A stretch of 64,000 nucleotides of DNA from the NCBI GenBank assembly GCA_003598135.1, contig QZKA01000024.1, positions 619 to 64,618 of the forward strand, in the 5' to 3' direction. Below, one piece after another: positions 1-64,000 of this stretch (within the stretch, counting starts at the first letter, position 1; each line of letters starts with the position of its first letter). This DNA is from Candidatus Omnitrophota bacterium. Its GTDB lineage: Bacteria; Omnitrophota; Gorgyraeia; Gygaellales; Profunditerraquicolaceae. Position numbers and translations under genes: made by a program. The notes beneath the pieces were generated by a model. The model was not told where the DNA came from, did no database searches, and worked only from the letters and a program-made list of their open reading frames with translations.

Positions 1-2109
1 CGTACCCCGCGGTGTCCCATCATCGGGTTTGCTTCATGCAGGTTATCCGCCCGTTTTGACAGCTCGTCCATCGAGATGTTCAGGTCTTTGGCTAATTGCT
101 CGAGTTTTGCCTTTTCGCGGGGGACGAATTCATGCAAGGGCGGGTCAAGAAGCCTGATGACTACCGGATATCCGTCCATCGCCTCAAGCGTGCCCTTGAT
201 ATCTTTCTTTACGAAAGGATAGAGTTCTGCAATAGCTGCCTGCCTTTCCTGAAGCGTGCTTGAGATAATCATTTTACGCAGGATAAAAAGCGGCTCATCA
301 GAACCCTTGCCGTAGAACATATGTTCTGTCCTGAACAGGCCGATTCCTTTTGCGCCGAATTGCCTGGCTTTCTTTGCGTCTTCGGGAGTATCGCCATTTG
401 TGCGCACGCCCAATTTCTTGATGGATTCGCACATCTTTAAGAATTCTGTAAGGAGCTCGTTTTCTTCCCCGGCATCCATCATCGGCAGCTTTCCTTCGTA
501 GACACAGCCCTTGGTGCCGTTTAAGGTAATCCAGTCGCCCTCGCTCAGCACTTTATCGCCGGCACGGAATTTTTTCTGCTCGGCCTCGACTTCAAGGGCA
601 CTGCAACCCACAATACAACACTTGCCCCAGCCACGGGCAACTAAGGCTGCATGGGAAGTCATGCCGCCCCGCGCAGTCAGGATCGCCTCTGCGGCACGCA
701 TCCCCTCTACGTCTTCGGGGTTTGTTTCTTCGCGGACAAGTATTACGCGCTTTCCCTGCTTTCTCCATTCAACGGCGTCGTTTGCATAAAAGACTATCTG
801 GCCGGCTGCCCCACCTGGCCCTGCAGGTAATCCTTTTACCAGGGGCTTATGTGTCAGCTCAACTTTCGGGTCGATGATAGGATGCAGCAATTCATCGAGC
901 TGGCTTGGGGTTACGCGCGTTACCGCTATTTCTTTATTGATAAGTTTTTCTTTGACCATATCCACGGCCATACGCACTGCAGCCGGGCCGTTACGTTTGC
1001 CCACGCGGCACTGCAGCATAAAGAGCTTGCCTTTTTCGATGGTAAATTCAATATCCTGCATGTCGCGGTAATGTGTTTCAAGCCGGTTGCGGATATCACA
1101 CAGTGCGTTGTAGATCGAGGGCATTGATTTTTCCAGGGTAACCAGCTCTTTGTTGTGGTCGGATTTTGAATATTCGTTGATTGGTGCAGGAGTGCGGGTG
1201 CCGGCAACCACGTCTTCGCCTTGCGCGTTCACCAGGTATTCGCCGTAGAATTTATTCTCACCGTTGCCGGGGTTGCGGGTAAACGCAACGCCGGTCGCGG
1301 AATCGTTTCCCATGTTCCCGAATACCATGGTCTGGACATTAACGGCTGTTCCCCATTCACCGGGAATATTTTCAATGCGGCGGTAGCTTATCGCACGCTT
1401 GCCGTTCCATGACGCGAATACCGCGCCGATGCCCCCCCATAATTGTTCGTTATGGGTATCGGGGAATTCCTTTCCCAATACTTGCTTGATTTTCTCTTTA
1501 AACAGAGAACAGAGCTTTTTTAAATCATCCGAAGTCAAGTCAGTGTCTGCCTTGTAGCCCTTCTCTTCTTTCATGCGGTGCATTATTTTTTCCAGCTGTT
1601 TGCGGATGCCTTGATCATCCTTGGGCTCTATGCCGGCAGCCTTTTCCATTACTACGTCTGAGAACATCATAATCAGGCGCCGATACGCATCATAGACAAA
1701 ACGGCTGTTACCGCCGCTTTTCTTTATGAGGCCGGGAATGGTCTTTTCGGTAAGGCCCACGTTTAATATCGTTTCCATCATGCCGGGCATCGACCTGCGG
1801 GCACCGGAGCGCACGGAAACCAAAAGCGGATTATCCGGGTCGCCGAATTTCTTCCCCATAAGCTTCTCTATTTTCTCCAAAGCCTTTACAACTTCCGCTT
1901 TAAGCGTTTTGGGGTAGTTTTTTTTGCTTTTATAATAATAGGTGCACACTTCGGTGGTGATGGTAAACCCGGGGGGGACAGGAAGCCGTAAATCTTTATG
2001 CCCTGCCATCTCGGCAAGGTTTGCGCCTTTGCCTCCCAGTAAATTTTTCATGCTTTCGTTGCCGTCAGCTTTTCCACCGCCGAAGAAGTAAACGTTTTTG
2101 TTGCCCATT
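1..2109 (-). CDS. ppdK: pyruvate, phosphate dikinase (3' partial; N-terminus at 2109, extends beyond window start)
   Basis: Reverse-complement translation from 2109 gives MGNKNVYFFGGGKADGNESMKNLLGGKGANLAEMAG..., the canonical PPDK N-terminus. The frame continues to the window edge. The plus-strand ORFs at 511-1412 are antisense artefacts. Confidence 0.85.
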
Positions 2110-2130
2110 GCTTTGTTAACCCTCCCTTTC

Positions 2131-2246
2131 GTATTGAGTATAGAGTATTGTGTATTGAGTGCGTTTAGCGTAAAACCGCTATATCTCAGATACTACCTTA
2201 ACCTAAGCCTTAACCTTAACCTAAGCCTTAACCTTAACCTGAACCT
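2131..2246. repeat. intergenic modular repeat, copy 1 (module A gtattgagtatagagtattgtgtattgagt plus module B, ccttaacctaagcc tandem units)
   Basis: The same modules recur at 5035, 9012, 11645, 16801 and 18555. This copy sits between the glyQS stop and the ppdK start. Confidence 0.8.
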
Positions 2247-2258
2247 TTATTTCTATTG

Positions 2259-3563
2259 TCATCCGGCCAGTTTCTGCAACAAGTATTCCTTCAGCGAATC
2301 GACGCTGATACGCTCCTGCTGCATTGAATCGCGGTCGCGGACAGTAACCTGCCTGTCTTGGAGTGATTGCACATCTACCGTCACGCAGAAGGGCGTACCT
2401 ACTTCGTCCTGCCGGCGATAGAGCTTTCCTATTGCGGCAGTGTCGTCATATACCGCAACCGTATGTTTCTTAAGGTCTTTTGAGATTGCGCGCGCCATTT
2501 CAACAATCTCAGGCCTGTTTTTCAAAAGTGGCAACACCGCCACTTTTACCGGCGCCAGATCCTTGTGAAGCTTAAGCACCACACGCAGATCGTCTTTAAC
2601 CTTCTCTTCGCTGTAGGCGTCGGTTAAAAACGCAAGGACTGTTCTGTCAACTCCGCCGGATGGCTCAATAATGTAGGGTAAGATCTTCTCTTTCTTGACG
2701 TCGTCGAAAAAGCGCAGGTCTTTCCCTGAGTATTGCGAATGCTGCTTTAGGTCAAAATCCGTACGGTTGGCAATTCCTTCAAGCTCCGACCATCCGAAAG
2801 GAAAATTGTATTCAATGTCGGTGCATGCCTTTGCATAGTGCGCCAGCTCGTCAGGGCCGTGTGCGCGCTTGCGTAAGTTTTCTCTTTTGATGCCAAGATC
2901 GCTATACCAATTGAAATGCAGTTCGATCCACTCTTGAAGCTTTTTATCTGCGTTCTCGGGCCTTACGAAATACTCTATTTCCATCTGCTCGAATTCGCGC
3001 GTCCTGAACGTTAAGTTTCCGGGAGTGATCTCATTACGGAATGCCTTGCCGACCTGCGCAAGGCCAAAAGGAAGCTTCGGGTGCCGTGAGTCAAGGATAT
3101 TCAAAAAATTGACAAACATACCCTGCGCGGTTTCAGGCCTTAGGTAAATGAGGTTTGCCTCATCGATGACTGCGCCCTGGTGGGTTTCAAACATTAAGTT
3201 AAACGGCCTGCTTTCGGTAAGCTCTCCCCTGCATTCCGGGCATTTGCTCTTGTCTTTCAGGTCCGCATCCTTAAACCTTTTTTTGCAGGATTTGCAGTCG
3301 CGCTTGAGGTCAAAAAAATTCTTCACGTGGCCGGACGCTTCCCAGACTTTCGGGTTCATCAGTATTGCTGCGTCCATCCCCAACATGTCATCGCGCTCAT
3401 AGACATTGGTTTTCCACCAGGCTCTCTTTACGTTGTTTTTAAGTTCAACGCCGTACGGGCCGTAATCCCAGGTATTGGCAAGCCCGCCGTAGATGTCGCT
3501 TCCCTGGAAGATAAATCCCCGGCGCTTACATAACGAAACGATCTTATCCATCATATCAGCCAT
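2259..3563 (-). CDS. glyQS: glycine--tRNA ligase (class II, GlyQS type)
   Basis: Translation MADMMDKIVSLCKRRGFIFQGSDIYGGLANTWDYGPYGVELKNNVKRAWW is typical GlyRS. The start was refined to the internal ATG at 3563, which overlaps the upstream gene by 8 nt. Confidence 0.88.
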   Translation of the reverse strand: MADMMDKIVSLCKRRGFIFQGSDIYGGLANTWDYGPYGVELKNNVKRAWWKTNVYERDDMLGMDAAILMNPKVWEASGHVKNFFDLKRDCKSCKKRFKDADLKDKSKCPECRGELTESRPFNLMFETHQGAVIDEANLIYLRPETAQGMFVNFLNILDSRHPKLPFGLAQVGKAFRNEITPGNLTFRTREFEQMEIEYFVRPENADKKLQEWIELHFNWYSDLGIKRENLRKRAHGPDELAHYAKACTDIEYNFPFGWSELEGIANRTDFDLKQHSQYSGKDLRFFDDVKKEKILPYIIEPSGGVDRTVLAFLTDAYSEEKVKDDLRVVLKLHKDLAPVKVAVLPLLKNRPEIVEMARAISKDLKKHTVAVYDDTAAIGKLYRRQDEVGTPFCVTVDVQSLQDRQVTVRDRDSMQQERISVDSLKEYLLQKLAG

Positions 3564-4965
3564 GTTCTTTTGCCTGCCCGTATTTATTGAATTCCTCCGA
3601 ATAGAACATCGCTGCTTCGGAATCGATGATGTCCATTTCAAGGTATCTTCGTATCGAGTCTGCCATAGATTGCATGCGGTATGCGCCGCTGGTCTGGATA
3701 ATGGTCGGCAGCTGGAAAAGCTCATCCTTACGGATGATCCTTTTTACCGCATCATTGGCAATGATGATTTCGGTCGCAAGGAGCCTGCCGGTGCGGTCTT
3801 TGCGCGGTATGAGCAGATGCGAGATTATCCCCTTAAGGCAGTTTGAAAGCTGCGAGAGGGCCTGTTTCCTCGCTTCAAGCGGGAAAAAGCTGACCAGGCG
3901 GTCAATTGCCTGCATGGTATTGGGCGAATGGAAAGAGGCGATTACTAAATATCCGGCTTCTGCCGCAATGAGCGCGGTCCTTACCGAATCGGCATCCTCA
4001 AGTTCTCCGATGACGATAATATTGGGGTCTTGTTTGAGGCTGCTTTTGATTGCTGCGGAAAAGGAATTTGTGTCAACGCCTACTTCACGCTGCTTGATGA
4101 TGCTTTTGATATTAGGATGCACGTATTCGATAGGCCGTTCAAGCGTGATAATAACCGCCCGTTTTTCGCGGTTAATCAGCTCAACCATCGCGGACATGGT
4201 AGTGGTTTTGCCGCTTCCCGTAGGCCCTACCAATAGCACCAAACCATCCCTCTGCCTGGCTAATTCCTGGACTACTGGGGGTATATTGAGCTCTTCAAAA
4301 GAAGAAACTTTTGTATTGATAAGCCTGAATGTCGCTTCCAGGAAGCCTCGTTGTTGGTGCACGTTGATCCTGAAACGGTTGCGGACATCGTATTGAATCC
4401 CGAAATCAAGCTCTTTTTCTTTTTCAAAGCGCCTTATCTGCTGCTTGGTCATAAGGCTGAATAAAATCTGAGGAATTTCTTCGGAGCTAAGGCTTGGGCC
4501 GTTTACTTCTTCCAATTCTCCGTTCACCCGTAAAACCGGGACGTGGTCTGCGAGTATATGCAGGTCAGAAGCGCCTCTTTTGATTGCAAGTTCCAGTAAT
4601 TTACCGACATTAAACCTTTCAATCAGCTGCTGGATTTCCTGTTTATGCGTGTCGTCGAGCTTGGTGAATACAGAACCTAAACCAAACGTCCTGCCTTCAT
4701 CCAGGGCCTCTATCCTTACAATCTTGATTGATGCCTGAATAGCGGTTTCGCTTTTGGGGAGGCGGAAACTGACAGTTGCTTCCATATTCAGAGGGAATAC
4801 CTCTTCGCTCTCCAGATAAATTCCGCCCGTGTTGATATTCGTGGCAAGGAGATTTCTTTCTTTTTTTACGTTCTCCTGGGAGTCCTGGAATGCAAATTTG
4901 ACGTGTATACGGGAATAGAGCCTGTAGTCTTTTCTTCTTTCCGGTATATCGTGCCGAGTCAGCAT
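3556..4965 (-). CDS. PilZ-domain / PilT-like type IV pilus retraction ATPase fusion
   Basis: N-terminal PilZ motifs: RRKDYR, then NINTGGIYL. The C-terminal PilT/GspE core has Walker A GPTGSGKTT. An AAGGAG ribosome-binding site precedes the ATG. Confidence 0.8.
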   Translation of the reverse strand: MLTRHDIPERRKDYRLYSRIHVKFAFQDSQENVKKERNLLATNINTGGIYLESEEVFPLNMEATVSFRLPKSETAIQASIKIVRIEALDEGRTFGLGSVFTKLDDTHKQEIQQLIERFNVGKLLELAIKRGASDLHILADHVPVLRVNGELEEVNGPSLSSEEIPQILFSLMTKQQIRRFEKEKELDFGIQYDVRNRFRINVHQQRGFLEATFRLINTKVSSFEELNIPPVVQELARQRDGLVLLVGPTGSGKTTTMSAMVELINREKRAVIITLERPIEYVHPNIKSIIKQREVGVDTNSFSAAIKSSLKQDPNIIVIGELEDADSVRTALIAAEAGYLVIASFHSPNTMQAIDRLVSFFPLEARKQALSQLSNCLKGIISHLLIPRKDRTGRLLATEIIIANDAVKRIIRKDELFQLPTIIQTSGAYRMQSMADSIRRYLEMDIIDSEAAMFYSEEFNKYGQAKEHG

Positions 4966-5034
4966 GGTATCTCCTTTTTAACGATAAACACAGAGTCGTA
5001 TTTTAGCATACATTGCAAAAAATCGCTATAGATT

Positions 5035-5135
5035 TCGTATTGAGTAGAGGCTCGCTGAAAAGACCGGCTACCTCAATCGTAACCTCAACCTCTCATTTTG
5101 CGTTAGCCTTGGCCTAAGCCTTAACCTTGGCCTTT
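5035..5135. repeat. intergenic modular repeat, copy 2 (A-like cgtattgagtagagg... plus taacctcaacctctcattttgcgttagccttggcctaagccttaacc)
   Basis: Shares the 'taacctcaacctctcattttgcgttagcc' block with the inverted copy at 9012-9135. Confidence 0.8.
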
Positions 5136-5852
5136 CTCTTTATTCTTTTGCAGCGTAGAAATAATTGTGAGTACCTTGTCTATATCCAGTTCTTTCTTCT
5201 TGTCCTTCAGGTACACCTTGAAAAATTCCTGCTTGCTATTTACTATGTCACAATTGAAGTAATTGCCTTCTTTCGTATAGTTGTAGGTAATAAACCCTCT
5301 TTTATCCGCTACGCTAAACCGTGCGATTTTTATGTTACTGCCCGGGCCAATGTCGGGAGTGAAGATGCTTTTCAGTATTACAAAGAGGGTGCTGGGCAGG
5401 TCTTTGATGTCAGGGGTTCTTGCGTTAAGGATGCGGCTTAAGAAATCGTAATTGTTTTTAAGGCTGTATTTTTTAAGCTGCGGGAAAAGCGACTGGAAGA
5501 AATCCGGATTTTGATACAACAGGTAGGCAATCGAATCCTTTTCGGTGCGTTTACGTTTTTTATAATAGGCCCTGTAAATCTGTTCTTTTATTACGAAGAA
5601 ATCCTTTGGGAGCGCTATTTCGATTTCTTCTATTTTATACCTCGCAAGGCTTAAGATATAGTTTTTGTCAATTTGGGGATTGGTAAAGTTTTGCGACGGT
5701 AGAATGCATAATACCGGTATTTTATTGCATGTACCGATACCCATTTCGACATAGGTTTTTAAAACGTACGGCTTGCCGAAGGTGGTCACTGTCAGGATAG
5801 CGGCGCTCCAGACTACTATCCACGGTAAAAATCTAGTGAGTTTCTTTTTCAT
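5121..5852 (-). CDS. hypothetical secreted protein (N-terminal signal peptide)
   Basis: MKKKLTRFLPWIVVWSAAILTVTTFG is a signal-like N-terminus. The gene is AT-rich and no known domain was recognised. Confidence 0.5.
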   Translation of the reverse strand: MKKKLTRFLPWIVVWSAAILTVTTFGKPYVLKTYVEMGIGTCNKIPVLCILPSQNFTNPQIDKNYILSLARYKIEEIEIALPKDFFVIKEQIYRAYYKKRKRTEKDSIAYLLYQNPDFFQSLFPQLKKYSLKNNYDFLSRILNARTPDIKDLPSTLFVILKSIFTPDIGPGSNIKIARFSVADKRGFITYNYTKEGNYFNCDIVNSKQEFFKVYLKDKKKELDIDKVLTIISTLQKNKEKGQG

Positions 5853-6690
5853 CGGGTATCGAATTTTTTAATTTTGAAAATTCTTCCTGCGATATCGAAA
5901 AGCTGTGTGCTTTATCGGGGAACGAGCCGCTTAAGACCTCATTTTTATACCGGATGATTGCTTCCCGCACCTGCGCGGCCACGTCGGCATATTGCATGAC
6001 GAATTTTGGTTTGAAGCCCTTAGACAGCCCGAGTATGTCATGTAGCACCAGGACCTGGCCGTCGCAATAAGGCCCTGCACCGATTCCAATAGTAGGGATA
6101 GAGAGTTTGTTCGTGATGAGTGAGGCGATTTTGTCGGGGACACACTCAAGCACGATAGAGAAACAGCCTGCGTCTTCGGATTCCTTTGCCTGTTGCAGAA
6201 GCTCTGTTGCGCGCTCAGCGTCTTTGCCCTGCACCTTAAACCCGCCGAGTTTATCCGCGGTCTGAGGGGTGAGGCCGATATGCCCCATCACCGGGATGCC
6301 TGCGTTGACAATCTCTTTTATCACAGTAAGGCATTGGGTAAACCATTCTACCTTTACCGCATCGCAGCCCCCTTCTTCTACCAGCCTTTTGGCGTTTCCT
6401 AGTGCCTTGTCGGGTTCAATCTGGTATGCCGAGAAAGGCATGTCAGCGATTACCAGCGCATGTGTTACTGCGCGGCTTACTGCTTTGGTATGATAGAGTA
6501 TTTCTTGTATTCCCACATCTTTTGTCGATTCCAGCCCTAACACTACGTTAGCCAGGGAATCACCTACAATAATTATATCGATACCTGACTGGTCGACCAG
6601 ATAGGCGAACGGGTAATCATAAGCGGTAAGGCAGGTACTTTTTTCTTTATTGTTCTTTTTGCTACGGATATCTTTAATTGTCAACTTCAT
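5833..6690 (-). CDS. panB: 3-methyl-2-oxobutanoate hydroxymethyltransferase
   Basis: LTAYDYPFA...IIVGDSLANVVLG...ADMPFSAY is the PanB signature. Confidence 0.88.
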   Translation of the reverse strand: MKLTIKDIRSKKNNKEKSTCLTAYDYPFAYLVDQSGIDIIIVGDSLANVVLGLESTKDVGIQEILYHTKAVSRAVTHALVIADMPFSAYQIEPDKALGNAKRLVEEGGCDAVKVEWFTQCLTVIKEIVNAGIPVMGHIGLTPQTADKLGGFKVQGKDAERATELLQQAKESEDAGCFSIVLECVPDKIASLITNKLSIPTIGIGAGPYCDGQVLVLHDILGLSKGFKPKFVMQYADVAAQVREAIIRYKNEVLSGSFPDKAHSFSISQEEFSKLKNSIPDEKETH

Positions 6691-6712
6691 GATAAAGGAT
6701 GGTTTCGTGAAG

Positions 6713-8116
6713 CTAGAAGCGCAGCGCAGGAATAAACAGTTGGGCTATTTTGAAATAAATTATTAACCCGCACACATCAACCACGCTTGTGGTAATTGGG
6801 CCTGCCAACACAGCAGGGTCGAGGCCTATTTTTTTCGAAAAAAACGGAAGAAATGTCCCTGTGGCAATAGCGAGTATCGCAATAAAAAGCATGCTTAAGC
6901 CAACGACTATGGCAAGCGTAAAGTCTTTTTGCAGCAGGAATGCCCTGCCGAAGGCGACGGTTCCTACTATTAGGCCCATCAGGAGGGCCGCGCTAAACTC
7001 AAGCTTGATAACCTTGAAGACATTCTTAAAATTCACGTCACCCGTGGCTAGTCCCCTTATAATCGTAATTGAAGTTTGGGCTCCGGCATTTCCGCCGGTG
7101 TCCAAAAGCATGGGGATGAAAAATGCCAGGGCTACGACAGAACTCAATGAATGTTCAAATGCTTTTAAGACTGTGCCGGTCAGAAAATCGAAAATCAACA
7201 GCAGTATCAGCCATCCTGCCCGCCTTTTCACCAATTCAGCGGTGGTGGCGCGCGCGTAACTGATAATCTGGCCACCCTTGGCATCCATTTTACCGATTTC
7301 GTATATATCTTTGGTAGCCTCTTTTTCTATGATATCGACTACGTCATCAATGGTGATAATCCCTACCAGGACGTCGTGGGTATCAACTACCGGCGCATCA
7401 AGTAAATCATATTTTTTGAAATAGCGGGCAACTTCAACGATATCGGTATCGGCATTCACTTTGATCAGGTCAGCGCTTTGCATAATTTCTTTTATCGCGA
7501 TATCGGGAGGGGCCTTTAATAAATCCTGCAGCGCAATACAGCCTCTTAGTTTATGGCCTTCGTCAGTTACAAATACCGAATAAATGTCCCTTGCGTATTC
7601 AGCCCTTAGGTTTTCCTGGATAGAAAGGATAGCTTGCCTGGCAGTCATATCTTTTTTCAACTCGACCATGTCTGTGGTCATCAAACTGCCTGCAGTCCCT
7701 TCGGGATACACCAGTAATTCGCGCAAGTCCTGCGCCTCTTCTTTATTGACCAGGTTGAACAATTTCTTCGAAACCTTATCAGGAAGCTCCTTAAAAAGGT
7801 CGGCTCTTTCGTCAGGAGACATTTCGTTAATAATCTGTGAGATCTCGGTATTGTTAAGGTTGTTTAAAATGAAGGATTGTTCCGAAAACGGGAGGGCTTC
7901 AAATACCTCTATGGCTTTTCTGGAGCTCAAGAGCTTAAATACCAGGATCTTGTCATTAGCCTCAAGGTGACGCCACCCTTCAGCCAGGTCAATGGACCGC
8001 ATTGTTTTGAGCACTAACTTAAGGCCGTTAAAGTCCTTCTTGGAAAGCAGCTGCTTTATTTCGGGAAGGAATAACGCAAATATGTCGACATTGCTTTTTT
8101 TCATACCGTTTTTCAT
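6713..8116 (-). CDS. mgtE: magnesium transporter MgtE
   Basis: MgtE N-domain, tandem CBS region and C-terminal membrane domain, as read from the translation. Confidence 0.85.
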   Translation of the reverse strand: MKNGMKKSNVDIFALFLPEIKQLLSKKDFNGLKLVLKTMRSIDLAEGWRHLEANDKILVFKLLSSRKAIEVFEALPFSEQSFILNNLNNTEISQIINEMSPDERADLFKELPDKVSKKLFNLVNKEEAQDLRELLVYPEGTAGSLMTTDMVELKKDMTARQAILSIQENLRAEYARDIYSVFVTDEGHKLRGCIALQDLLKAPPDIAIKEIMQSADLIKVNADTDIVEVARYFKKYDLLDAPVVDTHDVLVGIITIDDVVDIIEKEATKDIYEIGKMDAKGGQIISYARATTAELVKRRAGWLILLLIFDFLTGTVLKAFEHSLSSVVALAFFIPMLLDTGGNAGAQTSITIIRGLATGDVNFKNVFKVIKLEFSAALLMGLIVGTVAFGRAFLLQKDFTLAIVVGLSMLFIAILAIATGTFLPFFSKKIGLDPAVLAGPITTSVVDVCGLIIYFKIAQLFIPALRF

Positions 8117-9144
8117 GGCACAGCTACCATTTGACCTTCGTTATCACTCTCTACAATGCCGGCTTTTGCGGGGGGATATTTTTTTAACAGCTCTATCCCC
8201 TTCTCCCTGCCTAACACAAATAGGGAAGTAGCCAGCGCATCTGCGGTAAGGCAATCCTCTGCAATGACTGTCACTGAAATTACGCCGCCCTTGGCAGGAG
8301 CTCCTGTTTTGGGGTCAAGAATATGAGAAAAGACTTCATCTCTATTCTTAAAATACTGTTCATAATCCCCTGAAGTGGCTATGGCGCTGTTTTCCATGCT
8401 CATGGTGCTTAAGAAATTCTGTGAACGAGGGTTTTGCACTGCCACTTTCCATGGCGTGCCGAACTTGTTACCTAAACAATATATATCCCCGCCTGTATTA
8501 ATCAAGCAATTTTTTACGCCTGCGGCTTTTATTTTTTTGACTGCCGAATCAACGGCATACCCTTTGGCAATCGCACCCAGGTCAACAGCCATCCCGGGAA
8601 TACTAAATTCTATCACATTATTGTTTTTATGAAAAATAATTTTATCCATACCTACGCGCTTTGACGCCTTCTCAATTTCTTTTCTTTTCGGGACCTTATA
8701 CTGTGTATTGGAAAATCCCCAAATATTCATCAACGGGCCTACCGTAACATCGAATGCGCCGCCTGAGGCTTGCCAGAATTCCTTAGACTTCTGCATAATA
8801 TACCATGTCTCCTTGCTTGCGGCCACCTTGCCGGTTTTGTTCAGCCGGGAAATTTCGCTCTTCTCATCGTATTTGCTTAATAGGGATTCGATCCTCTTTA
8901 TCTCCTCAAAGGCAATGGCAGGCGCCCGTTCGTCAGGTGAAACAACTTCAACAAAGGTGCCCATCATGACGCGAGTTTCCTTATATAGCTTCTGGGGTTG
9001 ACAACCGTTAAATAAGGTTAAGGCCGAGGCTAAGGCCAAGGCTAACGCAAAATGAGAGGTTGAGGTTAAGGCTGAGGTAGCCGGTTTTTCTAGCGTGCTT
9101 CTACTCAATACCCTGTACCCTGCACTCAATACTGAATTTTTCAT
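8113..9144 (-). CDS. apbE: FAD:protein FMN transferase (ApbE family); start ambiguous (9144 or upstream 9318, or internal MMG)
   Basis: ATSGDYEQYF and the TRVMMGTFVEVV start of the mature domain identify ApbE. The N-terminal 40-50 aa, including the putative lipoprotein signal LALALASALTLFNGC, are encoded by repeat copy 3. Confidence 0.8.
   Translation of the reverse strand: MKNSVLSAGYRVLSRSTLEKPATSALTSTSHFALALALASALTLFNGCQPQKLYKETRVMMGTFVEVVSPDERAPAIAFEEIKRIESLLSKYDEKSEISRLNKTGKVAASKETWYIMQKSKEFWQASGGAFDVTVGPLMNIWGFSNTQYKVPKRKEIEKASKRVGMDKIIFHKNNNVIEFSIPGMAVDLGAIAKGYAVDSAVKKIKAAGVKNCLINTGGDIYCLGNKFGTPWKVAVQNPRSQNFLSTMSMENSAIATSGDYEQYFKNRDEVFSHILDPKTGAPAKGGVISVTVIAEDCLTADALATSLFVLGREKGIELLKKYPPAKAGIVESDNEGQMVAVP
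9012..9135. repeat. intergenic modular repeat, copy 3 (inverted orientation; overlaps the apbE 5' end)
   Basis: ggctaacgcaaaatgagaggttgaggtta... and ctactcaataccctgtaccctgcactcaatac are reverse complements of the copy 2 and module A sequences. Confidence 0.8.
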
Positions 9145-10850
9145 TTGTTTATCGCTTTTAGCAGTTCTCCCAATGGCAGTGTGTTGAGCACGTCTTTGGA
9201 AGTAAGCCAGCCCCTGCGGGCAACTGCGATACCGAACCTGGCTGCCTGAAGATGTTCTATGGAATGCGAATCGGTATTGATAGCCAGCTTCACTCCTCGT
9301 TCTTTTGCGCGGCGGCAATGGCTGTCGTTTAAGTCAAGCCGCAGCGGGAAAGAATTAATTTCTAAGGCGGTATTGGTATCTTTGGCTTGCGTGAGGATTG
9401 CGTCAAAATCTATTTCATAGGCATTGCGCGTTCCCCAGAGCCTGCCAGTGGGATGAGAAATAATGTGGACGTATTTGTTATCACAGGCTTTCAGCATCCT
9501 ATGGGTAAGTTTTTCTTTAGACTGTTTAAAGCCGCTATGGATAGCTGCAATGACGATATCGAATTCCTTTAAGATTTCGTCAGGATAATCAAGGCCTCCT
9601 TGCGAATCTATGTCTACCTCTGTCCCGTAAAGGACTTTGCACCGGCGTAATGTGTTATTGACTTTTTCGATTTCGCGCTTTTTCTTCAGAAGGTCTTTTA
9701 CCGAAAGGCCGTTTGCAATCGTAAGCCCTTGCGAATGGTCAGTTACAGCGATATAGGAATACCCTTGTCTTATTGCAGCATGCGCCATCTCTTGTATGGT
9801 ATGATTACCATCTGACCAGCTTGAGTGGGTATGCAAATCCCCCCTTAGATCATCCTGCGTAATCAATTTGGGTAGTTTTCCTTTTCTGGCAAGTTCGATT
9901 TCACCCGTATCCTCTCTTAGTTCCGGTTCGATATATTCCATCCCCAGCAGTTTGAAGATCTCCCCTTCTTTCCTTCCCGCAACAAAAGCCTTTCCTCTGA
10001 AAACGCCGTATTCGTTAATCTTTAAACTTTTCCGTATTGCTATTTGCCTTAATTTGATATTAAAATTTTTTGAGCCGGTAAAATACAGAAGCGCTGCCCC
10101 AAACGATTTTTCCATGACTACGCGGCAATCAACCTGGATGCCGTCATCCGTGCGCACGGATGATTTTGTGCTGCCTGAGGCAATAACCTCTTGTACCTGA
10201 GGCAGGCTTGTGAAGTGATGCATGATTTTTTGGGGTTTTTCCGAGACAATGAGGATATCGATATCCTTGATTGTTTCTTTCTGGCGCCGCAAGGAGCCTG
10301 CACAGGAAATCTTTTTAACCCCGGGTAAGTCCTGAAGCGGCTTTAGGAAGCTCTCAGCGACCTGCCAGGCAACCGAAAGCGGCATACGTTCTTTACCGGC
10401 TTTAAAAAGGCTTATCCCTGCGGTGATATTTTCAATAGTCTTTTCCTTGATGCCGAATATTCCCTTCAGCTTACCTTTAGCAATCGCAGACTCAAGGCCA
10501 GCCACATTTTGTATACGCAGCTCATCGTAAAGCAGCTTAGCGGTTTTTGGTCCGACTGAAGGGACGCGCAGCAACTCAAGCAGGCCGTCAGGGAATGATT
10601 TTTTCAATTCTTCGTACGCCCTAACCTTGCCCGTTCCGATAAATTCATTGATTTTCCTTTCCAGGTCTTCACCGATGCCGGGAATCTCTCTGAGCCTGCC
10701 TTCTTGCGCAATGATTTCGATATCTTCGTTGAGCCCCTCGATGGCCTGCGCTGCACGTTCATATGCCCTAGTGCGGAATGGGTTATCTTGGCGTATTTCA
10801 AACAGCTGGGATAGATTCCTGAAGGTTTCGGCGATTTTTAGGTTTAACAT
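9141..10850 (-). CDS. polX: DNA polymerase X family protein with C-terminal PHP domain
   Basis: HhH/pol-beta-like N-terminal half, then the PHP motif HTHSSWSDGNHTIQEMAHAA...VTDHSQ. Confidence 0.85.
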   Translation of the reverse strand: MLNLKIAETFRNLSQLFEIRQDNPFRTRAYERAAQAIEGLNEDIEIIAQEGRLREIPGIGEDLERKINEFIGTGKVRAYEELKKSFPDGLLELLRVPSVGPKTAKLLYDELRIQNVAGLESAIAKGKLKGIFGIKEKTIENITAGISLFKAGKERMPLSVAWQVAESFLKPLQDLPGVKKISCAGSLRRQKETIKDIDILIVSEKPQKIMHHFTSLPQVQEVIASGSTKSSVRTDDGIQVDCRVVMEKSFGAALLYFTGSKNFNIKLRQIAIRKSLKINEYGVFRGKAFVAGRKEGEIFKLLGMEYIEPELREDTGEIELARKGKLPKLITQDDLRGDLHTHSSWSDGNHTIQEMAHAAIRQGYSYIAVTDHSQGLTIANGLSVKDLLKKKREIEKVNNTLRRCKVLYGTEVDIDSQGGLDYPDEILKEFDIVIAAIHSGFKQSKEKLTHRMLKACDNKYVHIISHPTGRLWGTRNAYEIDFDAILTQAKDTNTALEINSFPLRLDLNDSHCRRAKERGVKLAINTDSHSIEHLQAARFGIAVARRGWLTSKDVLNTLPLGELLKAINK

Positions 10851-10864
10851 CTGAAAAACGAAGA

Positions 10865-11638
10865 TTACGCGCGCAAAGGAAGAGCGTCTGCCTTTTGCAT
10901 CCCTTCTAATACCCTTTGCGCCTTGAAACTTCTTTCAAGGTGATAGGTAAGGAAGGCGTTTAAGATTAAATTTAGTTCCCTCTTAATCTGCGGATTTATC
11001 CCTAAATTAAGGTTATTCTTCAGCTCATTCTTCTCGATATGCAGGATAGTGGCAACCGTGCCCCGGAAAATAAGGCGCGCATTTTTGTCTTTATGGTTAC
11101 AGGTAGTGCAGATGAGGCCGCCGAGCGCTAAACTGAATTTTGATTGGCTTAAGATTTTATTGCCGCAGGATACGCAGGAATCCAGGTGAGGCTTAAAGCC
11201 CGATAAGGAGAGAAGCTTTATTTTGAAAATAGTGGTGATTTTCTCCGGATTGGCACATGACCCCAGCTCTTGAAGCGAGGAATGAGCGAGCGAGAATATC
11301 TCTTCGTTCTTTTCTTCGGCAGGCATTACCGCGTGTAATAATTCTATCATTACGCTTGCGAGGCTTACTCTCGTAACATCGCGGCGGATTGCATCAAAAT
11401 TGTTCTTTAGGTCGCACTGACTAACCAGCTGGATATCCGAATTCTGTTTCCGGTAGAAAATAATCTCATTGAGCGAAAATAGATCCACGGAGCTGGCGAA
11501 TTTCTTCGGTTCAGTGCGTATCCCTTTTAATAGGCCGCTGATTTTTCCGAACTCAAGGGTGAAGAAATCCGCAATGAGGGACGTTTCACGAAAGGGCCGG
11601 CGGTTGAGTACTATCGCTTCTGTTTTATGGATCGACAT
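10865..11638 (-). CDS. recO: DNA repair protein RecO
   Basis: N-terminal OB fold (EAIVLNRRPFRETSLIADFFT) and a C-terminal CxxC...CxxC zinc motif. Confidence 0.85.
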   Translation of the reverse strand: MSIHKTEAIVLNRRPFRETSLIADFFTLEFGKISGLLKGIRTEPKKFASSVDLFSLNEIIFYRKQNSDIQLVSQCDLKNNFDAIRRDVTRVSLASVMIELLHAVMPAEEKNEEIFSLAHSSLQELGSCANPEKITTIFKIKLLSLSGFKPHLDSCVSCGNKILSQSKFSLALGGLICTTCNHKDKNARLIFRGTVATILHIEKNELKNNLNLGINPQIKRELNLILNAFLTYHLERSFKAQRVLEGMQKADALPLRA

Positions 11639-11644
11639 TTTGTG

Positions 11645-12080
11645 GTAGAAGGTTAAGGTTAAAGTTAAGTAAGGTTAAGGCCTAGGCTAAGGTTAAGTTT
11701 CGTATTGAGTATAGAGTATTGTGTATTGAGTACAATGACAAATACCAAAGCACCGATGACAGGAATGACAAATCACAAATGACAAAACTCAAATTCCAAA
11801 TAAATCCCAATGCCCAAAGGGCCAATGATAAATTCTAAACGACAAAACCTAATGGGGCGATAATCAATAGCCTATAGTCGATAGACCCTGCAAATGAAAT
11901 TTGCGCATTTATGCCTTGTCATTACGAGAGCTGCCTTAACCTCAACCTCGACCTTACTTAGCCTTAACCTTGACCTTAGCCTATTATAGTACAGTGTCCT
12001 GTATGGGTTATGCGTACAGCGTTACGCGCCGTTCTCCGTACGCATATCGCACTCAATACTCTGTACTCTATACTCACTAC
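11645..12080. mobile_element. composite MITE-like repeat element (~435 bp) with modules A and B at both ends in inverted orientation and a unique core
   Basis: Left end aaggttaagg... then gtattgagtatagagtattgtgtattgagt. Right end ccttaacctcaacc... then cactcaatactctgtactctatactcac. The core atgacaaataccaaagc...caaatgacaaaactcaaattccaaataaatcccaatgcccaaagg recurs inverted at 18700-18860. Confidence 0.6.
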
Positions 12081-12508
12081 TAACAAATATTATTTTTCTT
12101 CAAAATCCCCACTGCCCTTCTGTGCATTTCTTTTTTGCCTTTGGCAGTTTTATCATCAAAGCCCTGCAGATGAAGGATGCCGTGGGCTATATACAAGTAA
12201 AGTTCAAAAAGGGGCGAAGTACCAAACTCAGCCGCATTACGGAACGCCGTTTCAGTCGAAATAATAATATCTGCAGAAAACTCCTCTTTTTTTACGCCAA
12301 GCTCAAACGCTAATACGTCAGTGGGTTTTTTCTTGCCAAGAAAGCGGGAATTCAGTTTTTGTATCTGCGCGTCGTTTACGAAGCAAAAAGTCAATTCACC
12401 GGATTTTTTTAAGTCCCTGCGGGATAAGGCGCTAAAGGTTAACTTCTTTATCCTTGTCGGATTGATGGGAATTTTCTTTTGCAGGTTTTTTATGATTATT
12501 CTCAACAT
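12080..12508 (-). CDS. ybeY: endoribonuclease YbeY (rRNA maturation factor)
   Basis: HGILHLQGFDD matches the HxxxHxxxxxH zinc motif, and the N-terminus aligns with YbeY proteins. The start was chosen at MLRIII, which leaves about 77 nt of overlap with the upstream gene. Confidence 0.8.
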   Translation of the reverse strand: MLRIIIKNLQKKIPINPTRIKKLTFSALSRRDLKKSGELTFCFVNDAQIQKLNSRFLGKKKPTDVLAFELGVKKEEFSADIIISTETAFRNAAEFGTSPLFELYLYIAHGILHLQGFDDKTAKGKKEMHRRAVGILKKNNIC

Positions 12509-13877
12509 TCGCCTCTGGATAGGTGATGCGCACATGGTAGATACTGTTCAGGATGCGGATAAACACCTTTGAAATCTGTTCCAAATCCTTTAAGGTAAGC
12601 TCGCATTCATCAAGCTGGCCGTCGATAAATTTGTTATTGATGATCTTATGAACCACTTCTTCAATCTTGGCAGGGTTCGGCTCTTTTAAGGCGCGAGTAG
12701 CAGCCTCTACCGAATCCGCCAGCAATACCACAGCAGTCTCTTTGCTGTTTGGTTTCGGCCCGGGGTAACGGAACCCTTCCTCCTGGATTTTTTGGTCCTC
12801 TTCTACGCTTTCCACTGCGCGGCGGTAAAAATAATAGACAAGGCTGTTGCCATGGTGTTGATGGATGAAGTTTATGATTGCAGGGTTTAGCCTGCTGCGT
12901 TTTGCTAATTCGATGCCTTCTTTTACATGGTTCATAATTACCAGCTTGCTCATCGTGGGAGAAAGCTCGTCATGTTTACTTTGGCTTAAGTCCTGGTTTT
13001 CGCTGAAGTATTCAGGCTTTTCCAGCTTTCCGATGTCGTGGTAATATGCGCCTATGCGCGCAAGGAGCGCATTGGCATTGATGGCCTCGCAGGCAGCTTC
13101 AGAGAGATTGCCAACAATAAGGCTGTGGTGGTAAGTCCCCGGCACTTCAAGCATAAGGCGATGCAGGAGCGGCTGATTAAAATCGGATAATTCAAGAAGG
13201 GTAATATTGGTGATGGTTTTAAAGAGGTATTCAAAAATAGACAAAGTCCCCAATACGATGATGCTGCAGGCAAGGCCGTTTAAAAAGAACGCAGAATATA
13301 CAGTAGTGTGTTTTATAAGGTCGCCCGGATAAAGCAATAGATACGATAAGGCCTGGACGAAACCGATGATAAGCCCCGCCTTGATAATGGTGAACCTTCT
13401 CCTTGCCCCGACTACAAGTGTGATCGAAAGGATACCGCTGATAAGGAACAAAACCTCGACCAGAAGTTTGTTGCCAAAAATGAATGCCAGGGAAACGGCT
13501 GCGGCAAGATTGAGCAAAAACGGTATGGTAAGGCGAGGGAACAAAAGCGTTGCCAGCATAGGAAAGGCAGCGTAAGGTAGATAAAAAATCGGCAATTTCT
13601 GCTGTGCGAGCCAATAGGCGGTGACAAAATTAATCACAAAAAGAAACGAAGGATTTAATAGTTTATAGGCGAGCCGGTTATGCGTAAGGTAAAGATATTT
13701 AAAATAAATCGTCAGCGACAGCAGGAATAATCCCAAGAGGGTGTTGATATGCAGGACATAACAGAGCGTAAAAACAAGGATAGTCCCAAATAAGAATCCG
13801 ACGATTTCGCGGGTGCGCATCGAAGGGCTCATGCCCTGAGGCTGCTTTTTTTTGTTATTGACGGTTTGCGTGTTCAT
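12432..13877 (-). CDS. 7TM receptor with intracellular HD hydrolase domain (YqfF/PgpH-like)
   Basis: About 7 N-terminal TM helices followed by the HD domain HHSLIVGNLSE...GAYYHDIGK. It sits between phoH and ybeY as in Firmicutes. The start could be 13877, 13832 or 13820. Confidence 0.75.
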   Translation of the reverse strand: MNTQTVNNKKKQPQGMSPSMRTREIVGFLFGTILVFTLCYVLHINTLLGLFLLSLTIYFKYLYLTHNRLAYKLLNPSFLFVINFVTAYWLAQQKLPIFYLPYAAFPMLATLLFPRLTIPFLLNLAAAVSLAFIFGNKLLVEVLFLISGILSITLVVGARRRFTIIKAGLIIGFVQALSYLLLYPGDLIKHTTVYSAFFLNGLACSIIVLGTLSIFEYLFKTITNITLLELSDFNQPLLHRLMLEVPGTYHHSLIVGNLSEAACEAINANALLARIGAYYHDIGKLEKPEYFSENQDLSQSKHDELSPTMSKLVIMNHVKEGIELAKRSRLNPAIINFIHQHHGNSLVYYFYRRAVESVEEDQKIQEEGFRYPGPKPNSKETAVVLLADSVEAATRALKEPNPAKIEEVVHKIINNKFIDGQLDECELTLKDLEQISKVFIRILNSIYHVRITYPEANVENNHKKPAKENSHQSDKDKEVNL

Positions 13878-14844
13878 ATGCCTGGATTATTTTCTGGACA
13901 AGTTCGTGCCTGACGATATCCTCTCCTGTCAAAAATACGAATTTGATGCCTTCTATGTCGCGCAATATCTCCTGCGCCTGCAACAGCCCGATAGGCTTGC
14001 CGTCGGGCAGGTCGCTCTGCGTAATATCTCCGGTAATGACCGCTTTTGAATAAAACCCGATCCGGGTCAAAAACATTTTCATCTGCTCTGCGGTCGCGTT
14101 CTGTGCTTCATCGAGGACAATAAAGGCGTCGTTTAAGGTCCTGCCTCTCATATATGCAAGCGGCGCCACTTCGATGATCCCTGTTTCGATATATTTTTCT
14201 ATCCTTTCGGCATCCATCATGTCGTAAAGGGCATCATAGAGCGGCCGCAGATAGGGTGAGATTTTTTCATACATGTCCCCTGGCAAAAAACCAAGAGATT
14301 CACCGGCTTCGATTGCAGGCCGGGTAAGGATGATACGGCGCACTTCCTGTTTCTTGAGGGCCTCTACGGCTTGGGCCATTGCCAGGTATGTTTTTCCGGT
14401 ACCTGCTGGCCCGACTCCAAAAACTATGTCGTACTTCTTGATTGAATCAATGTATTCCCGCTGGCCCTTGGTCTTTGGCCCGATTGTCTTTTCGATGCCG
14501 AGCTTAGTTGAAGTTAAGGGCACCCTCTGATGTTTCTTTTCTCTCTTCAATTCTTCCCTTGCGTAATGCGGCACGCGCGGTTCTTCCTGCGGGCTCCTAA
14601 TGGAATCAAGTAGATCTTCTAGGTATTTGCGTGCCTTGCTGATCCTGACAGATGAACCGGATATCTGGAGATGGTTATCATGTATGGTCAGGCGGACCTT
14701 CAGTTCTTCTTCCAGCCTTTTTAGGCTTTCATCAAACCGCCCGCACAGCTGCTGTACTTCCGCAATGCTTTCTAACTTAATGATTTTTTTCACTGTCCCG
14801 TTATTTAAATTTCTGCATGCCTTCCGTAGCAACGGGCCCTTCAA
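13855..14844 (-). CDS. phoH: PhoH-like ATPase (YbeZ)
   Basis: GVGPAGTGKTYLAMAQAV...ILTRPAIEAGESLGFLPGD. Confidence 0.85.
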   Translation of the reverse strand: MKGPLLRKACRNLNNGTVKKIIKLESIAEVQQLCGRFDESLKRLEEELKVRLTIHDNHLQISGSSVRISKARKYLEDLLDSIRSPQEEPRVPHYAREELKREKKHQRVPLTSTKLGIEKTIGPKTKGQREYIDSIKKYDIVFGVGPAGTGKTYLAMAQAVEALKKQEVRRIILTRPAIEAGESLGFLPGDMYEKISPYLRPLYDALYDMMDAERIEKYIETGIIEVAPLAYMRGRTLNDAFIVLDEAQNATAEQMKMFLTRIGFYSKAVITGDITQSDLPDGKPIGLLQAQEILRDIEGIKFVFLTGEDIVRHELVQKIIQAYEHANRQ

Positions 14845-15388
14845 CAGGTATAACCAGTGTTTGTCCGGGGTAAATCTTATTGGGAGCTTTTAGGGTATTT
14901 TTGTTCGCCTCAAAGATCTTTTGCCATTTTTTTGTCGTTCCAAAAAATTTAAGGGAGATTTTTTGAAGCGTATCGCTTTTCTGGACTTTGTAGTTTTGAA
15001 AACTTGCTTTTTTGGCTGCTTGCGCGGGTTCGGCAATTTCAGGCGCATAGCTACTTGAGATATACCCACGGTTGCCCCACGCTTCTTTGTCTTCGGTTTT
15101 TTCGGCAATAGTTCCCCTCATAGCGACCTTTGAAGCGCTCTCTGAAGACGCAGGTGTTTTTTCAAATTTGAGCGGTGAATGTAATTCCATCTCAACCACC
15201 CTTAAGGAACGGGTAGCTTTACGGTCGGCCTTCTCGCCTGCAACAGGCCTGCCCTTAAGATAGCCACGGTTTCCCTGCAGATCCTGATCAACCCTGTTTT
15301 TTGTCGTTTGATACGTCCTCACCACGCAACCGGAAAGCAAAAACGCCGATGCCAAGAGCACAAAATACATTTGTTTTAGCGAATTCAT
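14801..15388 (-). CDS. LysM-domain lipoprotein
   Basis: Lipoprotein signal MNSLKQMYFVLLASAFLLSGC and a C-terminal LysM domain (YKVQKSDTLQKISLKFFGTTKKWQKIFEANKN...YPGQTLVIP). Confidence 0.7.
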   Translation of the reverse strand: MNSLKQMYFVLLASAFLLSGCVVRTYQTTKNRVDQDLQGNRGYLKGRPVAGEKADRKATRSLRVVEMELHSPLKFEKTPASSESASKVAMRGTIAEKTEDKEAWGNRGYISSSYAPEIAEPAQAAKKASFQNYKVQKSDTLQKISLKFFGTTKKWQKIFEANKNTLKAPNKIYPGQTLVIPVEGPVATEGMQKFK

Positions 15389-15389
15389 A

Positions 15390-16784
15390 CTAAGCCTCCT
15401 TTTTTTTGGCTAAATTGATTTTTAATTCTTTGAGCTGCCTTGCGTCAACCTCTGAAGGTGCTTGTGTAAGCGGACAGAATGCCTTCTGCGTCTTCGGGAA
15501 GCCGATTACTTCCCGGATACTCGCCTCATTGGCAAGTATTGCCAAGAGCCTATCTATGCCGAATGCGATACCTCCGTGCGGAGGCGCGCCGTATTGAAAC
15601 GCATCCAGAAGAAAACCGAAACGCTTGCGTGTTTCTTCATGCTGAATGCCGATTATCTTGAAAATCATTTCCTGAAGCGCCTGTTCGTGGATCCTTATCG
15701 AGCCGGAACCGATTTCCATGCCGTTTAATACTAGGTCATAAGAACGGGATAACGCCTCTGCTGGATTCGTTTCAAGCTTTTCAGCCTGGAGCGGATGTGG
15801 CGCAGTAAAAGGATGGTGTTCGCTCTCCCAGCGTTTTTCTTCATCATTATATTTAAACAGCGGAAAATCAACAACCCAGGCAAAGGCTAATTCCAGGCCC
15901 GACTCCTGCCGTAAGTCCGGCTTGTCGCTGGAATACCTGCGCATCGCCTCTTTATAAGAGATGCGCGGGAACGGCGTTTTTAACTCGATACCCTTTACCT
16001 TCTTTATTATTAGATACATCAATTCCTCTGTCAAACTAAATATATCCTCTTCGTTGACGAAGGACATTTCGATATCCAGCTGGGTAAATTCTGGCTGGCG
16101 GTCAGCGCGCAGGTCTTCGTCGCGGAAACATTTTGCGATCTGGTAATACCGTTCAATGCCTGAGACCATAAGGATCTGCTTGAATAGCTGCGGCGACTGG
16201 GGAAGCGCGTAAAATTGACCGGGGTTAAGCCTTGAAGGGACTAAATAATCACGCGCGCCTTCCGGTGTCGATTTAGTAAGTATGGGGGTTTCACATTCAA
16301 TAAAGTCCTTTTCCGCCAAAAAGGCCCTCATGACCTTATACACCTTGTCCCTCAAGGTAAAATTAGAAAAAACGTTTTTTCTGCGTAGGTCAAGATACCG
16401 GTACTTAAGCCGTAGTTCTTCGTCAATAGGTAGGTCCTCTTTTATCTCAAACGGCGGGGTGAGGCTGGGGTTGAGGATCTTAAGCCCGGTTGCAAGAATT
16501 TCTATTTCTCCCGTAGGCAACTTTGGATTGAGGGTACCTTGTGGTCTTTGATTTACCTTGCCGTTGACCATGACTACGTATTCATCCCGCAGCGTCTGTG
16601 CGGACTTATACGCCTCGCCGATATCTTTGGGGATAAAAACTACCTGGGTAAGGCCATACCTGTCCCTTATATCTATAAAAATAAGCTTACCGTGGTCGCG
16701 CCTGCTGGCAACCCAGCCGCATAGCGTTACTTCGCTACCGATGTCTTTCGCCGTTAATTCACCGCATGTGTGGGAACGTAGCAT
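15390..16784 (-). CDS. aspS: aspartate--tRNA ligase, short form lacking the GAD insertion domain
   Basis: Class IIb core with the bacterial-type motif FRDEDLRADRQPEFTQLDIEMSF and GGIAFGIDRL. At 464 aa it is well short of the ~590 aa typical of bacterial AspRS. Confidence 0.8.
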   Translation of the reverse strand: MLRSHTCGELTAKDIGSEVTLCGWVASRRDHGKLIFIDIRDRYGLTQVVFIPKDIGEAYKSAQTLRDEYVVMVNGKVNQRPQGTLNPKLPTGEIEILATGLKILNPSLTPPFEIKEDLPIDEELRLKYRYLDLRRKNVFSNFTLRDKVYKVMRAFLAEKDFIECETPILTKSTPEGARDYLVPSRLNPGQFYALPQSPQLFKQILMVSGIERYYQIAKCFRDEDLRADRQPEFTQLDIEMSFVNEEDIFSLTEELMYLIIKKVKGIELKTPFPRISYKEAMRRYSSDKPDLRQESGLELAFAWVVDFPLFKYNDEEKRWESEHHPFTAPHPLQAEKLETNPAEALSRSYDLVLNGMEIGSGSIRIHEQALQEMIFKIIGIQHEETRKRFGFLLDAFQYGAPPHGGIAFGIDRLLAILANEASIREVIGFPKTQKAFCPLTQAPSEVDARQLKELKINLAKKKEA

Positions 16785-16800
16785 TTTGTTAAAAAATTAC

Positions 16801-16950
16801 TTAAGGTTGAGGTTAAGGCTAAAGGTTAAGTAAGGTCAAGGATTAGGTAGTGAGTTTAGTGTATGGTGGTATGTTATTGGCCAAAAGAAAAACAACACCA
16901 ATTACCTTACCCAACAACCAAACCGACAACCTTACCTTTACCTAACTACT
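16801..16950. repeat. intergenic modular repeat, copy 5 (aaggttaagg-type units and degenerate ccttacc units)
   Basis: ttaaggttgaggttaaggctaaaggttaagtaaggtcaagg lies between the aspS start and the hisS stop. Confidence 0.7.
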
Positions 16951-18205
16951 TTACCTGATAAATAGCACCGATTTCCTGGATCATTTGTTCAATCTTAACT
17001 TCCTTCTGTTGCCCCGACTGCATATCTTTTAGGCTGATTGTTTCTTTACTCAACTCGTCTTCTCCCAGGATCGCTACAAACCTGGCATTGAAATCATTTG
17101 CTTTGCGCATTGCGCCCTTAAGGGATTTGCTCTCGTAATCTGTATCAGCAGCTATTCCATGATTACGTAAATTATTAAGAATCTTAAACCCTTCTTCCCT
17201 GGCCCGGTCGCCCAAAAGGATCAAAAAAACGAGCGGTTTAGGCGCAGGAATTACCTTTTCTTCTTTACACACCAACAATAATCTTTCTATCCCGAACGCA
17301 AATCCACACGCCCCTTTGTCAGGGCCGCCAAGCTCCTGAGTGAGAGTGTCGTACCTGCCGCCTGCGCCGAGTGCATCCTGCTGGCTCTCAAGTGACTTGT
17401 GTTTGAATTCAAACACCGTGCCCGTATAATAATCAAGGCCCCTGACCAATAAATGCGAAACTTCGTACTTGACTCCTAGCGCACCAAGCCCTTTCTTGAC
17501 CAGTTCAAAGTGCTGTGCGCATTCTTTGCATAAATGTTCGTTTTTAAGGCCGAGGTCTTTAACAAGGGCGCGGCAGGATTCATTTTTGCAATCAAGGATC
17601 CTGAATACATTGCGCTCATAACGCGCCCGGCATTCTTCGCAAAACCGCCCGACCTTGCCTTTAAGCGCAGCTCGTAATAGGTCTGAAAATTTCTTTTTGT
17701 CCTGCGGACAGCCAAGGCTGTTTAAGTGCAGGGTGTAGCCATCGATAAAAAAACGAGTAAGCAGGGTATTTGCCAGCGAGATAACCTCGACATCTACATA
17801 GGGGTCCTTTGAGCCGATTGCCTCACAGCCAATATGATGAAATTGCCTGAATCTTCCCTTTTGCGGACGTTCAAGCCTAAACATAGGGCCAATGTAATAT
17901 AGTTTCGAAAACGGCTGCTGCTTATCAAGGCTATTCTCAATATAGGCACGGACAATTGAGGCAGTAGCTTCTGGCCTGAGCGCGAACTCATCATCGCCTT
18001 TTTTTACTAGAAACATCTGTTTCTGGACGATTTCTGCGGTTTCCCCCAAAGATCGATTGAATAAAGACGAATCTTCAAGTAATGGAGGGCGCATCTCTTT
18101 ATAATTATAGAGATTGAATACTTCCCTGCTGATTGCTTCCAGGCTTTGCCATAGACTGACTTGTGCAGGCAGGATATCTTTTGTTCCGGCTACTCTTTTA
18201 AACAT
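16946..18205 (-). CDS. hisS: histidine--tRNA ligase
   Basis: The MFKRVAGTKDILP N-terminus and class IIa motifs across the length identify HisRS. Confidence 0.88.
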   Translation of the reverse strand: MFKRVAGTKDILPAQVSLWQSLEAISREVFNLYNYKEMRPPLLEDSSLFNRSLGETAEIVQKQMFLVKKGDDEFALRPEATASIVRAYIENSLDKQQPFSKLYYIGPMFRLERPQKGRFRQFHHIGCEAIGSKDPYVDVEVISLANTLLTRFFIDGYTLHLNSLGCPQDKKKFSDLLRAALKGKVGRFCEECRARYERNVFRILDCKNESCRALVKDLGLKNEHLCKECAQHFELVKKGLGALGVKYEVSHLLVRGLDYYTGTVFEFKHKSLESQQDALGAGGRYDTLTQELGGPDKGACGFAFGIERLLLVCKEEKVIPAPKPLVFLILLGDRAREEGFKILNNLRNHGIAADTDYESKSLKGAMRKANDFNARFVAILGEDELSKETISLKDMQSGQQKEVKIEQMIQEIGAIYQVK

Positions 18206-18208
18206 AGA

Positions 18209-18481
18209 TTATTTTATCTTTTTCTTCATTTCGAGGCCGGGCTTGAAGACTACTACTTTGCGGGGCGGAACAGGAACGACTTGACCTGTGCGCGGATTTC
18301 TGCCGGTTCGGCTTCTTCTCTGTTTTATTTTAAAAACGCCGAAATTCCTCAGCTCTATTTTTTCCCCGCGCACCAGAGCGTCTATTATGCAGTCGAAACA
18401 TTTTTGCACAACTCTTTTTACATCGGTTTGCTTCAGGTTAGTATCGTCAGAAATTTTCAGGATGATATCTTTTTTAGTCAT
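18209..18481 (-). CDS. hup: HU/IHF family DNA-binding protein
   Basis: MTKKDIILKISDDTNLKQTDVKRVV...GRNPRTGQVVPVPPRKVVVFKPG. Confidence 0.85.
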   Translation of the reverse strand: MTKKDIILKISDDTNLKQTDVKRVVQKCFDCIIDALVRGEKIELRNFGVFKIKQRRSRTGRNPRTGQVVPVPPRKVVVFKPGLEMKKKIK

Positions 18482-18554
18482 TTTTCCCTCCATTTTTTTC
18501 AGGCTAACTACGCAAGTATAGTATCAACAAAATGTTACGATGTCAATAGAATTT

Positions 18555-18892
18555 GTATTGAGTATAGAGTATTGAGCATAGAGTAAAAACAAACCATTCG
18601 GGAAATTCTAAACTCTAAGTCTTAAATTCTAAACAAATTTCAAATCCCAAGCGTTAAATCACAAATAAGCTCCAAATCTCAATCACCGAATTACCAAAGC
18701 GGGACAGTTTCGGCCATTGGTCCTTTGGGCATTGGGATTTATTTGGAATTTGAGTTTTGGAATTTGTGATTTGTCATTTGCCTGCCTGCCGCCTGTCCGA
18801 CGCCTGCCTGACGGCAGTCAGGGCAGTCAGGATAGGCAGGGTGCTTTGGTATTTGTCATTTACTCAATACACAATACTCTGTACTCAATACG
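18555..18892. mobile_element. MITE-like repeat element (~340 bp) bounded by inverted module-A copies, with the copy 4 core inverted inside
   Basis: gtattgagtatagagtattgagcatagagta at the left and tactcaatacacaatactctgtactcaatacg at the right. The internal tttgggcattgggatttatttggaatttgagttttg...gctttggtatttgtcatt is the reverse complement of the 11745-11830 core. A GC-rich palindrome cctgacggcagtcagg lies at about 18805-18835. Confidence 0.6.
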
Positions 18893-18893
18893 A

Positions 18894-21800
18894 TTAAATA
18901 ACTAACGAGAGCCTTTCTTCTCCGAGCAGGTTTTCGATATCGCTAATGAGATGTTCGGATGGATCGATATAGAGGTCCTTACCGACAACAAGTTGCACGT
19001 TTGTTTTGTTAGGAGTATCCAGGCGAAGGTACACAGGGGTCTTTCCGGGAGAACCGCTTAAGAGTTCTTTGAGGCTTTCAAAGATCGATTCACGCAAACC
19101 TAACAGATTGATCTGTAAGGCCGTTACGAGCTTATATACTTCTTCAACCGGAAAGATCTCGTTGGCAATGATTTTAGGAGTATCTTCTTTTAAGTTGAGC
19201 CTCCCTTTTACCATCACTGCGAGGTTTGGTTGCACGTAAAGATGGTTTTTCTGGTAGGATACCGGAAAAACAAGGACCTCGATTACCCCCTCAAGGTCTT
19301 CAACCAGCATTATCGCCATTTTTTCTTGCTTGGCGCGGGTAATGGTGTGCTTGACCTTGGCAATAAGGCCAATAATCGTAACAGGGTCCTGGTCTTTGAA
19401 ATTAGGCAAGTCGCGTATGGTCGTCGAGGAAAAGCGCTTCAATTGTTTTGCGTACCGAGCCAGAGGATGGCCTGAAATATAAAATCCGAGCATTTCTTTT
19501 TCAAAAGCGAGTAATTGAGGCTCAGGCCACTCCTTGACTTCAGCCTGTTCAATGAGCGAAACAGAATCTATAAACCCATGGGCATCAAACTCTTTGTCAA
19601 AAAAGGACAGCTGGCCCTTCGCTTTGTCTCGGCGCGAACTCGAAGAAAATTCCAGTATTTTTTCAAGAGACGCGAACATCTGCGCCCTGTTTTTTCTGAA
19701 AGAATCGAATGCCCCGCATTTTATCAGGCTCTCAAGCACCTTTTTATTCACCAGCCTTAGGTCAATACGCTGGCACAAATCTTCCAGGGTCGTAAACGTC
19801 CCGGATTCGTTCCTGGCATTAACGACTGAAACGATCGCTCCCCTGCCGACATTTTTAACCGCAAGCAGCCCGAACCGGATTGATGTATCATTTTCGATTT
19901 TAAAAAGCGCGTCGCTTTCGTTTATATCCGGTGGAGATATAGTAATGCCCATCTTTTCCGCCTCATTGACATATTCAACGATCTTATCCGTATTATCCCG
20001 CTCAGAGGTTAGAAGCGCGGTCATAAACTCAATCGGAAAATTCGACTTAAGGAATGCGGTCCTGTACGAAATGAGGGCGTACGCTGCGCTGTGGCTACGG
20101 TTAAAGCCATAACCTGAGAAGAAGACGATCTGATCGAATATCTTTTTTGCTGTTGCTTCATTCAACCCGTTCTTTACGCACCCTGAAGTGAAGTGTTTGC
20201 GCTGTTGCTCCATTACTTCGGGAATCTTCTTGCTCATTGCGCGCCTGAGCAAATCTGCTTCTGCAAGGCTGAAGCCCGCAAGGCTTGAGACAATCTGCAT
20301 GATCTGTTCCTGGTACACCATGATACCGTAGGTATCTTTCAAGATGGGTTCGAGCTTTTTATGGTCATAGCGTATGGGTATTTTATTTCTTTTCCTCTGG
20401 ATAAAATCAGTTAACATCCCTGAGCCCATAGGGCCAGGTCGGTAGAGCGCTAAAAGCGCAATCAGGTCTTCGAAGCGTTCCGGCTCAAGCTTCTTTAAAA
20501 GGTCGCGCATCCCGGAACTTTCGAGTTGGAACACCCCCATTGTGTGTGCCGAGGCGAGCAGTTTATATGTAGTCGCGTTATCCAGAGGGATATTCTCGAT
20601 ATCTATATCCTCACCCTTATGGCGCTTGATCAATTTAAGGGTTTCATCGATAACGGTCAGAGTCCTTAAGCCCAGGAAGTCTACCTTCAGCAGGCCGATT
20701 TTCTCAAGGGCCGTCATATCAAAACCACTGGTAATCTGATCGTCCTGCGTTTTGAATAACGGCATATAATTATTGAGCGGCTTATCGGCAATAACTACCC
20801 CTGCGGCATGAATAGAAGCGTGCCGGTTAAGTCCTTCCAGCGGCAATGCAGTATCAATTAGTTTGGTTATCTGCGCATCGTTGTTGAATAAATTCTTCAG
20901 TTCCGGTTCACTCTCCAGGGCGTCTTTAAGCGTAATATTTGGGTCGGGCGGAATCATTTTGGCGATCCGGTCAACGTCCGCATACGCCATTCCCATGACC
21001 CTGCCTACGTCCCTGATAACCGCACGCGCCTGCATTGTGCCAAATGTAATAATTTGGGCAACGTTTTCCTGTCCGTATTTCTTGGTCACATAATCAATAA
21101 CTTCCTGCCTGCGCTCATAACAGAAATCGATATCAATGTCCGGAAGGCCCTGCCTCTCAGGGTTGAGAAAACGCTCAAATAGCAGGTTATAACGCAAGGG
21201 GTCAATGTCTGTAATGCCGAGTAAAAAACTCACCAGGCTTCCTGCCGCAGAGCCCCTGCCCGGCCCAACCGGGATATGCTGGCTCTTTGCATAATGGATA
21301 AAATCCCATACAATGAGAAAATAACTGGTAAAGCCCATATCCTTTATGATTTTTAATTCATGGTCTAGCCGTGCGCGCACGCCTTCAGGCTGCGTGCCAT
21401 ACCGCTTAGAGAGGCCCTCAATGCATAACTGACGCAGGAATTCCTCTTTTGTCTTGCCTTCCGGCGGGACATATTTGGGGATATGGACCGAGGAGAAATT
21501 TAGCTCCAGATTACAACGCTCGGCAATCGCCTTGGTATTATAAATAGCTTCGGGAACTTCCCTGAAGGCCTCTTTCATTTCTTCTGGCGATTTGAAATAA
21601 AATTCGTCGGTCTGGAAACGCATACGGTTGGGGTCATTGAGGGTAGTCTGGGTCTGTATACATAGAAGCGCCTCGTGAGACCTTGCCCGGTCTTTGGTAA
21701 GGTAATGCACGTCATTAGTAGCAACAAGGCCCAGGCCCAGCTCTTTTGCAATCTTCAGCAAGCCCTGGTTTACGATCTTTTGTTCAGGGATTTTATTTTC

Positions 21801-22337
21801 CTGGAGCTCAAGGTAAAAATGCTCCTTGCCGAGGATATGCAGGAAATCATCCGCGGTTTTTAAGGCGTCGTTGAACCTATTTTGCTGCAGGAGAGAAGGA
21901 ATTTCTCCCTTAAGGCAGGCGCTTAATCCGATCAGCCCTTTACTGTGGGCAGCCAAAAGCTCTTTGTCGATTCGCGGCCTATAATAAAACCCGTCGATGT
22001 AGGCCTTAGAGACCAATTTCATTAAATTTTGCAGCCCTGTTTCGTCGCGCACCAGAAGAATAAAATGGTGCGCTGCTTCCTCAATGCTGCCCGTATCTTT
22101 ATCCAGGTGGCTTTTAGGCGCTATATACGCTTCGCAGCCGATAATCGGCTTGATTCCCGCTTTTTGCGCACCCAGGTAGAAATCTATTGCCCCGAACATG
22201 TTGCCGTGGTCGGTAATTGCCAAAGAGTCCATATTGTATTGCGCGGCTAGATTGAGGAGCTCGGGAATGCGGCAGGCACCATCAAGTAGGCTGTACTGCG
22301 TATGGAGGTGTAAATGGATGAAGTCGGAACGCGGCAT
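18894..22337 (-). CDS. dnaE: DNA polymerase III alpha subunit
   Basis: 1147 aa with an N-terminal PHP domain (LHLHTQYSLLDGA), polymerase core and OB fold. Confidence 0.9.
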   Translation of the reverse strand: MPRSDFIHLHLHTQYSLLDGACRIPELLNLAAQYNMDSLAITDHGNMFGAIDFYLGAQKAGIKPIIGCEAYIAPKSHLDKDTGSIEEAAHHFILLVRDETGLQNLMKLVSKAYIDGFYYRPRIDKELLAAHSKGLIGLSACLKGEIPSLLQQNRFNDALKTADDFLHILGKEHFYLELQENKIPEQKIVNQGLLKIAKELGLGLVATNDVHYLTKDRARSHEALLCIQTQTTLNDPNRMRFQTDEFYFKSPEEMKEAFREVPEAIYNTKAIAERCNLELNFSSVHIPKYVPPEGKTKEEFLRQLCIEGLSKRYGTQPEGVRARLDHELKIIKDMGFTSYFLIVWDFIHYAKSQHIPVGPGRGSAAGSLVSFLLGITDIDPLRYNLLFERFLNPERQGLPDIDIDFCYERRQEVIDYVTKKYGQENVAQIITFGTMQARAVIRDVGRVMGMAYADVDRIAKMIPPDPNITLKDALESEPELKNLFNNDAQITKLIDTALPLEGLNRHASIHAAGVVIADKPLNNYMPLFKTQDDQITSGFDMTALEKIGLLKVDFLGLRTLTVIDETLKLIKRHKGEDIDIENIPLDNATTYKLLASAHTMGVFQLESSGMRDLLKKLEPERFEDLIALLALYRPGPMGSGMLTDFIQRKRNKIPIRYDHKKLEPILKDTYGIMVYQEQIMQIVSSLAGFSLAEADLLRRAMSKKIPEVMEQQRKHFTSGCVKNGLNEATAKKIFDQIVFFSGYGFNRSHSAAYALISYRTAFLKSNFPIEFMTALLTSERDNTDKIVEYVNEAEKMGITISPPDINESDALFKIENDTSIRFGLLAVKNVGRGAIVSVVNARNESGTFTTLEDLCQRIDLRLVNKKVLESLIKCGAFDSFRKNRAQMFASLEKILEFSSSSRRDKAKGQLSFFDKEFDAHGFIDSVSLIEQAEVKEWPEPQLLAFEKEMLGFYISGHPLARYAKQLKRFSSTTIRDLPNFKDQDPVTIIGLIAKVKHTITRAKQEKMAIMLVEDLEGVIEVLVFPVSYQKNHLYVQPNLAVMVKGRLNLKEDTPKIIANEIFPVEEVYKLVTALQINLLGLRESIFESLKELLSGSPGKTPVYLRLDTPNKTNVQLVVGKDLYIDPSEHLISDIENLLGEERLSLVI

Positions 22338-22413
22338 GGTTTGGAATGAGATAATTTAAACTATCGGCTATGGACTATCGACTATAAGCCCATCTAAAGA
22401 ATTGCGTAGTAAC

Positions 22414-23955
22414 CTATTCCCACTCTATTGTTGCAGGAGGCTTTGAGGTGATGTCATAAACGACGCGGTTGACGCCCTTGACCTCGTTGATGATCCTGTT
22501 TGAGAGCCTCTCCAGAAGCTCTGGAGGCAGTTTAACCCAGTCGGCAGTCATGCCGTCAACACTGGAAACGCAACGAATAGCGACTACGTTTTCATACGTC
22601 CGTTCATCGCCCATAACACCCACGCTTTTAATAGGCAGAAGTATCGCAAACGACTGCCATATCTGCTTGGAGAGATTTTCCTTTTGAATTTCCTCCATCA
22701 CCCTGAAATCAACTTCCCTTAAGATGTTGAGGCGTTCTGGGGTTATTTCGCCGATTATACGGATAGCAAGGCCAGGCCCGGGAAAGGGCTGACGAAATAA
22801 AATGGAATCAGGCAAACCGAGTTCCCTGCCGATCTGACGGACCTCGTCTTTAAATAGCTCCCTCAAGGGCTCTATCAATTTCAGTTTCATATGCTCGGGA
22901 AGCCCTCCGACGTTGTGGTGGCTTTTGATCTTACTTGAAGGCGAGCCGATCGGAGAAAGGGATTCAATGACGTCGGGATAGAGTGTTCCCTGCGCGAGAA
23001 ATTTTACTCCCTTGATCTTTTTTGCCTCTGCTTCGAAGATCTTGATGAATTCGTTGCCGATTATTTTTCTTTTCTCTTCAGGGTCGATAACCCCTTTAAG
23101 GCGGGTAAGAAATCGCTTGCTAGCTTCTACGTAATCAAGATTGAGCCGGAAATTGCTTCGGAACACTTGTTTGATCTGGTCGGGCTCGTCTTTTCTGAGT
23201 ACGCCGTTATTGATAAAGATACAGCGGGAATTCCTTTTAACGGCCCTGTGCAATAAAAGCGCGGTTACCGATGAATCAACCCCGCCACTTAACCCAAGCA
23301 CGACCTTATTCTTGCCAACAGTTTTACGTATCTCTTCTATTGTCTGTTTGATGAAGGAATGCATGTTCCAGCGTCCAGAACAACTGCAAATCTTAAGTAG
23401 AAAATTGCTTAGAATGTGATTGCCTTTTTCGGTATGGGTGACTTCCGGGTGGAACTGGACGCCGTAAATCTTACGGGCGCGGTGCCCCATAGCCGCTATA
23501 GGAGAATTTAAGGTATGGGCAATGATACTAAAGCCCGGGGGAACCTTGGTTACATAATCGCCATGGCTTGCCCAGCAGGTAAAATTGCCGGGGAGCGAAC
23601 TGAAAAGCGAACGGTTATCATCGATAAAAATTTCGGCCTTACCGTATTCCCTCGCTTTTGTATGCTTTGTCCGTCCTCCCAAAAGCTGCGCAATCGCCTG
23701 CATCCCGTAACAAACTCCCAGCACCGGAATGCCGAGCTTAAAAATTCGAGCATCGGGCAAAGGGCTTTTCTTATCAACTACCGATGAAGGGCCGCCTGAA
23801 AGGATTATTCCCTTGGGAGAGAGTTCAGTTATCTCCTTGGCAGTTATATTGTAGGGTACGATCCTTGAGAAAATTTTATGCTCCCTGATGCGCCGCGCGA
23901 TAAGCTGGGTGTACTGGGAGCCAAAATCAAGAATCAATATTATTTCCTGTTTCAT
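22414..23955 (-). CDS. guaA: GMP synthase (glutamine-hydrolysing)
   Basis: GATase domain with catalytic GVCYGMQ, then the ATP-PPase motif SGGVDSSV and the C-terminal dimerisation domain. Confidence 0.9.
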
Positions 23956-25112
23956 TTGCCCATCCCCACTCTCTGGCCGACCTGAAAGATTTTTCCTTCG
24001 GTTTGTATTGAAGGCGCAATAATAATTTCTACATCATGCATCTCTTTTATATTTGCGGCACCCAAAGAACCCATGGAGGTCTTTAGCGCTCCCATCAAAT
24101 TTTGTGAGCCGTCATCGACCCTGGCAGGACCGAAAAGGATCTCTTTTAAACTCCCTGTAGTTCCGACATAAATTCGCGTGCCTCTGGGTAAATTGACATT
24201 TGAAGTTGCCATGCCCCAATGATAGCCTCCGCCCGGAGCTTCCTTTGCCCTGGCAAAGCTGGAACCAATCATTACTGCATCGGCTCCGCTGGCAAAGGCC
24301 TTACAGATATCTCCACCCCTGTTCATGCCGCCGTCAGTAATGATGGTCACGTACTTGCCAGTCCTCTTAAAATAAAAATCCCTCGCGGCAGCCGCGTCAA
24401 CAGTTGCGGTTACCTGAGGCACCCCAATGCCTAATACCCCCCTTGTGGTACAGGCAGCGCCAGGGCCTATTCCGATGAGCAGGCCCATAACGCCTGTCGA
24501 CATAAGGTCAAGGGTTGTTCCGTAAGTAACGCTGTTACCCACGACAACGGGAATTTTCATTTTTTTACAGAAGGCATATAAATCAAGGCTTTTATATTCT
24601 GTAGCTATATGCTTGGTGGAAGTAACAGTAGATTGTATCATAAAATAATCTGCGCCGGCAGAAACTGCGATTTTTGCAAAACGATCTGCATGGGAAGGGA
24701 TACAGCTTACCGCTGCGATACCGCCTTTGTGCTTAATCTGGGAAACCCTCTTGGCAATAAGCTTTTCTTTGATTGGCTTGGTATAGATTTCCTGAATGAG
24801 TTGGGTAGCTTCTTGGGGCGTTGCTGATGCGATTCTTTCCAAGACAACTTCCGGGTTCTCGTAGCGGGTCTGGACTCCGTCAAGGTTTATCACTGCTAGG
24901 CCGTTGAGTTTTGACATAGTTACCGCGAACTTTACATCTACTACGCCGTCCATAGCAGCAGCCAGTATAGGCACTTTAAATTTCCTTTTGCCAAGCTCAA
25001 AAGAAGTATCTACCTCTGCAGGATTTATGGTCTGATTACCCGGCACAAGGGCAATCTCATCAAATCCGTAACACCTGCGGGCTCTCCTGCCCATCCCGAT
25101 CCATTCTCCCAT
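23952..25112 (-). CDS. IMP dehydrogenase family protein lacking the CBS subdomain (GuaB-like)
   Basis: TIM barrel with active-site loop [11 protein letters not shown] (IMPDH has GIGPGSICTTR). At 386 aa there is no CBS pair. Confidence 0.75.
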
Positions 25113-25253
25113 CTTTTCTCCTTATTGTAACTTATTATTTTTCAATAGGTTATAAATGAACAAATCTAAATTTTTTGGGAATATGTGAATTTTATACTAA
25201 TAATCCTCTTTTGTCAACATTTATTTTTCAAAAAATTTAATGATATTGGCAGC

Positions 25254-25281
25254 TTTACAAAAAAATTATTTCTGCTATAAT
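25254..25281 (+). promoter_or_regulatory. putative sigma70-type promoter for the exeA-like gene
   Basis: tttaca at 25254-25259, a 16-nt spacer, then tataat at 25276-25281. A GAGGAAG ribosome-binding site lies 4 nt before the ATG at 25306. Confidence 0.4.
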
Positions 25282-25305
25282 ATGAACACAACAACAGAGG
25301 AAGCA

Positions 25306-26130
25306 ATGTATTGTAAATATTATGGATTAAAGGAAATGCCGTTTAATGTCACTGCTGACCCCACCTTCTTTTTTATGAGCCACCAGCATAAGGAGGCCCT
25401 CTCGCATCTTCTTTACGGAGTAAACCAACGCAAAGGAATAATCGTGATCACCGGTGAAATCGGCACCGGAAAAACCACGCTGTGCCGTTTCTTCCTTGAT
25501 CAGCTGGGAAAAAATGTAAAGACCGCTTTTATATTGAACCCGAATTTCTCAGAGCTTCAGCTGCTTGAAGCGATAGTCAGGGATTTCGGCGTTCAGATCA
25601 AGAACAAGACCAGGCTTGGTTTTATCTGGGAACTAAACAGGTTCCTGATTGAAGAGGCCAAGGCTGGCAATAACGTAGTGCTTATTATCGATGAAGCCCA
25701 GAATTTGAAACCCCACCAACTTGAACAGGTCCGCCTCCTTTCCAATCTTGAGACCGAAAAGGATAAGCTCATCCAAATAATACTGGTCGGCCAGCCCGAG
25801 CTAAACCATAAATTAAGCCTCTATGAATTACGGCAGCTACAACAAAGAATAATGGTGCGTTACCACATAATCCCCATAGAAAAAAAGGAGCTTGCAGAAT
25901 ACATCCGTCACCGGCTTAAGATTGCAGGCTCTGAGGATACTGTCAGCTTCAAGGACGATGCGATCGAATTGATCTCCGTTTTCTCAAGAGGCACACCGCG
26001 GCTGATTAATATTATTTGCGACCGGTCGCTTTTAGCAGGATTTGTCGCAGAGACAAAAGTCATTGACGGCAGCCTTGTCAAGAAATGCATCGCGGAACTC
26101 GAAACCTCGCTACAGCCGACTATTCTATGA
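25306..26130 (+). CDS. ExeA/GspA-like AAA+ ATPase
   Basis: MYCKYYGLKEMPF resembles the MYxxHFGLxxxPF start of ExeA. Walker A is GEIGTGKTT. The start was refined from the ORF track value of 25240 using the promoter and RBS. Confidence 0.75.
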   Translation: MYCKYYGLKEMPFNVTADPTFFFMSHQHKEALSHLLYGVNQRKGIIVITGEIGTGKTTLCRFFLDQLGKNVKTAFILNPNFSELQLLEAIVRDFGVQIKNKTRLGFIWELNRFLIEEAKAGNNVVLIIDEAQNLKPHQLEQVRLLSNLETEKDKLIQIILVGQPELNHKLSLYELRQLQQRIMVRYHIIPIEKKELAEYIRHRLKIAGSEDTVSFKDDAIELISVFSRGTPRLINIICDRSLLAGFVAETKVIDGSLVKKCIAELETSLQPTIL

Positions 26131-26618
26131 GCATTATTTACGAAGCGTTAAAAAAACTAGGCAAACACCCCGCGCAGCACCAAGCACAAGTCGAATCACC
26201 TTCAATTATTCAAAAGGCAAAAACTAGGCCGGTTGCTATATATATAATCCTTGCGATCACAGGAATGTTTATTGCCAAAAAAGGGTTTGATTATCTTTTC
26301 CCTCCGCTTCCAAATACCCCGAGCTCTGTACAAACTGCGCCGGTTTCGCCTGTTCAGCCTGCCGTACACGAAGCGCCTCTCCTTCCTCTCCCGGCACCTG
26401 CGGTAGTAGAAAACGAAGCTGTGCCTCAAACCGAACCCAGGGAACAATACACCTTAAATGGGGTGTTCTCTTCTGGAAATGACAGCTATGCCCTGATTAA
26501 TAATCAGATTGTGAGGCTGGGTGAAAAAGTGGATGGCGCAACAGTAGAAAAAATCACCGCGGATTCCGTAGAGTTAAGTACCCAGGAAGGACAGCTCATA
26601 CTCACCAACCGCCGTTAA
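26127..26618 (+). CDS. hypothetical single-TM protein with a proline-rich linker (possible GspB/ExeB-like partner)
   Basis: The ATG overlaps the exeA-like stop (atga). It has a TM helix IYIILAITGMFIA, a P-rich segment, and a C-terminal beta-rich domain. Assignment by context only. Confidence 0.45.
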   Translation: MSIIYEALKKLGKHPAQHQAQVESPSIIQKAKTRPVAIYIILAITGMFIAKKGFDYLFPPLPNTPSSVQTAPVSPVQPAVHEAPLLPLPAPAVVENEAVPQTEPREQYTLNGVFSSGNDSYALINNQIVRLGEKVDGATVEKITADSVELSTQEGQLILTNRR

Positions 26619-27709
26619 GGCTTTAGTATTGACCGGATTGCCTTCTTGACGGCCGACAAGTTAACGTTACGCACGATTATTGGCCTGCCAATGCCTTTCA
26701 GTAAGACAAATTTGTTCTCAAGGCCAGTGAACTTCTTATCGTGGCGATAGGCCGTAACAATTGCTTTAAGGGCAACCCTTGAGGCTTTTTGCGGTAATCC
26801 TATTTCTTTTAAAAGCCTGGTTATGCGGGCGGCCAAAGAGTTATTTATATACCCTAATTCCTGGCTTATGGCAATTGCTGCCAACATCCCAAGAGCAACT
26901 GCTTCTCCGTGACTAAAGCGCGAATACCCACATGCTGCTTCCACGGCATGCCCGATAGTGTGCCCGAAATTAAGTATCGTCCTTAACCCTTTTGCTTCTT
27001 TCTCGTCTTTTCCGACAATCTCCGACTTTATCTCCACGCAACGATAAATTACACGCCTGAGCGCTGGTTCATCTTTCTTAAGAAGTAAGCGGTAATTTTT
27101 CTCAATATAGGCAAAAAGGCTCGCATCCCGGATAAGGCCGTACTTTATTGCTTCTGAAAGGCCATTTTTTATCTGAGCTAAAGGCAGGCTCCGCAGGAGC
27201 GAGATATCAACAACCACTAACCTGGGCTGATAAAAACTTCCAATAAGGTTTTTTGCTTCTTTAAGGTCAACGGCAGTTTTTCCTCCGATACTGGAATCGA
27301 TCTGTGCTAGAAAAGTAGTGGGAACCTGCACATAGGGCACACCCCGCCTATAAATGGAGGCAATAAAGCCTGAGAGGTCTCCGACAACCCCTCCGCCGAA
27401 GGCAATGATACACAAGCGGCTTCTTGATCCTATCCGCGCCAGTTTTCTGATTACTAAAGAGGCGACTTTTAGGGACTTGCTCGCTTCGCTATCAGGAACC
27501 AGGCACCAGGTAAAATTGAGGCTTTTTGCGGTAAGAGATTTTTTGAGTTGAGTTCCGTATTTTTTCTTAATAAAAGGGGTGGTAATTATGAAGGCGTGGT
27601 CTCCCAGGCCATTTGTAACAAGCAGCTGCCCAAGGGAAGCCAGATTGCCGCTGCCGATAAGGATTGCATAGGAATTGCGTTTTAGCCTGACTTTTAGTTT
27701 TTTCATCAA
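26615..27709 (-). CDS. aroB: 3-dehydroquinate synthase
   Basis: Glycine-rich NAD-binding loop and the metal-binding motif GHTIGHAVE. Confidence 0.88.
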   Translation of the reverse strand: MMKKLKVRLKRNSYAILIGSGNLASLGQLLVTNGLGDHAFIITTPFIKKKYGTQLKKSLTAKSLNFTWCLVPDSEASKSLKVASLVIRKLARIGSRSRLCIIAFGGGVVGDLSGFIASIYRRGVPYVQVPTTFLAQIDSSIGGKTAVDLKEAKNLIGSFYQPRLVVVDISLLRSLPLAQIKNGLSEAIKYGLIRDASLFAYIEKNYRLLLKKDEPALRRVIYRCVEIKSEIVGKDEKEAKGLRTILNFGHTIGHAVEAACGYSRFSHGEAVALGMLAAIAISQELGYINNSLAARITRLLKEIGLPQKASRVALKAIVTAYRHDKKFTGLENKFVLLKGIGRPIIVRNVNLSAVKKAIRSILKP

Positions 27710-27711
27710 TT

Positions 27712-28329
27712 CTAGAAAGGATTCGCGAGCAAAGAGGCGATGAGCCTGATTACGGGCCAGACAAAAACATCAAACACGCCAAGCCAAAGAAGGATGATGA
27801 TGATAAAGAAGCCATACGGTTCTAAGCTCGCATAGCGCTCAGAAAGGTCACGAGGTAAAATGCCGGCGACGATCCTTGAGCCGTCAAGCGGAGGTATGGG
27901 CACAAGGTTGAATATCCCCAGCACGACATTGATGAAAATAAGATTATACAAAACGAGGCTTAACCCGCTGTGCGATGGCAAAAACCTAAGGAGTATCGAT
28001 GAAGCCACTGCAAAAAGAAGATTGGCCAACGGTCCGCTTAGCCCGATCAGCACCATATCCCGCTTTGGGTTACGTAGGGCAAGATAATTTATAGGAACGG
28101 GTTTTGCCGCACCGAATACAAACTGTCCATTGGTTGCAATAAGCAGCATAAGCGGCAGAAGCACAGTCCCTACCGGGTCGATATGCGCAAGCGGGTTAAG
28201 AGTAAGCCTTCCGAGATATTTGGCAGTGGTGTCCCCCAACCGGTACGCAGTCCAGCCGTGCGCAAATTCATGCACGCTCATTGCGATCATAAGAAGGCCG
28301 AATAGTACGATAAAATAAGGTATGTTCAT
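27712..28329 (-). CDS. site-2 protease family (M50) membrane metalloprotease
   Basis: HEFAHGWTA is an HExxH motif inside TM1, and the protein is multi-TM. Confidence 0.75.
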   Translation of the reverse strand: MNIPYFIVLFGLLMIAMSVHEFAHGWTAYRLGDTTAKYLGRLTLNPLAHIDPVGTVLLPLMLLIATNGQFVFGAAKPVPINYLALRNPKRDMVLIGLSGPLANLLFAVASSILLRFLPSHSGLSLVLYNLIFINVVLGIFNLVPIPPLDGSRIVAGILPRDLSERYASLEPYGFFIIIILLWLGVFDVFVWPVIRLIASLLANPF

Positions 28330-29111
28330 TCCAGGTATTCTATCTTTTTTACTTCGATGAGAGGGTATGCGTAGCCGGGTAACGTGCGTAAAGTGCCGGT
28401 TATTCTGGCGCGATAATTATTGAACTGGTTCAGGGTTTGCTTATCGCAGCGTAAAAAATACTCCTTCCCTGAACGATCCACGATTTTATGCGTTGTTTTT
28501 CTGTTAAAGAATATTCCTTGCGGCCTTACAATGCCTTCGACAGAAACGCTGTTCTCGCCGGGCCCTTCAGGAGTGCCGGATAATTCCTTTCGTATTTCTT
28601 TTTCGGAAGGCTGCGGTAAGGGCTTTGGTTCTGCGGGTCCCGGTGAATTATCTTTTTGCACAAATCGCTTATGTATCCAGCCGAAGGACTTCGTGACCGG
28701 CTTGATCTTATACCATGCTCCTGCGTCTGCCACTATGTTGACTACTTCCCCTTTTATGGCCCGCCCAATTATAGGAGAAGACTCATTGGGCTCTAGCCTA
28801 ATATTTATCCTCTCTTTGATTATTTCCGCCGAAGAACCTGCCTCTTTTGCGATAAGGTCTTTGCGGACAAAAGAAGGCGCATCGCCTGGTACCCTGACCT
28901 TATACCATTCGTATAACTCTGCGAGCACCTCAAGTGAATCGCCCTTGCCGGCATCACAGATAACAGGCGAGCTCACCGTAGAATCAGACCGTATATGTAT
29001 ACCGTCGGACGTCACTATTCCTTTAAACGGCGTAAAATCTTCGGCACTACATATGCCGCAGGTGAAAAAGATAAGCAGCGCGCTAGTAATAATGAGGGCC
29101 TTAAGTGACAT
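28326..29111 (-). CDS. secreted protein with bacterial SH3-like domains
   Basis: Signal peptide, and two SH3b-like segments (GDSLEVLAELYEWYKVRV and GEVVNIVADAGAWYKIKP). Confidence 0.55.
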   Translation of the reverse strand: MSLKALIITSALLIFFTCGICSAEDFTPFKGIVTSDGIHIRSDSTVSSPVICDAGKGDSLEVLAELYEWYKVRVPGDAPSFVRKDLIAKEAGSSAEIIKERINIRLEPNESSPIIGRAIKGEVVNIVADAGAWYKIKPVTKSFGWIHKRFVQKDNSPGPAEPKPLPQPSEKEIRKELSGTPEGPGENSVSVEGIVRPQGIFFNRKTTHKIVDRSGKEYFLRCDKQTLNQFNNYRARITGTLRTLPGYAYPLIEVKKIEYLE

Positions 29112-29117
29112 ATAGAG

Positions 29118-29417
29118 TTATTTACCCTTTTCTGAGCCTTTGGCGCCTGTCTGTTCTTTTCCTTTGGCACCTGCCTGTTCTTTAGTGGCAGGCGTGGCAG
29201 TAGCAGCACCTTCCGTACCGGCAACAGCTTCGGTTTTTTCGGCCTTTTCCTTCTTGATCTTGATTCGTACCGTTTTGATCTTCGGCAGCCCGTAAACGTC
29301 GTCTTTTTCCGACCACTCGTTCTTTTCGCTCATCAACTTAAGGCGTTCAATCCGTTTTAATACGGACCGCTGCTTCTTTGATTTATCTGCCGCACTCAAT
29401 GATGGATGTATTGACAT
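29118..29417 (-). CDS. hypothetical lysine-rich basic protein
   Basis: 99 aa. The C-terminus has low complexity (KEQAGAKGKEQTGAKG) produced by a 24-nt tandem duplication. Confidence 0.45.
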   Translation of the reverse strand: MSIHPSLSAADKSKKQRSVLKRIERLKLMSEKNEWSEKDDVYGLPKIKTVRIKIKKEKAEKTEAVAGTEGAATATPATKEQAGAKGKEQTGAKGSEKGK

Positions 29418-29422
29418 GTTTT

Positions 29423-29974
29423 CTACAACCTCCTGATGTAACAGTCGCGGAACGTTTTTTTAAGCTCGCTTAATAGCGACCGTGCCTTTTCTTTATTTGG
29501 AAAATTACCTACGCATACGATACTGTATTTGCCTCTGGATAAGATTATCGGTGAATGCCCCCTGTCCTTAAGTTTTACCGCTGCTTGTTCGGCATGTTTC
29601 TTTGTCTGAAAAGTAGCTACCTGGATCGTGTATGTATCAAGGGCAGGATTTGCATTTTTCAAAAATTCTTTTACAGAAGACGGCTGCGTAGTAGAGGCAA
29701 CCGCGACCTGCTCCTTGGGGGGTTGCGTATCCTGAGGCCTAGATGCGACATCAATAAATGAGGCGTGGTATACCCTTGCTGTCTTTTTGCCTTTTTCAAT
29801 ACCGATACAATACGCTAAAGTAGCGGTCGTCAAAAACCCGATGATAATGAGGATCGATTTTTCGTGATTTCTTAACGCAAGCAGGGTACGGCTTTGCTCA
29901 TGCCTCTTTCGCGGCGTTGCGGGATCCCCTGAGTCTGAAAATAATTCCAGCTGTGAATAATTAGCCCTATTCAT
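29423..29974 (-). CDS. SPOR-domain protein (putative cell-division/peptidoglycan-binding)
   Basis: One TM helix and a C-terminal SPOR fold (YTIQVATFQTKKHAEQAAVKLKDRGHSPIIL...YSIVCVGNFPNKEKA). Confidence 0.7.
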   Translation of the reverse strand: MNRANYSQLELFSDSGDPATPRKRHEQSRTLLALRNHEKSILIIIGFLTTATLAYCIGIEKGKKTARVYHASFIDVASRPQDTQPPKEQVAVASTTQPSSVKEFLKNANPALDTYTIQVATFQTKKHAEQAAVKLKDRGHSPIILSRGKYSIVCVGNFPNKEKARSLLSELKKTFRDCYIRRL

Positions 29975-29995
29975 ATTCTGCGTATTATATACTGC

Positions 29996-31057
29996 CTATT
30001 TCCTCAGTTGCAAGTATTTTTTTGCAACCTTTTTAGAGATTTTTAGGAATGCCTCCACTACTTTGGGGTCAAATTGGCTGCCGCTTTTCTTGCGTATTTC
30101 GTTAATCGCCTTGTCAATATTCATCCTTTCGCGGTAAGGCCTGCCGTATACCATCGCCTCAAACGCATCAGCGACTGCCATTATCCTAGCGCCAAGAGGA
30201 ATCTGCCCTTTTTTTAGTTTTGACGGATAGCCGGTGCCGTCAAATTTTTCATGATGATGCATAATAATGGGTATTGCCGGTTTTAAGACCTGAAGCGGCC
30301 GTAAAATCTGAACCCCTTTTATCGGATGCGTCTTAATAATGCGGAATTCATGAGGGGTAAGTTTTGAAGTCTTAGTAAGTATCTCAAGCGGGATATCGAC
30401 CTTGCCCGCGTCATGAAGGAGGCTAGCGTACTCAATGCTCTCAGCCTGCTTCTGTTCGATGTTCATCTGATGCGCTATCGCGGTCACTAATTTACTGAAA
30501 TAAGAAGAATGGGTATATTCCTGCGGCACGCGTTTATCCAGAAGAGAAACCAATGACTTAAGGCTCCCCAACACAATCTTTTGCTGCTCTACATACAGCT
30601 GCATGTTCTTGATCCCGATCATGACTTGCTCAAGCAAGGTGGTCAATGTATCCTGGTCATAATTATCAAATGCGGGCTGACGCCTTCCCCGTTTTACAAT
30701 AATAAGGCCCATGATATCTTCGGAAATAAGAGGCAGCCCTAGCAGGTGATGATTACGAACCGTCGCAAGCCTATCGATGATTTTTTTCTCAAGCCCGTTT
30801 GTAATCCTTTGTTTTTTATCGATGACTTTTTTGTGCCTGCCGCTTACAATACACCGGAAGCTTGAAAATTTCTTCGTAGAATCAAGAATTAGGATAACGC
30901 AATACCTGGCATCCAGGATCTGACACACCAGCCTCGCCAGACGGATAACAAGGTCTTTTAATTCGAATGTCGAGTTCACGAGCCGATAGACGCTGTGAAT
31001 CGCCGAGATTAGCTTTTTATACCTTCTCGTAGGGGTCAAATAATTTTTTGTACTCAT
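29996..31057 (-). CDS. HD-GYP domain c-di-GMP phosphodiesterase with N-terminal GAF-like region
   Basis: HDAGKV...HHHEKFDGTGYP. Confidence 0.8.
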   Translation of the reverse strand: MSTKNYLTPTRRYKKLISAIHSVYRLVNSTFELKDLVIRLARLVCQILDARYCVILILDSTKKFSSFRCIVSGRHKKVIDKKQRITNGLEKKIIDRLATVRNHHLLGLPLISEDIMGLIIVKRGRRQPAFDNYDQDTLTTLLEQVMIGIKNMQLYVEQQKIVLGSLKSLVSLLDKRVPQEYTHSSYFSKLVTAIAHQMNIEQKQAESIEYASLLHDAGKVDIPLEILTKTSKLTPHEFRIIKTHPIKGVQILRPLQVLKPAIPIIMHHHEKFDGTGYPSKLKKGQIPLGARIMAVADAFEAMVYGRPYRERMNIDKAINEIRKKSGSQFDPKVVEAFLKISKKVAKKYLQLRK

Positions 31058-32171
31058 CTAGCGCGTACCTGTCAGTCATGCCGGCGATATAATCGCAGAT
31101 TGCCCTCTTCTTCCCGTCACTAGCTATCCTCTTCTGGATATGCACCGGTAAAGCCTTAGGTTTCGATAAATACACATCAAATAATTCACCGATAAAATGT
31201 TTTGCCTTTTCGCTCATTCTCACCACGCGGTAGTGATGGTATAATTTCGAAATCAGGAATTTCCTTAAAGGAACCCTTTGCTTCTCTATTTTGCTGCTGA
31301 AGGTAATTATCTTCTCTCGTATCCTTTTGACGTCCAGATGGTTTGCCGGCTTAAGCGCGTCAAGCTTCTTAAGTGAAGTAGTGATCAAATCGGTTACCTG
31401 CATATCAATAAGCGAACGAATGATTAGGTATTTTCGCTTATCGTCATCCATTGTACCATACTTCTTTGAAATTTCCCTATAAATGTTATTCCATATCGGG
31501 ACCTCGGCCAGTTCCGGCTCCTTAAGCAGCCCGGAGGTAATGCCATCGTCAATATCGTGGTTGTCGTAGGCGATTTCATCGGCTACATCGACAACCTGCG
31601 TTTCAAGGGTGGGCATTTCGTCGGGAGCAAGATCTTTGAGCTTGAAACTCGTATCAAACGCAGATGAATGCTTGACTATGCCCTCTCTTACCTCCCAGCT
31701 TAAGTTTAAGCCCGGGTAATCAGGATATCGTTCCTCAAGAAGGTCTACTACTCTTAACCCTTGCAGGTTATGATTAAAACCCCCTTCCTTTGCCATGAGC
31801 TCGTTGAGTGCATCTTCTCCGGAATGCCCAAAAGGCGTATGCCCCAAGTCGTGCGCAAGGGCGATGGCCTCGGTTAGGTCTACATTAAGACACAAGGCTG
31901 AGGCGATAGTCCTGGCAATCTGTGCGACCTCAAGGGTATGCGTTAATCTGGTCCGGTAATAATCGCCTTCGTGATTCACGAAAACCTGCGTCTTGTATTC
32001 AAGCCTCCTAAAAGCAGCGGAATGAATTATCCTGTCCCTGTCTCGCTGGTATAGAGACCGGTAGGGGTGATCCTTCTCCTTGTGCACCCTGCCACGTGAA
32101 TTATAACTTTTCATGGCATAGGGAGCAAGGAGCTCGTCCTCAAGTTCTCTTACTGTTCTTACTTTCAGCAT
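31017..32171 (-). CDS. dgt: dGTP triphosphohydrolase-like HD protein
   Basis: HTLEVAQIARTIA...LAHDLGHTPFGHSGE, with RDRDRIIHSAAFRRLEYKTQVF at the N-terminus. The start is taken at the internal Met at 32171. Confidence 0.8.
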   Translation of the reverse strand: MLKVRTVRELEDELLAPYAMKSYNSRGRVHKEKDHPYRSLYQRDRDRIIHSAAFRRLEYKTQVFVNHEGDYYRTRLTHTLEVAQIARTIASALCLNVDLTEAIALAHDLGHTPFGHSGEDALNELMAKEGGFNHNLQGLRVVDLLEERYPDYPGLNLSWEVREGIVKHSSAFDTSFKLKDLAPDEMPTLETQVVDVADEIAYDNHDIDDGITSGLLKEPELAEVPIWNNIYREISKKYGTMDDDKRKYLIIRSLIDMQVTDLITTSLKKLDALKPANHLDVKRIREKIITFSSKIEKQRVPLRKFLISKLYHHYRVVRMSEKAKHFIGELFDVYLSKPKALPVHIQKRIASDGKKRAICDYIAGMTDRYALDEYKKLFDPYEKV

Positions 32172-32646
32172 TCCGTAATTGCGTATAAAGCTGGTCAAGT
32201 GATTGAGAAATTACTTTTGTCTGATAAATCACGGGCATAAAGTTGGTATCGCCGATCCATCGGGGAACAATGTGTATATGCAGATGACCGGGAATACCGG
32301 CGCCTGCAACCATCGAAGTATTGATCCCTATATTAAATCCGTGGGGCTTAAGGACTTTGACAAGGAGCTTTTGTACCCTCGTAAGCGCAGCGAATAGATC
32401 AAGTACTTCATGAGGCTTTAATTGCGCCAAATCCTTTACGTGCCTTTTGGGGCATACCATCATATGACCGTTGTTATACGGGTAAAGATTAAGGATAGCT
32501 AGTGAATAACGGGTTTGTAGTATTGCCTGTTTTTTCGTGCGCGGGCGCTGGCTGTAGCAAAAGATGCATTTCTTTGTTTTGTTATTGGACCGGACGTAAT
32601 GGATGCGCCACGGAGCCCAAAGCCTGTCAATTTTGTCAGCGTTCAT
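32140..32646 (-). CDS. HIT family hydrolase
   Basis: The histidine triad HLHIHIVPR and a CxxC zinc motif near the N-terminus. Confidence 0.8.
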   Translation of the reverse strand: MNADKIDRLWAPWRIHYVRSNNKTKKCIFCYSQRPRTKKQAILQTRYSLAILNLYPYNNGHMMVCPKRHVKDLAQLKPHEVLDLFAALTRVQKLLVKVLKPHGFNIGINTSMVAGAGIPGHLHIHIVPRWIGDTNFMPVIYQTKVISQSLDQLYTQLRNAESKNSKRT

Positions 32647-33131
32647 AACTTAATGATTTTCGACTCTATGGCGTCGTTTATCTCGATTATACCGTATGAA
32701 TTAAAAGGCGTAAATAACTTATCGGTCACGCTTCCGGGGTTGAAGAATTTAATGCCCTTTTTCACAAATTCTGCCGGTCGGTGCGAATGGCCAAAAATAA
32801 CCAAGTTGACATTATCGTTTTTAAATTCCTCCAGCAATAATTCCGGTAATTTATCGGGATGACCGTAGCCATGCATTATCCCGATCCTGAATTTTCCGAT
32901 TTTGAGAATCTTTTTGCCGGGGAGCAACTCCCTGACTTCTGCAGGGTCCATGTTACCCCATACTGCCTGCACGTTCTTGCAAACGCGCTTCAACTCTTCT
33001 ATGACAGCGGCCTCAACGAGGTCGCCTGCATGAATTACCATATCGACATGCCTGAATTCCTTAAGGATTACCTCCGGAATTGCATCCGCCCTGTCGGGAA
33101 TATGGGTATCGGCAATAACTCCTATTTTCAC
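32643..33131 (-). CDS. YfcE/MJ0936-family metallophosphoesterase
   Basis: MKIGVIADTHIP...HAGDL...GNMD...GHSH. Confidence 0.8.
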   Translation of the reverse strand: MKIGVIADTHIPDRADAIPEVILKEFRHVDMVIHAGDLVEAAVIEELKRVCKNVQAVWGNMDPAEVRELLPGKKILKIGKFRIGIMHGYGHPDKLPELLLEEFKNDNVNLVIFGHSHRPAEFVKKGIKFFNPGSVTDKLFTPFNSYGIIEINDAIESKIIKL

Positions 33132-34720
33132 GCGATTATCCTCGGCCTAGAATATAAATCAAGGATCTGGTTTAAGTGCTCAAGGTTTAGTGTGAGAATC
33201 TTCTCGTCAAGAGCCCGTAAACGGCTATTCTCATCAAGGTTCTTAAACGCGATAATAATCTTTCTTTGCATCTTATGGCGGAACTTTTTGCATTCTTTTG
33301 CGAACTCGGAAATATCGTCTTCGGTAAGCGGCTCAAAGTTAAGCCCCATAATCCATAAACTGTCCGTAGAACGGCACAAAAGCCCTTCCCTTAAATTAGG
33401 CTTCCCGAATTCAAGGGGCTTGATCTCCCTGAAATGGTAAAGTTTGATCTTTTTCTTTTCAAACTGAATCGTGTCGTTTTCAAAGAGCCTCAATAATTCA
33501 ATGATGCGCTCAGTGACCGGTTTGTTTGCATCAAGGAGAAACTCCTGTAGCATTGATTCAAGGCTCTTCCTGAACGCGGCTTTCTGGCTTTTGGCATCAA
33601 AGGTCAGAGAGTGTAATTTTTCCTGGTATACAAATTTAAGCCAGAACCCAAATACCCGGTCATTGATTTTTAAAAAATCGCCGGTCCGGCTGATTACGTC
33701 GGACTCAAGCAGCTCATCAATCCTTGCCCTTAGTTGCGCCTGGGGCTTACGCATAAGATGGGAAATTTCCTTATATTTATTATGCCCGCTTGCCACCAAA
33801 TAAAGGATATGCTGGTACTCCGAGCTAAAACGGCTGTCCTGGAAACGCTTGAGGTAATTGGAAAATTTATGATGCATGATTCCGGATGATGAAAAAAGAA
33901 GGTTTTCCAATATATCGACGAGTGATTCTTCTTTTGCGTGCGAGAGCGCTTCAGCAATCATCTGCACGTAAAGAGGAGTCCCCCCGGTAAAATTCACGAT
34001 AAAATTCCGTATACCCCTGCTTAGATTAAGCCCGGGCAATAAGTAATCGATAAATTGGCCGGTAGTATCCATGTCAAACGGTTCGATAGTTATCAATTCA
34101 AAATTCCCGAAGAGCAAACTAAGTTCTTTGGAGAGTATTACCTGGGCTTTGTGTTTCCGGGAACTGATTATAATATACATGGTATTTTTTTGAGTAATCA
34201 AAAGCTTCGACCATTCCGCATAAAGGCGTTTTTTTCCAATAAACTCAAGGTTATGGAATTCGTCCAGAATAACACAGGTACGTTTTTGCGTTTCTTGATA
34301 GAGCGATTCGCAAAGAGAAAGCAGCTCTGAAAACATATTTTCTTTTTTGCCCTTTGCCAGGTCACTTAGAAGTGAGTTGATTTTACTGACGGTGTGCGGT
34401 ATATAGGATGAGGCCTTTTTGACGAGGAAATCCAGGTTTTCTTTAAGCTCTAGGTTACTATTGATAAGAAAATTATAGAGCAGTACACCGATAAACCTCC
34501 TGGCAAAAGAAACGAGCGTTTCCTGCCTGACGTCAAGATACACAAACACAAGGCGGGATTCACAGACAGAATCAAGGAATTTCGAAATAATCGATGTCTT
34601 ACCTATTGAATCGTCTCCGATTAGTGCAATATTCTGCCGATATCCGTCTCTAAATGCGGCTGTTCTTTTTTGCAGGACATTAAGGTACTCAGCCCGATCG
34701 AAAATATTATCTTTTAGCAT
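33128..34720 (-). CDS. AAA+/STAND-like ATPase (archaeal-ATPase-type N-terminal domain with C-terminal DUF234-like region)
   Basis: Walker A GDDSIGKTS and Walker B VILDEF. Confidence 0.6.
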   Translation of the reverse strand: MLKDNIFDRAEYLNVLQKRTAAFRDGYRQNIALIGDDSIGKTSIISKFLDSVCESRLVFVYLDVRQETLVSFARRFIGVLLYNFLINSNLELKENLDFLVKKASSYIPHTVSKINSLLSDLAKGKKENMFSELLSLCESLYQETQKRTCVILDEFHNLEFIGKKRLYAEWSKLLITQKNTMYIIISSRKHKAQVILSKELSLLFGNFELITIEPFDMDTTGQFIDYLLPGLNLSRGIRNFIVNFTGGTPLYVQMIAEALSHAKEESLVDILENLLFSSSGIMHHKFSNYLKRFQDSRFSSEYQHILYLVASGHNKYKEISHLMRKPQAQLRARIDELLESDVISRTGDFLKINDRVFGFWLKFVYQEKLHSLTFDAKSQKAAFRKSLESMLQEFLLDANKPVTERIIELLRLFENDTIQFEKKKIKLYHFREIKPLEFGKPNLREGLLCRSTDSLWIMGLNFEPLTEDDISEFAKECKKFRHKMQRKIIIAFKNLDENSRLRALDEKILTLNLEHLNQILDLYSRPRIIA

Positions 34721-34733
34721 TTTAGCCTAGGCA

Positions 34734-35405
34734 CTAGTTTGGAAGAAAAAAATATGGGTTTTGAGGAAAGTGGCCTTTGCGAATCTCAAAGTGGAGATAC
34801 GCACTTTCCTGTTTTCCTATCGCGCCTACCTTTGCGATCATCTCGCCCTTATGCACCGTAGCACCCTTCTGCACAAGGACAGATGTAACCCTTGAATATA
34901 CTGTCAAAAATCCGTCGCCGTGGTCAATAATAACCGTTTTACCGAAGGAAAGAAAATTATCGCTGTAAAATACTACTTTTCCCGTACGCGCGGCAACGAC
35001 CGAGGCATCCTTGGGCGCCTGGATATTAATGCCCTTAGTTATGACGTTGTCAAAAAGTTGGCCGAAAGTAGCTATGACCCTGCCTTTCACTGGCCAGATA
35101 AAATCTTCCTGCGTGTATGCCTGACTGGGATCATTGGGTTTTTGTTTGCCGGGAATAAAAAGAAACTGCCCTGCTTCGACGCGGCTTGTGTCGGTAATGC
35201 GGTTAATACGAGCTAATTCATTGAGATCGGTATCATGCATCCGGGATATTCCATACAAAGTTTGTCCTCTTGAAATCTGGTGATAGAATCCCGGTGTGCC
35301 GGCAGCAATAATCCCGGAATGCATAGGCGAAGCGCATCCCATGACGCCAAACGCAGATACTGCGACGATACAATAGGCGAAGTGTGTAGCAATATTATTT
35401 TGCAT
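34734..35405 (-). CDS. LysM-domain M23 family peptidase
   Basis: LysM domain (RGQTLYGISRMHDTDLNELARINRI), then the M23 motifs GINIQAP...IIDHGDGFLTVYS...HFEIR. Confidence 0.8.
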   Translation of the reverse strand: MQNNIATHFAYCIVAVSAFGVMGCASPMHSGIIAAGTPGFYHQISRGQTLYGISRMHDTDLNELARINRITDTSRVEAGQFLFIPGKQKPNDPSQAYTQEDFIWPVKGRVIATFGQLFDNVITKGINIQAPKDASVVAARTGKVVFYSDNFLSFGKTVIIDHGDGFLTVYSRVTSVLVQKGATVHKGEMIAKVGAIGKQESAYLHFEIRKGHFPQNPYFFLPN

Positions 35406-35424
35406 TCACGGCTTAATTTATCCA

Positions 35425-35495
35425 AGCGGGCGAAGGGAATCGAACCCTCCTATCCAGCTTGGGAAGCTGGTGTTCTACCGATGAACTACGCCCGC
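35425..35495 (-). tRNA. tRNA-Gly (anticodon CCC)
   Basis: The reverse complement GCGGGCGTAGTTCATCGGTAGAACACCAGCTTCCCAAGCTGGATAGGAGGGTTCGATTCCCTTCGCCCGCT folds as a cloverleaf with anticodon loop UUCCCAA. CCA is not encoded. Confidence 0.8.
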
Positions 35496-35507
35496 AAAAA
35501 ATCAGTT

Positions 35508-36800
35508 TTAAAGATATGACTCTTCCGTTATTTTTATTGAACAATATTCCCCGCACATCGTGCATACATCCGAAAGGCGGGGCTGCGAAATCATCCTGGA
35601 GGCGCCTGCTTTTTCAGGATCGACGGAAAGGGCAATCTGTTTTTCCCAATTCCGCTGCCTGCGTGCCTCTGACATCTTTTTATCCCAATCTTTAGCGGCA
35701 GGAAAACCTTTTACTATATCAGCTGCATGCGCTGCAATCTTTGAAGCAATGACGCCGTCCCTTACGTCTTCGGAACTAGGGTGTTTGAGGTGCTCGGCAG
35801 GGGTTACGTAACAGAGAAAATCTGCGCCGTAACTTGCTGCAAGCGCGCCACCGATTGAACCACTAATATGGTCATACCCTGAGGCGACATCCGTTACCAG
35901 GGGCCCCAGCACATAAAATGGGGCGCCGCGGCATATCCGTTTTTCAAGAAGCACATTCTTTTTTATCTGATCAAGCGGCACATGGCCGGGCCCCTCGATT
36001 ATTACCTGGACATTTCTCTTCCTTGCGCGGGCTGCAAGCTTGCCGAGGGTCTTTAACTCTTCCAGCTGCGGCTTATCGGTAGCATCAAGAATAGAGCCGG
36101 GGCGCAGACCATCGCCGAGGCTCAAAGTGATATCAAACTCGCATGCAATATCCAGGATAAGGTCGAAGTACTCATAAAAAGGGTTTTCTTTTTTATTCTT
36201 GCGCATCCAACACGAAAGTATTGCGCCTCCACGCGAAACGAGACTAAGTAGCCTCTTTTGCATCTTCAGGAGTTTGAGTGCTTTCTGGGTAACACCTGCG
36301 TGGATGGTAAAAAAATCAACGCCATCTTCTGCCTGCACACGCAATGTTTCCAGGATATCTTTGATTTCAAAACTCAAATAGTCTTTTCTGTTGACAGCAG
36401 CATTTACCGAGATTTCATATATCGGAACAGTCCCTACCGGAAGCGATGAGGCAGAAAGTATTTGTTGACGGATTTTTCGAATCTGCCCACCAATGCTCAA
36501 ATCCATCACCGTATCAGCACCATAGTGCTCTGCCGTTTCCAATTTTCTTAATTCTTCCGCGATGTCGGTTTTATCGGTTGAAGTGCCGATATTGGCATTT
36601 ATCTTAGTCCGCAAACCAAAACCTACTGCACATGGTTTTTTCACTACCCTGTTTGCATTATGAGGTATTGCTATTCTGCCTTCCTTGATGCGCCGCATTA
36701 ACACGGCACTGGAAATTCCCTCTGAGGCAGCAATCCTTTTCATCAACGGGGTAATCACCCCTCGTCTTGCCTGTCCTAATTGTGTCATACCTGCATTCAT
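35508..36800 (-). CDS. thiC: phosphomethylpyrimidine synthase
   Basis: C-terminal CTMCGEYCSIK and the conserved core identify ThiC. The start is at MNAGMTQLG, directly after the thiE stop. Confidence 0.85.
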   Translation of the reverse strand: MNAGMTQLGQARRGVITPLMKRIAASEGISSAVLMRRIKEGRIAIPHNANRVVKKPCAVGFGLRTKINANIGTSTDKTDIAEELRKLETAEHYGADTVMDLSIGGQIRKIRQQILSASSLPVGTVPIYEISVNAAVNRKDYLSFEIKDILETLRVQAEDGVDFFTIHAGVTQKALKLLKMQKRLLSLVSRGGAILSCWMRKNKKENPFYEYFDLILDIACEFDITLSLGDGLRPGSILDATDKPQLEELKTLGKLAARARKRNVQVIIEGPGHVPLDQIKKNVLLEKRICRGAPFYVLGPLVTDVASGYDHISGSIGGALAASYGADFLCYVTPAEHLKHPSSEDVRDGVIASKIAAHAADIVKGFPAAKDWDKKMSEARRQRNWEKQIALSVDPEKAGASRMISQPRLSDVCTMCGEYCSIKITEESYL

Positions 36801-37432
36801 CGTAGCGCTTCCCGAAACGCACGGACTACAGGATAAGGGTCGGTAACCGCGCAGATTGCCTTTGCAACAGCAACCCTCCTTACCCCACACCGGACCAGTT
36901 CATTTATGTTGCTTCTATTTATCCCGCCGATAGCGAAAACCGGTATGCGTATTCTGTTTGTACAATTCCGTAGCACTGTTTTTTTTATCTTTTTTGACTC
37001 TGGTTTTGTCACGGTAATGAAACAAGGGCCGATACCAATATAATCGGCTCCTCCCTCTTGCGCCTTAAGCGCTTCTTGAATGCTCGCGCAGGAAATACCA
37101 ATAATCTTATCCTTTCCGAGCATCTTCCTTGCATAGGCAAGAGGCATATCCTGTTGTCCCAGATGTACACCATCTGCCTGCGCTGCCAACGCGATATCAA
37201 CGCGGTCGTTTACAATACAAAGAGCCTTTGTTTTCGCGAGAGCCTTCTTTAACTCAACAACCTCTTTTAAGGATGAACGCGCATCAGCGCATTTATCCCT
37301 GAACTGAAAAACCCTGATTCCTGCGTTTGCCATCCTCAATGCAACTTTCGAAATCTGTTTTCCAGCAAGCGCCCGCCTATCCAGAATGGCGTAAAGATGC
37401 GAGTTGTTCAGCTGCTTTCTTTTCCAGTTCAT
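36797..37432 (-). CDS. thiE: thiamine-phosphate synthase
   Basis: LYAILDRR...GADYIGIGPCF...AIGGI. The open frame continues upstream to 37501 and overlaps the next ORF. Confidence 0.8.
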   Translation of the reverse strand: MNWKRKQLNNSHLYAILDRRALAGKQISKVALRMANAGIRVFQFRDKCADARSSLKEVVELKKALAKTKALCIVNDRVDIALAAQADGVHLGQQDMPLAYARKMLGKDKIIGISCASIQEALKAQEGGADYIGIGPCFITVTKPESKKIKKTVLRNCTNRIRIPVFAIGGINRSNINELVRCGVRRVAVAKAICAVTDPYPVVRAFREALR

Positions 37433-37820
37433 ATACGCGGTACCGTAACTGTTTATAGTACAAGGCACAACGGCTGTCTTTGAGCTTAGAAAACTCTTCA
37501 AGTACTCTCACCGATTCTTTGACACGTTGAATATTCGCAAAGAAGATATCCGTGATATCCTTTCTTTTTAATTCGTTGTGTGCATGGAGCAGGCGGCCCT
37601 TGTCCTTAAAAGCCGACCTTTCCTCAAGGAGGCAGGATAGGCGAGTATACCGTTTGGCGGTTTTTTCTATACCGTGCCTTATTTGTTTGAGCCCGCTCGT
37701 CAGGCGCGCATTATCCAAAACAAACCTGCAAATATCTTCGCATACCCGTAAGCCTTCTTTGGCACGGTTGATATTCGCATCCAAAATCCTATTTATGCCC
37801 TTACGCATATGATCGCGCAA
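37377..37820 (-). CDS. hypothetical helical protein (147 aa) overlapping both neighbours
   Basis: The ORF sits between rfaE2 and thiE in a different frame. No recognisable motif. Confidence 0.35.
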   Translation of the reverse strand: MRDHMRKGINRILDANINRAKEGLRVCEDICRFVLDNARLTSGLKQIRHGIEKTAKRYTRLSCLLEERSAFKDKGRLLHAHNELKRKDITDIFFANIQRVKESVRVLEEFSKLKDSRCALYYKQLRYRVYELEKKAAEQLASLRHSG

Positions 37821-38310
37821 TTTTTTTAATCAAAGCGGTAGTAGATTTACCAGGGACAAAGCGTATCGTCTTGACTCTGCCACCATAGCTCTTTACGAAC
37901 TCATTACCGACTATATCCTTCCTTTTCCAGTCTGCGCCTTTTATTAGGACATGCGGCCTGATCATTGTAATTAAAGCAAGGGGTGTATCTTGGCGGAAAG
38001 GAACAACGTAACTTACGCTCTCAAGCGCTGCCACCAGCCTGAGCCTGTCTTTCTGTCCGACTATGGGCCTGTTTTTTCCTTTTATCCTTTTTATCGATGC
38101 GTCACTGTTTATTCCGACGATTAACGCATCGCCCTTGCCCGATGCTTCTTCCAGATATTTTACATGGCCATAATGCATAAGGTCAAAACAGCCGTTGGTA
38201 AATACGATCTTTTTGCCGTTTTTCCGTAAGCGTAACGCTATTCGCTTAAGTATCGCGTAATCAGTAATGACTTTCTTTTCTAACACAGCGCCTGCTCCAC
38301 AAGTTCGCAA
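37801..38310 (-). CDS. D-glycero-beta-D-manno-heptose-1-phosphate adenylyltransferase (RfaE domain II / HldE C-terminal type)
   Basis: KKIVFTNGCFDLMHYGHVKYL...VGINSDASIKRIKG is the cytidylyltransferase fold. Confidence 0.8.
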   Translation of the reverse strand: MRTCGAGAVLEKKVITDYAILKRIALRLRKNGKKIVFTNGCFDLMHYGHVKYLEEASGKGDALIVGINSDASIKRIKGKNRPIVGQKDRLRLVAALESVSYVVPFRQDTPLALITMIRPHVLIKGADWKRKDIVGNEFVKSYGGRVKTIRFVPGKSTTALIKKIARSYA

Positions 38311-38846
38311 ATAATATGGCCTAGGGTGATATGCACTTCCTGGATTCGGGCGGTGTTAGTGGAAGAAATAACCATGGCTGTGTCTGCTAATTTTGCCAAT
38401 TCCCCGCCATCGCCTCCTGTAAATACTACCGTCTTTATCCCCATTTTTTTTGCCTGCTTGATCCCCTGAATCACATTCTTTGCCTTGCCGCTCGTCGAAA
38501 TCCCGATTGCCACATCGTTCACTGAACCCAATGCTTCAATCTGTTTTGCAAACACAATATCGTAACCGTAATCGTTTGCAAGCGCGGTGAGTATTGAGGT
38601 ATTCGTGGTGAGCGCAATAGAAGGCAGCGGCCTGCGGTCTTTTTTAAATCTTCCTACGAGTTCAGCAGCAAGGTGTTGGCTATCGCTGGCAGAGCCACCG
38701 TTTCCGAAAAAAATAACCTTCCCGCCCTTTTTAAGGCATTCGATAACAATATCGGCGATTTCCATAATTTCGGTTATGCCGGTGTGCAGCAGGTCTTCCT
38801 TTACTTGGATGCTCTCAAGGAGAGAATCTTTAATTATATCCCTCAT
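38280..38846 (-). CDS. gmhA: phosphoheptose isomerase (sedoheptulose-7-phosphate isomerase)
   Basis: SIS domain: FFGNGGSASDSQHLAAEL...GISTSG. Confidence 0.85.
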   Translation of the reverse strand: MRDIIKDSLLESIQVKEDLLHTGITEIMEIADIVIECLKKGGKVIFFGNGGSASDSQHLAAELVGRFKKDRRPLPSIALTTNTSILTALANDYGYDIVFAKQIEALGSVNDVAIGISTSGKAKNVIQGIKQAKKMGIKTVVFTGGDGGELAKLADTAMVISSTNTARIQEVHITLGHIICELVEQALC

Positions 38847-38859
38847 ACTCCACCCCGCG

Positions 38860-39888
38860 TTAACCAAAGAATACTTTGGCTATTTCATATATTTCTTCAT
38901 CCACCGTTTTTAACTCTTTTACGGCTTCTTCCAGGGAAACATCAATAACCTTATTGCCTTGCAGCGCAACCATTCTGCCGAATTTTTTGTGCAAGACAAG
39001 TTCGACGGCCTTAACGCCGAAACGGGTACCCAAGATCCTGTCGAATGCGGTCGGAGAACCGCCTCTTTGAATATGCCCCAGGACGCTGACGCGCGTCTCG
39101 TATCCTATCCTCTTTTCGATTTCTTTGCCCAAGATCTCTCCGATACCGCCAAGCCTGACGTGGCCGAACTCATCCAGCTTCTCTTCCTGCAGCACCATAC
39201 TTCTTGACTTAAACTGGGCACCTTCAGCAACCACGACGATGCTGAAATTCTTTCCCCGCCCATGCCTTTTTTTAATGAGCGCACAGACCTCGTCCATATC
39301 GATCGGAATTTCAGGTATCAGTATCACATCTGCCCCTCCCGCAAGACCCGATTCAATCGCAATCCAGCCGGCATGCCTGCCCATAACCTCAACGACTATG
39401 ATACGATGGTGGCTTTCAGCGGTAGTATGCAGCTTATCAATACACTCCATAGCCGTATTAATTGCGGTGTCAAAACCAAATGTATAATCGGTGCAGGAAA
39501 GATCGTTATCTATCGTTTTCGGTACGCCGACAATATTGGGAATTTCGTCTTTAATCAATTTAGACGCAACGCCAAGCGTATCTTCTCCTCCGACTGCAAT
39601 CAGCGCATGCAAACCGAGCTTTGAGAAATTCTCTTTTGTTTTTTCTCTTCCGCCTTCTTTCTTGTATGGATTTGTCCGGCTCGTACCGAGAATTGTACCC
39701 CCTTTAGGCAAGATGCCTGAAACGGTATTGAGGGTAAGCGGGATGGTGTCGTTATCAATGAGCCCCTTCCATCCGTTCTTTATCCCCACCACTTCGCAGC
39801 CCGATACGTTTGCCTTTCTTACTACAGCCCGAATCACAGGATTAAGGCCCGGACAATCTCCGCCGCCAGTCAAAATACCTATCTTCAT
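38860..39888 (-). CDS. pfkA: 6-phosphofructokinase
   Basis: MKIGILTGGGDCPGLN...GGEDTLGVA...MGRHAGW. Confidence 0.88.
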   Translation of the reverse strand: MKIGILTGGGDCPGLNPVIRAVVRKANVSGCEVVGIKNGWKGLIDNDTIPLTLNTVSGILPKGGTILGTSRTNPYKKEGGREKTKENFSKLGLHALIAVGGEDTLGVASKLIKDEIPNIVGVPKTIDNDLSCTDYTFGFDTAINTAMECIDKLHTTAESHHRIIVVEVMGRHAGWIAIESGLAGGADVILIPEIPIDMDEVCALIKKRHGRGKNFSIVVVAEGAQFKSRSMVLQEEKLDEFGHVRLGGIGEILGKEIEKRIGYETRVSVLGHIQRGGSPTAFDRILGTRFGVKAVELVLHKKFGRMVALQGNKVIDVSLEEAVKELKTVDEEIYEIAKVFFG

Positions 39889-39901
39889 TTCCTGTTACCT
39901 C

Positions 39902-40516
39902 CTACTTGTTAAACGTTGTGTAACCGCCATAGGGGACAGAGGGGATTTGCTGCTCAATTTGCCCTCTTCTTTTGTCCTTTTCTTCCTTTGTGATTATTTT
40001 TGCGATATGGATCTTAATTACGATAGCCTCCTCGATCCCTAGAACCTCCTGGATTCTCGTTTTGGTCACATCCTGAAGCCTTGAGGTCAATTCAGGCAAG
40101 TTGGCTTCGGTACGCAAAACTACCCGCATGTGCACGATTATTCCTTTTTTAGTCGCGATTACGTCAGGCTTAAGTTCCTTGATTTCAGGAAATACGAATG
40201 CAAGCTGTCTGATAAGGTCCTCAACTGCCGAAAGAGAAATAGTCACTTCTCCGGTCGAAGTCGCAAACGCGATAGTTTTTTCCCGCTGAAAACGGCCCAG
40301 TATAAGCTGTGCAAAGGAATAACTGATAATGATAAGCAGGCCGCCGGATAACCCGAGCAGGATGCGGTAATTCGTATTATACTGTGTAATTTCCAGCAAT
40401 CGGATTATATCGACGGGTGCAAGTACGTTAAAAGAAAATACTATCATACCGAGCCCTATAAAGATCAACACGATCATGTAAAACGATATGCCCACAACGG
40501 TAAGGAATCTCATCAT
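39902..40516 (-). CDS. Asp23-anchoring membrane protein (AmaP-like)
   Basis: Two N-terminal TM helices, and the gene sits immediately upstream of an asp23 gene. Confidence 0.55.
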   Translation of the reverse strand: MMRFLTVVGISFYMIVLIFIGLGMIVFSFNVLAPVDIIRLLEITQYNTNYRILLGLSGGLLIIISYSFAQLILGRFQREKTIAFATSTGEVTISLSAVEDLIRQLAFVFPEIKELKPDVIATKKGIIVHMRVVLRTEANLPELTSRLQDVTKTRIQEVLGIEEAIVIKIHIAKIITKEEKDKRRGQIEQQIPSVPYGGYTTFNK

Positions 40517-40872
40517 TGCCCCCTTTCTATGCCTACAATACTGACATTGATATCGATTATCGAGAGGTTCGTCATTTTGTCTACCGCGGCACTGACATTT
40601 TCCTGGACCTTACTGGCGATGTCGGGAATATTAAAACCGTATTTTACTATCAACGGGATCTCAATGCGCACATCGCTATTTTTATCTATCTCTACCCTTA
40701 TTCCGGAATTCTTATGCCTAAAACCAATTAATTCAAAAAGATTTGTTTTCATATTCCTGCCGATGCCGTTTACGCCTTCGATTTCTTCAGCCGCAAGATA
40801 GGCAATAGAAGCAATTACGTTTTTATGGATGTTGACTGCGCCAAGCCCTGTTGCTGAATCATCCTTAGTCAT
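40513..40872 (-). CDS. Asp23/Gls24 family alkaline-shock protein
   Basis: 119 aa with the characteristic IASIAYLAAEEIEGV core. Confidence 0.75.
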   Translation of the reverse strand: MTKDDSATGLGAVNIHKNVIASIAYLAAEEIEGVNGIGRNMKTNLFELIGFRHKNSGIRVEIDKNSDVRIEIPLIVKYGFNIPDIASKVQENVSAAVDKMTNLSIIDINVSIVGIERGQ

Positions 40873-42236
40873 TATCCCTCCTTTGCCTGTTCTTCTTCTC
40901 CGAGCATCTCATTAACGAAATGCGTAGAGAACTCGCCTTTTGCAAAAAGGGAGTTCGAAAGAAGCTGTATGTGAAATGGTATTGTAGTTTTGATCGGCTC
41001 AATCTTGAATTCACTCAGCGCCCTCTGCATAATCCTTAAAGCCTCGTTACGGTCTTTGCCATGAGCGATTATCTTTGCGACTAATGAGTCGTAGTATGGG
41101 GAGATTTCATACCCCTGGTAAATATGGGTATCGATCCGGATCCCCGGGCCTCCGGGAAGGATAAGCGTCTCGATCTTACCGGGACAGGGAATAAAACCGT
41201 TTCGGAAATCTTCGGCGTTTATGCGGCATTCAATCGCTGCGCCGTTAAGATGGATGTCGCTTTGCTTAAAAGACAATCTTGTGCGGGCAGCAACTAAAAT
41301 CTGCTGCTTAATCAAGTCGATACCGCTAACCATTTCGGTAACGGGATGCTCAACCTGAATGCGCGTGTTCATTTCCATAAAATATACGTTTTTCTCCTGA
41401 TCAAGCAAAAACTCTATGGTGCCTGCGCCGACATAATCAAAGGATTTCGCGGCTTTTATCGCCATATCTCCCAGCCGCTTGCGTAATTTAGAATCAACGA
41501 TAGGCGAAGGCGACTCTTCGAGTAGTTTCTGGTGCCTGCGCTGAATACTACAATCCCTCTCGCCAAGATAGAGGTGATGACCGTAGGTATCGCTTAAAAT
41601 CTGCACTTCTATGTGGCGGGGCTTATCGATATATTTTTCGATATAGACGTTTGGGTTGCCGAAGTTGGCTTCTGCCTCTGCCTGTGCAGTCATGAAACTG
41701 CTCACAAGTTTTATCTCGTTATGGCATATTCTCATTCCTTTACCGCCGCCCCCTGCAGAGGCCTTTATAATCACGGGGTATTTGATGCGGTTTGCCGTTT
41801 TAATCGCTTCGTCTTTATTCTTAATAACTGAAGTGCTTCCCGGAACTATGGGAAGCCCGATTTTTTGCATTGTCGTACGCGCCGCCATTTTATCACCCAT
41901 AAGCTTGATATTTTCAGGGGTCGGGCCGATAAAAGTAATATGGCAGGACTCGCAGATCTCCGCAAAATGAGCGTTTTCGGCAAGAAAACCGTATCCGGGG
42001 TGTATTGCCTCAACATCGGTAATCTCTGCGGCGCTGATAACGGCAGGAATATTAAGGTAGCTTGAACTACTTTGGGCTCGACCGATACAGATAGCTTCAT
42101 CAGCCATTTGTACGTGCAGAGAACTCGCATCGGCCTGGGAATACACCGCGACCGTTCTGATTCCCATTTCTTTACACGCACGGATTATGCGTAAGGCGAT
42201 TTCGCCGCGGTTTGCGATAAGAATTTTGGAAAACAT
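40872..42236 (-). CDS. accC: acetyl-CoA carboxylase, biotin carboxylase subunit
   Basis: ATP-grasp biotin carboxylase: MFSKILIANRGEIALRIIRAC... Confidence 0.9.
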   Translation of the reverse strand: MFSKILIANRGEIALRIIRACKEMGIRTVAVYSQADASSLHVQMADEAICIGRAQSSSSYLNIPAVISAAEITDVEAIHPGYGFLAENAHFAEICESCHITFIGPTPENIKLMGDKMAARTTMQKIGLPIVPGSTSVIKNKDEAIKTANRIKYPVIIKASAGGGGKGMRICHNEIKLVSSFMTAQAEAEANFGNPNVYIEKYIDKPRHIEVQILSDTYGHHLYLGERDCSIQRRHQKLLEESPSPIVDSKLRKRLGDMAIKAAKSFDYVGAGTIEFLLDQEKNVYFMEMNTRIQVEHPVTEMVSGIDLIKQQILVAARTRLSFKQSDIHLNGAAIECRINAEDFRNGFIPCPGKIETLILPGGPGIRIDTHIYQGYEISPYYDSLVAKIIAHGKDRNEALRIMQRALSEFKIEPIKTTIPFHIQLLSNSLFAKGEFSTHFVNEMLGEEEQAKEG

Positions 42237-42246
42237 TTATCTAGAA

Positions 42247-42699
42247 TTAAAGAGGTTCGACAATAAACATGGACTGCCCGAATTCAACTGGCTCAGCATT
42301 TTCGACTAAAATCTCAACAATCCTGCCCTTGATTTCGGATTTAATCTCGTTCATAAGCTTCATCGCTTCGATGATACAAAGCACCTGCCCTGCCTCAATG
42401 ACCTGCCCTATTTCAATGTAAGGCGGGGCTTCCGGGGCAGGAGCACGGTAGAAAGTACCGACCATCGGCGCCTTTATTTCAACATTTTTTGAGGACACTT
42501 CCTTGGCGGGCTCAGAGGTAAAAGAGGCTTTTGCGGATGGTGCTGTTTCCCTCTCTATGACTATCGGCCCGCTTACGCCCTCCATCCCAGAGCCTGTTTT
42601 TTTCAGCCTTATACGCATACCGTCCTTTTCGATTTCAAGCTCGACAAGGCCGTTTTCATTCATGAGGTTGATCATCTCTTTGATTTCTTTGATATTCAT
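42247..42699 (-). CDS. accB: biotin carboxyl carrier protein
   Basis: Biotinylation motif EAMKLMNEI within a C-terminal lipoyl-like domain. Confidence 0.88.
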   Translation of the reverse strand: MNIKEIKEMINLMNENGLVELEIEKDGMRIRLKKTGSGMEGVSGPIVIERETAPSAKASFTSEPAKEVSSKNVEIKAPMVGTFYRAPAPEAPPYIEIGQVIEAGQVLCIIEAMKLMNEIKSEIKGRIVEILVENAEPVEFGQSMFIVEPL

Positions 42700-42712
42700 G
42701 TATGCTCTCCCG

Positions 42713-43276
42713 TTAATATACCCTTTCTACATACCCGCCGGTCCTCGTATCAATTTTTATCTTGTCGCCACTATTAACGAATAGAGGAACCTGTACCGTA
42801 GCCCCGGTTTCAATAGTGGCAGGCTTTGTGCCACTCTTTGCTGTATCGCCTTTAATGCCGGGTTCAGTATGTGTGATCGCAAAATGGATAAAATTAGGAA
42901 GGCTGATATTGAGGATATCGTCTTTGTAAGAATAGGCGACTACCTCCAGATTGTCTTTTAAATATTTTGTTTGGTCGCCAAGAACAGGAGCAGGAATTGC
43001 TACTTCATCGTAAGTTTCCTGGTCCATGAAGTGGTATATGCCAGAAGAGGCATATTGAAACTGAAGTTTACGTTCATCAACGTATGCGCTTTCTATCTTT
43101 TCATCGCCACGGTACGTCTTCTCAAGGACGTTACCGCTTTTCATATTCCTTACCCTGGTCCTTACGAACGCCGCACCTTTACCTGGTTTGACGTGTTGGA
43201 AATCAATCACCTGATACACATCGTTATCCACCAGAATAGTTAACCCCGATTTGATTTCGTTGATTGAGAGAGCCAC
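42713..43276 (-). CDS. efp: elongation factor P
   Basis: Three OB-like domains, with KPGKGAAFVRTRVRN. Confidence 0.88.
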   Translation of the reverse strand: MALSINEIKSGLTILVDNDVYQVIDFQHVKPGKGAAFVRTRVRNMKSGNVLEKTYRGDEKIESAYVDERKLQFQYASSGIYHFMDQETYDEVAIPAPVLGDQTKYLKDNLEVVAYSYKDDILNISLPNFIHFAITHTEPGIKGDTAKSGTKPATIETGATVQVPLFVNSGDKIKIDTRTGGYVERVY

Positions 43277-44316
43277 TAGAGTACCTCAACTCCTTTCGCA
43301 GTCACCAGTACCATATCTTCAATCCTTATGCCGTATTTGCCGTAAAGGTATATTCCCGGCTCAACCGTAAAAACCATACCTTGGCGGATCAGCTCATTGC
43401 TCTTTTTAGATATTCGGGGGTCTTCGTGGACTTCTAGGCCAACGCCGTGGCCTACGCTATGACCAAAAAACCCGCCAAATCCACAACGGGCTATATACTG
43501 GCGGGCTGTTGCGTCAATTACCTTGGCCGAAGTCCCGGGTTTTATTTTACTTATTGCGCTCTTTTGAGCCCGAAGCACAATCTCGTAAGTCTTTTTTACA
43601 GCGTTACTTATTTTACCGGAGTTAAAAACCCTTGTCAAGTCAGATTTATACCCTTGATAATCAACCCCCATATCAATCAAGACGGGTTCGTTCTTTTCAA
43701 TCCTTTTCATAGAGGTAATGTGATGCGGAAAGGCAGAATTTTTGCCGGAGGCGACAATAACAGGAAACGCAGCTGCCCATGCACCGTGGAACCGCACAAA
43801 CCTTTCAAGCTCGGCGGCAACCTCTATCTCCCTCCTACCCGGCACGATCAGCCCTTGCGCAAAATACATCGCTTTTTTAGCGATATCGACCGCCCGTTTT
43901 ATCAGAGCGATCTCATCTTCTGCTTTGATGGAACGCAATTCTTCGATAAGGTGTGTTTTTGGAACCAGCGTTACTTTTCTACCTAGCCGTTTTCGCATCA
44001 GCGCATACGCAGAGTAACTGATGTGGCGCCCCTCAAAACCAACCCGCTTCAGGCCAAGCCGCAGGCATTCTTTTGCTGCCAATTCAACCAGAGAACCACT
44101 GTACGTTTTTACCAAAAAACCGTTGGTTCGGTCCTTAAGTTCTTCGGAATACCTGGTATCGGTCAGAAATAAGCTCTTTCCTGAAGTGATTAAAAGGTAG
44201 GTGTCCCGGCAGGGATATCCTGCTGCGTACGAAACGTTCGCGGAGGAAAAAAGCACAATTCCGTCAAGACGGTCTGTGCATAGCTTCCGCTTAATCTGCG
44301 CCAGCCTTGCATTCAT
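43276..44316 (-). CDS. pepP: Xaa-Pro aminopeptidase (M24B)
   Basis: Creatinase N-domain and M24 metal ligands (HGVGHGVGLEVHE). Confidence 0.85.
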   Translation of the reverse strand: MNARLAQIKRKLCTDRLDGIVLFSSANVSYAAGYPCRDTYLLITSGKSLFLTDTRYSEELKDRTNGFLVKTYSGSLVELAAKECLRLGLKRVGFEGRHISYSAYALMRKRLGRKVTLVPKTHLIEELRSIKAEDEIALIKRAVDIAKKAMYFAQGLIVPGRREIEVAAELERFVRFHGAWAAAFPVIVASGKNSAFPHHITSMKRIEKNEPVLIDMGVDYQGYKSDLTRVFNSGKISNAVKKTYEIVLRAQKSAISKIKPGTSAKVIDATARQYIARCGFGGFFGHSVGHGVGLEVHEDPRISKKSNELIRQGMVFTVEPGIYLYGKYGIRIEDMVLVTAKGVEVL

Positions 44317-44319
44317 TGT

Positions 44320-44760
44320 CTATGTAAGGAGATTACACAAGGCCTCAAGCCCCAAGACGTAGCTTTTAGGCCCAAAACCCATAACCGTACCTTTTACCAC
44401 CGGGCTGATGAGAGACTTATGCCTGAATTCCTCTCTTGTGTAAATATTTGAAAGGTGTACTTCAACGGAAGGAACTTGAGCTGCGGCAATCGCGTCTCTG
44501 ATTGCCACGCTTGTGTGTGTATATGCTGCGGGGTTGATAAGCAGCCCCTGAAAAACACCTTTGCTCTTACAAATAAGATCCACGATTTCACCTTCGTGGT
44601 TGGATTGCGCAATAACCAGCCTGACTTTCCTCTTTTTTGCATAACCCTTGAGGCTTCGGTTTATTTGTACCAAAGTAGTCTTGCCGTAAACCTGCGGCTC
44701 GCGTGTACCCAAAAGCTTGAGGTTCGGACCGTGGATAACCAATATTTTTTTAATCTTCAT
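44320..44760 (-). CDS. aroQ: 3-dehydroquinate dehydratase, type II
   Basis: [17 protein letters not shown]...[15 protein letters not shown]. Confidence 0.88.
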
Positions 44761-44939
44761 TTATCCGCCTCGCCTATTAACATAACTGGTATACCGTTTA
44801 CGATGGAATACTTTTTCCCGCACTTTTTGCAGACAATTTTCGCCTTAACCATACCCACATCCGACTTGCAATCAGGACAGGAAAGGATATCAAGCAACAA
44901 ATTGTCAGCTACTGTTTTATTTTTTTGTTTTTTCGACAT
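44757..44939 (-). CDS. Trm112/YcaR-like zinc-ribbon protein
   Basis: [10 protein letters not shown]...[18 protein letters not shown]. The start could equally be 44957 or 44993. Confidence 0.6.
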
Positions 44940-45255
44940 ACTGCATTTTAAGCTCATAGAGCACATTTTCAAAAAACGTGCCTTCTTCCTCATTTAAATT
45001 CCCTTTGGTTTTTTCCCTCAGCATATCAAGCGTATCGATGATAAATTTTGCCTGACTTAAGTCTTCTTCCTTCTGATTTGTCACAGGGTTTTCAATCAAG
45101 CCAAGAAAAATCGAAGCCTGCAGGGAAAGGGTAGAAACAAAGAATTTGAAATCCGGGATAGGCGGTATAAACTCCTTCTCCTGCCCGCCTTGAGTTTTTT
45201 CCTTATCTACGTTCTCTTTCCATTCATTATCAATGTGTTTATTTTTTTCTTCCAT
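44917..45255 (-). CDS. DUF1844 domain protein
   Basis: DFKFFVSTLSLQASIFLGLIENP. The start is at MEEKN. Confidence 0.6.
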   Translation of the reverse strand: MEEKNKHIDNEWKENVDKEKTQGGQEKEFIPPIPDFKFFVSTLSLQASIFLGLIENPVTNQKEEDLSQAKFIIDTLDMLREKTKGNLNEEEGTFFENVLYELKMQYVEKTKK

Positions 45256-45287
45256 CGCTATCCTACCTCGTTTAAAATGACGCTCGG

Positions 45288-46106
45288 TTAATAAATAATC
45301 ATCCCCGCATAACCAACTACGCTGCTTGTGTCTTTGCTCACTTCTGCGCTGGTTTGATACTTGACAAGACTGCCTGAAGATGCCCCTAGTGTTTTTGCTG
45401 CAGAGAGCATAACGGCAACTGCGGCATAACCGCACATCGAAATGCCCTGCGCTGCAATATTTTCAAAGAGGGCATCTTCATTTAATGCAAGTATCGCTTC
45501 AATCGCTAGCCTGTCCTTCTTCTCTGCGTGCTCCAGAGGCTCATAGTGCGTCATGTCAGTGCTCGCAGCTATCACAACTGAATCCTTTGCTCCGCAGGAA
45601 ATAATTGCCTGGGCAATTTCTTTGCCGATACGTTTTAAAAGCGCGAGCTCGCCGGAAAAGACCGCTATGGGCACAATCTCAAAAGACATCTTAAAATACT
45701 GCAAAATAGGAAGTTCAACTTCCAGGGAATGCTCATACCTATGCGCAAGCGTATCTTCTTTCAGGCTTGGCGAATGAGACGCCATTTGTTTGGCAAGATC
45801 AGAATTAATCCGCACATCGCCCATCGGGGTCTGCCATACCCCTTCAGTCATTATGCTGAATTCTTCTCCGTAGCCGGAATGATTAGGGCCTATCAATATC
45901 ACGGTATCCTTGATCTTCATTGACGAGACCGTTTCAACGGCAACCCTGCCTGAATACACGTATCCTGCGTGTGGTAATACACAAGCGATCACGTCTTTGT
46001 TGGCAGGCTCTTTGACAATAAAACTGGCAATCAGCCTTTTTAACTCCTGTTCCGAAGAAGGGTAGAATTGCCCTGCAACCGCAGGCTTACGAATTCCGCC
46101 GGCCAC
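45288..46106 (-). CDS. amrB: AmmeMemoRadiSam system protein B (MEMO1-like dioxygenase-fold protein)
   Basis: KPAVAGQFYP and LPHAGYVYSG. No AMMECR1 partner (amrA) lies adjacent. Confidence 0.8.
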   Translation of the reverse strand: MAGGIRKPAVAGQFYPSSEQELKRLIASFIVKEPANKDVIACVLPHAGYVYSGRVAVETVSSMKIKDTVILIGPNHSGYGEEFSIMTEGVWQTPMGDVRINSDLAKQMASHSPSLKEDTLAHRYEHSLEVELPILQYFKMSFEIVPIAVFSGELALLKRIGKEIAQAIISCGAKDSVVIAASTDMTHYEPLEHAEKKDRLAIEAILALNEDALFENIAAQGISMCGYAAVAVMLSAAKTLGASSGSLVKYQTSAEVSKDTSSVVGYAGMIIY

Positions 46107-47013
46107 TAGATAACCTTTCGTTTATAATCGTTTTACTGGCTTTTAGTTCGCGCGCGCTTGAGTTACGGTGTGCCTCAATTATTTTAATAGTAGTTTCTTT
46201 AAGAAACCCGTTAAGGATACTAAAGTCAAAAGTGCCTGTCCCTGGCGCCTTGTGGTCATTGCATCCAGCCAGATCATGCAAGTGTACGCCGATAAGAGGC
46301 TTTTTAAAATTCACAATATAATCGTTATGACTAAGAAATCCCAAATTTTCCATTACCTGCGCATGGCCGGTATCGTGCCAATAGCGTAAGTTCGAACCCC
46401 TGAATTGCTGAAAGATATGCACGAGTTCTTCAAAGGATGGGATCTCACGGTAATAAAAACGATTCTCAAGCCCCAAAAGAACGTTATTCTCCCCTGCACA
46501 GCGGTTTAATTCCTCTAAGCTTCTAAGCGCGCTCTGCAGGAAAGGCTTACATTTTCTTTCCCTTTCTTTTATCGCTTGGTTCTTTTCTTTTGAAAAGAGT
46601 CGAAAATCCTTTTTGTTGTATAAAGATATGAGTCTCTTTGTCCTATCGGCGATTTCAACCCTTCCGCAATGTAGCACTACGGCTTTGGCACCAAGGCAGG
46701 CCGCAGTAGCAATAGTTCTCTTGGTATAGCGTATGGCAAGGCGCCTTTCCTCCTTATCCAAAGAAGCCAATGAATAACAATCGGGGAGGGCTTTTTCTCT
46801 GGCCAGACAAGCGGGAATGGGACAAAAGTTATGAATACTTAAAATGCGGCAGAGTTTCTTTGCAACGAGCTTTTTAAACCCGTTTACAATAAAAGAGTTG
46901 AGGTTATAGCTCAACTCAAACGTATTAAATCCGAGTACTTCCAACTCTGATGTTATAGCCCCTGCGCAATGGTGGCGATACGCATTCCAGGCAGTCGAAA
47001 CACCCAGGGCCAT
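46087..47013 (-). CDS. xylose-isomerase-like TIM-barrel sugar-phosphate isomerase/epimerase family protein
   Basis: Fold-level resemblance only (MALGVSTAWNAYRHH...LHDLAGCNDHKAPGTGTFDF). Confidence 0.5.
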   Translation of the reverse strand: MALGVSTAWNAYRHHCAGAITSELEVLGFNTFELSYNLNSFIVNGFKKLVAKKLCRILSIHNFCPIPACLAREKALPDCYSLASLDKEERRLAIRYTKRTIATAACLGAKAVVLHCGRVEIADRTKRLISLYNKKDFRLFSKEKNQAIKERERKCKPFLQSALRSLEELNRCAGENNVLLGLENRFYYREIPSFEELVHIFQQFRGSNLRYWHDTGHAQVMENLGFLSHNDYIVNFKKPLIGVHLHDLAGCNDHKAPGTGTFDFSILNGFLKETTIKIIEAHRNSSARELKASKTIINERLSSGRRNS

Positions 47014-47175
47014 TTACCGCCTGCCCTTAGCCTTCCTTCGCTTTCGCTCGCTGGGCTTTTCATAGTGCTTGCGGTCTCTGACTTCCCTTAAAATACCTTC
47101 CTGCTCAATTTGTTTTTTGAAACGGCGCATCGCCGCCTCAAAAGAATCGCCTTTTCTGATCTCAATCTGCGACAT
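47014..47175 (-). CDS. rpsU: 30S ribosomal protein S21
   Basis: The 53-aa ORF was translated by hand from the sequence: MSQIEIRKGDSFEAAMRRFKKQIEQEGILREVRDRKHYEKPSERKRRKAKGRR. At <60 aa it is absent from the ORF track. Confidence 0.85.
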   Translation of the reverse strand: MSQIEIRKGDSFEAAMRRFKKQIEQEGILREVRDRKHYEKPSERKRRKAKGRR

Positions 47176-47277
47176 CTAATCACCATCCTCCTCATCTAGA
47201 ATTTCTTAAACTATATCATTAATTTTAGCTGGAGTCAATCGTTTTAGGAGAAGTATTAATGTAGAAATTCAAAATTC

Positions 47278-48621
47278 CTATATCAGTGCTTTAAGCACTT
47301 TAGTGACCCTACTATTATTGGGAAGATTTTTTATATCCTTTACCGTAAAATGGCGTTTTGAAAAGTTATTTTGGATTTCTTCCAGGTCTTCTACAGTAAG
47401 TTCATCATTTGCGAATGGCATAAGCGACGGGGCTAATTCTTCTAAATCTCTGCCCTTTATGAGATGCCTATAATTAACATACTCTTCGGTGCCAGGTATA
47501 GGGGTATAAGGTAGTACCACCGGCAAACATCCTAATTTCCAAACGTCTATCAAAGTAAGGAGAATCGATTTCAAACTTTGTTCTGGCAGACCTATCAGAA
47601 CAAATAACCAAATGTCGTTTTCATAACGCATGGTTTTATGGCAAAAATAACCTTCTTCCTTAAATAATTTTACCACCTTCTCAAAATAAGAAAGTTTTAG
47701 TTTCTTATGAAACCTGTGCTGCAAATTAGAATCGCTGCTTTCTAAAGCCAAGCCTATATAGCTAACTCCGCTTAAACGCAATTTTCTAATAATCTCAGGA
47801 TAAATTAAACGTGGATCGAAGCCCTCGGGGATCTGGATAGAAAGATCTAGTTCCAATTCTATAATCCTATCCAGTAATTTTTCAAAATACTGTTTTGCAT
47901 CCTGTAAAATATTTGACTCCCAAAATACTATTTTCCTAATGCCGCTACTAACGCGCAACTGCAACTCAGCGATAACATCTCCTATCGGACGGTGCGTAAT
48001 AATTTTACCTTCGACCTTCGGGACTGCACAGTAGCTGCAGTTGTTACAACAACCGCGAGTGGTTTTTATTATTGCGTATTTATATTCCCTTTCTTTCATT
48101 AACTCCATAGCGGGCGGCAAATCGCTGGCTCCTTTAAATTGTCCGATAATAACATTATCTGCCTTTGATCTCTTGGCATGTTCGGGAGCAAGAGTTGGAT
48201 AAATTCCTCCTATGGTAACAGGGATATCAGGATATAACTTTTTACAGATCTCTACTACCTTGTGGACGCCCTCCCAATAAAAAGTCAAGGATGAACCTAC
48301 GTAGATTTCATCGGGTTTCTTAATTTTTTTTAGCTCAGTATTAAAAAACGAATAAGGCTTACCAATATGATAACGCTTTTTAAATATTTTCTTACTCCCC
48401 ATACCACATCTTTTTTTATCAACATACCTACCTGGCTCCTTATAAGGATGGTCTTCTCCTATATATTTATACATCCCCTCTAGAAAATCAAAAAAGCATA
48501 CCCGGCAACCTTGATTTTTTAAAAAAGCCCCGATTTTTAATAATCCTGTGTTGTAGTCAAAGTTTGCGTTTGGGCGACTATCTAACAAAGGGGGATTTAT
48601 TAGTAGTATTTCTTTAGTCAT
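47278..48621 (-). CDS. B12-binding-domain radical SAM protein (class B)
   Basis: N-terminal cobalamin-binding Rossmann domain (ILLINPPL...) and a radical-SAM core (TTRGCCNNCSYCAVP). Confidence 0.8.
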   Translation of the reverse strand: MTKEILLINPPLLDSRPNANFDYNTGLLKIGAFLKNQGCRVCFFDFLEGMYKYIGEDHPYKEPGRYVDKKRCGMGSKKIFKKRYHIGKPYSFFNTELKKIKKPDEIYVGSSLTFYWEGVHKVVEICKKLYPDIPVTIGGIYPTLAPEHAKRSKADNVIIGQFKGASDLPPAMELMKEREYKYAIIKTTRGCCNNCSYCAVPKVEGKIITHRPIGDVIAELQLRVSSGIRKIVFWESNILQDAKQYFEKLLDRIIELELDLSIQIPEGFDPRLIYPEIIRKLRLSGVSYIGLALESSDSNLQHRFHKKLKLSYFEKVVKLFKEEGYFCHKTMRYENDIWLFVLIGLPEQSLKSILLTLIDVWKLGCLPVVLPYTPIPGTEEYVNYRHLIKGRDLEELAPSLMPFANDELTVEDLEEIQNNFSKRHFTVKDIKNLPNNSRVTKVLKALI

Positions 48622-48648
48622 AGGAATGTTAGGCCTTACAGCCTTACT

Positions 48649-49629
48649 TTATAACGGTTTTATTTCAGAGTCTCCGTAATGAAACACATAATTTAAAAAT
48701 ACTCCTGGGCAATATTGCTCAATTTGACAATGGAAACATTTGCTTAATTTGTGGTACGAAAAAACCCTCGTGTACAAAAATATTGCATCAGATATATCGT
48801 TCTCTATTTTACATAATAAATTCGTTTTATAATTTTTGCTGCAAGAGACTGTCTTGGAAAATTTTTCTGGTGACAGCTCTTTTAAAACACACAAAGGAAA
48901 ACCGACAAAATTAAAATTAGAATTTCTAAATTTCCTTATTATTTCTTTATAAGAAGGTATTAAGCTTTTATAGGGAAGCTTGGCCTTATATTTAAGATGC
49001 AGTATCGAAAGGGGTACTTTTGTTACCTTAGCGCATAGACTAATTATTTTATCTACATGGTTTATATTTTGCTTAAGTAACAATGTGTGCAGATAAATTT
49101 TTACCCCTGGATGTGACCTTAGATTATCCACTCCGCTTCTCAGTAAATTATAACTCTTGTGATTAGCAACTATCTGATTATGCAATTTATTTATACCGTA
49201 TACCGGAATGGATATATTCCTTAATCCGTATCTTACTAGTTTTTCTGTAAATGACGAATTCGAAAAAAATTCTCCGGAAGATATGGTTTCAATTGTCTTA
49301 AAACCATACTTATTTGCAGATTCTAACAAATCCAAAATCCCCGGATAACGCAATGGTTCATTAGCGGCAAGAAGCAAGTGAGATATGTTATTTTTTCTAT
49401 TTAAATGCATCGAATTTTTTAGGCTGGCAAGAATTGAATCGTTATAACCTTTCTTAGGATCATCTTTATGAAAACAAAAAATGCAATAATTACAACATCC
49501 GGTCTGGAAACTTATAATATTATACTTCTTATTACACCCGAGCCCCTTTAATAAATGAAGCTGTTTATCGAATGGGGCAGTAAAAATACTTAAAAGGCCT
49601 TTATTATCTTGGTTAAAATCTAAATACAT
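48649..49629 (-). CDS. radical SAM protein, ~300-aa paralogous family member (copy 1)
   Basis: CCNYCIFC is a CxxxCxxC motif. The C-terminus reads CFHCQIEQYCPG...GDSEIKPL. Closest relative is the second domain of the 694-aa fusion (LHTLLLKQN). Confidence 0.75.
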   Translation of the reverse strand: MYLDFNQDNKGLLSIFTAPFDKQLHLLKGLGCNKKYNIISFQTGCCNYCIFCFHKDDPKKGYNDSILASLKNSMHLNRKNNISHLLLAANEPLRYPGILDLLESANKYGFKTIETISSGEFFSNSSFTEKLVRYGLRNISIPVYGINKLHNQIVANHKSYNLLRSGVDNLRSHPGVKIYLHTLLLKQNINHVDKIISLCAKVTKVPLSILHLKYKAKLPYKSLIPSYKEIIRKFRNSNFNFVGFPLCVLKELSPEKFSKTVSCSKNYKTNLLCKIENDISDAIFLYTRVFSYHKLSKCFHCQIEQYCPGVFLNYVFHYGDSEIKPL

Positions 49630-49641
49630 ACATTCTAATTT

Positions 49642-50784
49642 TTAAAAATACGTTTGACTGATTTTTCCAAAAATTAACAAATTTATTATAGGAAATTTAA
49701 CTAATACCGTAATGAAGGCGCCTAAAAATATAAAGGGCGCCAACGGCAAAGTTTTATATATCTCTATTGTTTCCGATGAACGATTTCTCAATAAGTCCGT
49801 TCTAACTTCATTAATTTGATCTTGAGTTAAGCCATCAGGATAGAGTTTACCAATTTTTTTGAAACCAAATTTCAAAATTGACTCATCAGTAAGCTGTAAC
49901 CTATCCGGCAAGTTTGCAACCGGCACCTCTTCTATTATATCATTTCTTAAAGAAAGCAATTTCCGGAGAGAATAAAAAAGCACAAAAAAGTAAGTAAAAT
50001 TCTTTAAGTACACAATAAAACTAAGAATCGCACTTGATCCGAAAATAATGAAAGAATTAACTAGAAGGCAAATCATTAAAAAACTTGAAAAAACAAGAAT
50101 GGATACATGTTTCAATAGGGTTTTATTGAATGTTCTATACAACAAAAGCGGCATTAAATAGCTCAACATTGACAAAGAAGAATCCAATTTTAGTTGAGGA
50201 AAATTCATATTAAGCACAACCAACTGAATCAACATAATAAAAGTAAGGTAACTCAACACAAACCTTAAACATTTAAATATTCTCTTTTTGATATATTTAA
50301 AAATATTTTTTAAGGAAAACAAAAAAACGTCATAAAAACTGCGAGAGCCGCTCTGTAATACCTTATTTTTAATAAAAACAACTACTTTCGTGAAATAAAC
50401 AGCTAACAAGAAAATAAAAAGCAACACAAAGACATTTGTTAAGAAAACAATTATGGGATAAAGCGGCAAAATTTTCTGAAAGGGATTTACTTTTAAAAGC
50501 ACAAAAAATGAAAACATAATAAAAAGCTTAGAATCTCCGGCAGCCCAGAATCCAAAATACCAGATTAAAAAGGCGACCAAAGTTATTAACGCGGCGTTTA
50601 TAATCACAAAAGAAAGAAAATGGAAACTCAAATACTTGAACAACAGCAAATACATAAAACTTATAAATGAAAAAAATATGCCTACGATTACCAAATTGTT
50701 CTTAATTTTTGAATATCTGATGTCGCTATACGAACTAAACAAACCGATGATCAAAAATATTAAAAAATAAATAAAATTTTCCAT
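49642..50784 (-). CDS. polytopic membrane protein with a split prepilin-peptidase (A24/TadV-like) aspartyl-protease signature
   Basis: SYSDIRYSKIKNN parallels the D(L/I)RxxxIPN motif, WAAGDSKLFIM parallels GxGDVKL, and the C-terminal TLPLAPFIFLGAF parallels PFGPFLALGA. A ~200-aa multi-TM insertion sits between the motifs. Confidence 0.55.
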   Translation of the reverse strand: MENFIYFLIFLIIGLFSSYSDIRYSKIKNNLVIVGIFFSFISFMYLLLFKYLSFHFLSFVIINAALITLVAFLIWYFGFWAAGDSKLFIMFSFFVLLKVNPFQKILPLYPIIVFLTNVFVLLFIFLLAVYFTKVVVFIKNKVLQSGSRSFYDVFLFSLKNIFKYIKKRIFKCLRFVLSYLTFIMLIQLVVLNMNFPQLKLDSSLSMLSYLMPLLLYRTFNKTLLKHVSILVFSSFLMICLLVNSFIIFGSSAILSFIVYLKNFTYFFVLFYSLRKLLSLRNDIIEEVPVANLPDRLQLTDESILKFGFKKIGKLYPDGLTQDQINEVRTDLLRNRSSETIEIYKTLPLAPFIFLGAFITVLVKFPIINLLIFGKISQTYF

Positions 50785-50829
50785 TTAAGATTTAATGTTT
50801 CTTGCAGCTAATTTTGCGTTTCGGTCCGG

Positions 50830-51807
50830 TTAACGAGTAGCATGAATTCTTCTTATAATTACATCGGGATTACAAAAAATGGGATAGAGTTCTTTGCTTC
50901 CGTAAATATTGATATATTCTTTTTGGATTCCCGCACAAATTCTATTGGCCGAACAATGGGCGCAACACTCAACTTTAATTCTAAATTTCGTAGGCTTCAC
51001 CTGCCTTAATTTATCCGTCCTTTTTTTACTTATAAATGAACAAATATAAAGTTCATTCTTGACTATTTTCCTGGTTTCAGACGAAAGCTCTTCAAAGCCT
51101 TGCATATAACATAATGGAACTCGCTCAATTCTCATTGTCCTCTCATGCGTTCTCAGCAATTCAACAGTTTTCTTCAACTCCAGCTCGATATCTGTATACC
51201 TTGCTACAATCCATTGGTTATTTACTACCCTACTATTAATTTCACCATCCGCCTTCCCCGGGTCGAGATTATTATAAACAAAATGTTTTATACCAGGAAA
51301 AGCCTTAATGAAAAATTTCGCAGTGTTAGACAGATTTTTACAATTAAGCGTATTTATAGTACTATTGAGCGCCACATGGAATCCTACTCTCAATGAGTTC
51401 TCTAGCCCTTTTATTGCCTTTTTAAAATGGCCTTTCTTTTGAGATAATTTGTCTGCGATGCTGCTGCTATCGGAATGAATCGAAATATTTATATCCCTTA
51501 AACCAGCCTTAAAAAGTTTTTTAGTTAAGCGAGGGTCCTCCAGTTTGCAACCATTCGTTATGATCCTGCTTGCAATGCCGTTTTTTTGAATAAATGATAT
51601 TACTTCCGGCAAAAAGCTTACCAATGTCGGTTCTCCGCCAGTAAGAATAATTTCAGTGATGTTCTGTTTTTTTAAAGCGATAATTTTGTTTTTTATTTCA
51701 CCTAAGCCATAATTTTTTTTAAATTGGGGGTTAGAACAAAATAAACATTCATTATTACATTCCCGGGTAATCTGAAGATAAGCTGCTTTTCTAGACCTTG
51801 GGCTCAT
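50830..51807 (-). CDS. radical SAM protein, paralogous family member (copy 2)
   Basis: CNNECLFC, GGEPTL, ISIHSDS, ERVPLCYMQGFEE and the C-terminal CCAHCSANRICAG. Confidence 0.75.
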   Translation of the reverse strand: MSPRSRKAAYLQITRECNNECLFCSNPQFKKNYGLGEIKNKIIALKKQNITEIILTGGEPTLVSFLPEVISFIQKNGIASRIITNGCKLEDPRLTKKLFKAGLRDINISIHSDSSSIADKLSQKKGHFKKAIKGLENSLRVGFHVALNSTINTLNCKNLSNTAKFFIKAFPGIKHFVYNNLDPGKADGEINSRVVNNQWIVARYTDIELELKKTVELLRTHERTMRIERVPLCYMQGFEELSSETRKIVKNELYICSFISKKRTDKLRQVKPTKFRIKVECCAHCSANRICAGIQKEYINIYGSKELYPIFCNPDVIIRRIHATR

Positions 51808-51819
51808 CGGAGGCGTAGT

Positions 51820-52746
51820 TTATTTAAAAGTAAATAATAAAGGTTTCTCGTTTTTGATTTTACCCACCTCTTTATCGTTAAGAAAAACGGAAATGGTTTT
51901 TTTACCAAGAATAATGTTATTTCCGTTCTCAAGTCTATTATACGCACAAAGATAATTTCGATCTTTCTCAAAGCCGTGGTTTTGATTTATGCTTTTATAT
52001 ATGAAATTATAACGGGCGCTTCCTGCTGACATATCAACACTATTAAAAAAAAATGTTTTTCCGTTATTCAAAACAAGTACAGGAAGCTTTAAAAAAAACT
52101 CAATGTATTCCCGAATTTCAGTTTCCGAAACACAAATCGAATTTAGGACTTTTTGCGCATACTTTTTTGACTCATTACACGTATAAGAACATGGAAAATG
52201 TGAAATTAGCGCCCCAAAACGAGAGCCGGGGAATGCGTGTAAATTGTTTAAGTAAAATGAAGGCGTTCCTTTGGTATTCTCAAATGCACTAGATATTAAT
52301 TTTATTGATGGAGAATTTGTATTTTGTTTAAAGAAATTTATGCAGCATTGTGGGTATCCTAATAAATGGCCTATGGTTTCATCAACCATAGAGAAAAACT
52401 TTCTTCCTGACGAATATATACCTTTTATTCTTTTATCTTCCTGCTCTTTTAAAGCCTTAGCAAGTTTTGGTAATTTCGATGCGTAAAATATTATTTGGCC
52501 GCCATGGCTATGTAAAGGTGCCGCCCTTAACATCTTTTTTGTTCTTTTGATTTTATAATCGGAATGGGTTATATATATTCCGTTTTTCTCATAAATTTTT
52601 TTTATTCCTTTAAATTGCCCATGGTCGATTATGCTTCTCTGTGTAGGCTTAATACCATTTCTCAATGCCAAATACTCAAAATTAATATTTTCAATAACTT
52701 TGATGGCTTTCAATATATGTTGCGTATCGATTTTAACTCTACTCAT
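51820..52746 (-). CDS. hypothetical Cys-motif protein (308 aa) embedded in the rSAM cluster
   Basis: Motifs HLLGYPQCC and HFPCSYTC. No recognisable family. Confidence 0.4.
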   Translation of the reverse strand: MSRVKIDTQHILKAIKVIENINFEYLALRNGIKPTQRSIIDHGQFKGIKKIYEKNGIYITHSDYKIKRTKKMLRAAPLHSHGGQIIFYASKLPKLAKALKEQEDKRIKGIYSSGRKFFSMVDETIGHLLGYPQCCINFFKQNTNSPSIKLISSAFENTKGTPSFYLNNLHAFPGSRFGALISHFPCSYTCNESKKYAQKVLNSICVSETEIREYIEFFLKLPVLVLNNGKTFFFNSVDMSAGSARYNFIYKSINQNHGFEKDRNYLCAYNRLENGNNIILGKKTISVFLNDKEVGKIKNEKPLLFTFK

Positions 52747-53663
52747 TTGATCGGGGCGAGCTCAAGCCAGCCTATCTTTTCAGCATACGTTACATCAATC
52801 CCGCTGCATAATTTGTAGTGCCTGCAAGGTGAGCAAATCGGTGTTTTTGTAGTAGCTGAACTACGGTGGAGCATTGTCTTTTCTTTATTTTTAATATAGT
52901 ACGGTGTTTCTGGAATCCCTACATAATTCTCGTAACCACCCATTAGGCAAAATGGCATAGTTTCTATCTTAATGGGCAGCTCTTTTTTGTCGCCATACGA
53001 ACGCTTTAGTTTGTCAATCGCTTTTTTAAATTCTTTCGCTAACTCTGAGTATGAAACAAAGAGCTGATTAAAAAATTTATCTGCATTTCCTGCATACATG
53101 AGGGTGTTCAGTATTATACAATCGATTTTTTCGAAAGCCAGCAACATCTTAATAAGAAAATAAATATTTTTATAATTTAGCTTGGTAAGCGTAGAACATG
53201 TATTTACCTTTAACCGAAAAATATCTTTTAAGGCAACTATATTCTTCAATCCTTGGACGGTTTGCGCATATCCATTGGGAGTACGAGTTAAAGCTTCATG
53301 AATTTTTTTTGAGCTTCCATGGATAGAAATATTGACTTCTGTTAAGCCTGCTTTGACGAGCTCATCGACATAGCTACCGTAACTCAGCAATCTTCCGTTT
53401 GTTTGAAGGCAAATGTGTTTATATCCTTTTTGTTTCGCTAATTTAATAAAATTAGTTAAATTTTTATTAAGCGTGGGTTCGCATGTAGTAAAAAGCATTG
53501 AGTCAAGCGATTCGATCTTTTTACTTTGTTTTAAAAACCCTTCGGGTGTAAGCCAAGCAGCGTTTTTAAAAGACAGGTCCGGTTTGCGATCAGAACAAAA
53601 AACACAATTATTATTACAGGCAGCGCTTGTAAATATGGTAAGCCGGTCATTATCCATACGCAC
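52743..53663 (-). CDS. radical SAM protein, paralogous family member (copy 3)
   Basis: CNNNCVFC, ISIHGSSKKIHEALT, ETMPFCLMGGYEN and CSPCRHYKLCSG. Confidence 0.75.
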   Translation of the reverse strand: MRMDNDRLTIFTSAACNNNCVFCSDRKPDLSFKNAAWLTPEGFLKQSKKIESLDSMLFTTCEPTLNKNLTNFIKLAKQKGYKHICLQTNGRLLSYGSYVDELVKAGLTEVNISIHGSSKKIHEALTRTPNGYAQTVQGLKNIVALKDIFRLKVNTCSTLTKLNYKNIYFLIKMLLAFEKIDCIILNTLMYAGNADKFFNQLFVSYSELAKEFKKAIDKLKRSYGDKKELPIKIETMPFCLMGGYENYVGIPETPYYIKNKEKTMLHRSSATTKTPICSPCRHYKLCSGIDVTYAEKIGWLELAPIK

Positions 53664-53698
53664 CCTATGTTACTATGCTTCTACTTTCTCAGCCGTAT

Positions 53699-55783
53699 TC
53701 AAGGTAAACTGGTTAATGGCTTAAATTCGCCATCGCCATACAGCTTTAAATATAGGTCGGGAATCCCCATACAAAAATTATTTAATTTGCATTGACTGCA
53801 TTTAGTCAAAAAAGATATTTTATCTTCCATATACGTTCCTTCATTACAAAAAATTAACCTGTTCATTGAAATTTTAACGAAAGGATTGTTTTCATAAAAA
53901 TTACCTGGTTGAAGCAATTCGTCTTCAGTATAACCGGATATGGCACTTTTTAAATAAAATTTTGGCAACACACAATACGGTATCCTGATTTTAGCACGGT
54001 CCATAACCTTGTTATGCTTTAATATTTTCGCAATGTCAGAGAATTTAGGAGCAAATTCATAGTAATCGCGCTGGTCGCTATTTCTTGGTCTTACCATGCA
54101 AAAATTTATCGGAAATATTCTAAAGTAAGAAGCAATAAAATCGTATATTTTGGATATAAATAAATAGTTTTGCTTCAAAAGCAAAGAGTGCAACATTATT
54201 TCTACCTTAGGAAATCTCTGCAAATTCCTGATTGCGTTTAATAAGATTTTGAAGCTCCCACGGGAACCAGTAATTAAATCGTGAGATTCGTCATTATATC
54301 CATAAATGGACAATTGGACTTTGTCAACACCGGAAGCACAGAACTTACGGGTAAAATTAAAATTAATCAATCTTTCGCCAGAAGTGGCCAGCCTAATTTC
54401 TCTATAGCCTAATTCTTTCGCATATTTTATTACTCTTAATAAGCCCGGGTAATTTAAGGGTTCATTGCCTCCTATCCTTAGCGTATCTATTTTCAAGCTA
54501 TTGTGGATATAGGATAAATCTGATTCTATCTTATTCGGCTTTACCACAATTTCCTTATTTTTTTTGTTTTTCAGAGAACGCGAGCAAAAAATACAGCCTT
54601 TTTTACATGGAGAAGGAATTTCGCAAGAGACAAAACAGTTTTTAGAAGATTTTTCTGGTATGGGCACTAAGACTTTATATCCGTTGTTTTTAATGCGGCC
54701 GCACTGCATTCCATCGCAGGTAGCGGTAAATTTACATAAAGCGCATCTAGGGCTTTTTACAAAATAACGGTTTTTTATAAAAAAATCTAGAAAGTCAAAT
54801 ATATCTATATCATGGCCTTTATTAACTATCGGCTGACTTTCAAGCATCCTTTCAGAAATCTCGTTGTTTTTTATGCAATACGGCATATTTTTTGGCTTGA
54901 GGATACCGTCACGTTTAAATAACGATATGTCATCGCAAAAACTTTTCAAAACACAATAATCGCACCGAGTGCCTTTGCATCTTAAAGTAATATTATTTTT
55001 AAGATATTTCTCAAATTCTGCTTTTCTCCCCATTACTTCATAAAATAATTTTGCAGGGCTCTGTATTAAGTCTTCATAACCTTCGAAATATTGAGCGGGA
55101 AAACGGTTTGTGAAAATATTTAATTTTCTGTTTTTTGATAATTCAAATGCCTTTTTCAAATAGCTTAATTCTTTTTCAATGTCATAAAAAAGGATACTTC
55201 GATTATTCCACGCCCTACCAAAAGGCACTATTTGTAATAAATCAAATTCGCTTACGCCTATTCCTATAAAAAACTTTATAATACTTTCAAGCCTCCTTAC
55301 ATTTAATTTATTAACAACGATATCTTGGCTTACAATTAGCTTAGGAGACTTTAGCGCATTAATTAATCCCGCTAACGACTGAAAATAAGAGCCAGCTACT
55401 TGCGTTATACGATCATGGGGTTTTTCCTCGCATTCATGAATAGAAAAAGTTATCTCTTTTAAGCCGGAGGATATTGTATCCTGTAAAAAACTCTTATATG
55501 CAAACATCCTCCCGTTAGTTATAACCTGTATATGGCTATATCCTATCTTATTTGCGAATCTAACAATCTCTTGAAATCTTGGATGCAAAGATGGCTCTCC
55601 CCCGCTCAAAACTGCCCTTCTTATATTTTCTTTCCGCCCCTTCATTAATTCAGATTTCACTAGAGAGAACTCGATACAACTTCCGTCTTGTGATTCATAA
55701 TCCAAACAAAAAAGGCATCTATTATTGCACGCCTTAGTTAATCGGACCCAATATCTTTTTTCCTCCGGAGAACTTTTTGACAT
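53699..55783 (-). CDS. tandem double radical SAM protein (two complete rSAM domains, 694 aa)
   Basis: Domain 1 has CNNRCLFC, GGEPSL and SIHECEEKPHD. The linker carries CDYCVLKSFC and CALCKFTATCDGMQCG. Domain 2 has CKKGCIFC, GGNEPL and the C-terminal CSQCKLNNFCMG. Confidence 0.75.
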   Translation of the reverse strand: MSKSSPEEKRYWVRLTKACNNRCLFCLDYESQDGSCIEFSLVKSELMKGRKENIRRAVLSGGEPSLHPRFQEIVRFANKIGYSHIQVITNGRMFAYKSFLQDTISSGLKEITFSIHECEEKPHDRITQVAGSYFQSLAGLINALKSPKLIVSQDIVVNKLNVRRLESIIKFFIGIGVSEFDLLQIVPFGRAWNNRSILFYDIEKELSYLKKAFELSKNRKLNIFTNRFPAQYFEGYEDLIQSPAKLFYEVMGRKAEFEKYLKNNITLRCKGTRCDYCVLKSFCDDISLFKRDGILKPKNMPYCIKNNEISERMLESQPIVNKGHDIDIFDFLDFFIKNRYFVKSPRCALCKFTATCDGMQCGRIKNNGYKVLVPIPEKSSKNCFVSCEIPSPCKKGCIFCSRSLKNKKNKEIVVKPNKIESDLSYIHNSLKIDTLRIGGNEPLNYPGLLRVIKYAKELGYREIRLATSGERLINFNFTRKFCASGVDKVQLSIYGYNDESHDLITGSRGSFKILLNAIRNLQRFPKVEIMLHSLLLKQNYLFISKIYDFIASYFRIFPINFCMVRPRNSDQRDYYEFAPKFSDIAKILKHNKVMDRAKIRIPYCVLPKFYLKSAISGYTEDELLQPGNFYENNPFVKISMNRLIFCNEGTYMEDKISFLTKCSQCKLNNFCMGIPDLYLKLYGDGEFKPLTSLP

Positions 55784-55793
55784 AATGGCGTTA

Positions 55794-56720
55794 TTAATTC
55801 TCCTCCTTCTTAAACTCTTTCTGGCCGTATTTTCTTAGGTATTCTTGCCAAATGCCCCAGCAATTACTACTCACTGGACAATTCTGACATTCTTTAACCT
55901 TCACATAGGTAATGATTTTATTTTTTGATACCGCATAATACTCCCTGTACTTTGTTACTGATGAATGGGGTAAAAAATTTTCTTCATTTCTGGAATCACC
56001 GTATCGAATCGAGTTATTTTTAAAGTATTTATGAAAATAGCAGCCAACCGGTGGGTTAAGCAAGCACCATGAGAAACCAAGGCCTTGTCCTTTATCTAAG
56101 GCACGTACTATATAAGGCGCTGCTTCTGATATACGCGGCGTGAGGCTTTTAAATATAGATTCATTTTTCGTGATTATATACATAAATTCCGCCCTCTTTA
56201 TCTGATATGCAAGTAAGATTTTACCAATAGACGGCAAATATTTGTAATTTTGCTTGGTAATCGTAGTATTGGTTCCTATCTGATTGAACCCTAATTTTTT
56301 TAAATTTTCTATCCCTTTTACTAATTGCTGAAAACTCCCTGCTGTATCGGTAAGATAATCGTGCACCTTGGGGCTATGGCCGTGCAAAGAAAAATCTATT
56401 TCTGATACACCGGATTTTATCAATTGCCGGGCAAAATCGTCGTACGCCAACATTCTGCCGTTTGTACTTATTCTCACTTTTTTAAAACCGATTTTTTTTC
56501 CGTATGCAATCAACTCGCAAATGTCCTTCCTTATAGTCGGTTCTCCTCCGATTAGATTAAGCCAGCTCTTCCCGATCTTTTTTGCTGCTAAAATTTCACT
56601 TTTAACTTCTTCTGTCGTTTTCTCGGACAGATGACGGTTCTCCCGGTCATAACAAAATAGGCAACCGTTATTACATTTAAATCCAAATACAATAGCGGCA
56701 TGATCGCTTATGTTGTTCAT
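55794..56720 (-). CDS. radical SAM protein, paralogous family member (copy 4)
   Basis: CNNGCLFC, IGGEPTI, FSLHGHSPKVHDYLT and CQNCPVSSNCWG. Confidence 0.75.
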   Translation of the reverse strand: MNNISDHAAIVFGFKCNNGCLFCYDRENRHLSEKTTEEVKSEILAAKKIGKSWLNLIGGEPTIRKDICELIAYGKKIGFKKVRISTNGRMLAYDDFARQLIKSGVSEIDFSLHGHSPKVHDYLTDTAGSFQQLVKGIENLKKLGFNQIGTNTTITKQNYKYLPSIGKILLAYQIKRAEFMYIITKNESIFKSLTPRISEAAPYIVRALDKGQGLGFSWCLLNPPVGCYFHKYFKNNSIRYGDSRNEENFLPHSSVTKYREYYAVSKNKIITYVKVKECQNCPVSSNCWGIWQEYLRKYGQKEFKKEEN

Positions 56721-57649
56721 ATAGCAAACTCCTTGTCTTTAAATTCAAGGTAATATCTTTTAAATATCCCGCCGCAGTTACTACTCATAGAACAGCTTTC
56801 GCATACATGGATCTTAATCCTATTACGAGTCGGATAACAACTCAAAGTTTCCTTTAAAAATATATTTTTAGAACTTTTCCGCTGCTCAACTGTTATTCTA
56901 GGGGACCAGTGAAAATCATTAGTGTAAAGTTCATAACCCTTTAGCACGCAAAGAGGAAGCCCAAAAAATCTAATAATTAGAGCTTTTTTATTCGCATATT
57001 CAACTAATCGAGGGACTGCCGTTTTTATTTCTTTTAAAGGAACAACTAATTTTTTAAAATTAGCCAATCCATTTCCTTCCGGGGCGAAGTTAGAAAAAAG
57101 TATTTGTTTGACTTTTTTAAAATTGCTGACCAAATCGATTACCTTCTCAAGTGAGCTAACATTATATTTAGTAATAACTGTGTTAATGAACAAAAAAATG
57201 TCCCCCTTTGACCTTTCAATATTTTCTAATGCGTTCATACATCTGCTGAAGCTTTCTCTGTTGGCGGTGTGAAGATTATGAAGCGTTCCGCTATGACCGT
57301 GCAGAGAAAAACAAATTTCATCAACATAAAAAAGAGTTTTATCGCAAAACCTTTTTAAGGAAAATAAGCCTCCGTTAGAACTACAATACACTGTATACAT
57401 TAACTGCTTTGCGGATTGGATTATTTCTACAAAACTCGGGTGAAAAGTCGGCTCTCCCCCTGTTAATGTAATGTGGTTTAAGCCTTTTTCGGCAAAATAT
57501 TTTAATTTATTTTGTATTATATTGAAGTCAACAAAATGGTTATTACGTTTATTTAATTGGCCTGCCTCGGAACAAAAAATGCAGTTATTGACACATTTAT
57601 ACGATATGTGAAATTCTAATCTCTTTGCCTTAGATCTATTTCCCGTCAT
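56717..57649 (-). CDS. radical SAM protein, paralogous family member (copy 5)
   Basis: CVNNCIFC, TGGEPTF, FSLHGHSGTLHNL, GLPLCVLKGYEL and CESCSMSSNCGG. Confidence 0.75.
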   Translation of the reverse strand: MTGNRSKAKRLEFHISYKCVNNCIFCSEAGQLNKRNNHFVDFNIIQNKLKYFAEKGLNHITLTGGEPTFHPSFVEIIQSAKQLMYTVYCSSNGGLFSLKRFCDKTLFYVDEICFSLHGHSGTLHNLHTANRESFSRCMNALENIERSKGDIFLFINTVITKYNVSSLEKVIDLVSNFKKVKQILFSNFAPEGNGLANFKKLVVPLKEIKTAVPRLVEYANKKALIIRFFGLPLCVLKGYELYTNDFHWSPRITVEQRKSSKNIFLKETLSCYPTRNRIKIHVCESCSMSSNCGGIFKRYYLEFKDKEFAI

Positions 57650-57651
57650 CT

Positions 57652-59070
57652 TTATCCATAAAGTAAGTAAGATAGTTGGAAGTCAATATTCCGGTATTCA
57701 TTCTTATTCTTATCAACTAATCCTGAATATCTAGCCAAAAAACGACCATCAAGAAAGCAATTTGAATAAATGTATCTTTCACATCTTGTTTTCGCAGATA
57801 ACGTAATAAAATTTCTGTCTTCTCCCACGGGGCACATTTTTTTTATTAACTTGAGTTCCCTTGGATATAGCTTTTCGGGTTCTTCATTGAATATTTTTTG
57901 AAACAAATTTTTATCAATTCTCCCTTCTTCCTGAATAGAGTTTATTATATTGAAACGCATCTCTAAATCCTTTGATAATTGGAACGCGAAGAGTTTAGGG
58001 AAAATATTTCGTTTGAGATTTCTTTCATAATCCGGATAGTGTAGGTCTTTTACGTAGTACATCTTTTTAAACGCATGTGAGATTGCCCCCCACCCTAATC
58101 CCAAAACCGAACTATTAAATTTATACATGTCAAAAAATTGTAAATTTTCTTTATTTGTACTGTAATCCTCCAACGCATAAGGATACGCACTGCTAATCAT
58201 CTGGTACGCTAAATCGAGCATCTTTTTACAGCGGATTACATCACTAAAGTTTAATGTAAGGCCGTTTTTAGTAAACCTTGTAAAAACATCTGGACAAAAA
58301 GAGTTAACGTGGATAGTATCTGGTTTCAGTTTTAAAATATTTTTTAACGAGATTTGGAACGATTCAATTGATTGATAAGGAACCCCTGCCATCAAATCAA
58401 CATTGATATGGCGTATCTTCAATTTTCTACAATTTTGATATAGCTGAAAAACTAATTTTGCATTTTGCGGCCTTTGGAGTTTCTTGAGGACATTTTTATC
58501 CAGCGATTGAACTCCGATAGTTACTTTGTTTACCCCATAATCCTTAAGTATTTTTACTTTCTCATAAGAGCACGTGTATGGGCTAAGTTCAACCATAAAT
58601 TGCTCTTTATTCTCCACATTATAATTTTCTGAAATCATGACCATGAGTCTTTTGAGATTGGCAGATGATAATATTGAAGGCGTACCGCCACCTATATAAA
58701 CGGTTTTTGCTTCCAATTTCTTTGGAAAATCCAATAATTTTATTTCTTTTTCCAGTGCATTAAGAAAGCGGGAATGTGACTGATCATTAGTCTGGGGGAA
58801 TGATAGGGTGTTACAATAAAAACACTTGCTGACACAAAATGGAATGTGGACATATATACCGAATCTATCGTGGCTACCCTTCTCTTTAAGGATGGATGTC
58901 GCAACAGATCGCCAAGATTTTTTTACTTCCTCTAGGCGTATTGATCTTCTTTGGAGTCTCAGTACCGAATACGGCGTTCCTAAGCCATAAAAAATCAAAT
59001 CCCTGGTTATGCACTTAAACAGCTCAAGCTTCTTATTAACTTCATTACTTAAAAGGGACAAGTTCGGCAT
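57652..59070 (-). CDS. HemN/HemW-like radical SAM protein (coproporphyrinogen-III-oxidase family)
   Basis: YVHIPFCVSKCFYC, GGGTPS and VTIGVQSLD. Confidence 0.75.
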   Translation of the reverse strand: MPNLSLLSNEVNKKLELFKCITRDLIFYGLGTPYSVLRLQRRSIRLEEVKKSWRSVATSILKEKGSHDRFGIYVHIPFCVSKCFYCNTLSFPQTNDQSHSRFLNALEKEIKLLDFPKKLEAKTVYIGGGTPSILSSANLKRLMVMISENYNVENKEQFMVELSPYTCSYEKVKILKDYGVNKVTIGVQSLDKNVLKKLQRPQNAKLVFQLYQNCRKLKIRHINVDLMAGVPYQSIESFQISLKNILKLKPDTIHVNSFCPDVFTRFTKNGLTLNFSDVIRCKKMLDLAYQMISSAYPYALEDYSTNKENLQFFDMYKFNSSVLGLGWGAISHAFKKMYYVKDLHYPDYERNLKRNIFPKLFAFQLSKDLEMRFNIINSIQEEGRIDKNLFQKIFNEEPEKLYPRELKLIKKMCPVGEDRNFITLSAKTRCERYIYSNCFLDGRFLARYSGLVDKNKNEYRNIDFQLSYLLYG

Positions 59071-59971
59071 CCGAATATTTTAAGAAATATTTTTCGTAAA
59101 CGCCTCCGCATATGCTATTCTTTGAGCATTTTTTACACTTGCGGGTTTTTATTCTTCCGATATCGATTTTAAAATTGTTTTCGATATATTTCCCCGGCTC
59201 ATTCCATAATCGTATTTTTCCATTATGATCTTTCTGATTATCAATTTTGAAGGGTTCCCATAAATCATAGGAATACTGATATCTATCTCCTAAAATACAC
59301 ATAGGAATACCGGAAAACCTGATTTTAATATTTTTGGACTCGCAAAAGTTTATTGCTTTTATTACGTGTGGGGAAAGAACAGAAAATTTAGGAAAAATCT
59401 CGTAAAATTTTCGGCTCCCCTCTCCTGTAGGTACAATAGACATACATTGATATTCGTTTATTCCAAAATTATGAATCAACTCAGCTATGTTGGTTAAAAA
59501 TTTATAATTAAGACTGGTTATCGCAGTGGTTGCTTGAAGTCTGCCCTTATAATATTTCTTCAGATTTTTCATTCCTTGAAAGACAGATTTAAAAGCTGCC
59601 GGGTTACGGGTATTAATTGAATGAATTTTATTATTATGCCCGTGTATAGAAATCATAATTTCGTCGAGATAAGGCAATGTCTTGATGCAAAACTCATAAG
59701 AGCTGAACATAATTGCATTTGAAATAATAAATGTATTATAATGTAATGCCTTTGACAATTTTAATATTTCGGGAAAATGAGAATGTAATGTTGGCTCCCC
59801 TCCTACAAAGTGTACAAGATTTGCCCCTTTAGACCTTTCAGCTACTAATATATTCTTAATTTTCTCAAATGAGAGCTCAGAGCCATCAAGGTTATTTCTT
59901 TCGCTGCAAAAAATACATCTATTACAGCATTTTTTTACAATAAAAAGGTCAATTCGTCTGGTGTGTACCAT
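59045..59971 (-). CDS. radical SAM protein, paralogous family member (copy 6)
   Basis: CNRCIFC, VGGEPTL, ISIHGHNNKIHS, GIPMCILGDRYQ and CKKCSKNSICGG. Confidence 0.75.
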   Translation of the reverse strand: MVHTRRIDLFIVKKCCNRCIFCSERNNLDGSELSFEKIKNILVAERSKGANLVHFVGGEPTLHSHFPEILKLSKALHYNTFIISNAIMFSSYEFCIKTLPYLDEIMISIHGHNNKIHSINTRNPAAFKSVFQGMKNLKKYYKGRLQATTAITSLNYKFLTNIAELIHNFGINEYQCMSIVPTGEGSRKFYEIFPKFSVLSPHVIKAINFCESKNIKIRFSGIPMCILGDRYQYSYDLWEPFKIDNQKDHNGKIRLWNEPGKYIENNFKIDIGRIKTRKCKKCSKNSICGGVYEKYFLKYSDAELVPFK

Positions 59972-60905
59972 ATTCGTAAGGAAGAACTGAACAATACATA
60001 CTAATCTCTTTGGCCCTGGTAGAATTTAGAAAGGTCAATCCCAGGGCAGTAGGATAAATACAACTGTGAAATGTCGCATAAAGATTATTTAATCCGTAGA
60101 TAAATTTATTTATACTCAAAAGGGGAACTTTCAACTTCTTGATATCTGACCATCTTTCTTTCGGATTAAAATTGCACTGGAATTCTCTGGTTTCATAAAT
60201 TAAATAATTCTTCAGAAAAGCTATCGTTCCTGGTTTTTTTAATTTGACCGCAGCAAGGTAAAATACATTTTTCTTTGGTGAATTTTTGAAAAATACGCTA
60301 AATTTAGATTTGAAGTCGTTATGCAAAAAGCTAAATTTGTTTAATTCTTGTAGCGCATGATACCTAAAATAAAGCTTAATTGACATTTGATTACTATTCG
60401 GGCAAAGCACTAATGCAAGCGCACAGATTTCATATCGTAAATATAAACCGACCATATTCGGATCGTAGCCCGATATCAAACACAACTTATACAATATATC
60501 GTTTTTCAAAAAAGGGCCGCATTCAACTTCAATTTTTAAAGTGGGGGCCCTGTCTGATTCAGCCCACTCAAACCCCAAAGTGACTGGAAAAGCTTTAATT
60601 ACATAGATTGCTTTTTCCGCTTGTTGTCGCAATTCCCCATCGTAACACAATCGTATTATTGAACGTATTTTATTGAGAAATTCGACTCTCTCCCCTGAAT
60701 CATTAATACTAAATCTCAAAAGATGTTTAGGCCTTCTATTAATTTTAAAAGAAAAATCAAACTTAAAAAAATCAAGACTACGCATTTGGTAATCATCAAA
60801 GAGGATTTTGATAATACATGGGAAATTTTTCTTTTCATAAATATTATTTTCTCTTGCAATTTGTTCTATAATATTTCTGTAACAAGTAAGGATGTTAGTG
60901 CTCAT
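59949..60905 (-). CDS. hypothetical protein (318 aa) homologous to the C-terminal domain of the 624-aa rSAM fusion
   Basis: KFDFSFKINRRPKHLLRFSINDSGERVEF aligns with KFDFSISASDSNARSLRFSYNDFGEKKEF at residues ~330-360 of ORF 61951..63825. Confidence 0.45.
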   Translation of the reverse strand: MSTNILTCYRNIIEQIARENNIYEKKNFPCIIKILFDDYQMRSLDFFKFDFSFKINRRPKHLLRFSINDSGERVEFLNKIRSIIRLCYDGELRQQAEKAIYVIKAFPVTLGFEWAESDRAPTLKIEVECGPFLKNDILYKLCLISGYDPNMVGLYLRYEICALALVLCPNSNQMSIKLYFRYHALQELNKFSFLHNDFKSKFSVFFKNSPKKNVFYLAAVKLKKPGTIAFLKNYLIYETREFQCNFNPKERWSDIKKLKVPLLSINKFIYGLNNLYATFHSCIYPTALGLTFLNSTRAKEISMYCSVLPYEYGTHQTN

Positions 60906-60913
60906 TTAAAAGA

Positions 60914-61957
60914 TTAAAAACTGCGATTGGCTAATGCGTTATTTAAATATGCAACAAAATTTGACATTAATTGGCCCGCTAAGATAGTATTATTCAGATA
61001 TTTGGTAACATTATTTTCACGGAAAATTATTTCCATTGCTTCTTCATTAGTAAGCCGCTTTTTCTCAAACGCATCCATACTCTCTTTTATTTCGTTGATA
61101 TTCCCCAGGATGAACTTCCTTTTCCTTTCATAGTTTTGAATTAAATAACTGATACACGCAGAGTAGATGTTTCCGTCAAAATCCACGGATATCTCTGTAT
61201 TCATCCTAAATGGCGGGAACCATTCTGTCAGGTTTTGCAACCGAATATCATTTTTTAGTCTTAGTTTTAAATACAGACTCCTTAATTTAATCAGATTCCT
61301 TGCCAAAACTATTCTATCGTTGTTTGACCATTTTACTCCACAGGCAATCATTATGAATATATTTCTAAAGCCTAAATTTACTAAATGGCTGAAATTGTCA
61401 ACAATTCTGCCCACTGTCATGGGAGAAACTACCATACTGACCTGGCAATCTGTATTATATTTAAAAATTATCGGAAGGTTGCGGACAATAAGAGAATACG
61501 AGTCGGGTAAACCATTCTTTTGCGGCCTATTTAACCTCTGCGCTCCAGGGCCTCCATCCAGACTTAGCTCAAGAAGTACATTGTTTTCTTTGAAGAACCT
61601 TACTTTTTCTTCATTCAACAATACTCCGTTTGTTGTAAGAATAGGGGTTAATTTTCTTTTTTTGGCATTTGCTACTTTGTTTGCATACATTATTCCTTTC
61701 TTTAAAATCTTGAAAGGCAGCATTAGTGGTTCGCCGCCGAAAAAATGCAATTGTAAAACGTCTGCTGAGGAAGTCATCAAAAAATCGACAGATTTAAGCA
61801 AAACGTGCTCGGACATATATCTTTTTGAACTTTGCGATACAAAGCAGTATTTGCACTTCAAACAACAGTCATGGGTTAATAACAGTAACAGTCTAGTTGT
61901 TCTAAACTCAGTCCGCTCCCCTATTAAATTGTTTCCTTTTTTTTCTGAAATCACCAT
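60914..61957 (-). CDS. anSME/SPASM-like radical SAM core lacking the C-terminal Cys-rich domain
   Basis: LLLLLTHDCCLKCKYCF, FFGGEPLM and ELSLDG. There are no C-terminal cysteine clusters. Confidence 0.65.
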   Translation of the reverse strand: MVISEKKGNNLIGERTEFRTTRLLLLLTHDCCLKCKYCFVSQSSKRYMSEHVLLKSVDFLMTSSADVLQLHFFGGEPLMLPFKILKKGIMYANKVANAKKRKLTPILTTNGVLLNEEKVRFFKENNVLLELSLDGGPGAQRLNRPQKNGLPDSYSLIVRNLPIIFKYNTDCQVSMVVSPMTVGRIVDNFSHLVNLGFRNIFIMIACGVKWSNNDRIVLARNLIKLRSLYLKLRLKNDIRLQNLTEWFPPFRMNTEISVDFDGNIYSACISYLIQNYERKRKFILGNINEIKESMDAFEKKRLTNEEAMEIIFRENNVTKYLNNTILAGQLMSNFVAYLNNALANRSF

Positions 61958-63825
61958 TTAACCGTAAAATAGACGTCAGCCTTTTGGGAACCCCTTGCAT
62001 GATCAATGGCCGCGATCACTGGAAATACTTTTCTTCCTTTTAATGCGCATAAACTGCAGATCTCTGAAAAAACTTCATTCGCCGCTTTGTCATTTGAATT
62101 AATCAATATGTTCCTAATTTCAGGCGTAACCTGATTAGAATCTTTGATTTGGCTAATTTCATAGATTTTATATAATTTGATTGAATTAATACAGCCGTTC
62201 TCCTGGAACCTTTTAGTGATGTAATAAAATACCTTCAACTTAGATTCGCCCTTATTTAAAATTGATTTTAGAAGCTTTCTGGCCGCATTCAACCCATTCT
62301 TCCTTAAAAATTTTAAAAATGTTTTTTCGTTTACTTTTTTATGAATACAATATACTTTAAGGTTTATGTTTTTTTTGGGCAAAAAATCTACGCAAATCGC
62401 ACCAATAATAGCGCGAGAGTTAATTTGTAATTTCTTATAATCGATTTTCAATACCTTACAAATACGTTGCAGAAAAATCCTGATTTCTGATTGAGTAAAG
62501 GAATGAACCAATTCTTCAAAATATACTTTTATTTTTGGGTAATTTTCCTTGGAAAACCAAACCAAACCAATGGTCGTTTGTTGCTTATTGCCGAACGGGA
62601 TCATTACGCATAGCAGTTCATTTATTTGATTAATGGAGTAAGCATCGCCGAATAATTGAAAGATTTTCAATAATTTATTTTTGAACTCTTTTTTCTCCCC
62701 AAAATCATTATAGCTAAACCGTAAACTCCTTGCGTTACTATCGCTGGCTGAAATTGAAAAATCAAATTTTTGGTTATCTTTAAGCCATGATTCTTTAAAA
62801 TCCGTGAAAAGAATATTTGTTATTCTGTCAACTTTCTCTTTTAAAAACTTCAGGCCAAAGTGCTTAATTAACAAATTAGAAATATCTGTAAAAATAGAAA
62901 CGGTAGAAACACTGCCTTTGTTATTTAATACAAACCCTTTTCTAACGGGTTTAAATTCATCCCATCCGAATTTCTGCGGATACTCCCTCCAGGGTCCTTC
63001 ACACACTGCGTAGTACCGACATTTAGGACAATTTGTTGATTTACTTTTCCCTTCCTTTTTACGAACAAGCCCAAAATTTTCTATAACTCCATTTACATCG
63101 TATATCTTTGTTTCGGGCAAAATCCTCTCAGCAATATAATCCTCGTAGCCCCTCATGAAACAATAAGGAATTGCCTCGGTCATCACTCTCTTTCCAGCAG
63201 AAATGCCTTTTTCTAGTGCCATCTTGACAAACGGTTCAACCAGTGACATCCGGGGCACTATAGAATCAAAGTTATCTTTTGCGCTTCCTAAAGGGTGAGG
63301 GAATGCGAATTGGAACTGGTCAACCCCGAGCCTAATCAATAAATCTGCTATCGAGGGCAAATACGCAAAATTAGACTTGGTTATGACGGTATTGGTAATA
63401 ACCGTCTGCCCTAGTTTTTTTAAGTTTATTATCCCATCAACAGTTTGTTTAAAGCTACCCGGGGAGCTTGTGAGGTAATCGTGCATATGGGGGGTACTTC
63501 CGTGCAAAGCAGGAGAAAATTCATTGGCACCGCATTTAATCGCCTTTTTGCAAAATTCAGAATAAGAAAAAAAACGGCCATTAGATTGGATTTGAATTGT
63601 ATTGAAGTTCAATGCTTTGGCAAAAGCAACAAATTGAAAAAAGTCTTTATGTAAGGTAGGCTCTCCGCCGGTAAAGACTATATCGCGACAGCTTGTTCTC
63701 GCCTTCTCCATTTCATTTTTTATAATTCCGGTATCCCTGCTTCCGTATGCCTTGCGCTTGTCGCCCTGAACGCAAAATTTACAGAAGTTATTACAATTGA
63801 ATCCAATCTTTATATCGGCTTTCAT
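61951..63825 (-). CDS. radical SAM (family copy 7) fused to a ~300-aa C-terminal domain of unknown function
   Basis: CNNFCKFC, TGGEPTL, PALHGSTPHMHDYLT, EAIPYCFMRGYED and CPKCRYYAVCEG, followed by a domain paralogous to ORF 59949..60905. Confidence 0.75.
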   Translation of the reverse strand: MKADIKIGFNCNNFCKFCVQGDKRKAYGSRDTGIIKNEMEKARTSCRDIVFTGGEPTLHKDFFQFVAFAKALNFNTIQIQSNGRFFSYSEFCKKAIKCGANEFSPALHGSTPHMHDYLTSSPGSFKQTVDGIINLKKLGQTVITNTVITKSNFAYLPSIADLLIRLGVDQFQFAFPHPLGSAKDNFDSIVPRMSLVEPFVKMALEKGISAGKRVMTEAIPYCFMRGYEDYIAERILPETKIYDVNGVIENFGLVRKKEGKSKSTNCPKCRYYAVCEGPWREYPQKFGWDEFKPVRKGFVLNNKGSVSTVSIFTDISNLLIKHFGLKFLKEKVDRITNILFTDFKESWLKDNQKFDFSISASDSNARSLRFSYNDFGEKKEFKNKLLKIFQLFGDAYSINQINELLCVMIPFGNKQQTTIGLVWFSKENYPKIKVYFEELVHSFTQSEIRIFLQRICKVLKIDYKKLQINSRAIIGAICVDFLPKKNINLKVYCIHKKVNEKTFLKFLRKNGLNAARKLLKSILNKGESKLKVFYYITKRFQENGCINSIKLYKIYEISQIKDSNQVTPEIRNILINSNDKAANEVFSEICSLCALKGRKVFPVIAAIDHARGSQKADVYFTVKW

Positions 63826-64000
63826 CAGTTTAAAGAAGAAATGAACTCGGTAAGCTTATAATCTATATTAATCGTGGATTTTAAGACTCTGAAAGGAGTA
63901 CATTTTTCGACAATTTTACCGAGATCTGCCTGCATAATCAAGCGTTTTATTTTTTTTAAACTTCTAATTGAATTAACGTTTCCGAGTTTAAATTTTTTCG
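63826..64000 (-). CDS. 3' end of an upstream minus-strand gene in the same operon (partial, unknown function)
   Basis: The open frame ends ...KLTEFISSLN, and its stop overlaps the start of the following gene (atga). The gene begins beyond the window. Confidence 0.4.

What the first reader, a model, noticed from the sequence alone, without database searches (positions are those of the whole stretch)
59949..63825. Novel ~300-aa domain present both as a standalone protein and fused to an rSAM
ORF 59949..60905 and the C-terminal half of ORF 61951..63825 are clearly homologous, for example KFDFSFKINRRPKHLLRFSINDSGERVEF against KFDFSISASDSNARSLRFSYNDFGEKKEF. I recognise no known domain. An unknown domain fused to an rSAM and duplicated as a separate gene fits a substrate-recognition or scaffold module, or a second catalytic activity.
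Basis: seen in the sequence. Interest (0 to 1): 0.7.

Follow-up and report, generated by a model that had tools for sequence, protein, structure and literature searches.

The report
Orphan prenyltransferase-fold domain paired with radical SAM enzymes
The "unknown" 300-residue domain has the barrel fold of aromatic prenyltransferases (lipid-attaching enzymes), and it occurs, free or fused to radical SAM enzymes, only in giant clusters that modify a small His-Xaa-Ser repeat peptide, so it probably adds a lipid-like group to that peptide.

The parts
59949..60905 (-). Standalone ABBA/PT-barrel (aromatic prenyltransferase fold) protein, 318 aa ('paralogue B')
61951..62907 (-). C-terminal ABBA/PT-barrel domain of the fusion protein (residues ~307-624 plus stop; 'paralogue A')
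   Evidence: BLASTP E 2e-15 to the standalone copy. In the AF2 fusion model this half has pLDDT ~85-95 and 5x alpha-beta-beta-alpha. Foldseek TM 0.63-0.70 to IptA, 5-DMATS, PriB and TleC.
62908..62937 (-). Flexible linker (residues ~297-306) between the rSAM and PT domains
   Evidence: pLDDT <50 for residues 297-305. Whole-chain pTM is only 0.57 although mean pLDDT is 90.4.
62938..63825 (-). HxsC-like radical SAM domain of the fusion (residues 1-296; CNNFCKFC cluster motif)
   Evidence: PF04055 E 1.6e-19. HxsC4 NF038332 E 1e-48 and HxsC TIGR03977 E 4.5e-31, both below the curated cut-offs. Foldseek hits SkfB, BlsE, GDGT-MAS, SuiB and viperin.
60914..61957 (-). PapB/HxsB-like radical SAM protein (347 aa) encoded between the two PT copies; partner of the standalone PT
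   Evidence: PF04055 and rSAM_PapB E 1e-42, below cut-off. P0058 (649 aa) joins a 47%-identical orthologue of this protein to a PT domain that scores higher against the standalone copy (84 bits) than against the fused copy (55.5 bits).
59045..59971 (-). HxsC-like radical SAM protein (308 aa); its start overlaps the standalone PT gene by 23 nt
47278..59070 (-). Rest of the same-strand, tightly packed cluster: HemN-like rSAM (57652-59070), three HxsC-like rSAMs, a double rSAM (53699-55783), a DUF483 protein, an rSAM, a Peptidase_A24-like membrane protein (49642-50784), an rSAM, and a B12-binding-type rSAM (47278-48621)
   Evidence: Gaps between genes run from -26 to +45 nt. GC is 0.32-0.35 against 0.43-0.51 in the first 46 kb of the window. 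Gene order matches L001.
63826..64000 (-). 3' end of the upstream rSAM gene (309 aa in L001), cut by the window edge. The HxsD, HxsB and HxsA-type precursor genes would lie beyond the window.
   Evidence: The frame-2 translation matches the C-terminus of L001 6151-7080. Upstream genes are seen in L001.

Best explanation
Both copies belong to a previously unmodelled sequence family within the ABBA (PT-barrel) aromatic prenyltransferase superfamily. The family is an accessory of an expanded His-Xaa-Ser (Hxs) peptide-maturation system. That system has HxsD, HxsB, about a dozen HxsC-like and other radical SAM enzymes, and a small membrane-anchored HxsA3/A4-type precursor ending in (Ser-His-Gly)n-Ser-His-Gly-Gln-Trp. 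Shown: the fold, the near-invariance of Lys/Arg/Tyr on the barrel strands, the exclusive multi-rSAM context, and repeated independent fusions to rSAM partners. Inferred mechanism: the barrel binds a prenyl diphosphate (DMAPP or GPP) through K48, R64, K124, K177 and K232 and the Tyr residues Y179, Y234 and Y304. It ionises the donor and alkylates an electron-rich side chain of the precursor. The conserved C-terminal Trp or a repeat His is the most likely target, with Ser-O possible. The tethered or adjacent rSAM enzyme then acts on the same peptide region or on the prenyl group. The fusion is two beads on a flexible linker, so it secures co-localisation and stoichiometry rather than a fixed composite active site. 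The two paralogues each pair with their own upstream rSAM.
Confidence: 0.55

Rival explanations
1. The PT barrel is a non-catalytic module, a degenerate prenyltransferase like PatF. It binds the HxsA-type peptide, or a modified intermediate, and presents it to the tethered rSAM. This would be a role like an RRE domain or HxsD.
Against: Five basic residues and three or four tyrosines on the barrel strands are nearly invariant across about 70 divergent members. That pattern fits an anionic-ligand or catalytic site better than a peptide clamp. HxsD is still present in these clusters, so the recognition role is already filled.
Confidence: 0.17
2. The barrel is catalytic but does something other than peptide prenylation. 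It could alkylate or cyclise a small-molecule or lipid substrate made by the rSAM enzymes, or use a different anionic donor.
For: The closest structural neighbours act on free Trp or small indoles (CymD, 6-DMATS, IptA, MpnD). The cluster contains HemN-like and B12-type rSAMs, which are often C1-transfer enzymes. The fusion's rSAM half resembles BlsE and the lipid-modifying GDGT-MAS as much as peptide maturases.
Against: A conserved ribosomal precursor (HxsA3/A4 type) with HxsB and HxsD sits at the head of PT-positive clusters in five of the six distinct loci. No small-molecule scaffold genes (NRPS, PKS, terpene synthase) were seen in the loci read.
Confidence: 0.18
3. The similarity is chance, or the ORFs are not real genes.
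For: None beyond the low pairwise identity of 29%.
Against: BLASTP E 2e-15. HMM E-values are 1e-109 and 7e-127. There are 82 family representatives, conserved synteny in an independent MAG, and confident AF2 models.
Confidence: 0.01

Closest known systems
Bacterial DMATS-type indole prenyltransferases (CymD, 6-DMATS/IptA, 5-DMATS, PriB, MpnD, TleC)
   Different: Only 10-14% identity and no significant profile match for the window proteins. Those enzymes act on free Trp or small indoles in alkaloid or NRP pathways and are not fused to rSAM enzymes. Here the context is a ribosomal His-Xaa-Ser peptide system.
Cyanobactin-type RiPP prenyltransferases (PagF, PirF, LimF, DciF, PatF)
   Different: No sequence similarity. 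Cyanobactin clusters have PatA/PatG proteases and no rSAM enzymes. No fusion to rSAM was found in my searches.
Canonical His-Xaa-Ser (HXS) antiphage system (HxsA-D; Li et al., Nat Commun 2026, PMC13128918)
   Same: HxsD and HxsB orthologues pass NCBIfam cut-offs in the syntenic loci. The precursors carry His-Xaa-Ser repeats. HxsC-like rSAMs are present.
   Different: The canonical system has four genes, is 99.7% Pseudomonadota, and its HxsA carries a peptidoglycan-binding domain with a +8 Da modification. Here there are at least 13 rSAM domains, an 85-124-aa precursor with an N-terminal hydrophobic helix and an (SHG)n-SHGQW tail (HxsA3/A4 models), an A24-like peptidase, DUF483 and one or two PT-fold proteins, in Omnitrophota, Schekmanbacteria and Elusimicrobia. 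The window's HxsC-like proteins score below the HxsC and HxsC4 cut-offs.
Orf2/NphB-CloQ family aromatic prenyltransferases (Pfam PTase_Orf2)
   Different: hhalign probability 0.14 against NphB. They use small aromatic substrates in Streptomyces meroterpenoid pathways.

Membership tests
ABBA / PT-barrel aromatic prenyltransferase superfamily | Ten-stranded antiparallel beta-barrel built from five alpha-beta-beta-alpha repeats and ringed by helices | tested here: met
ABBA / PT-barrel aromatic prenyltransferase superfamily | Sequence membership in a curated PT family (Pfam Trp_DMAT PF11991, PTase_Orf2, cyanobactin PT models) | tested here: not met
   The window proteins have no Pfam or NCBIfam hit at E<=0.1. 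PDB sequence and profile searches are empty. hhalign against NphB gives probability 0.14. Only two distant relatives touch PF11991, below threshold.
ABBA / PT-barrel aromatic prenyltransferase superfamily | Basic residues and a tyrosine belt inside the barrel that bind the prenyl diphosphate and shield the carbocation | tested here: inconclusive
   K48, R64, K124, K177, K232, Y179, Y234 and Y304 lie on predicted strands and are conserved in 65-73 of 73 members. I had no coordinates to confirm that they face the lumen at the diphosphate position.
ABBA / PT-barrel aromatic prenyltransferase superfamily | Absence of the (N/D)DxxD motif of trans-prenyltransferases and terpene synthases | tested here: met
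   Neither window copy has the motif. Seven of 67 family members have a chance match.
ABBA / PT-barrel aromatic prenyltransferase superfamily | Prenyl-transfer activity | not testable with these tools
   Needs biochemistry.
His-Xaa-Ser (Hxs) system | HxsD and HxsB present next to HxsC-type rSAMs | tested here: met
   Not visible in the window, which ends at the upstream rSAM. In syntenic L001, HxsD TIGR03976 scores 59.9 (cut-off 50) and HxsB TIGR03978 scores 481 (cut-off 370). L002 scores 63.1 and 535.
His-Xaa-Ser (Hxs) system | Precursor with His-Xaa-Ser repeats (HxsA family) | tested here: met
   The L002 precursor scores 58.1 on HxsA4 NF038313 (cut-off 55). The L001 precursor scores 51.3 on HxsA3, below the cut-off of 65. 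Repeats are seen directly in L001, L002-4, L005, L009, L010 and L012.
His-Xaa-Ser (Hxs) system | HxsC equivalog (TIGR03977) or HxsC4 (NF038332) above the curated cut-off | tested here: not met
   The best window scores are 166 bits against a cut-off of 500 (HxsC4) and 148 bits against a cut-off of 268 (HxsC). These are related paralogues, not equivalogs.
His-Xaa-Ser (Hxs) system | Canonical four-gene HxsD-B-C-A architecture with a peptidoglycan-binding HxsA (antiphage HXS) | tested here: not met
   There are at least 13 rSAM domains plus extra genes. The precursors are 85-124 aa with only a hydrophobic N-terminal helix, unlike the description in PMC13128918.

The most novel reading that the evidence does not exclude
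PT-rSAM pairs, fused or adjacent, are bifunctional units that first prenylate a His or the C-terminal Trp of the (SHG)n-SHGQW precursor and then use radical chemistry on the prenylated residue, for example to cyclise or cross-link the isoprenoid to the peptide. The product would be a new class of lipidated, heavily rSAM-tailored, membrane- or envelope-anchored peptide in Omnitrophota, Schekmanbacteria and Elusimicrobia, possibly an elaborated relative of the HXS antiphage effector.
Probability: 0.2. Interest if true: 0.85.

Novelty: new variant of a known kind. Interest (0 to 1): 0.62.

Why it matters
The finding turns an "unknown domain" into a testable enzyme hypothesis. The domain is a sequence-orphan branch of the aromatic prenyltransferase superfamily, absent from Pfam and NCBIfam. 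It is recurrently fused to radical SAM enzymes, an architecture I found no report of. It sits in an expanded version of the His-Xaa-Ser system, whose four-gene form was only recently shown to be an antiphage defence with unresolved chemistry. If active, the family would link isoprenoid transfer and radical SAM tailoring on one ribosomal peptide. It would also add new peptide-prenylating biocatalysts and give a handle on what these 13-rSAM clusters of uncultivated phyla make.

Tried and rejected
- **Sequence-family searches.** Pfam, NCBIfam and PADLOC scans of the standalone protein gave no hit. phmmer and a profile search against PDB sequences gave nothing meaningful. A tail member, P0087, searched against PDB also gave nothing.
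- **Profile comparison with NphB.** hhalign of a 50-sequence family profile against NphB gave probability 0.14. The NphB sequence was recalled from memory and verified as identical to 1zb6_A. No residue-level mapping to a known active site was therefore possible.
- **KFDFS motif.** I considered equating the family's 'KFDFS' motif with NphB's 'LDFSIS' (the Mg-binding Asp62, from memory). I dropped this because there is no alignment support and the motifs appear to lie on different strands.
- **afdb50 fold search.** The library was unavailable.
- **Scan of GTDB representative genomes.** It found only three loci. The pattern-based scan reaches close relatives only, so this understates the distribution.
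- **Fixed rSAM-PT interface.** AF2 of the fusion gave pTM 0.57 with a disordered linker, so there is no support for a rigid composite active site.
- **Literature searches.** Searches for rSAM-ABBA fusions or for this multi-rSAM system in candidate phyla found nothing specific. The held library is not exhaustive.
- **Repeat number versus rSAM number.** The number of rSAMs does not track the number of SHG repeats: about 5 to about 17 repeats occur with a similar gene count.
Full report
**1. Observation**

ORF 59949-60905(-) encodes 318 aa and ORF 61951-63825(-) encodes 624 aa. BLASTP aligns residues 31-243 of the short protein with 335-561 of the long one at 29% identity, E 2e-15. The N-terminal half of the long protein is a radical SAM domain (PF04055, E 1.6e-19).

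**2. The domain**

- **Sequence searches are empty.** The standalone protein has no Pfam hit, no NCBIfam hit and no PDB sequence hit.
- **The family is tiny.** The 5.8-billion-protein search gave 3 close homologues of the standalone copy and 7 of the fused copy's domain. A profile of 12 sequences (A1) found only 82 representatives at E<=1e-3 among 1.84 billion clusters.
- **The fold is clear.** AlphaFold2 on A1 gave a confident model (pLDDT 83.9, pTM 0.85) with secondary structure of five consecutive helix-helix-strand-strand units.
- **Foldseek.** The 50 best PDB matches were all ABBA aromatic prenyltransferases: IptA, AmbP1/3, PirF, PagF, FamD1, CloQ, NphB, EpzP, LimF, DciF, FgaPT2 and others.
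- **The fused copy gives the same answer.** The 624-aa model has pLDDT 90.4. Its C-terminal half matches IptA, 5-DMATS, PriB and TleC at TM 0.63-0.70. Its N-terminal half matches SkfB, BlsE, GDGT-MAS, SuiB and viperin.

So the fold is a well-known one, the PT barrel. The sequence family is unmodelled.

**3. Is it likely to be an active enzyme?**

Across 73 near-full-length members, a set of charged and aromatic residues on the predicted strands is almost invariant (numbering of the standalone protein):

| Residue | Members conserved (of 73) |
|---|---|
| K48 | 66 |
| D50 | 67 |
| S52 | 69 |
| R64 | 69 |
| K124 | 70 |
| Y126 | 60 (Glu in the standalone clade) |
| E128 | 65 |
| K177 | 71, plus 2 Arg |
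| Y179 | 70 |
| K232 | 73 |
| Y234 | 65 |
| Y304 | 65 |

Repeated K-x-Y on alternate strands is, from established knowledge of DMATS/NphB/CloQ structures, the way ABBA enzymes bind the diphosphate and line the carbocation chamber. I could not view coordinates, so this mapping is inferred. hhalign of a 50-sequence profile against verified NphB found nothing. Two distant family members weakly touch Pfam Trp_DMAT; one is P0087 at E 1e-3. There is no (N/D)DxxD motif.

**4. Context**

- **The window cluster.** The two genes sit in a tightly packed minus-strand cluster, with gaps of -26 to +45 nt, running from 47278 to beyond the window end. The cluster has low GC (0.32-0.35, against 0.43-0.51 in the first 46 kb of the window).
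- **Its genes.** It encodes several HxsC-like rSAMs, a double rSAM, a HemN-like rSAM, a PapB/HxsB-like rSAM, a B12-type rSAM, a DUF483 protein and a Peptidase_A24-like membrane protein. The last 175 nt of the window encode the C-terminus of another rSAM.
- **The syntenic Omnitrophota MAG (L001).** It has the same gene order, with proteins 71-90% identical. Upstream it shows HxsD, a ~69-aa ORF, HxsB, a secreted 187-aa protein and an 85-aa precursor ending HSSHGSHSSHGSHGQW.
- **Other PT-positive loci.** The same arrangement recurs in Schekmanbacteria (L002-4), an unassigned metagenome contig (L005), Elusimicrobia (L009) and L012. Every precursor ends in (SHG)n-SHGQW and has a conserved basic N-terminus plus a hydrophobic helix. 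L006 is also a multi-rSAM cluster, but no HxsD, HxsB or precursor was found in the fetched part of its contig.
- **NCBIfam confirmation.** HxsD and HxsB score above their cut-offs, and the L002 precursor passes HxsA4. The window's HxsC-like proteins stay below the HxsC and HxsC4 cut-offs.
- **The canonical system.** The four-gene HXS system was recently shown to be an antiphage system. Its HxsA receives a +8 Da modification, and it is 99.7% proteobacterial (PMC13128918). The present system is a much-expanded variant.
- **The PT is an accessory.** A Patescibacteria locus (L010) has the same kind of precursor (ending SHGSW), HxsD, HxsB and an orthologue of the fusion's rSAM inside a 1089-aa triple rSAM. 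It has no PT.

**5. Fusion evidence**

- **Split form of the window's fusion.** The rSAM half of the window's fusion is a separate 297-aa gene in Schekmanbacteria, 60% identical. Its stop overlaps the start of the PT gene.
- **A different fusion partner.** In L005 the same rSAM is instead the C-terminal half of a double rSAM.
- **The standalone copy is fused elsewhere.** P0058 (649 aa) joins a 47%-identical orthologue of the window's 347-aa rSAM (60914-61957, the gene just upstream of the standalone PT) to a PT domain. That PT domain scores higher against the standalone copy (84 bits) than against the fused copy (55.5 bits).
- **Other architectures.** Other members are fused to different HxsC-like paralogues at about 30% identity (P0031, P0042, P0043, P0064). 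P0056 has the reverse order, and P0046 is rSAM-PT-rSAM.
- **Frequency and copy number.** About 22 full-length homologues of the window's fusion exist. Loci carry one or two PT paralogues.
- **Geometry.** AF2 places a disordered linker at residues 297-305 and gives pTM 0.57. The fusion therefore looks like two tethered domains, not a rigid composite.

Each PT paralogue thus forms a functional pair with a particular rSAM.

**6. Interpretation**

- **Best explanation (confidence 0.55).** This is a new family of ABBA prenyltransferases that alkylates the HxsA3/A4-type precursor. The invariant C-terminal Trp or a repeat His is the most plausible target, by analogy with indole PTs and with LimF- or KgpF-type peptide PTs. 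The PT would work in concert with its partner rSAM.
- **Rivals.** A catalytically dead peptide-binding barrel (0.17); catalysis on a non-peptide substrate or with another donor (0.18); chance or artefact (0.01).
- **What is not shown.** Enzymatic activity, the donor and the target residue.

**7. Novelty**

The fold is known and peptide-prenylating ABBA enzymes are known. Three things appear new:

- the sequence family, which has no curated model;
- its exclusive association with, and repeated fusion to, radical SAM enzymes;
- its place in an expanded Hxs system of uncultivated phyla.

Literature searches found no report of such a fusion. I therefore rate it a new variant of a known kind, with moderate-to-high interest.

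Noticed in passing
window 47278-64000: The whole rSAM cluster has GC 0.32-0.35, against 0.43-0.51 for the first 46 kb of the window. A similar but smaller dip is seen in L001, L002 and L010, but not in the high-GC Elusimicrobia locus L009. This may mean horizontal acquisition or a compositional bias of the cluster.
   Followed up: partly
window 49642-50784 (-): A 380-aa polytopic membrane protein weakly matches Peptidase_A24, the prepilin peptidase family (E 4e-5, just under the cut-off). It is conserved in the Elusimicrobia cluster (L009 15491-16636). The precursors have a basic N-terminus followed by a hydrophobic helix. In Patescibacteria (L010) the Hxs-like cluster lies directly next to type IV pilus genes. 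The precursor may be processed like a prepilin.
   Followed up: partly
window 51820-52746 (-): A DUF483 (PF04467) protein of 308 aa is embedded among the rSAM genes. It is conserved in L001 and weakly in L010, and one homologue (P0144) fuses an rSAM to DUF483. Its function is unknown.
   Followed up: no
window 62938-63825 (-) and proteins P0109-P0206: The rSAM half of the fusion has unusually close homologues, 50-63% identical over ~300 aa. They occur in Patescibacteria/Parcubacteria, Woesearchaeota, Nanoarchaeota, Spirochaetes, Elusimicrobia and Myxococcales. Most are fused to a second or third rSAM, or to methyltransferase, TPR, B12-binding or glycosyltransferase domains. The Myxococcales copy (L011) is not in an obvious Hxs cluster. 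This rSAM seems to be a widely shared, highly conserved module whose chemistry is unknown.
   Followed up: partly
window 53699-55783 (-); L010 10001-13270: Gene fusions between rSAM paralogues are common in these clusters: a 694-aa double rSAM in the window and a 1089-aa triple rSAM (PapB-like, fusion-type and HemN-like) in Patescibacteria. This suggests a multi-enzyme assembly.
   Followed up: partly
window 57652-59070 (-) and 47278-48621 (-): The cluster includes a HemN/HemW-like class C rSAM (472 aa) and a B12-binding-type rSAM (447 aa). Both classes are typically C1-transfer enzymes. The canonical HXS modification was reported as +8 Da, '+C/-4H type'.
   Followed up: no
window 59949-60905 (-), residue 126: The standalone-paralogue clade has Glu where about 60 of 73 family members have Tyr, in the K124-x-Y126 strand motif (LKIEVE versus IKVYFEE). 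This could reflect a different donor, acceptor or mechanism for paralogue B.
   Followed up: no
L001 3697-3906; L010 7114-7314; L012 1618-1833: A conserved 66-71-aa ORF with no family hit always sits between HxsD and HxsB in the expanded systems. A secreted or membrane protein of 187-292 aa with no family hit sits between HxsB and the precursor.
   Followed up: no
L010 17404-19911: The Patescibacteria version of the cluster, which lacks a PT, additionally encodes aminotransferases and a pyruvoyl-dependent arginine decarboxylase (PvlArgDC) among the rSAM genes.
   Followed up: no
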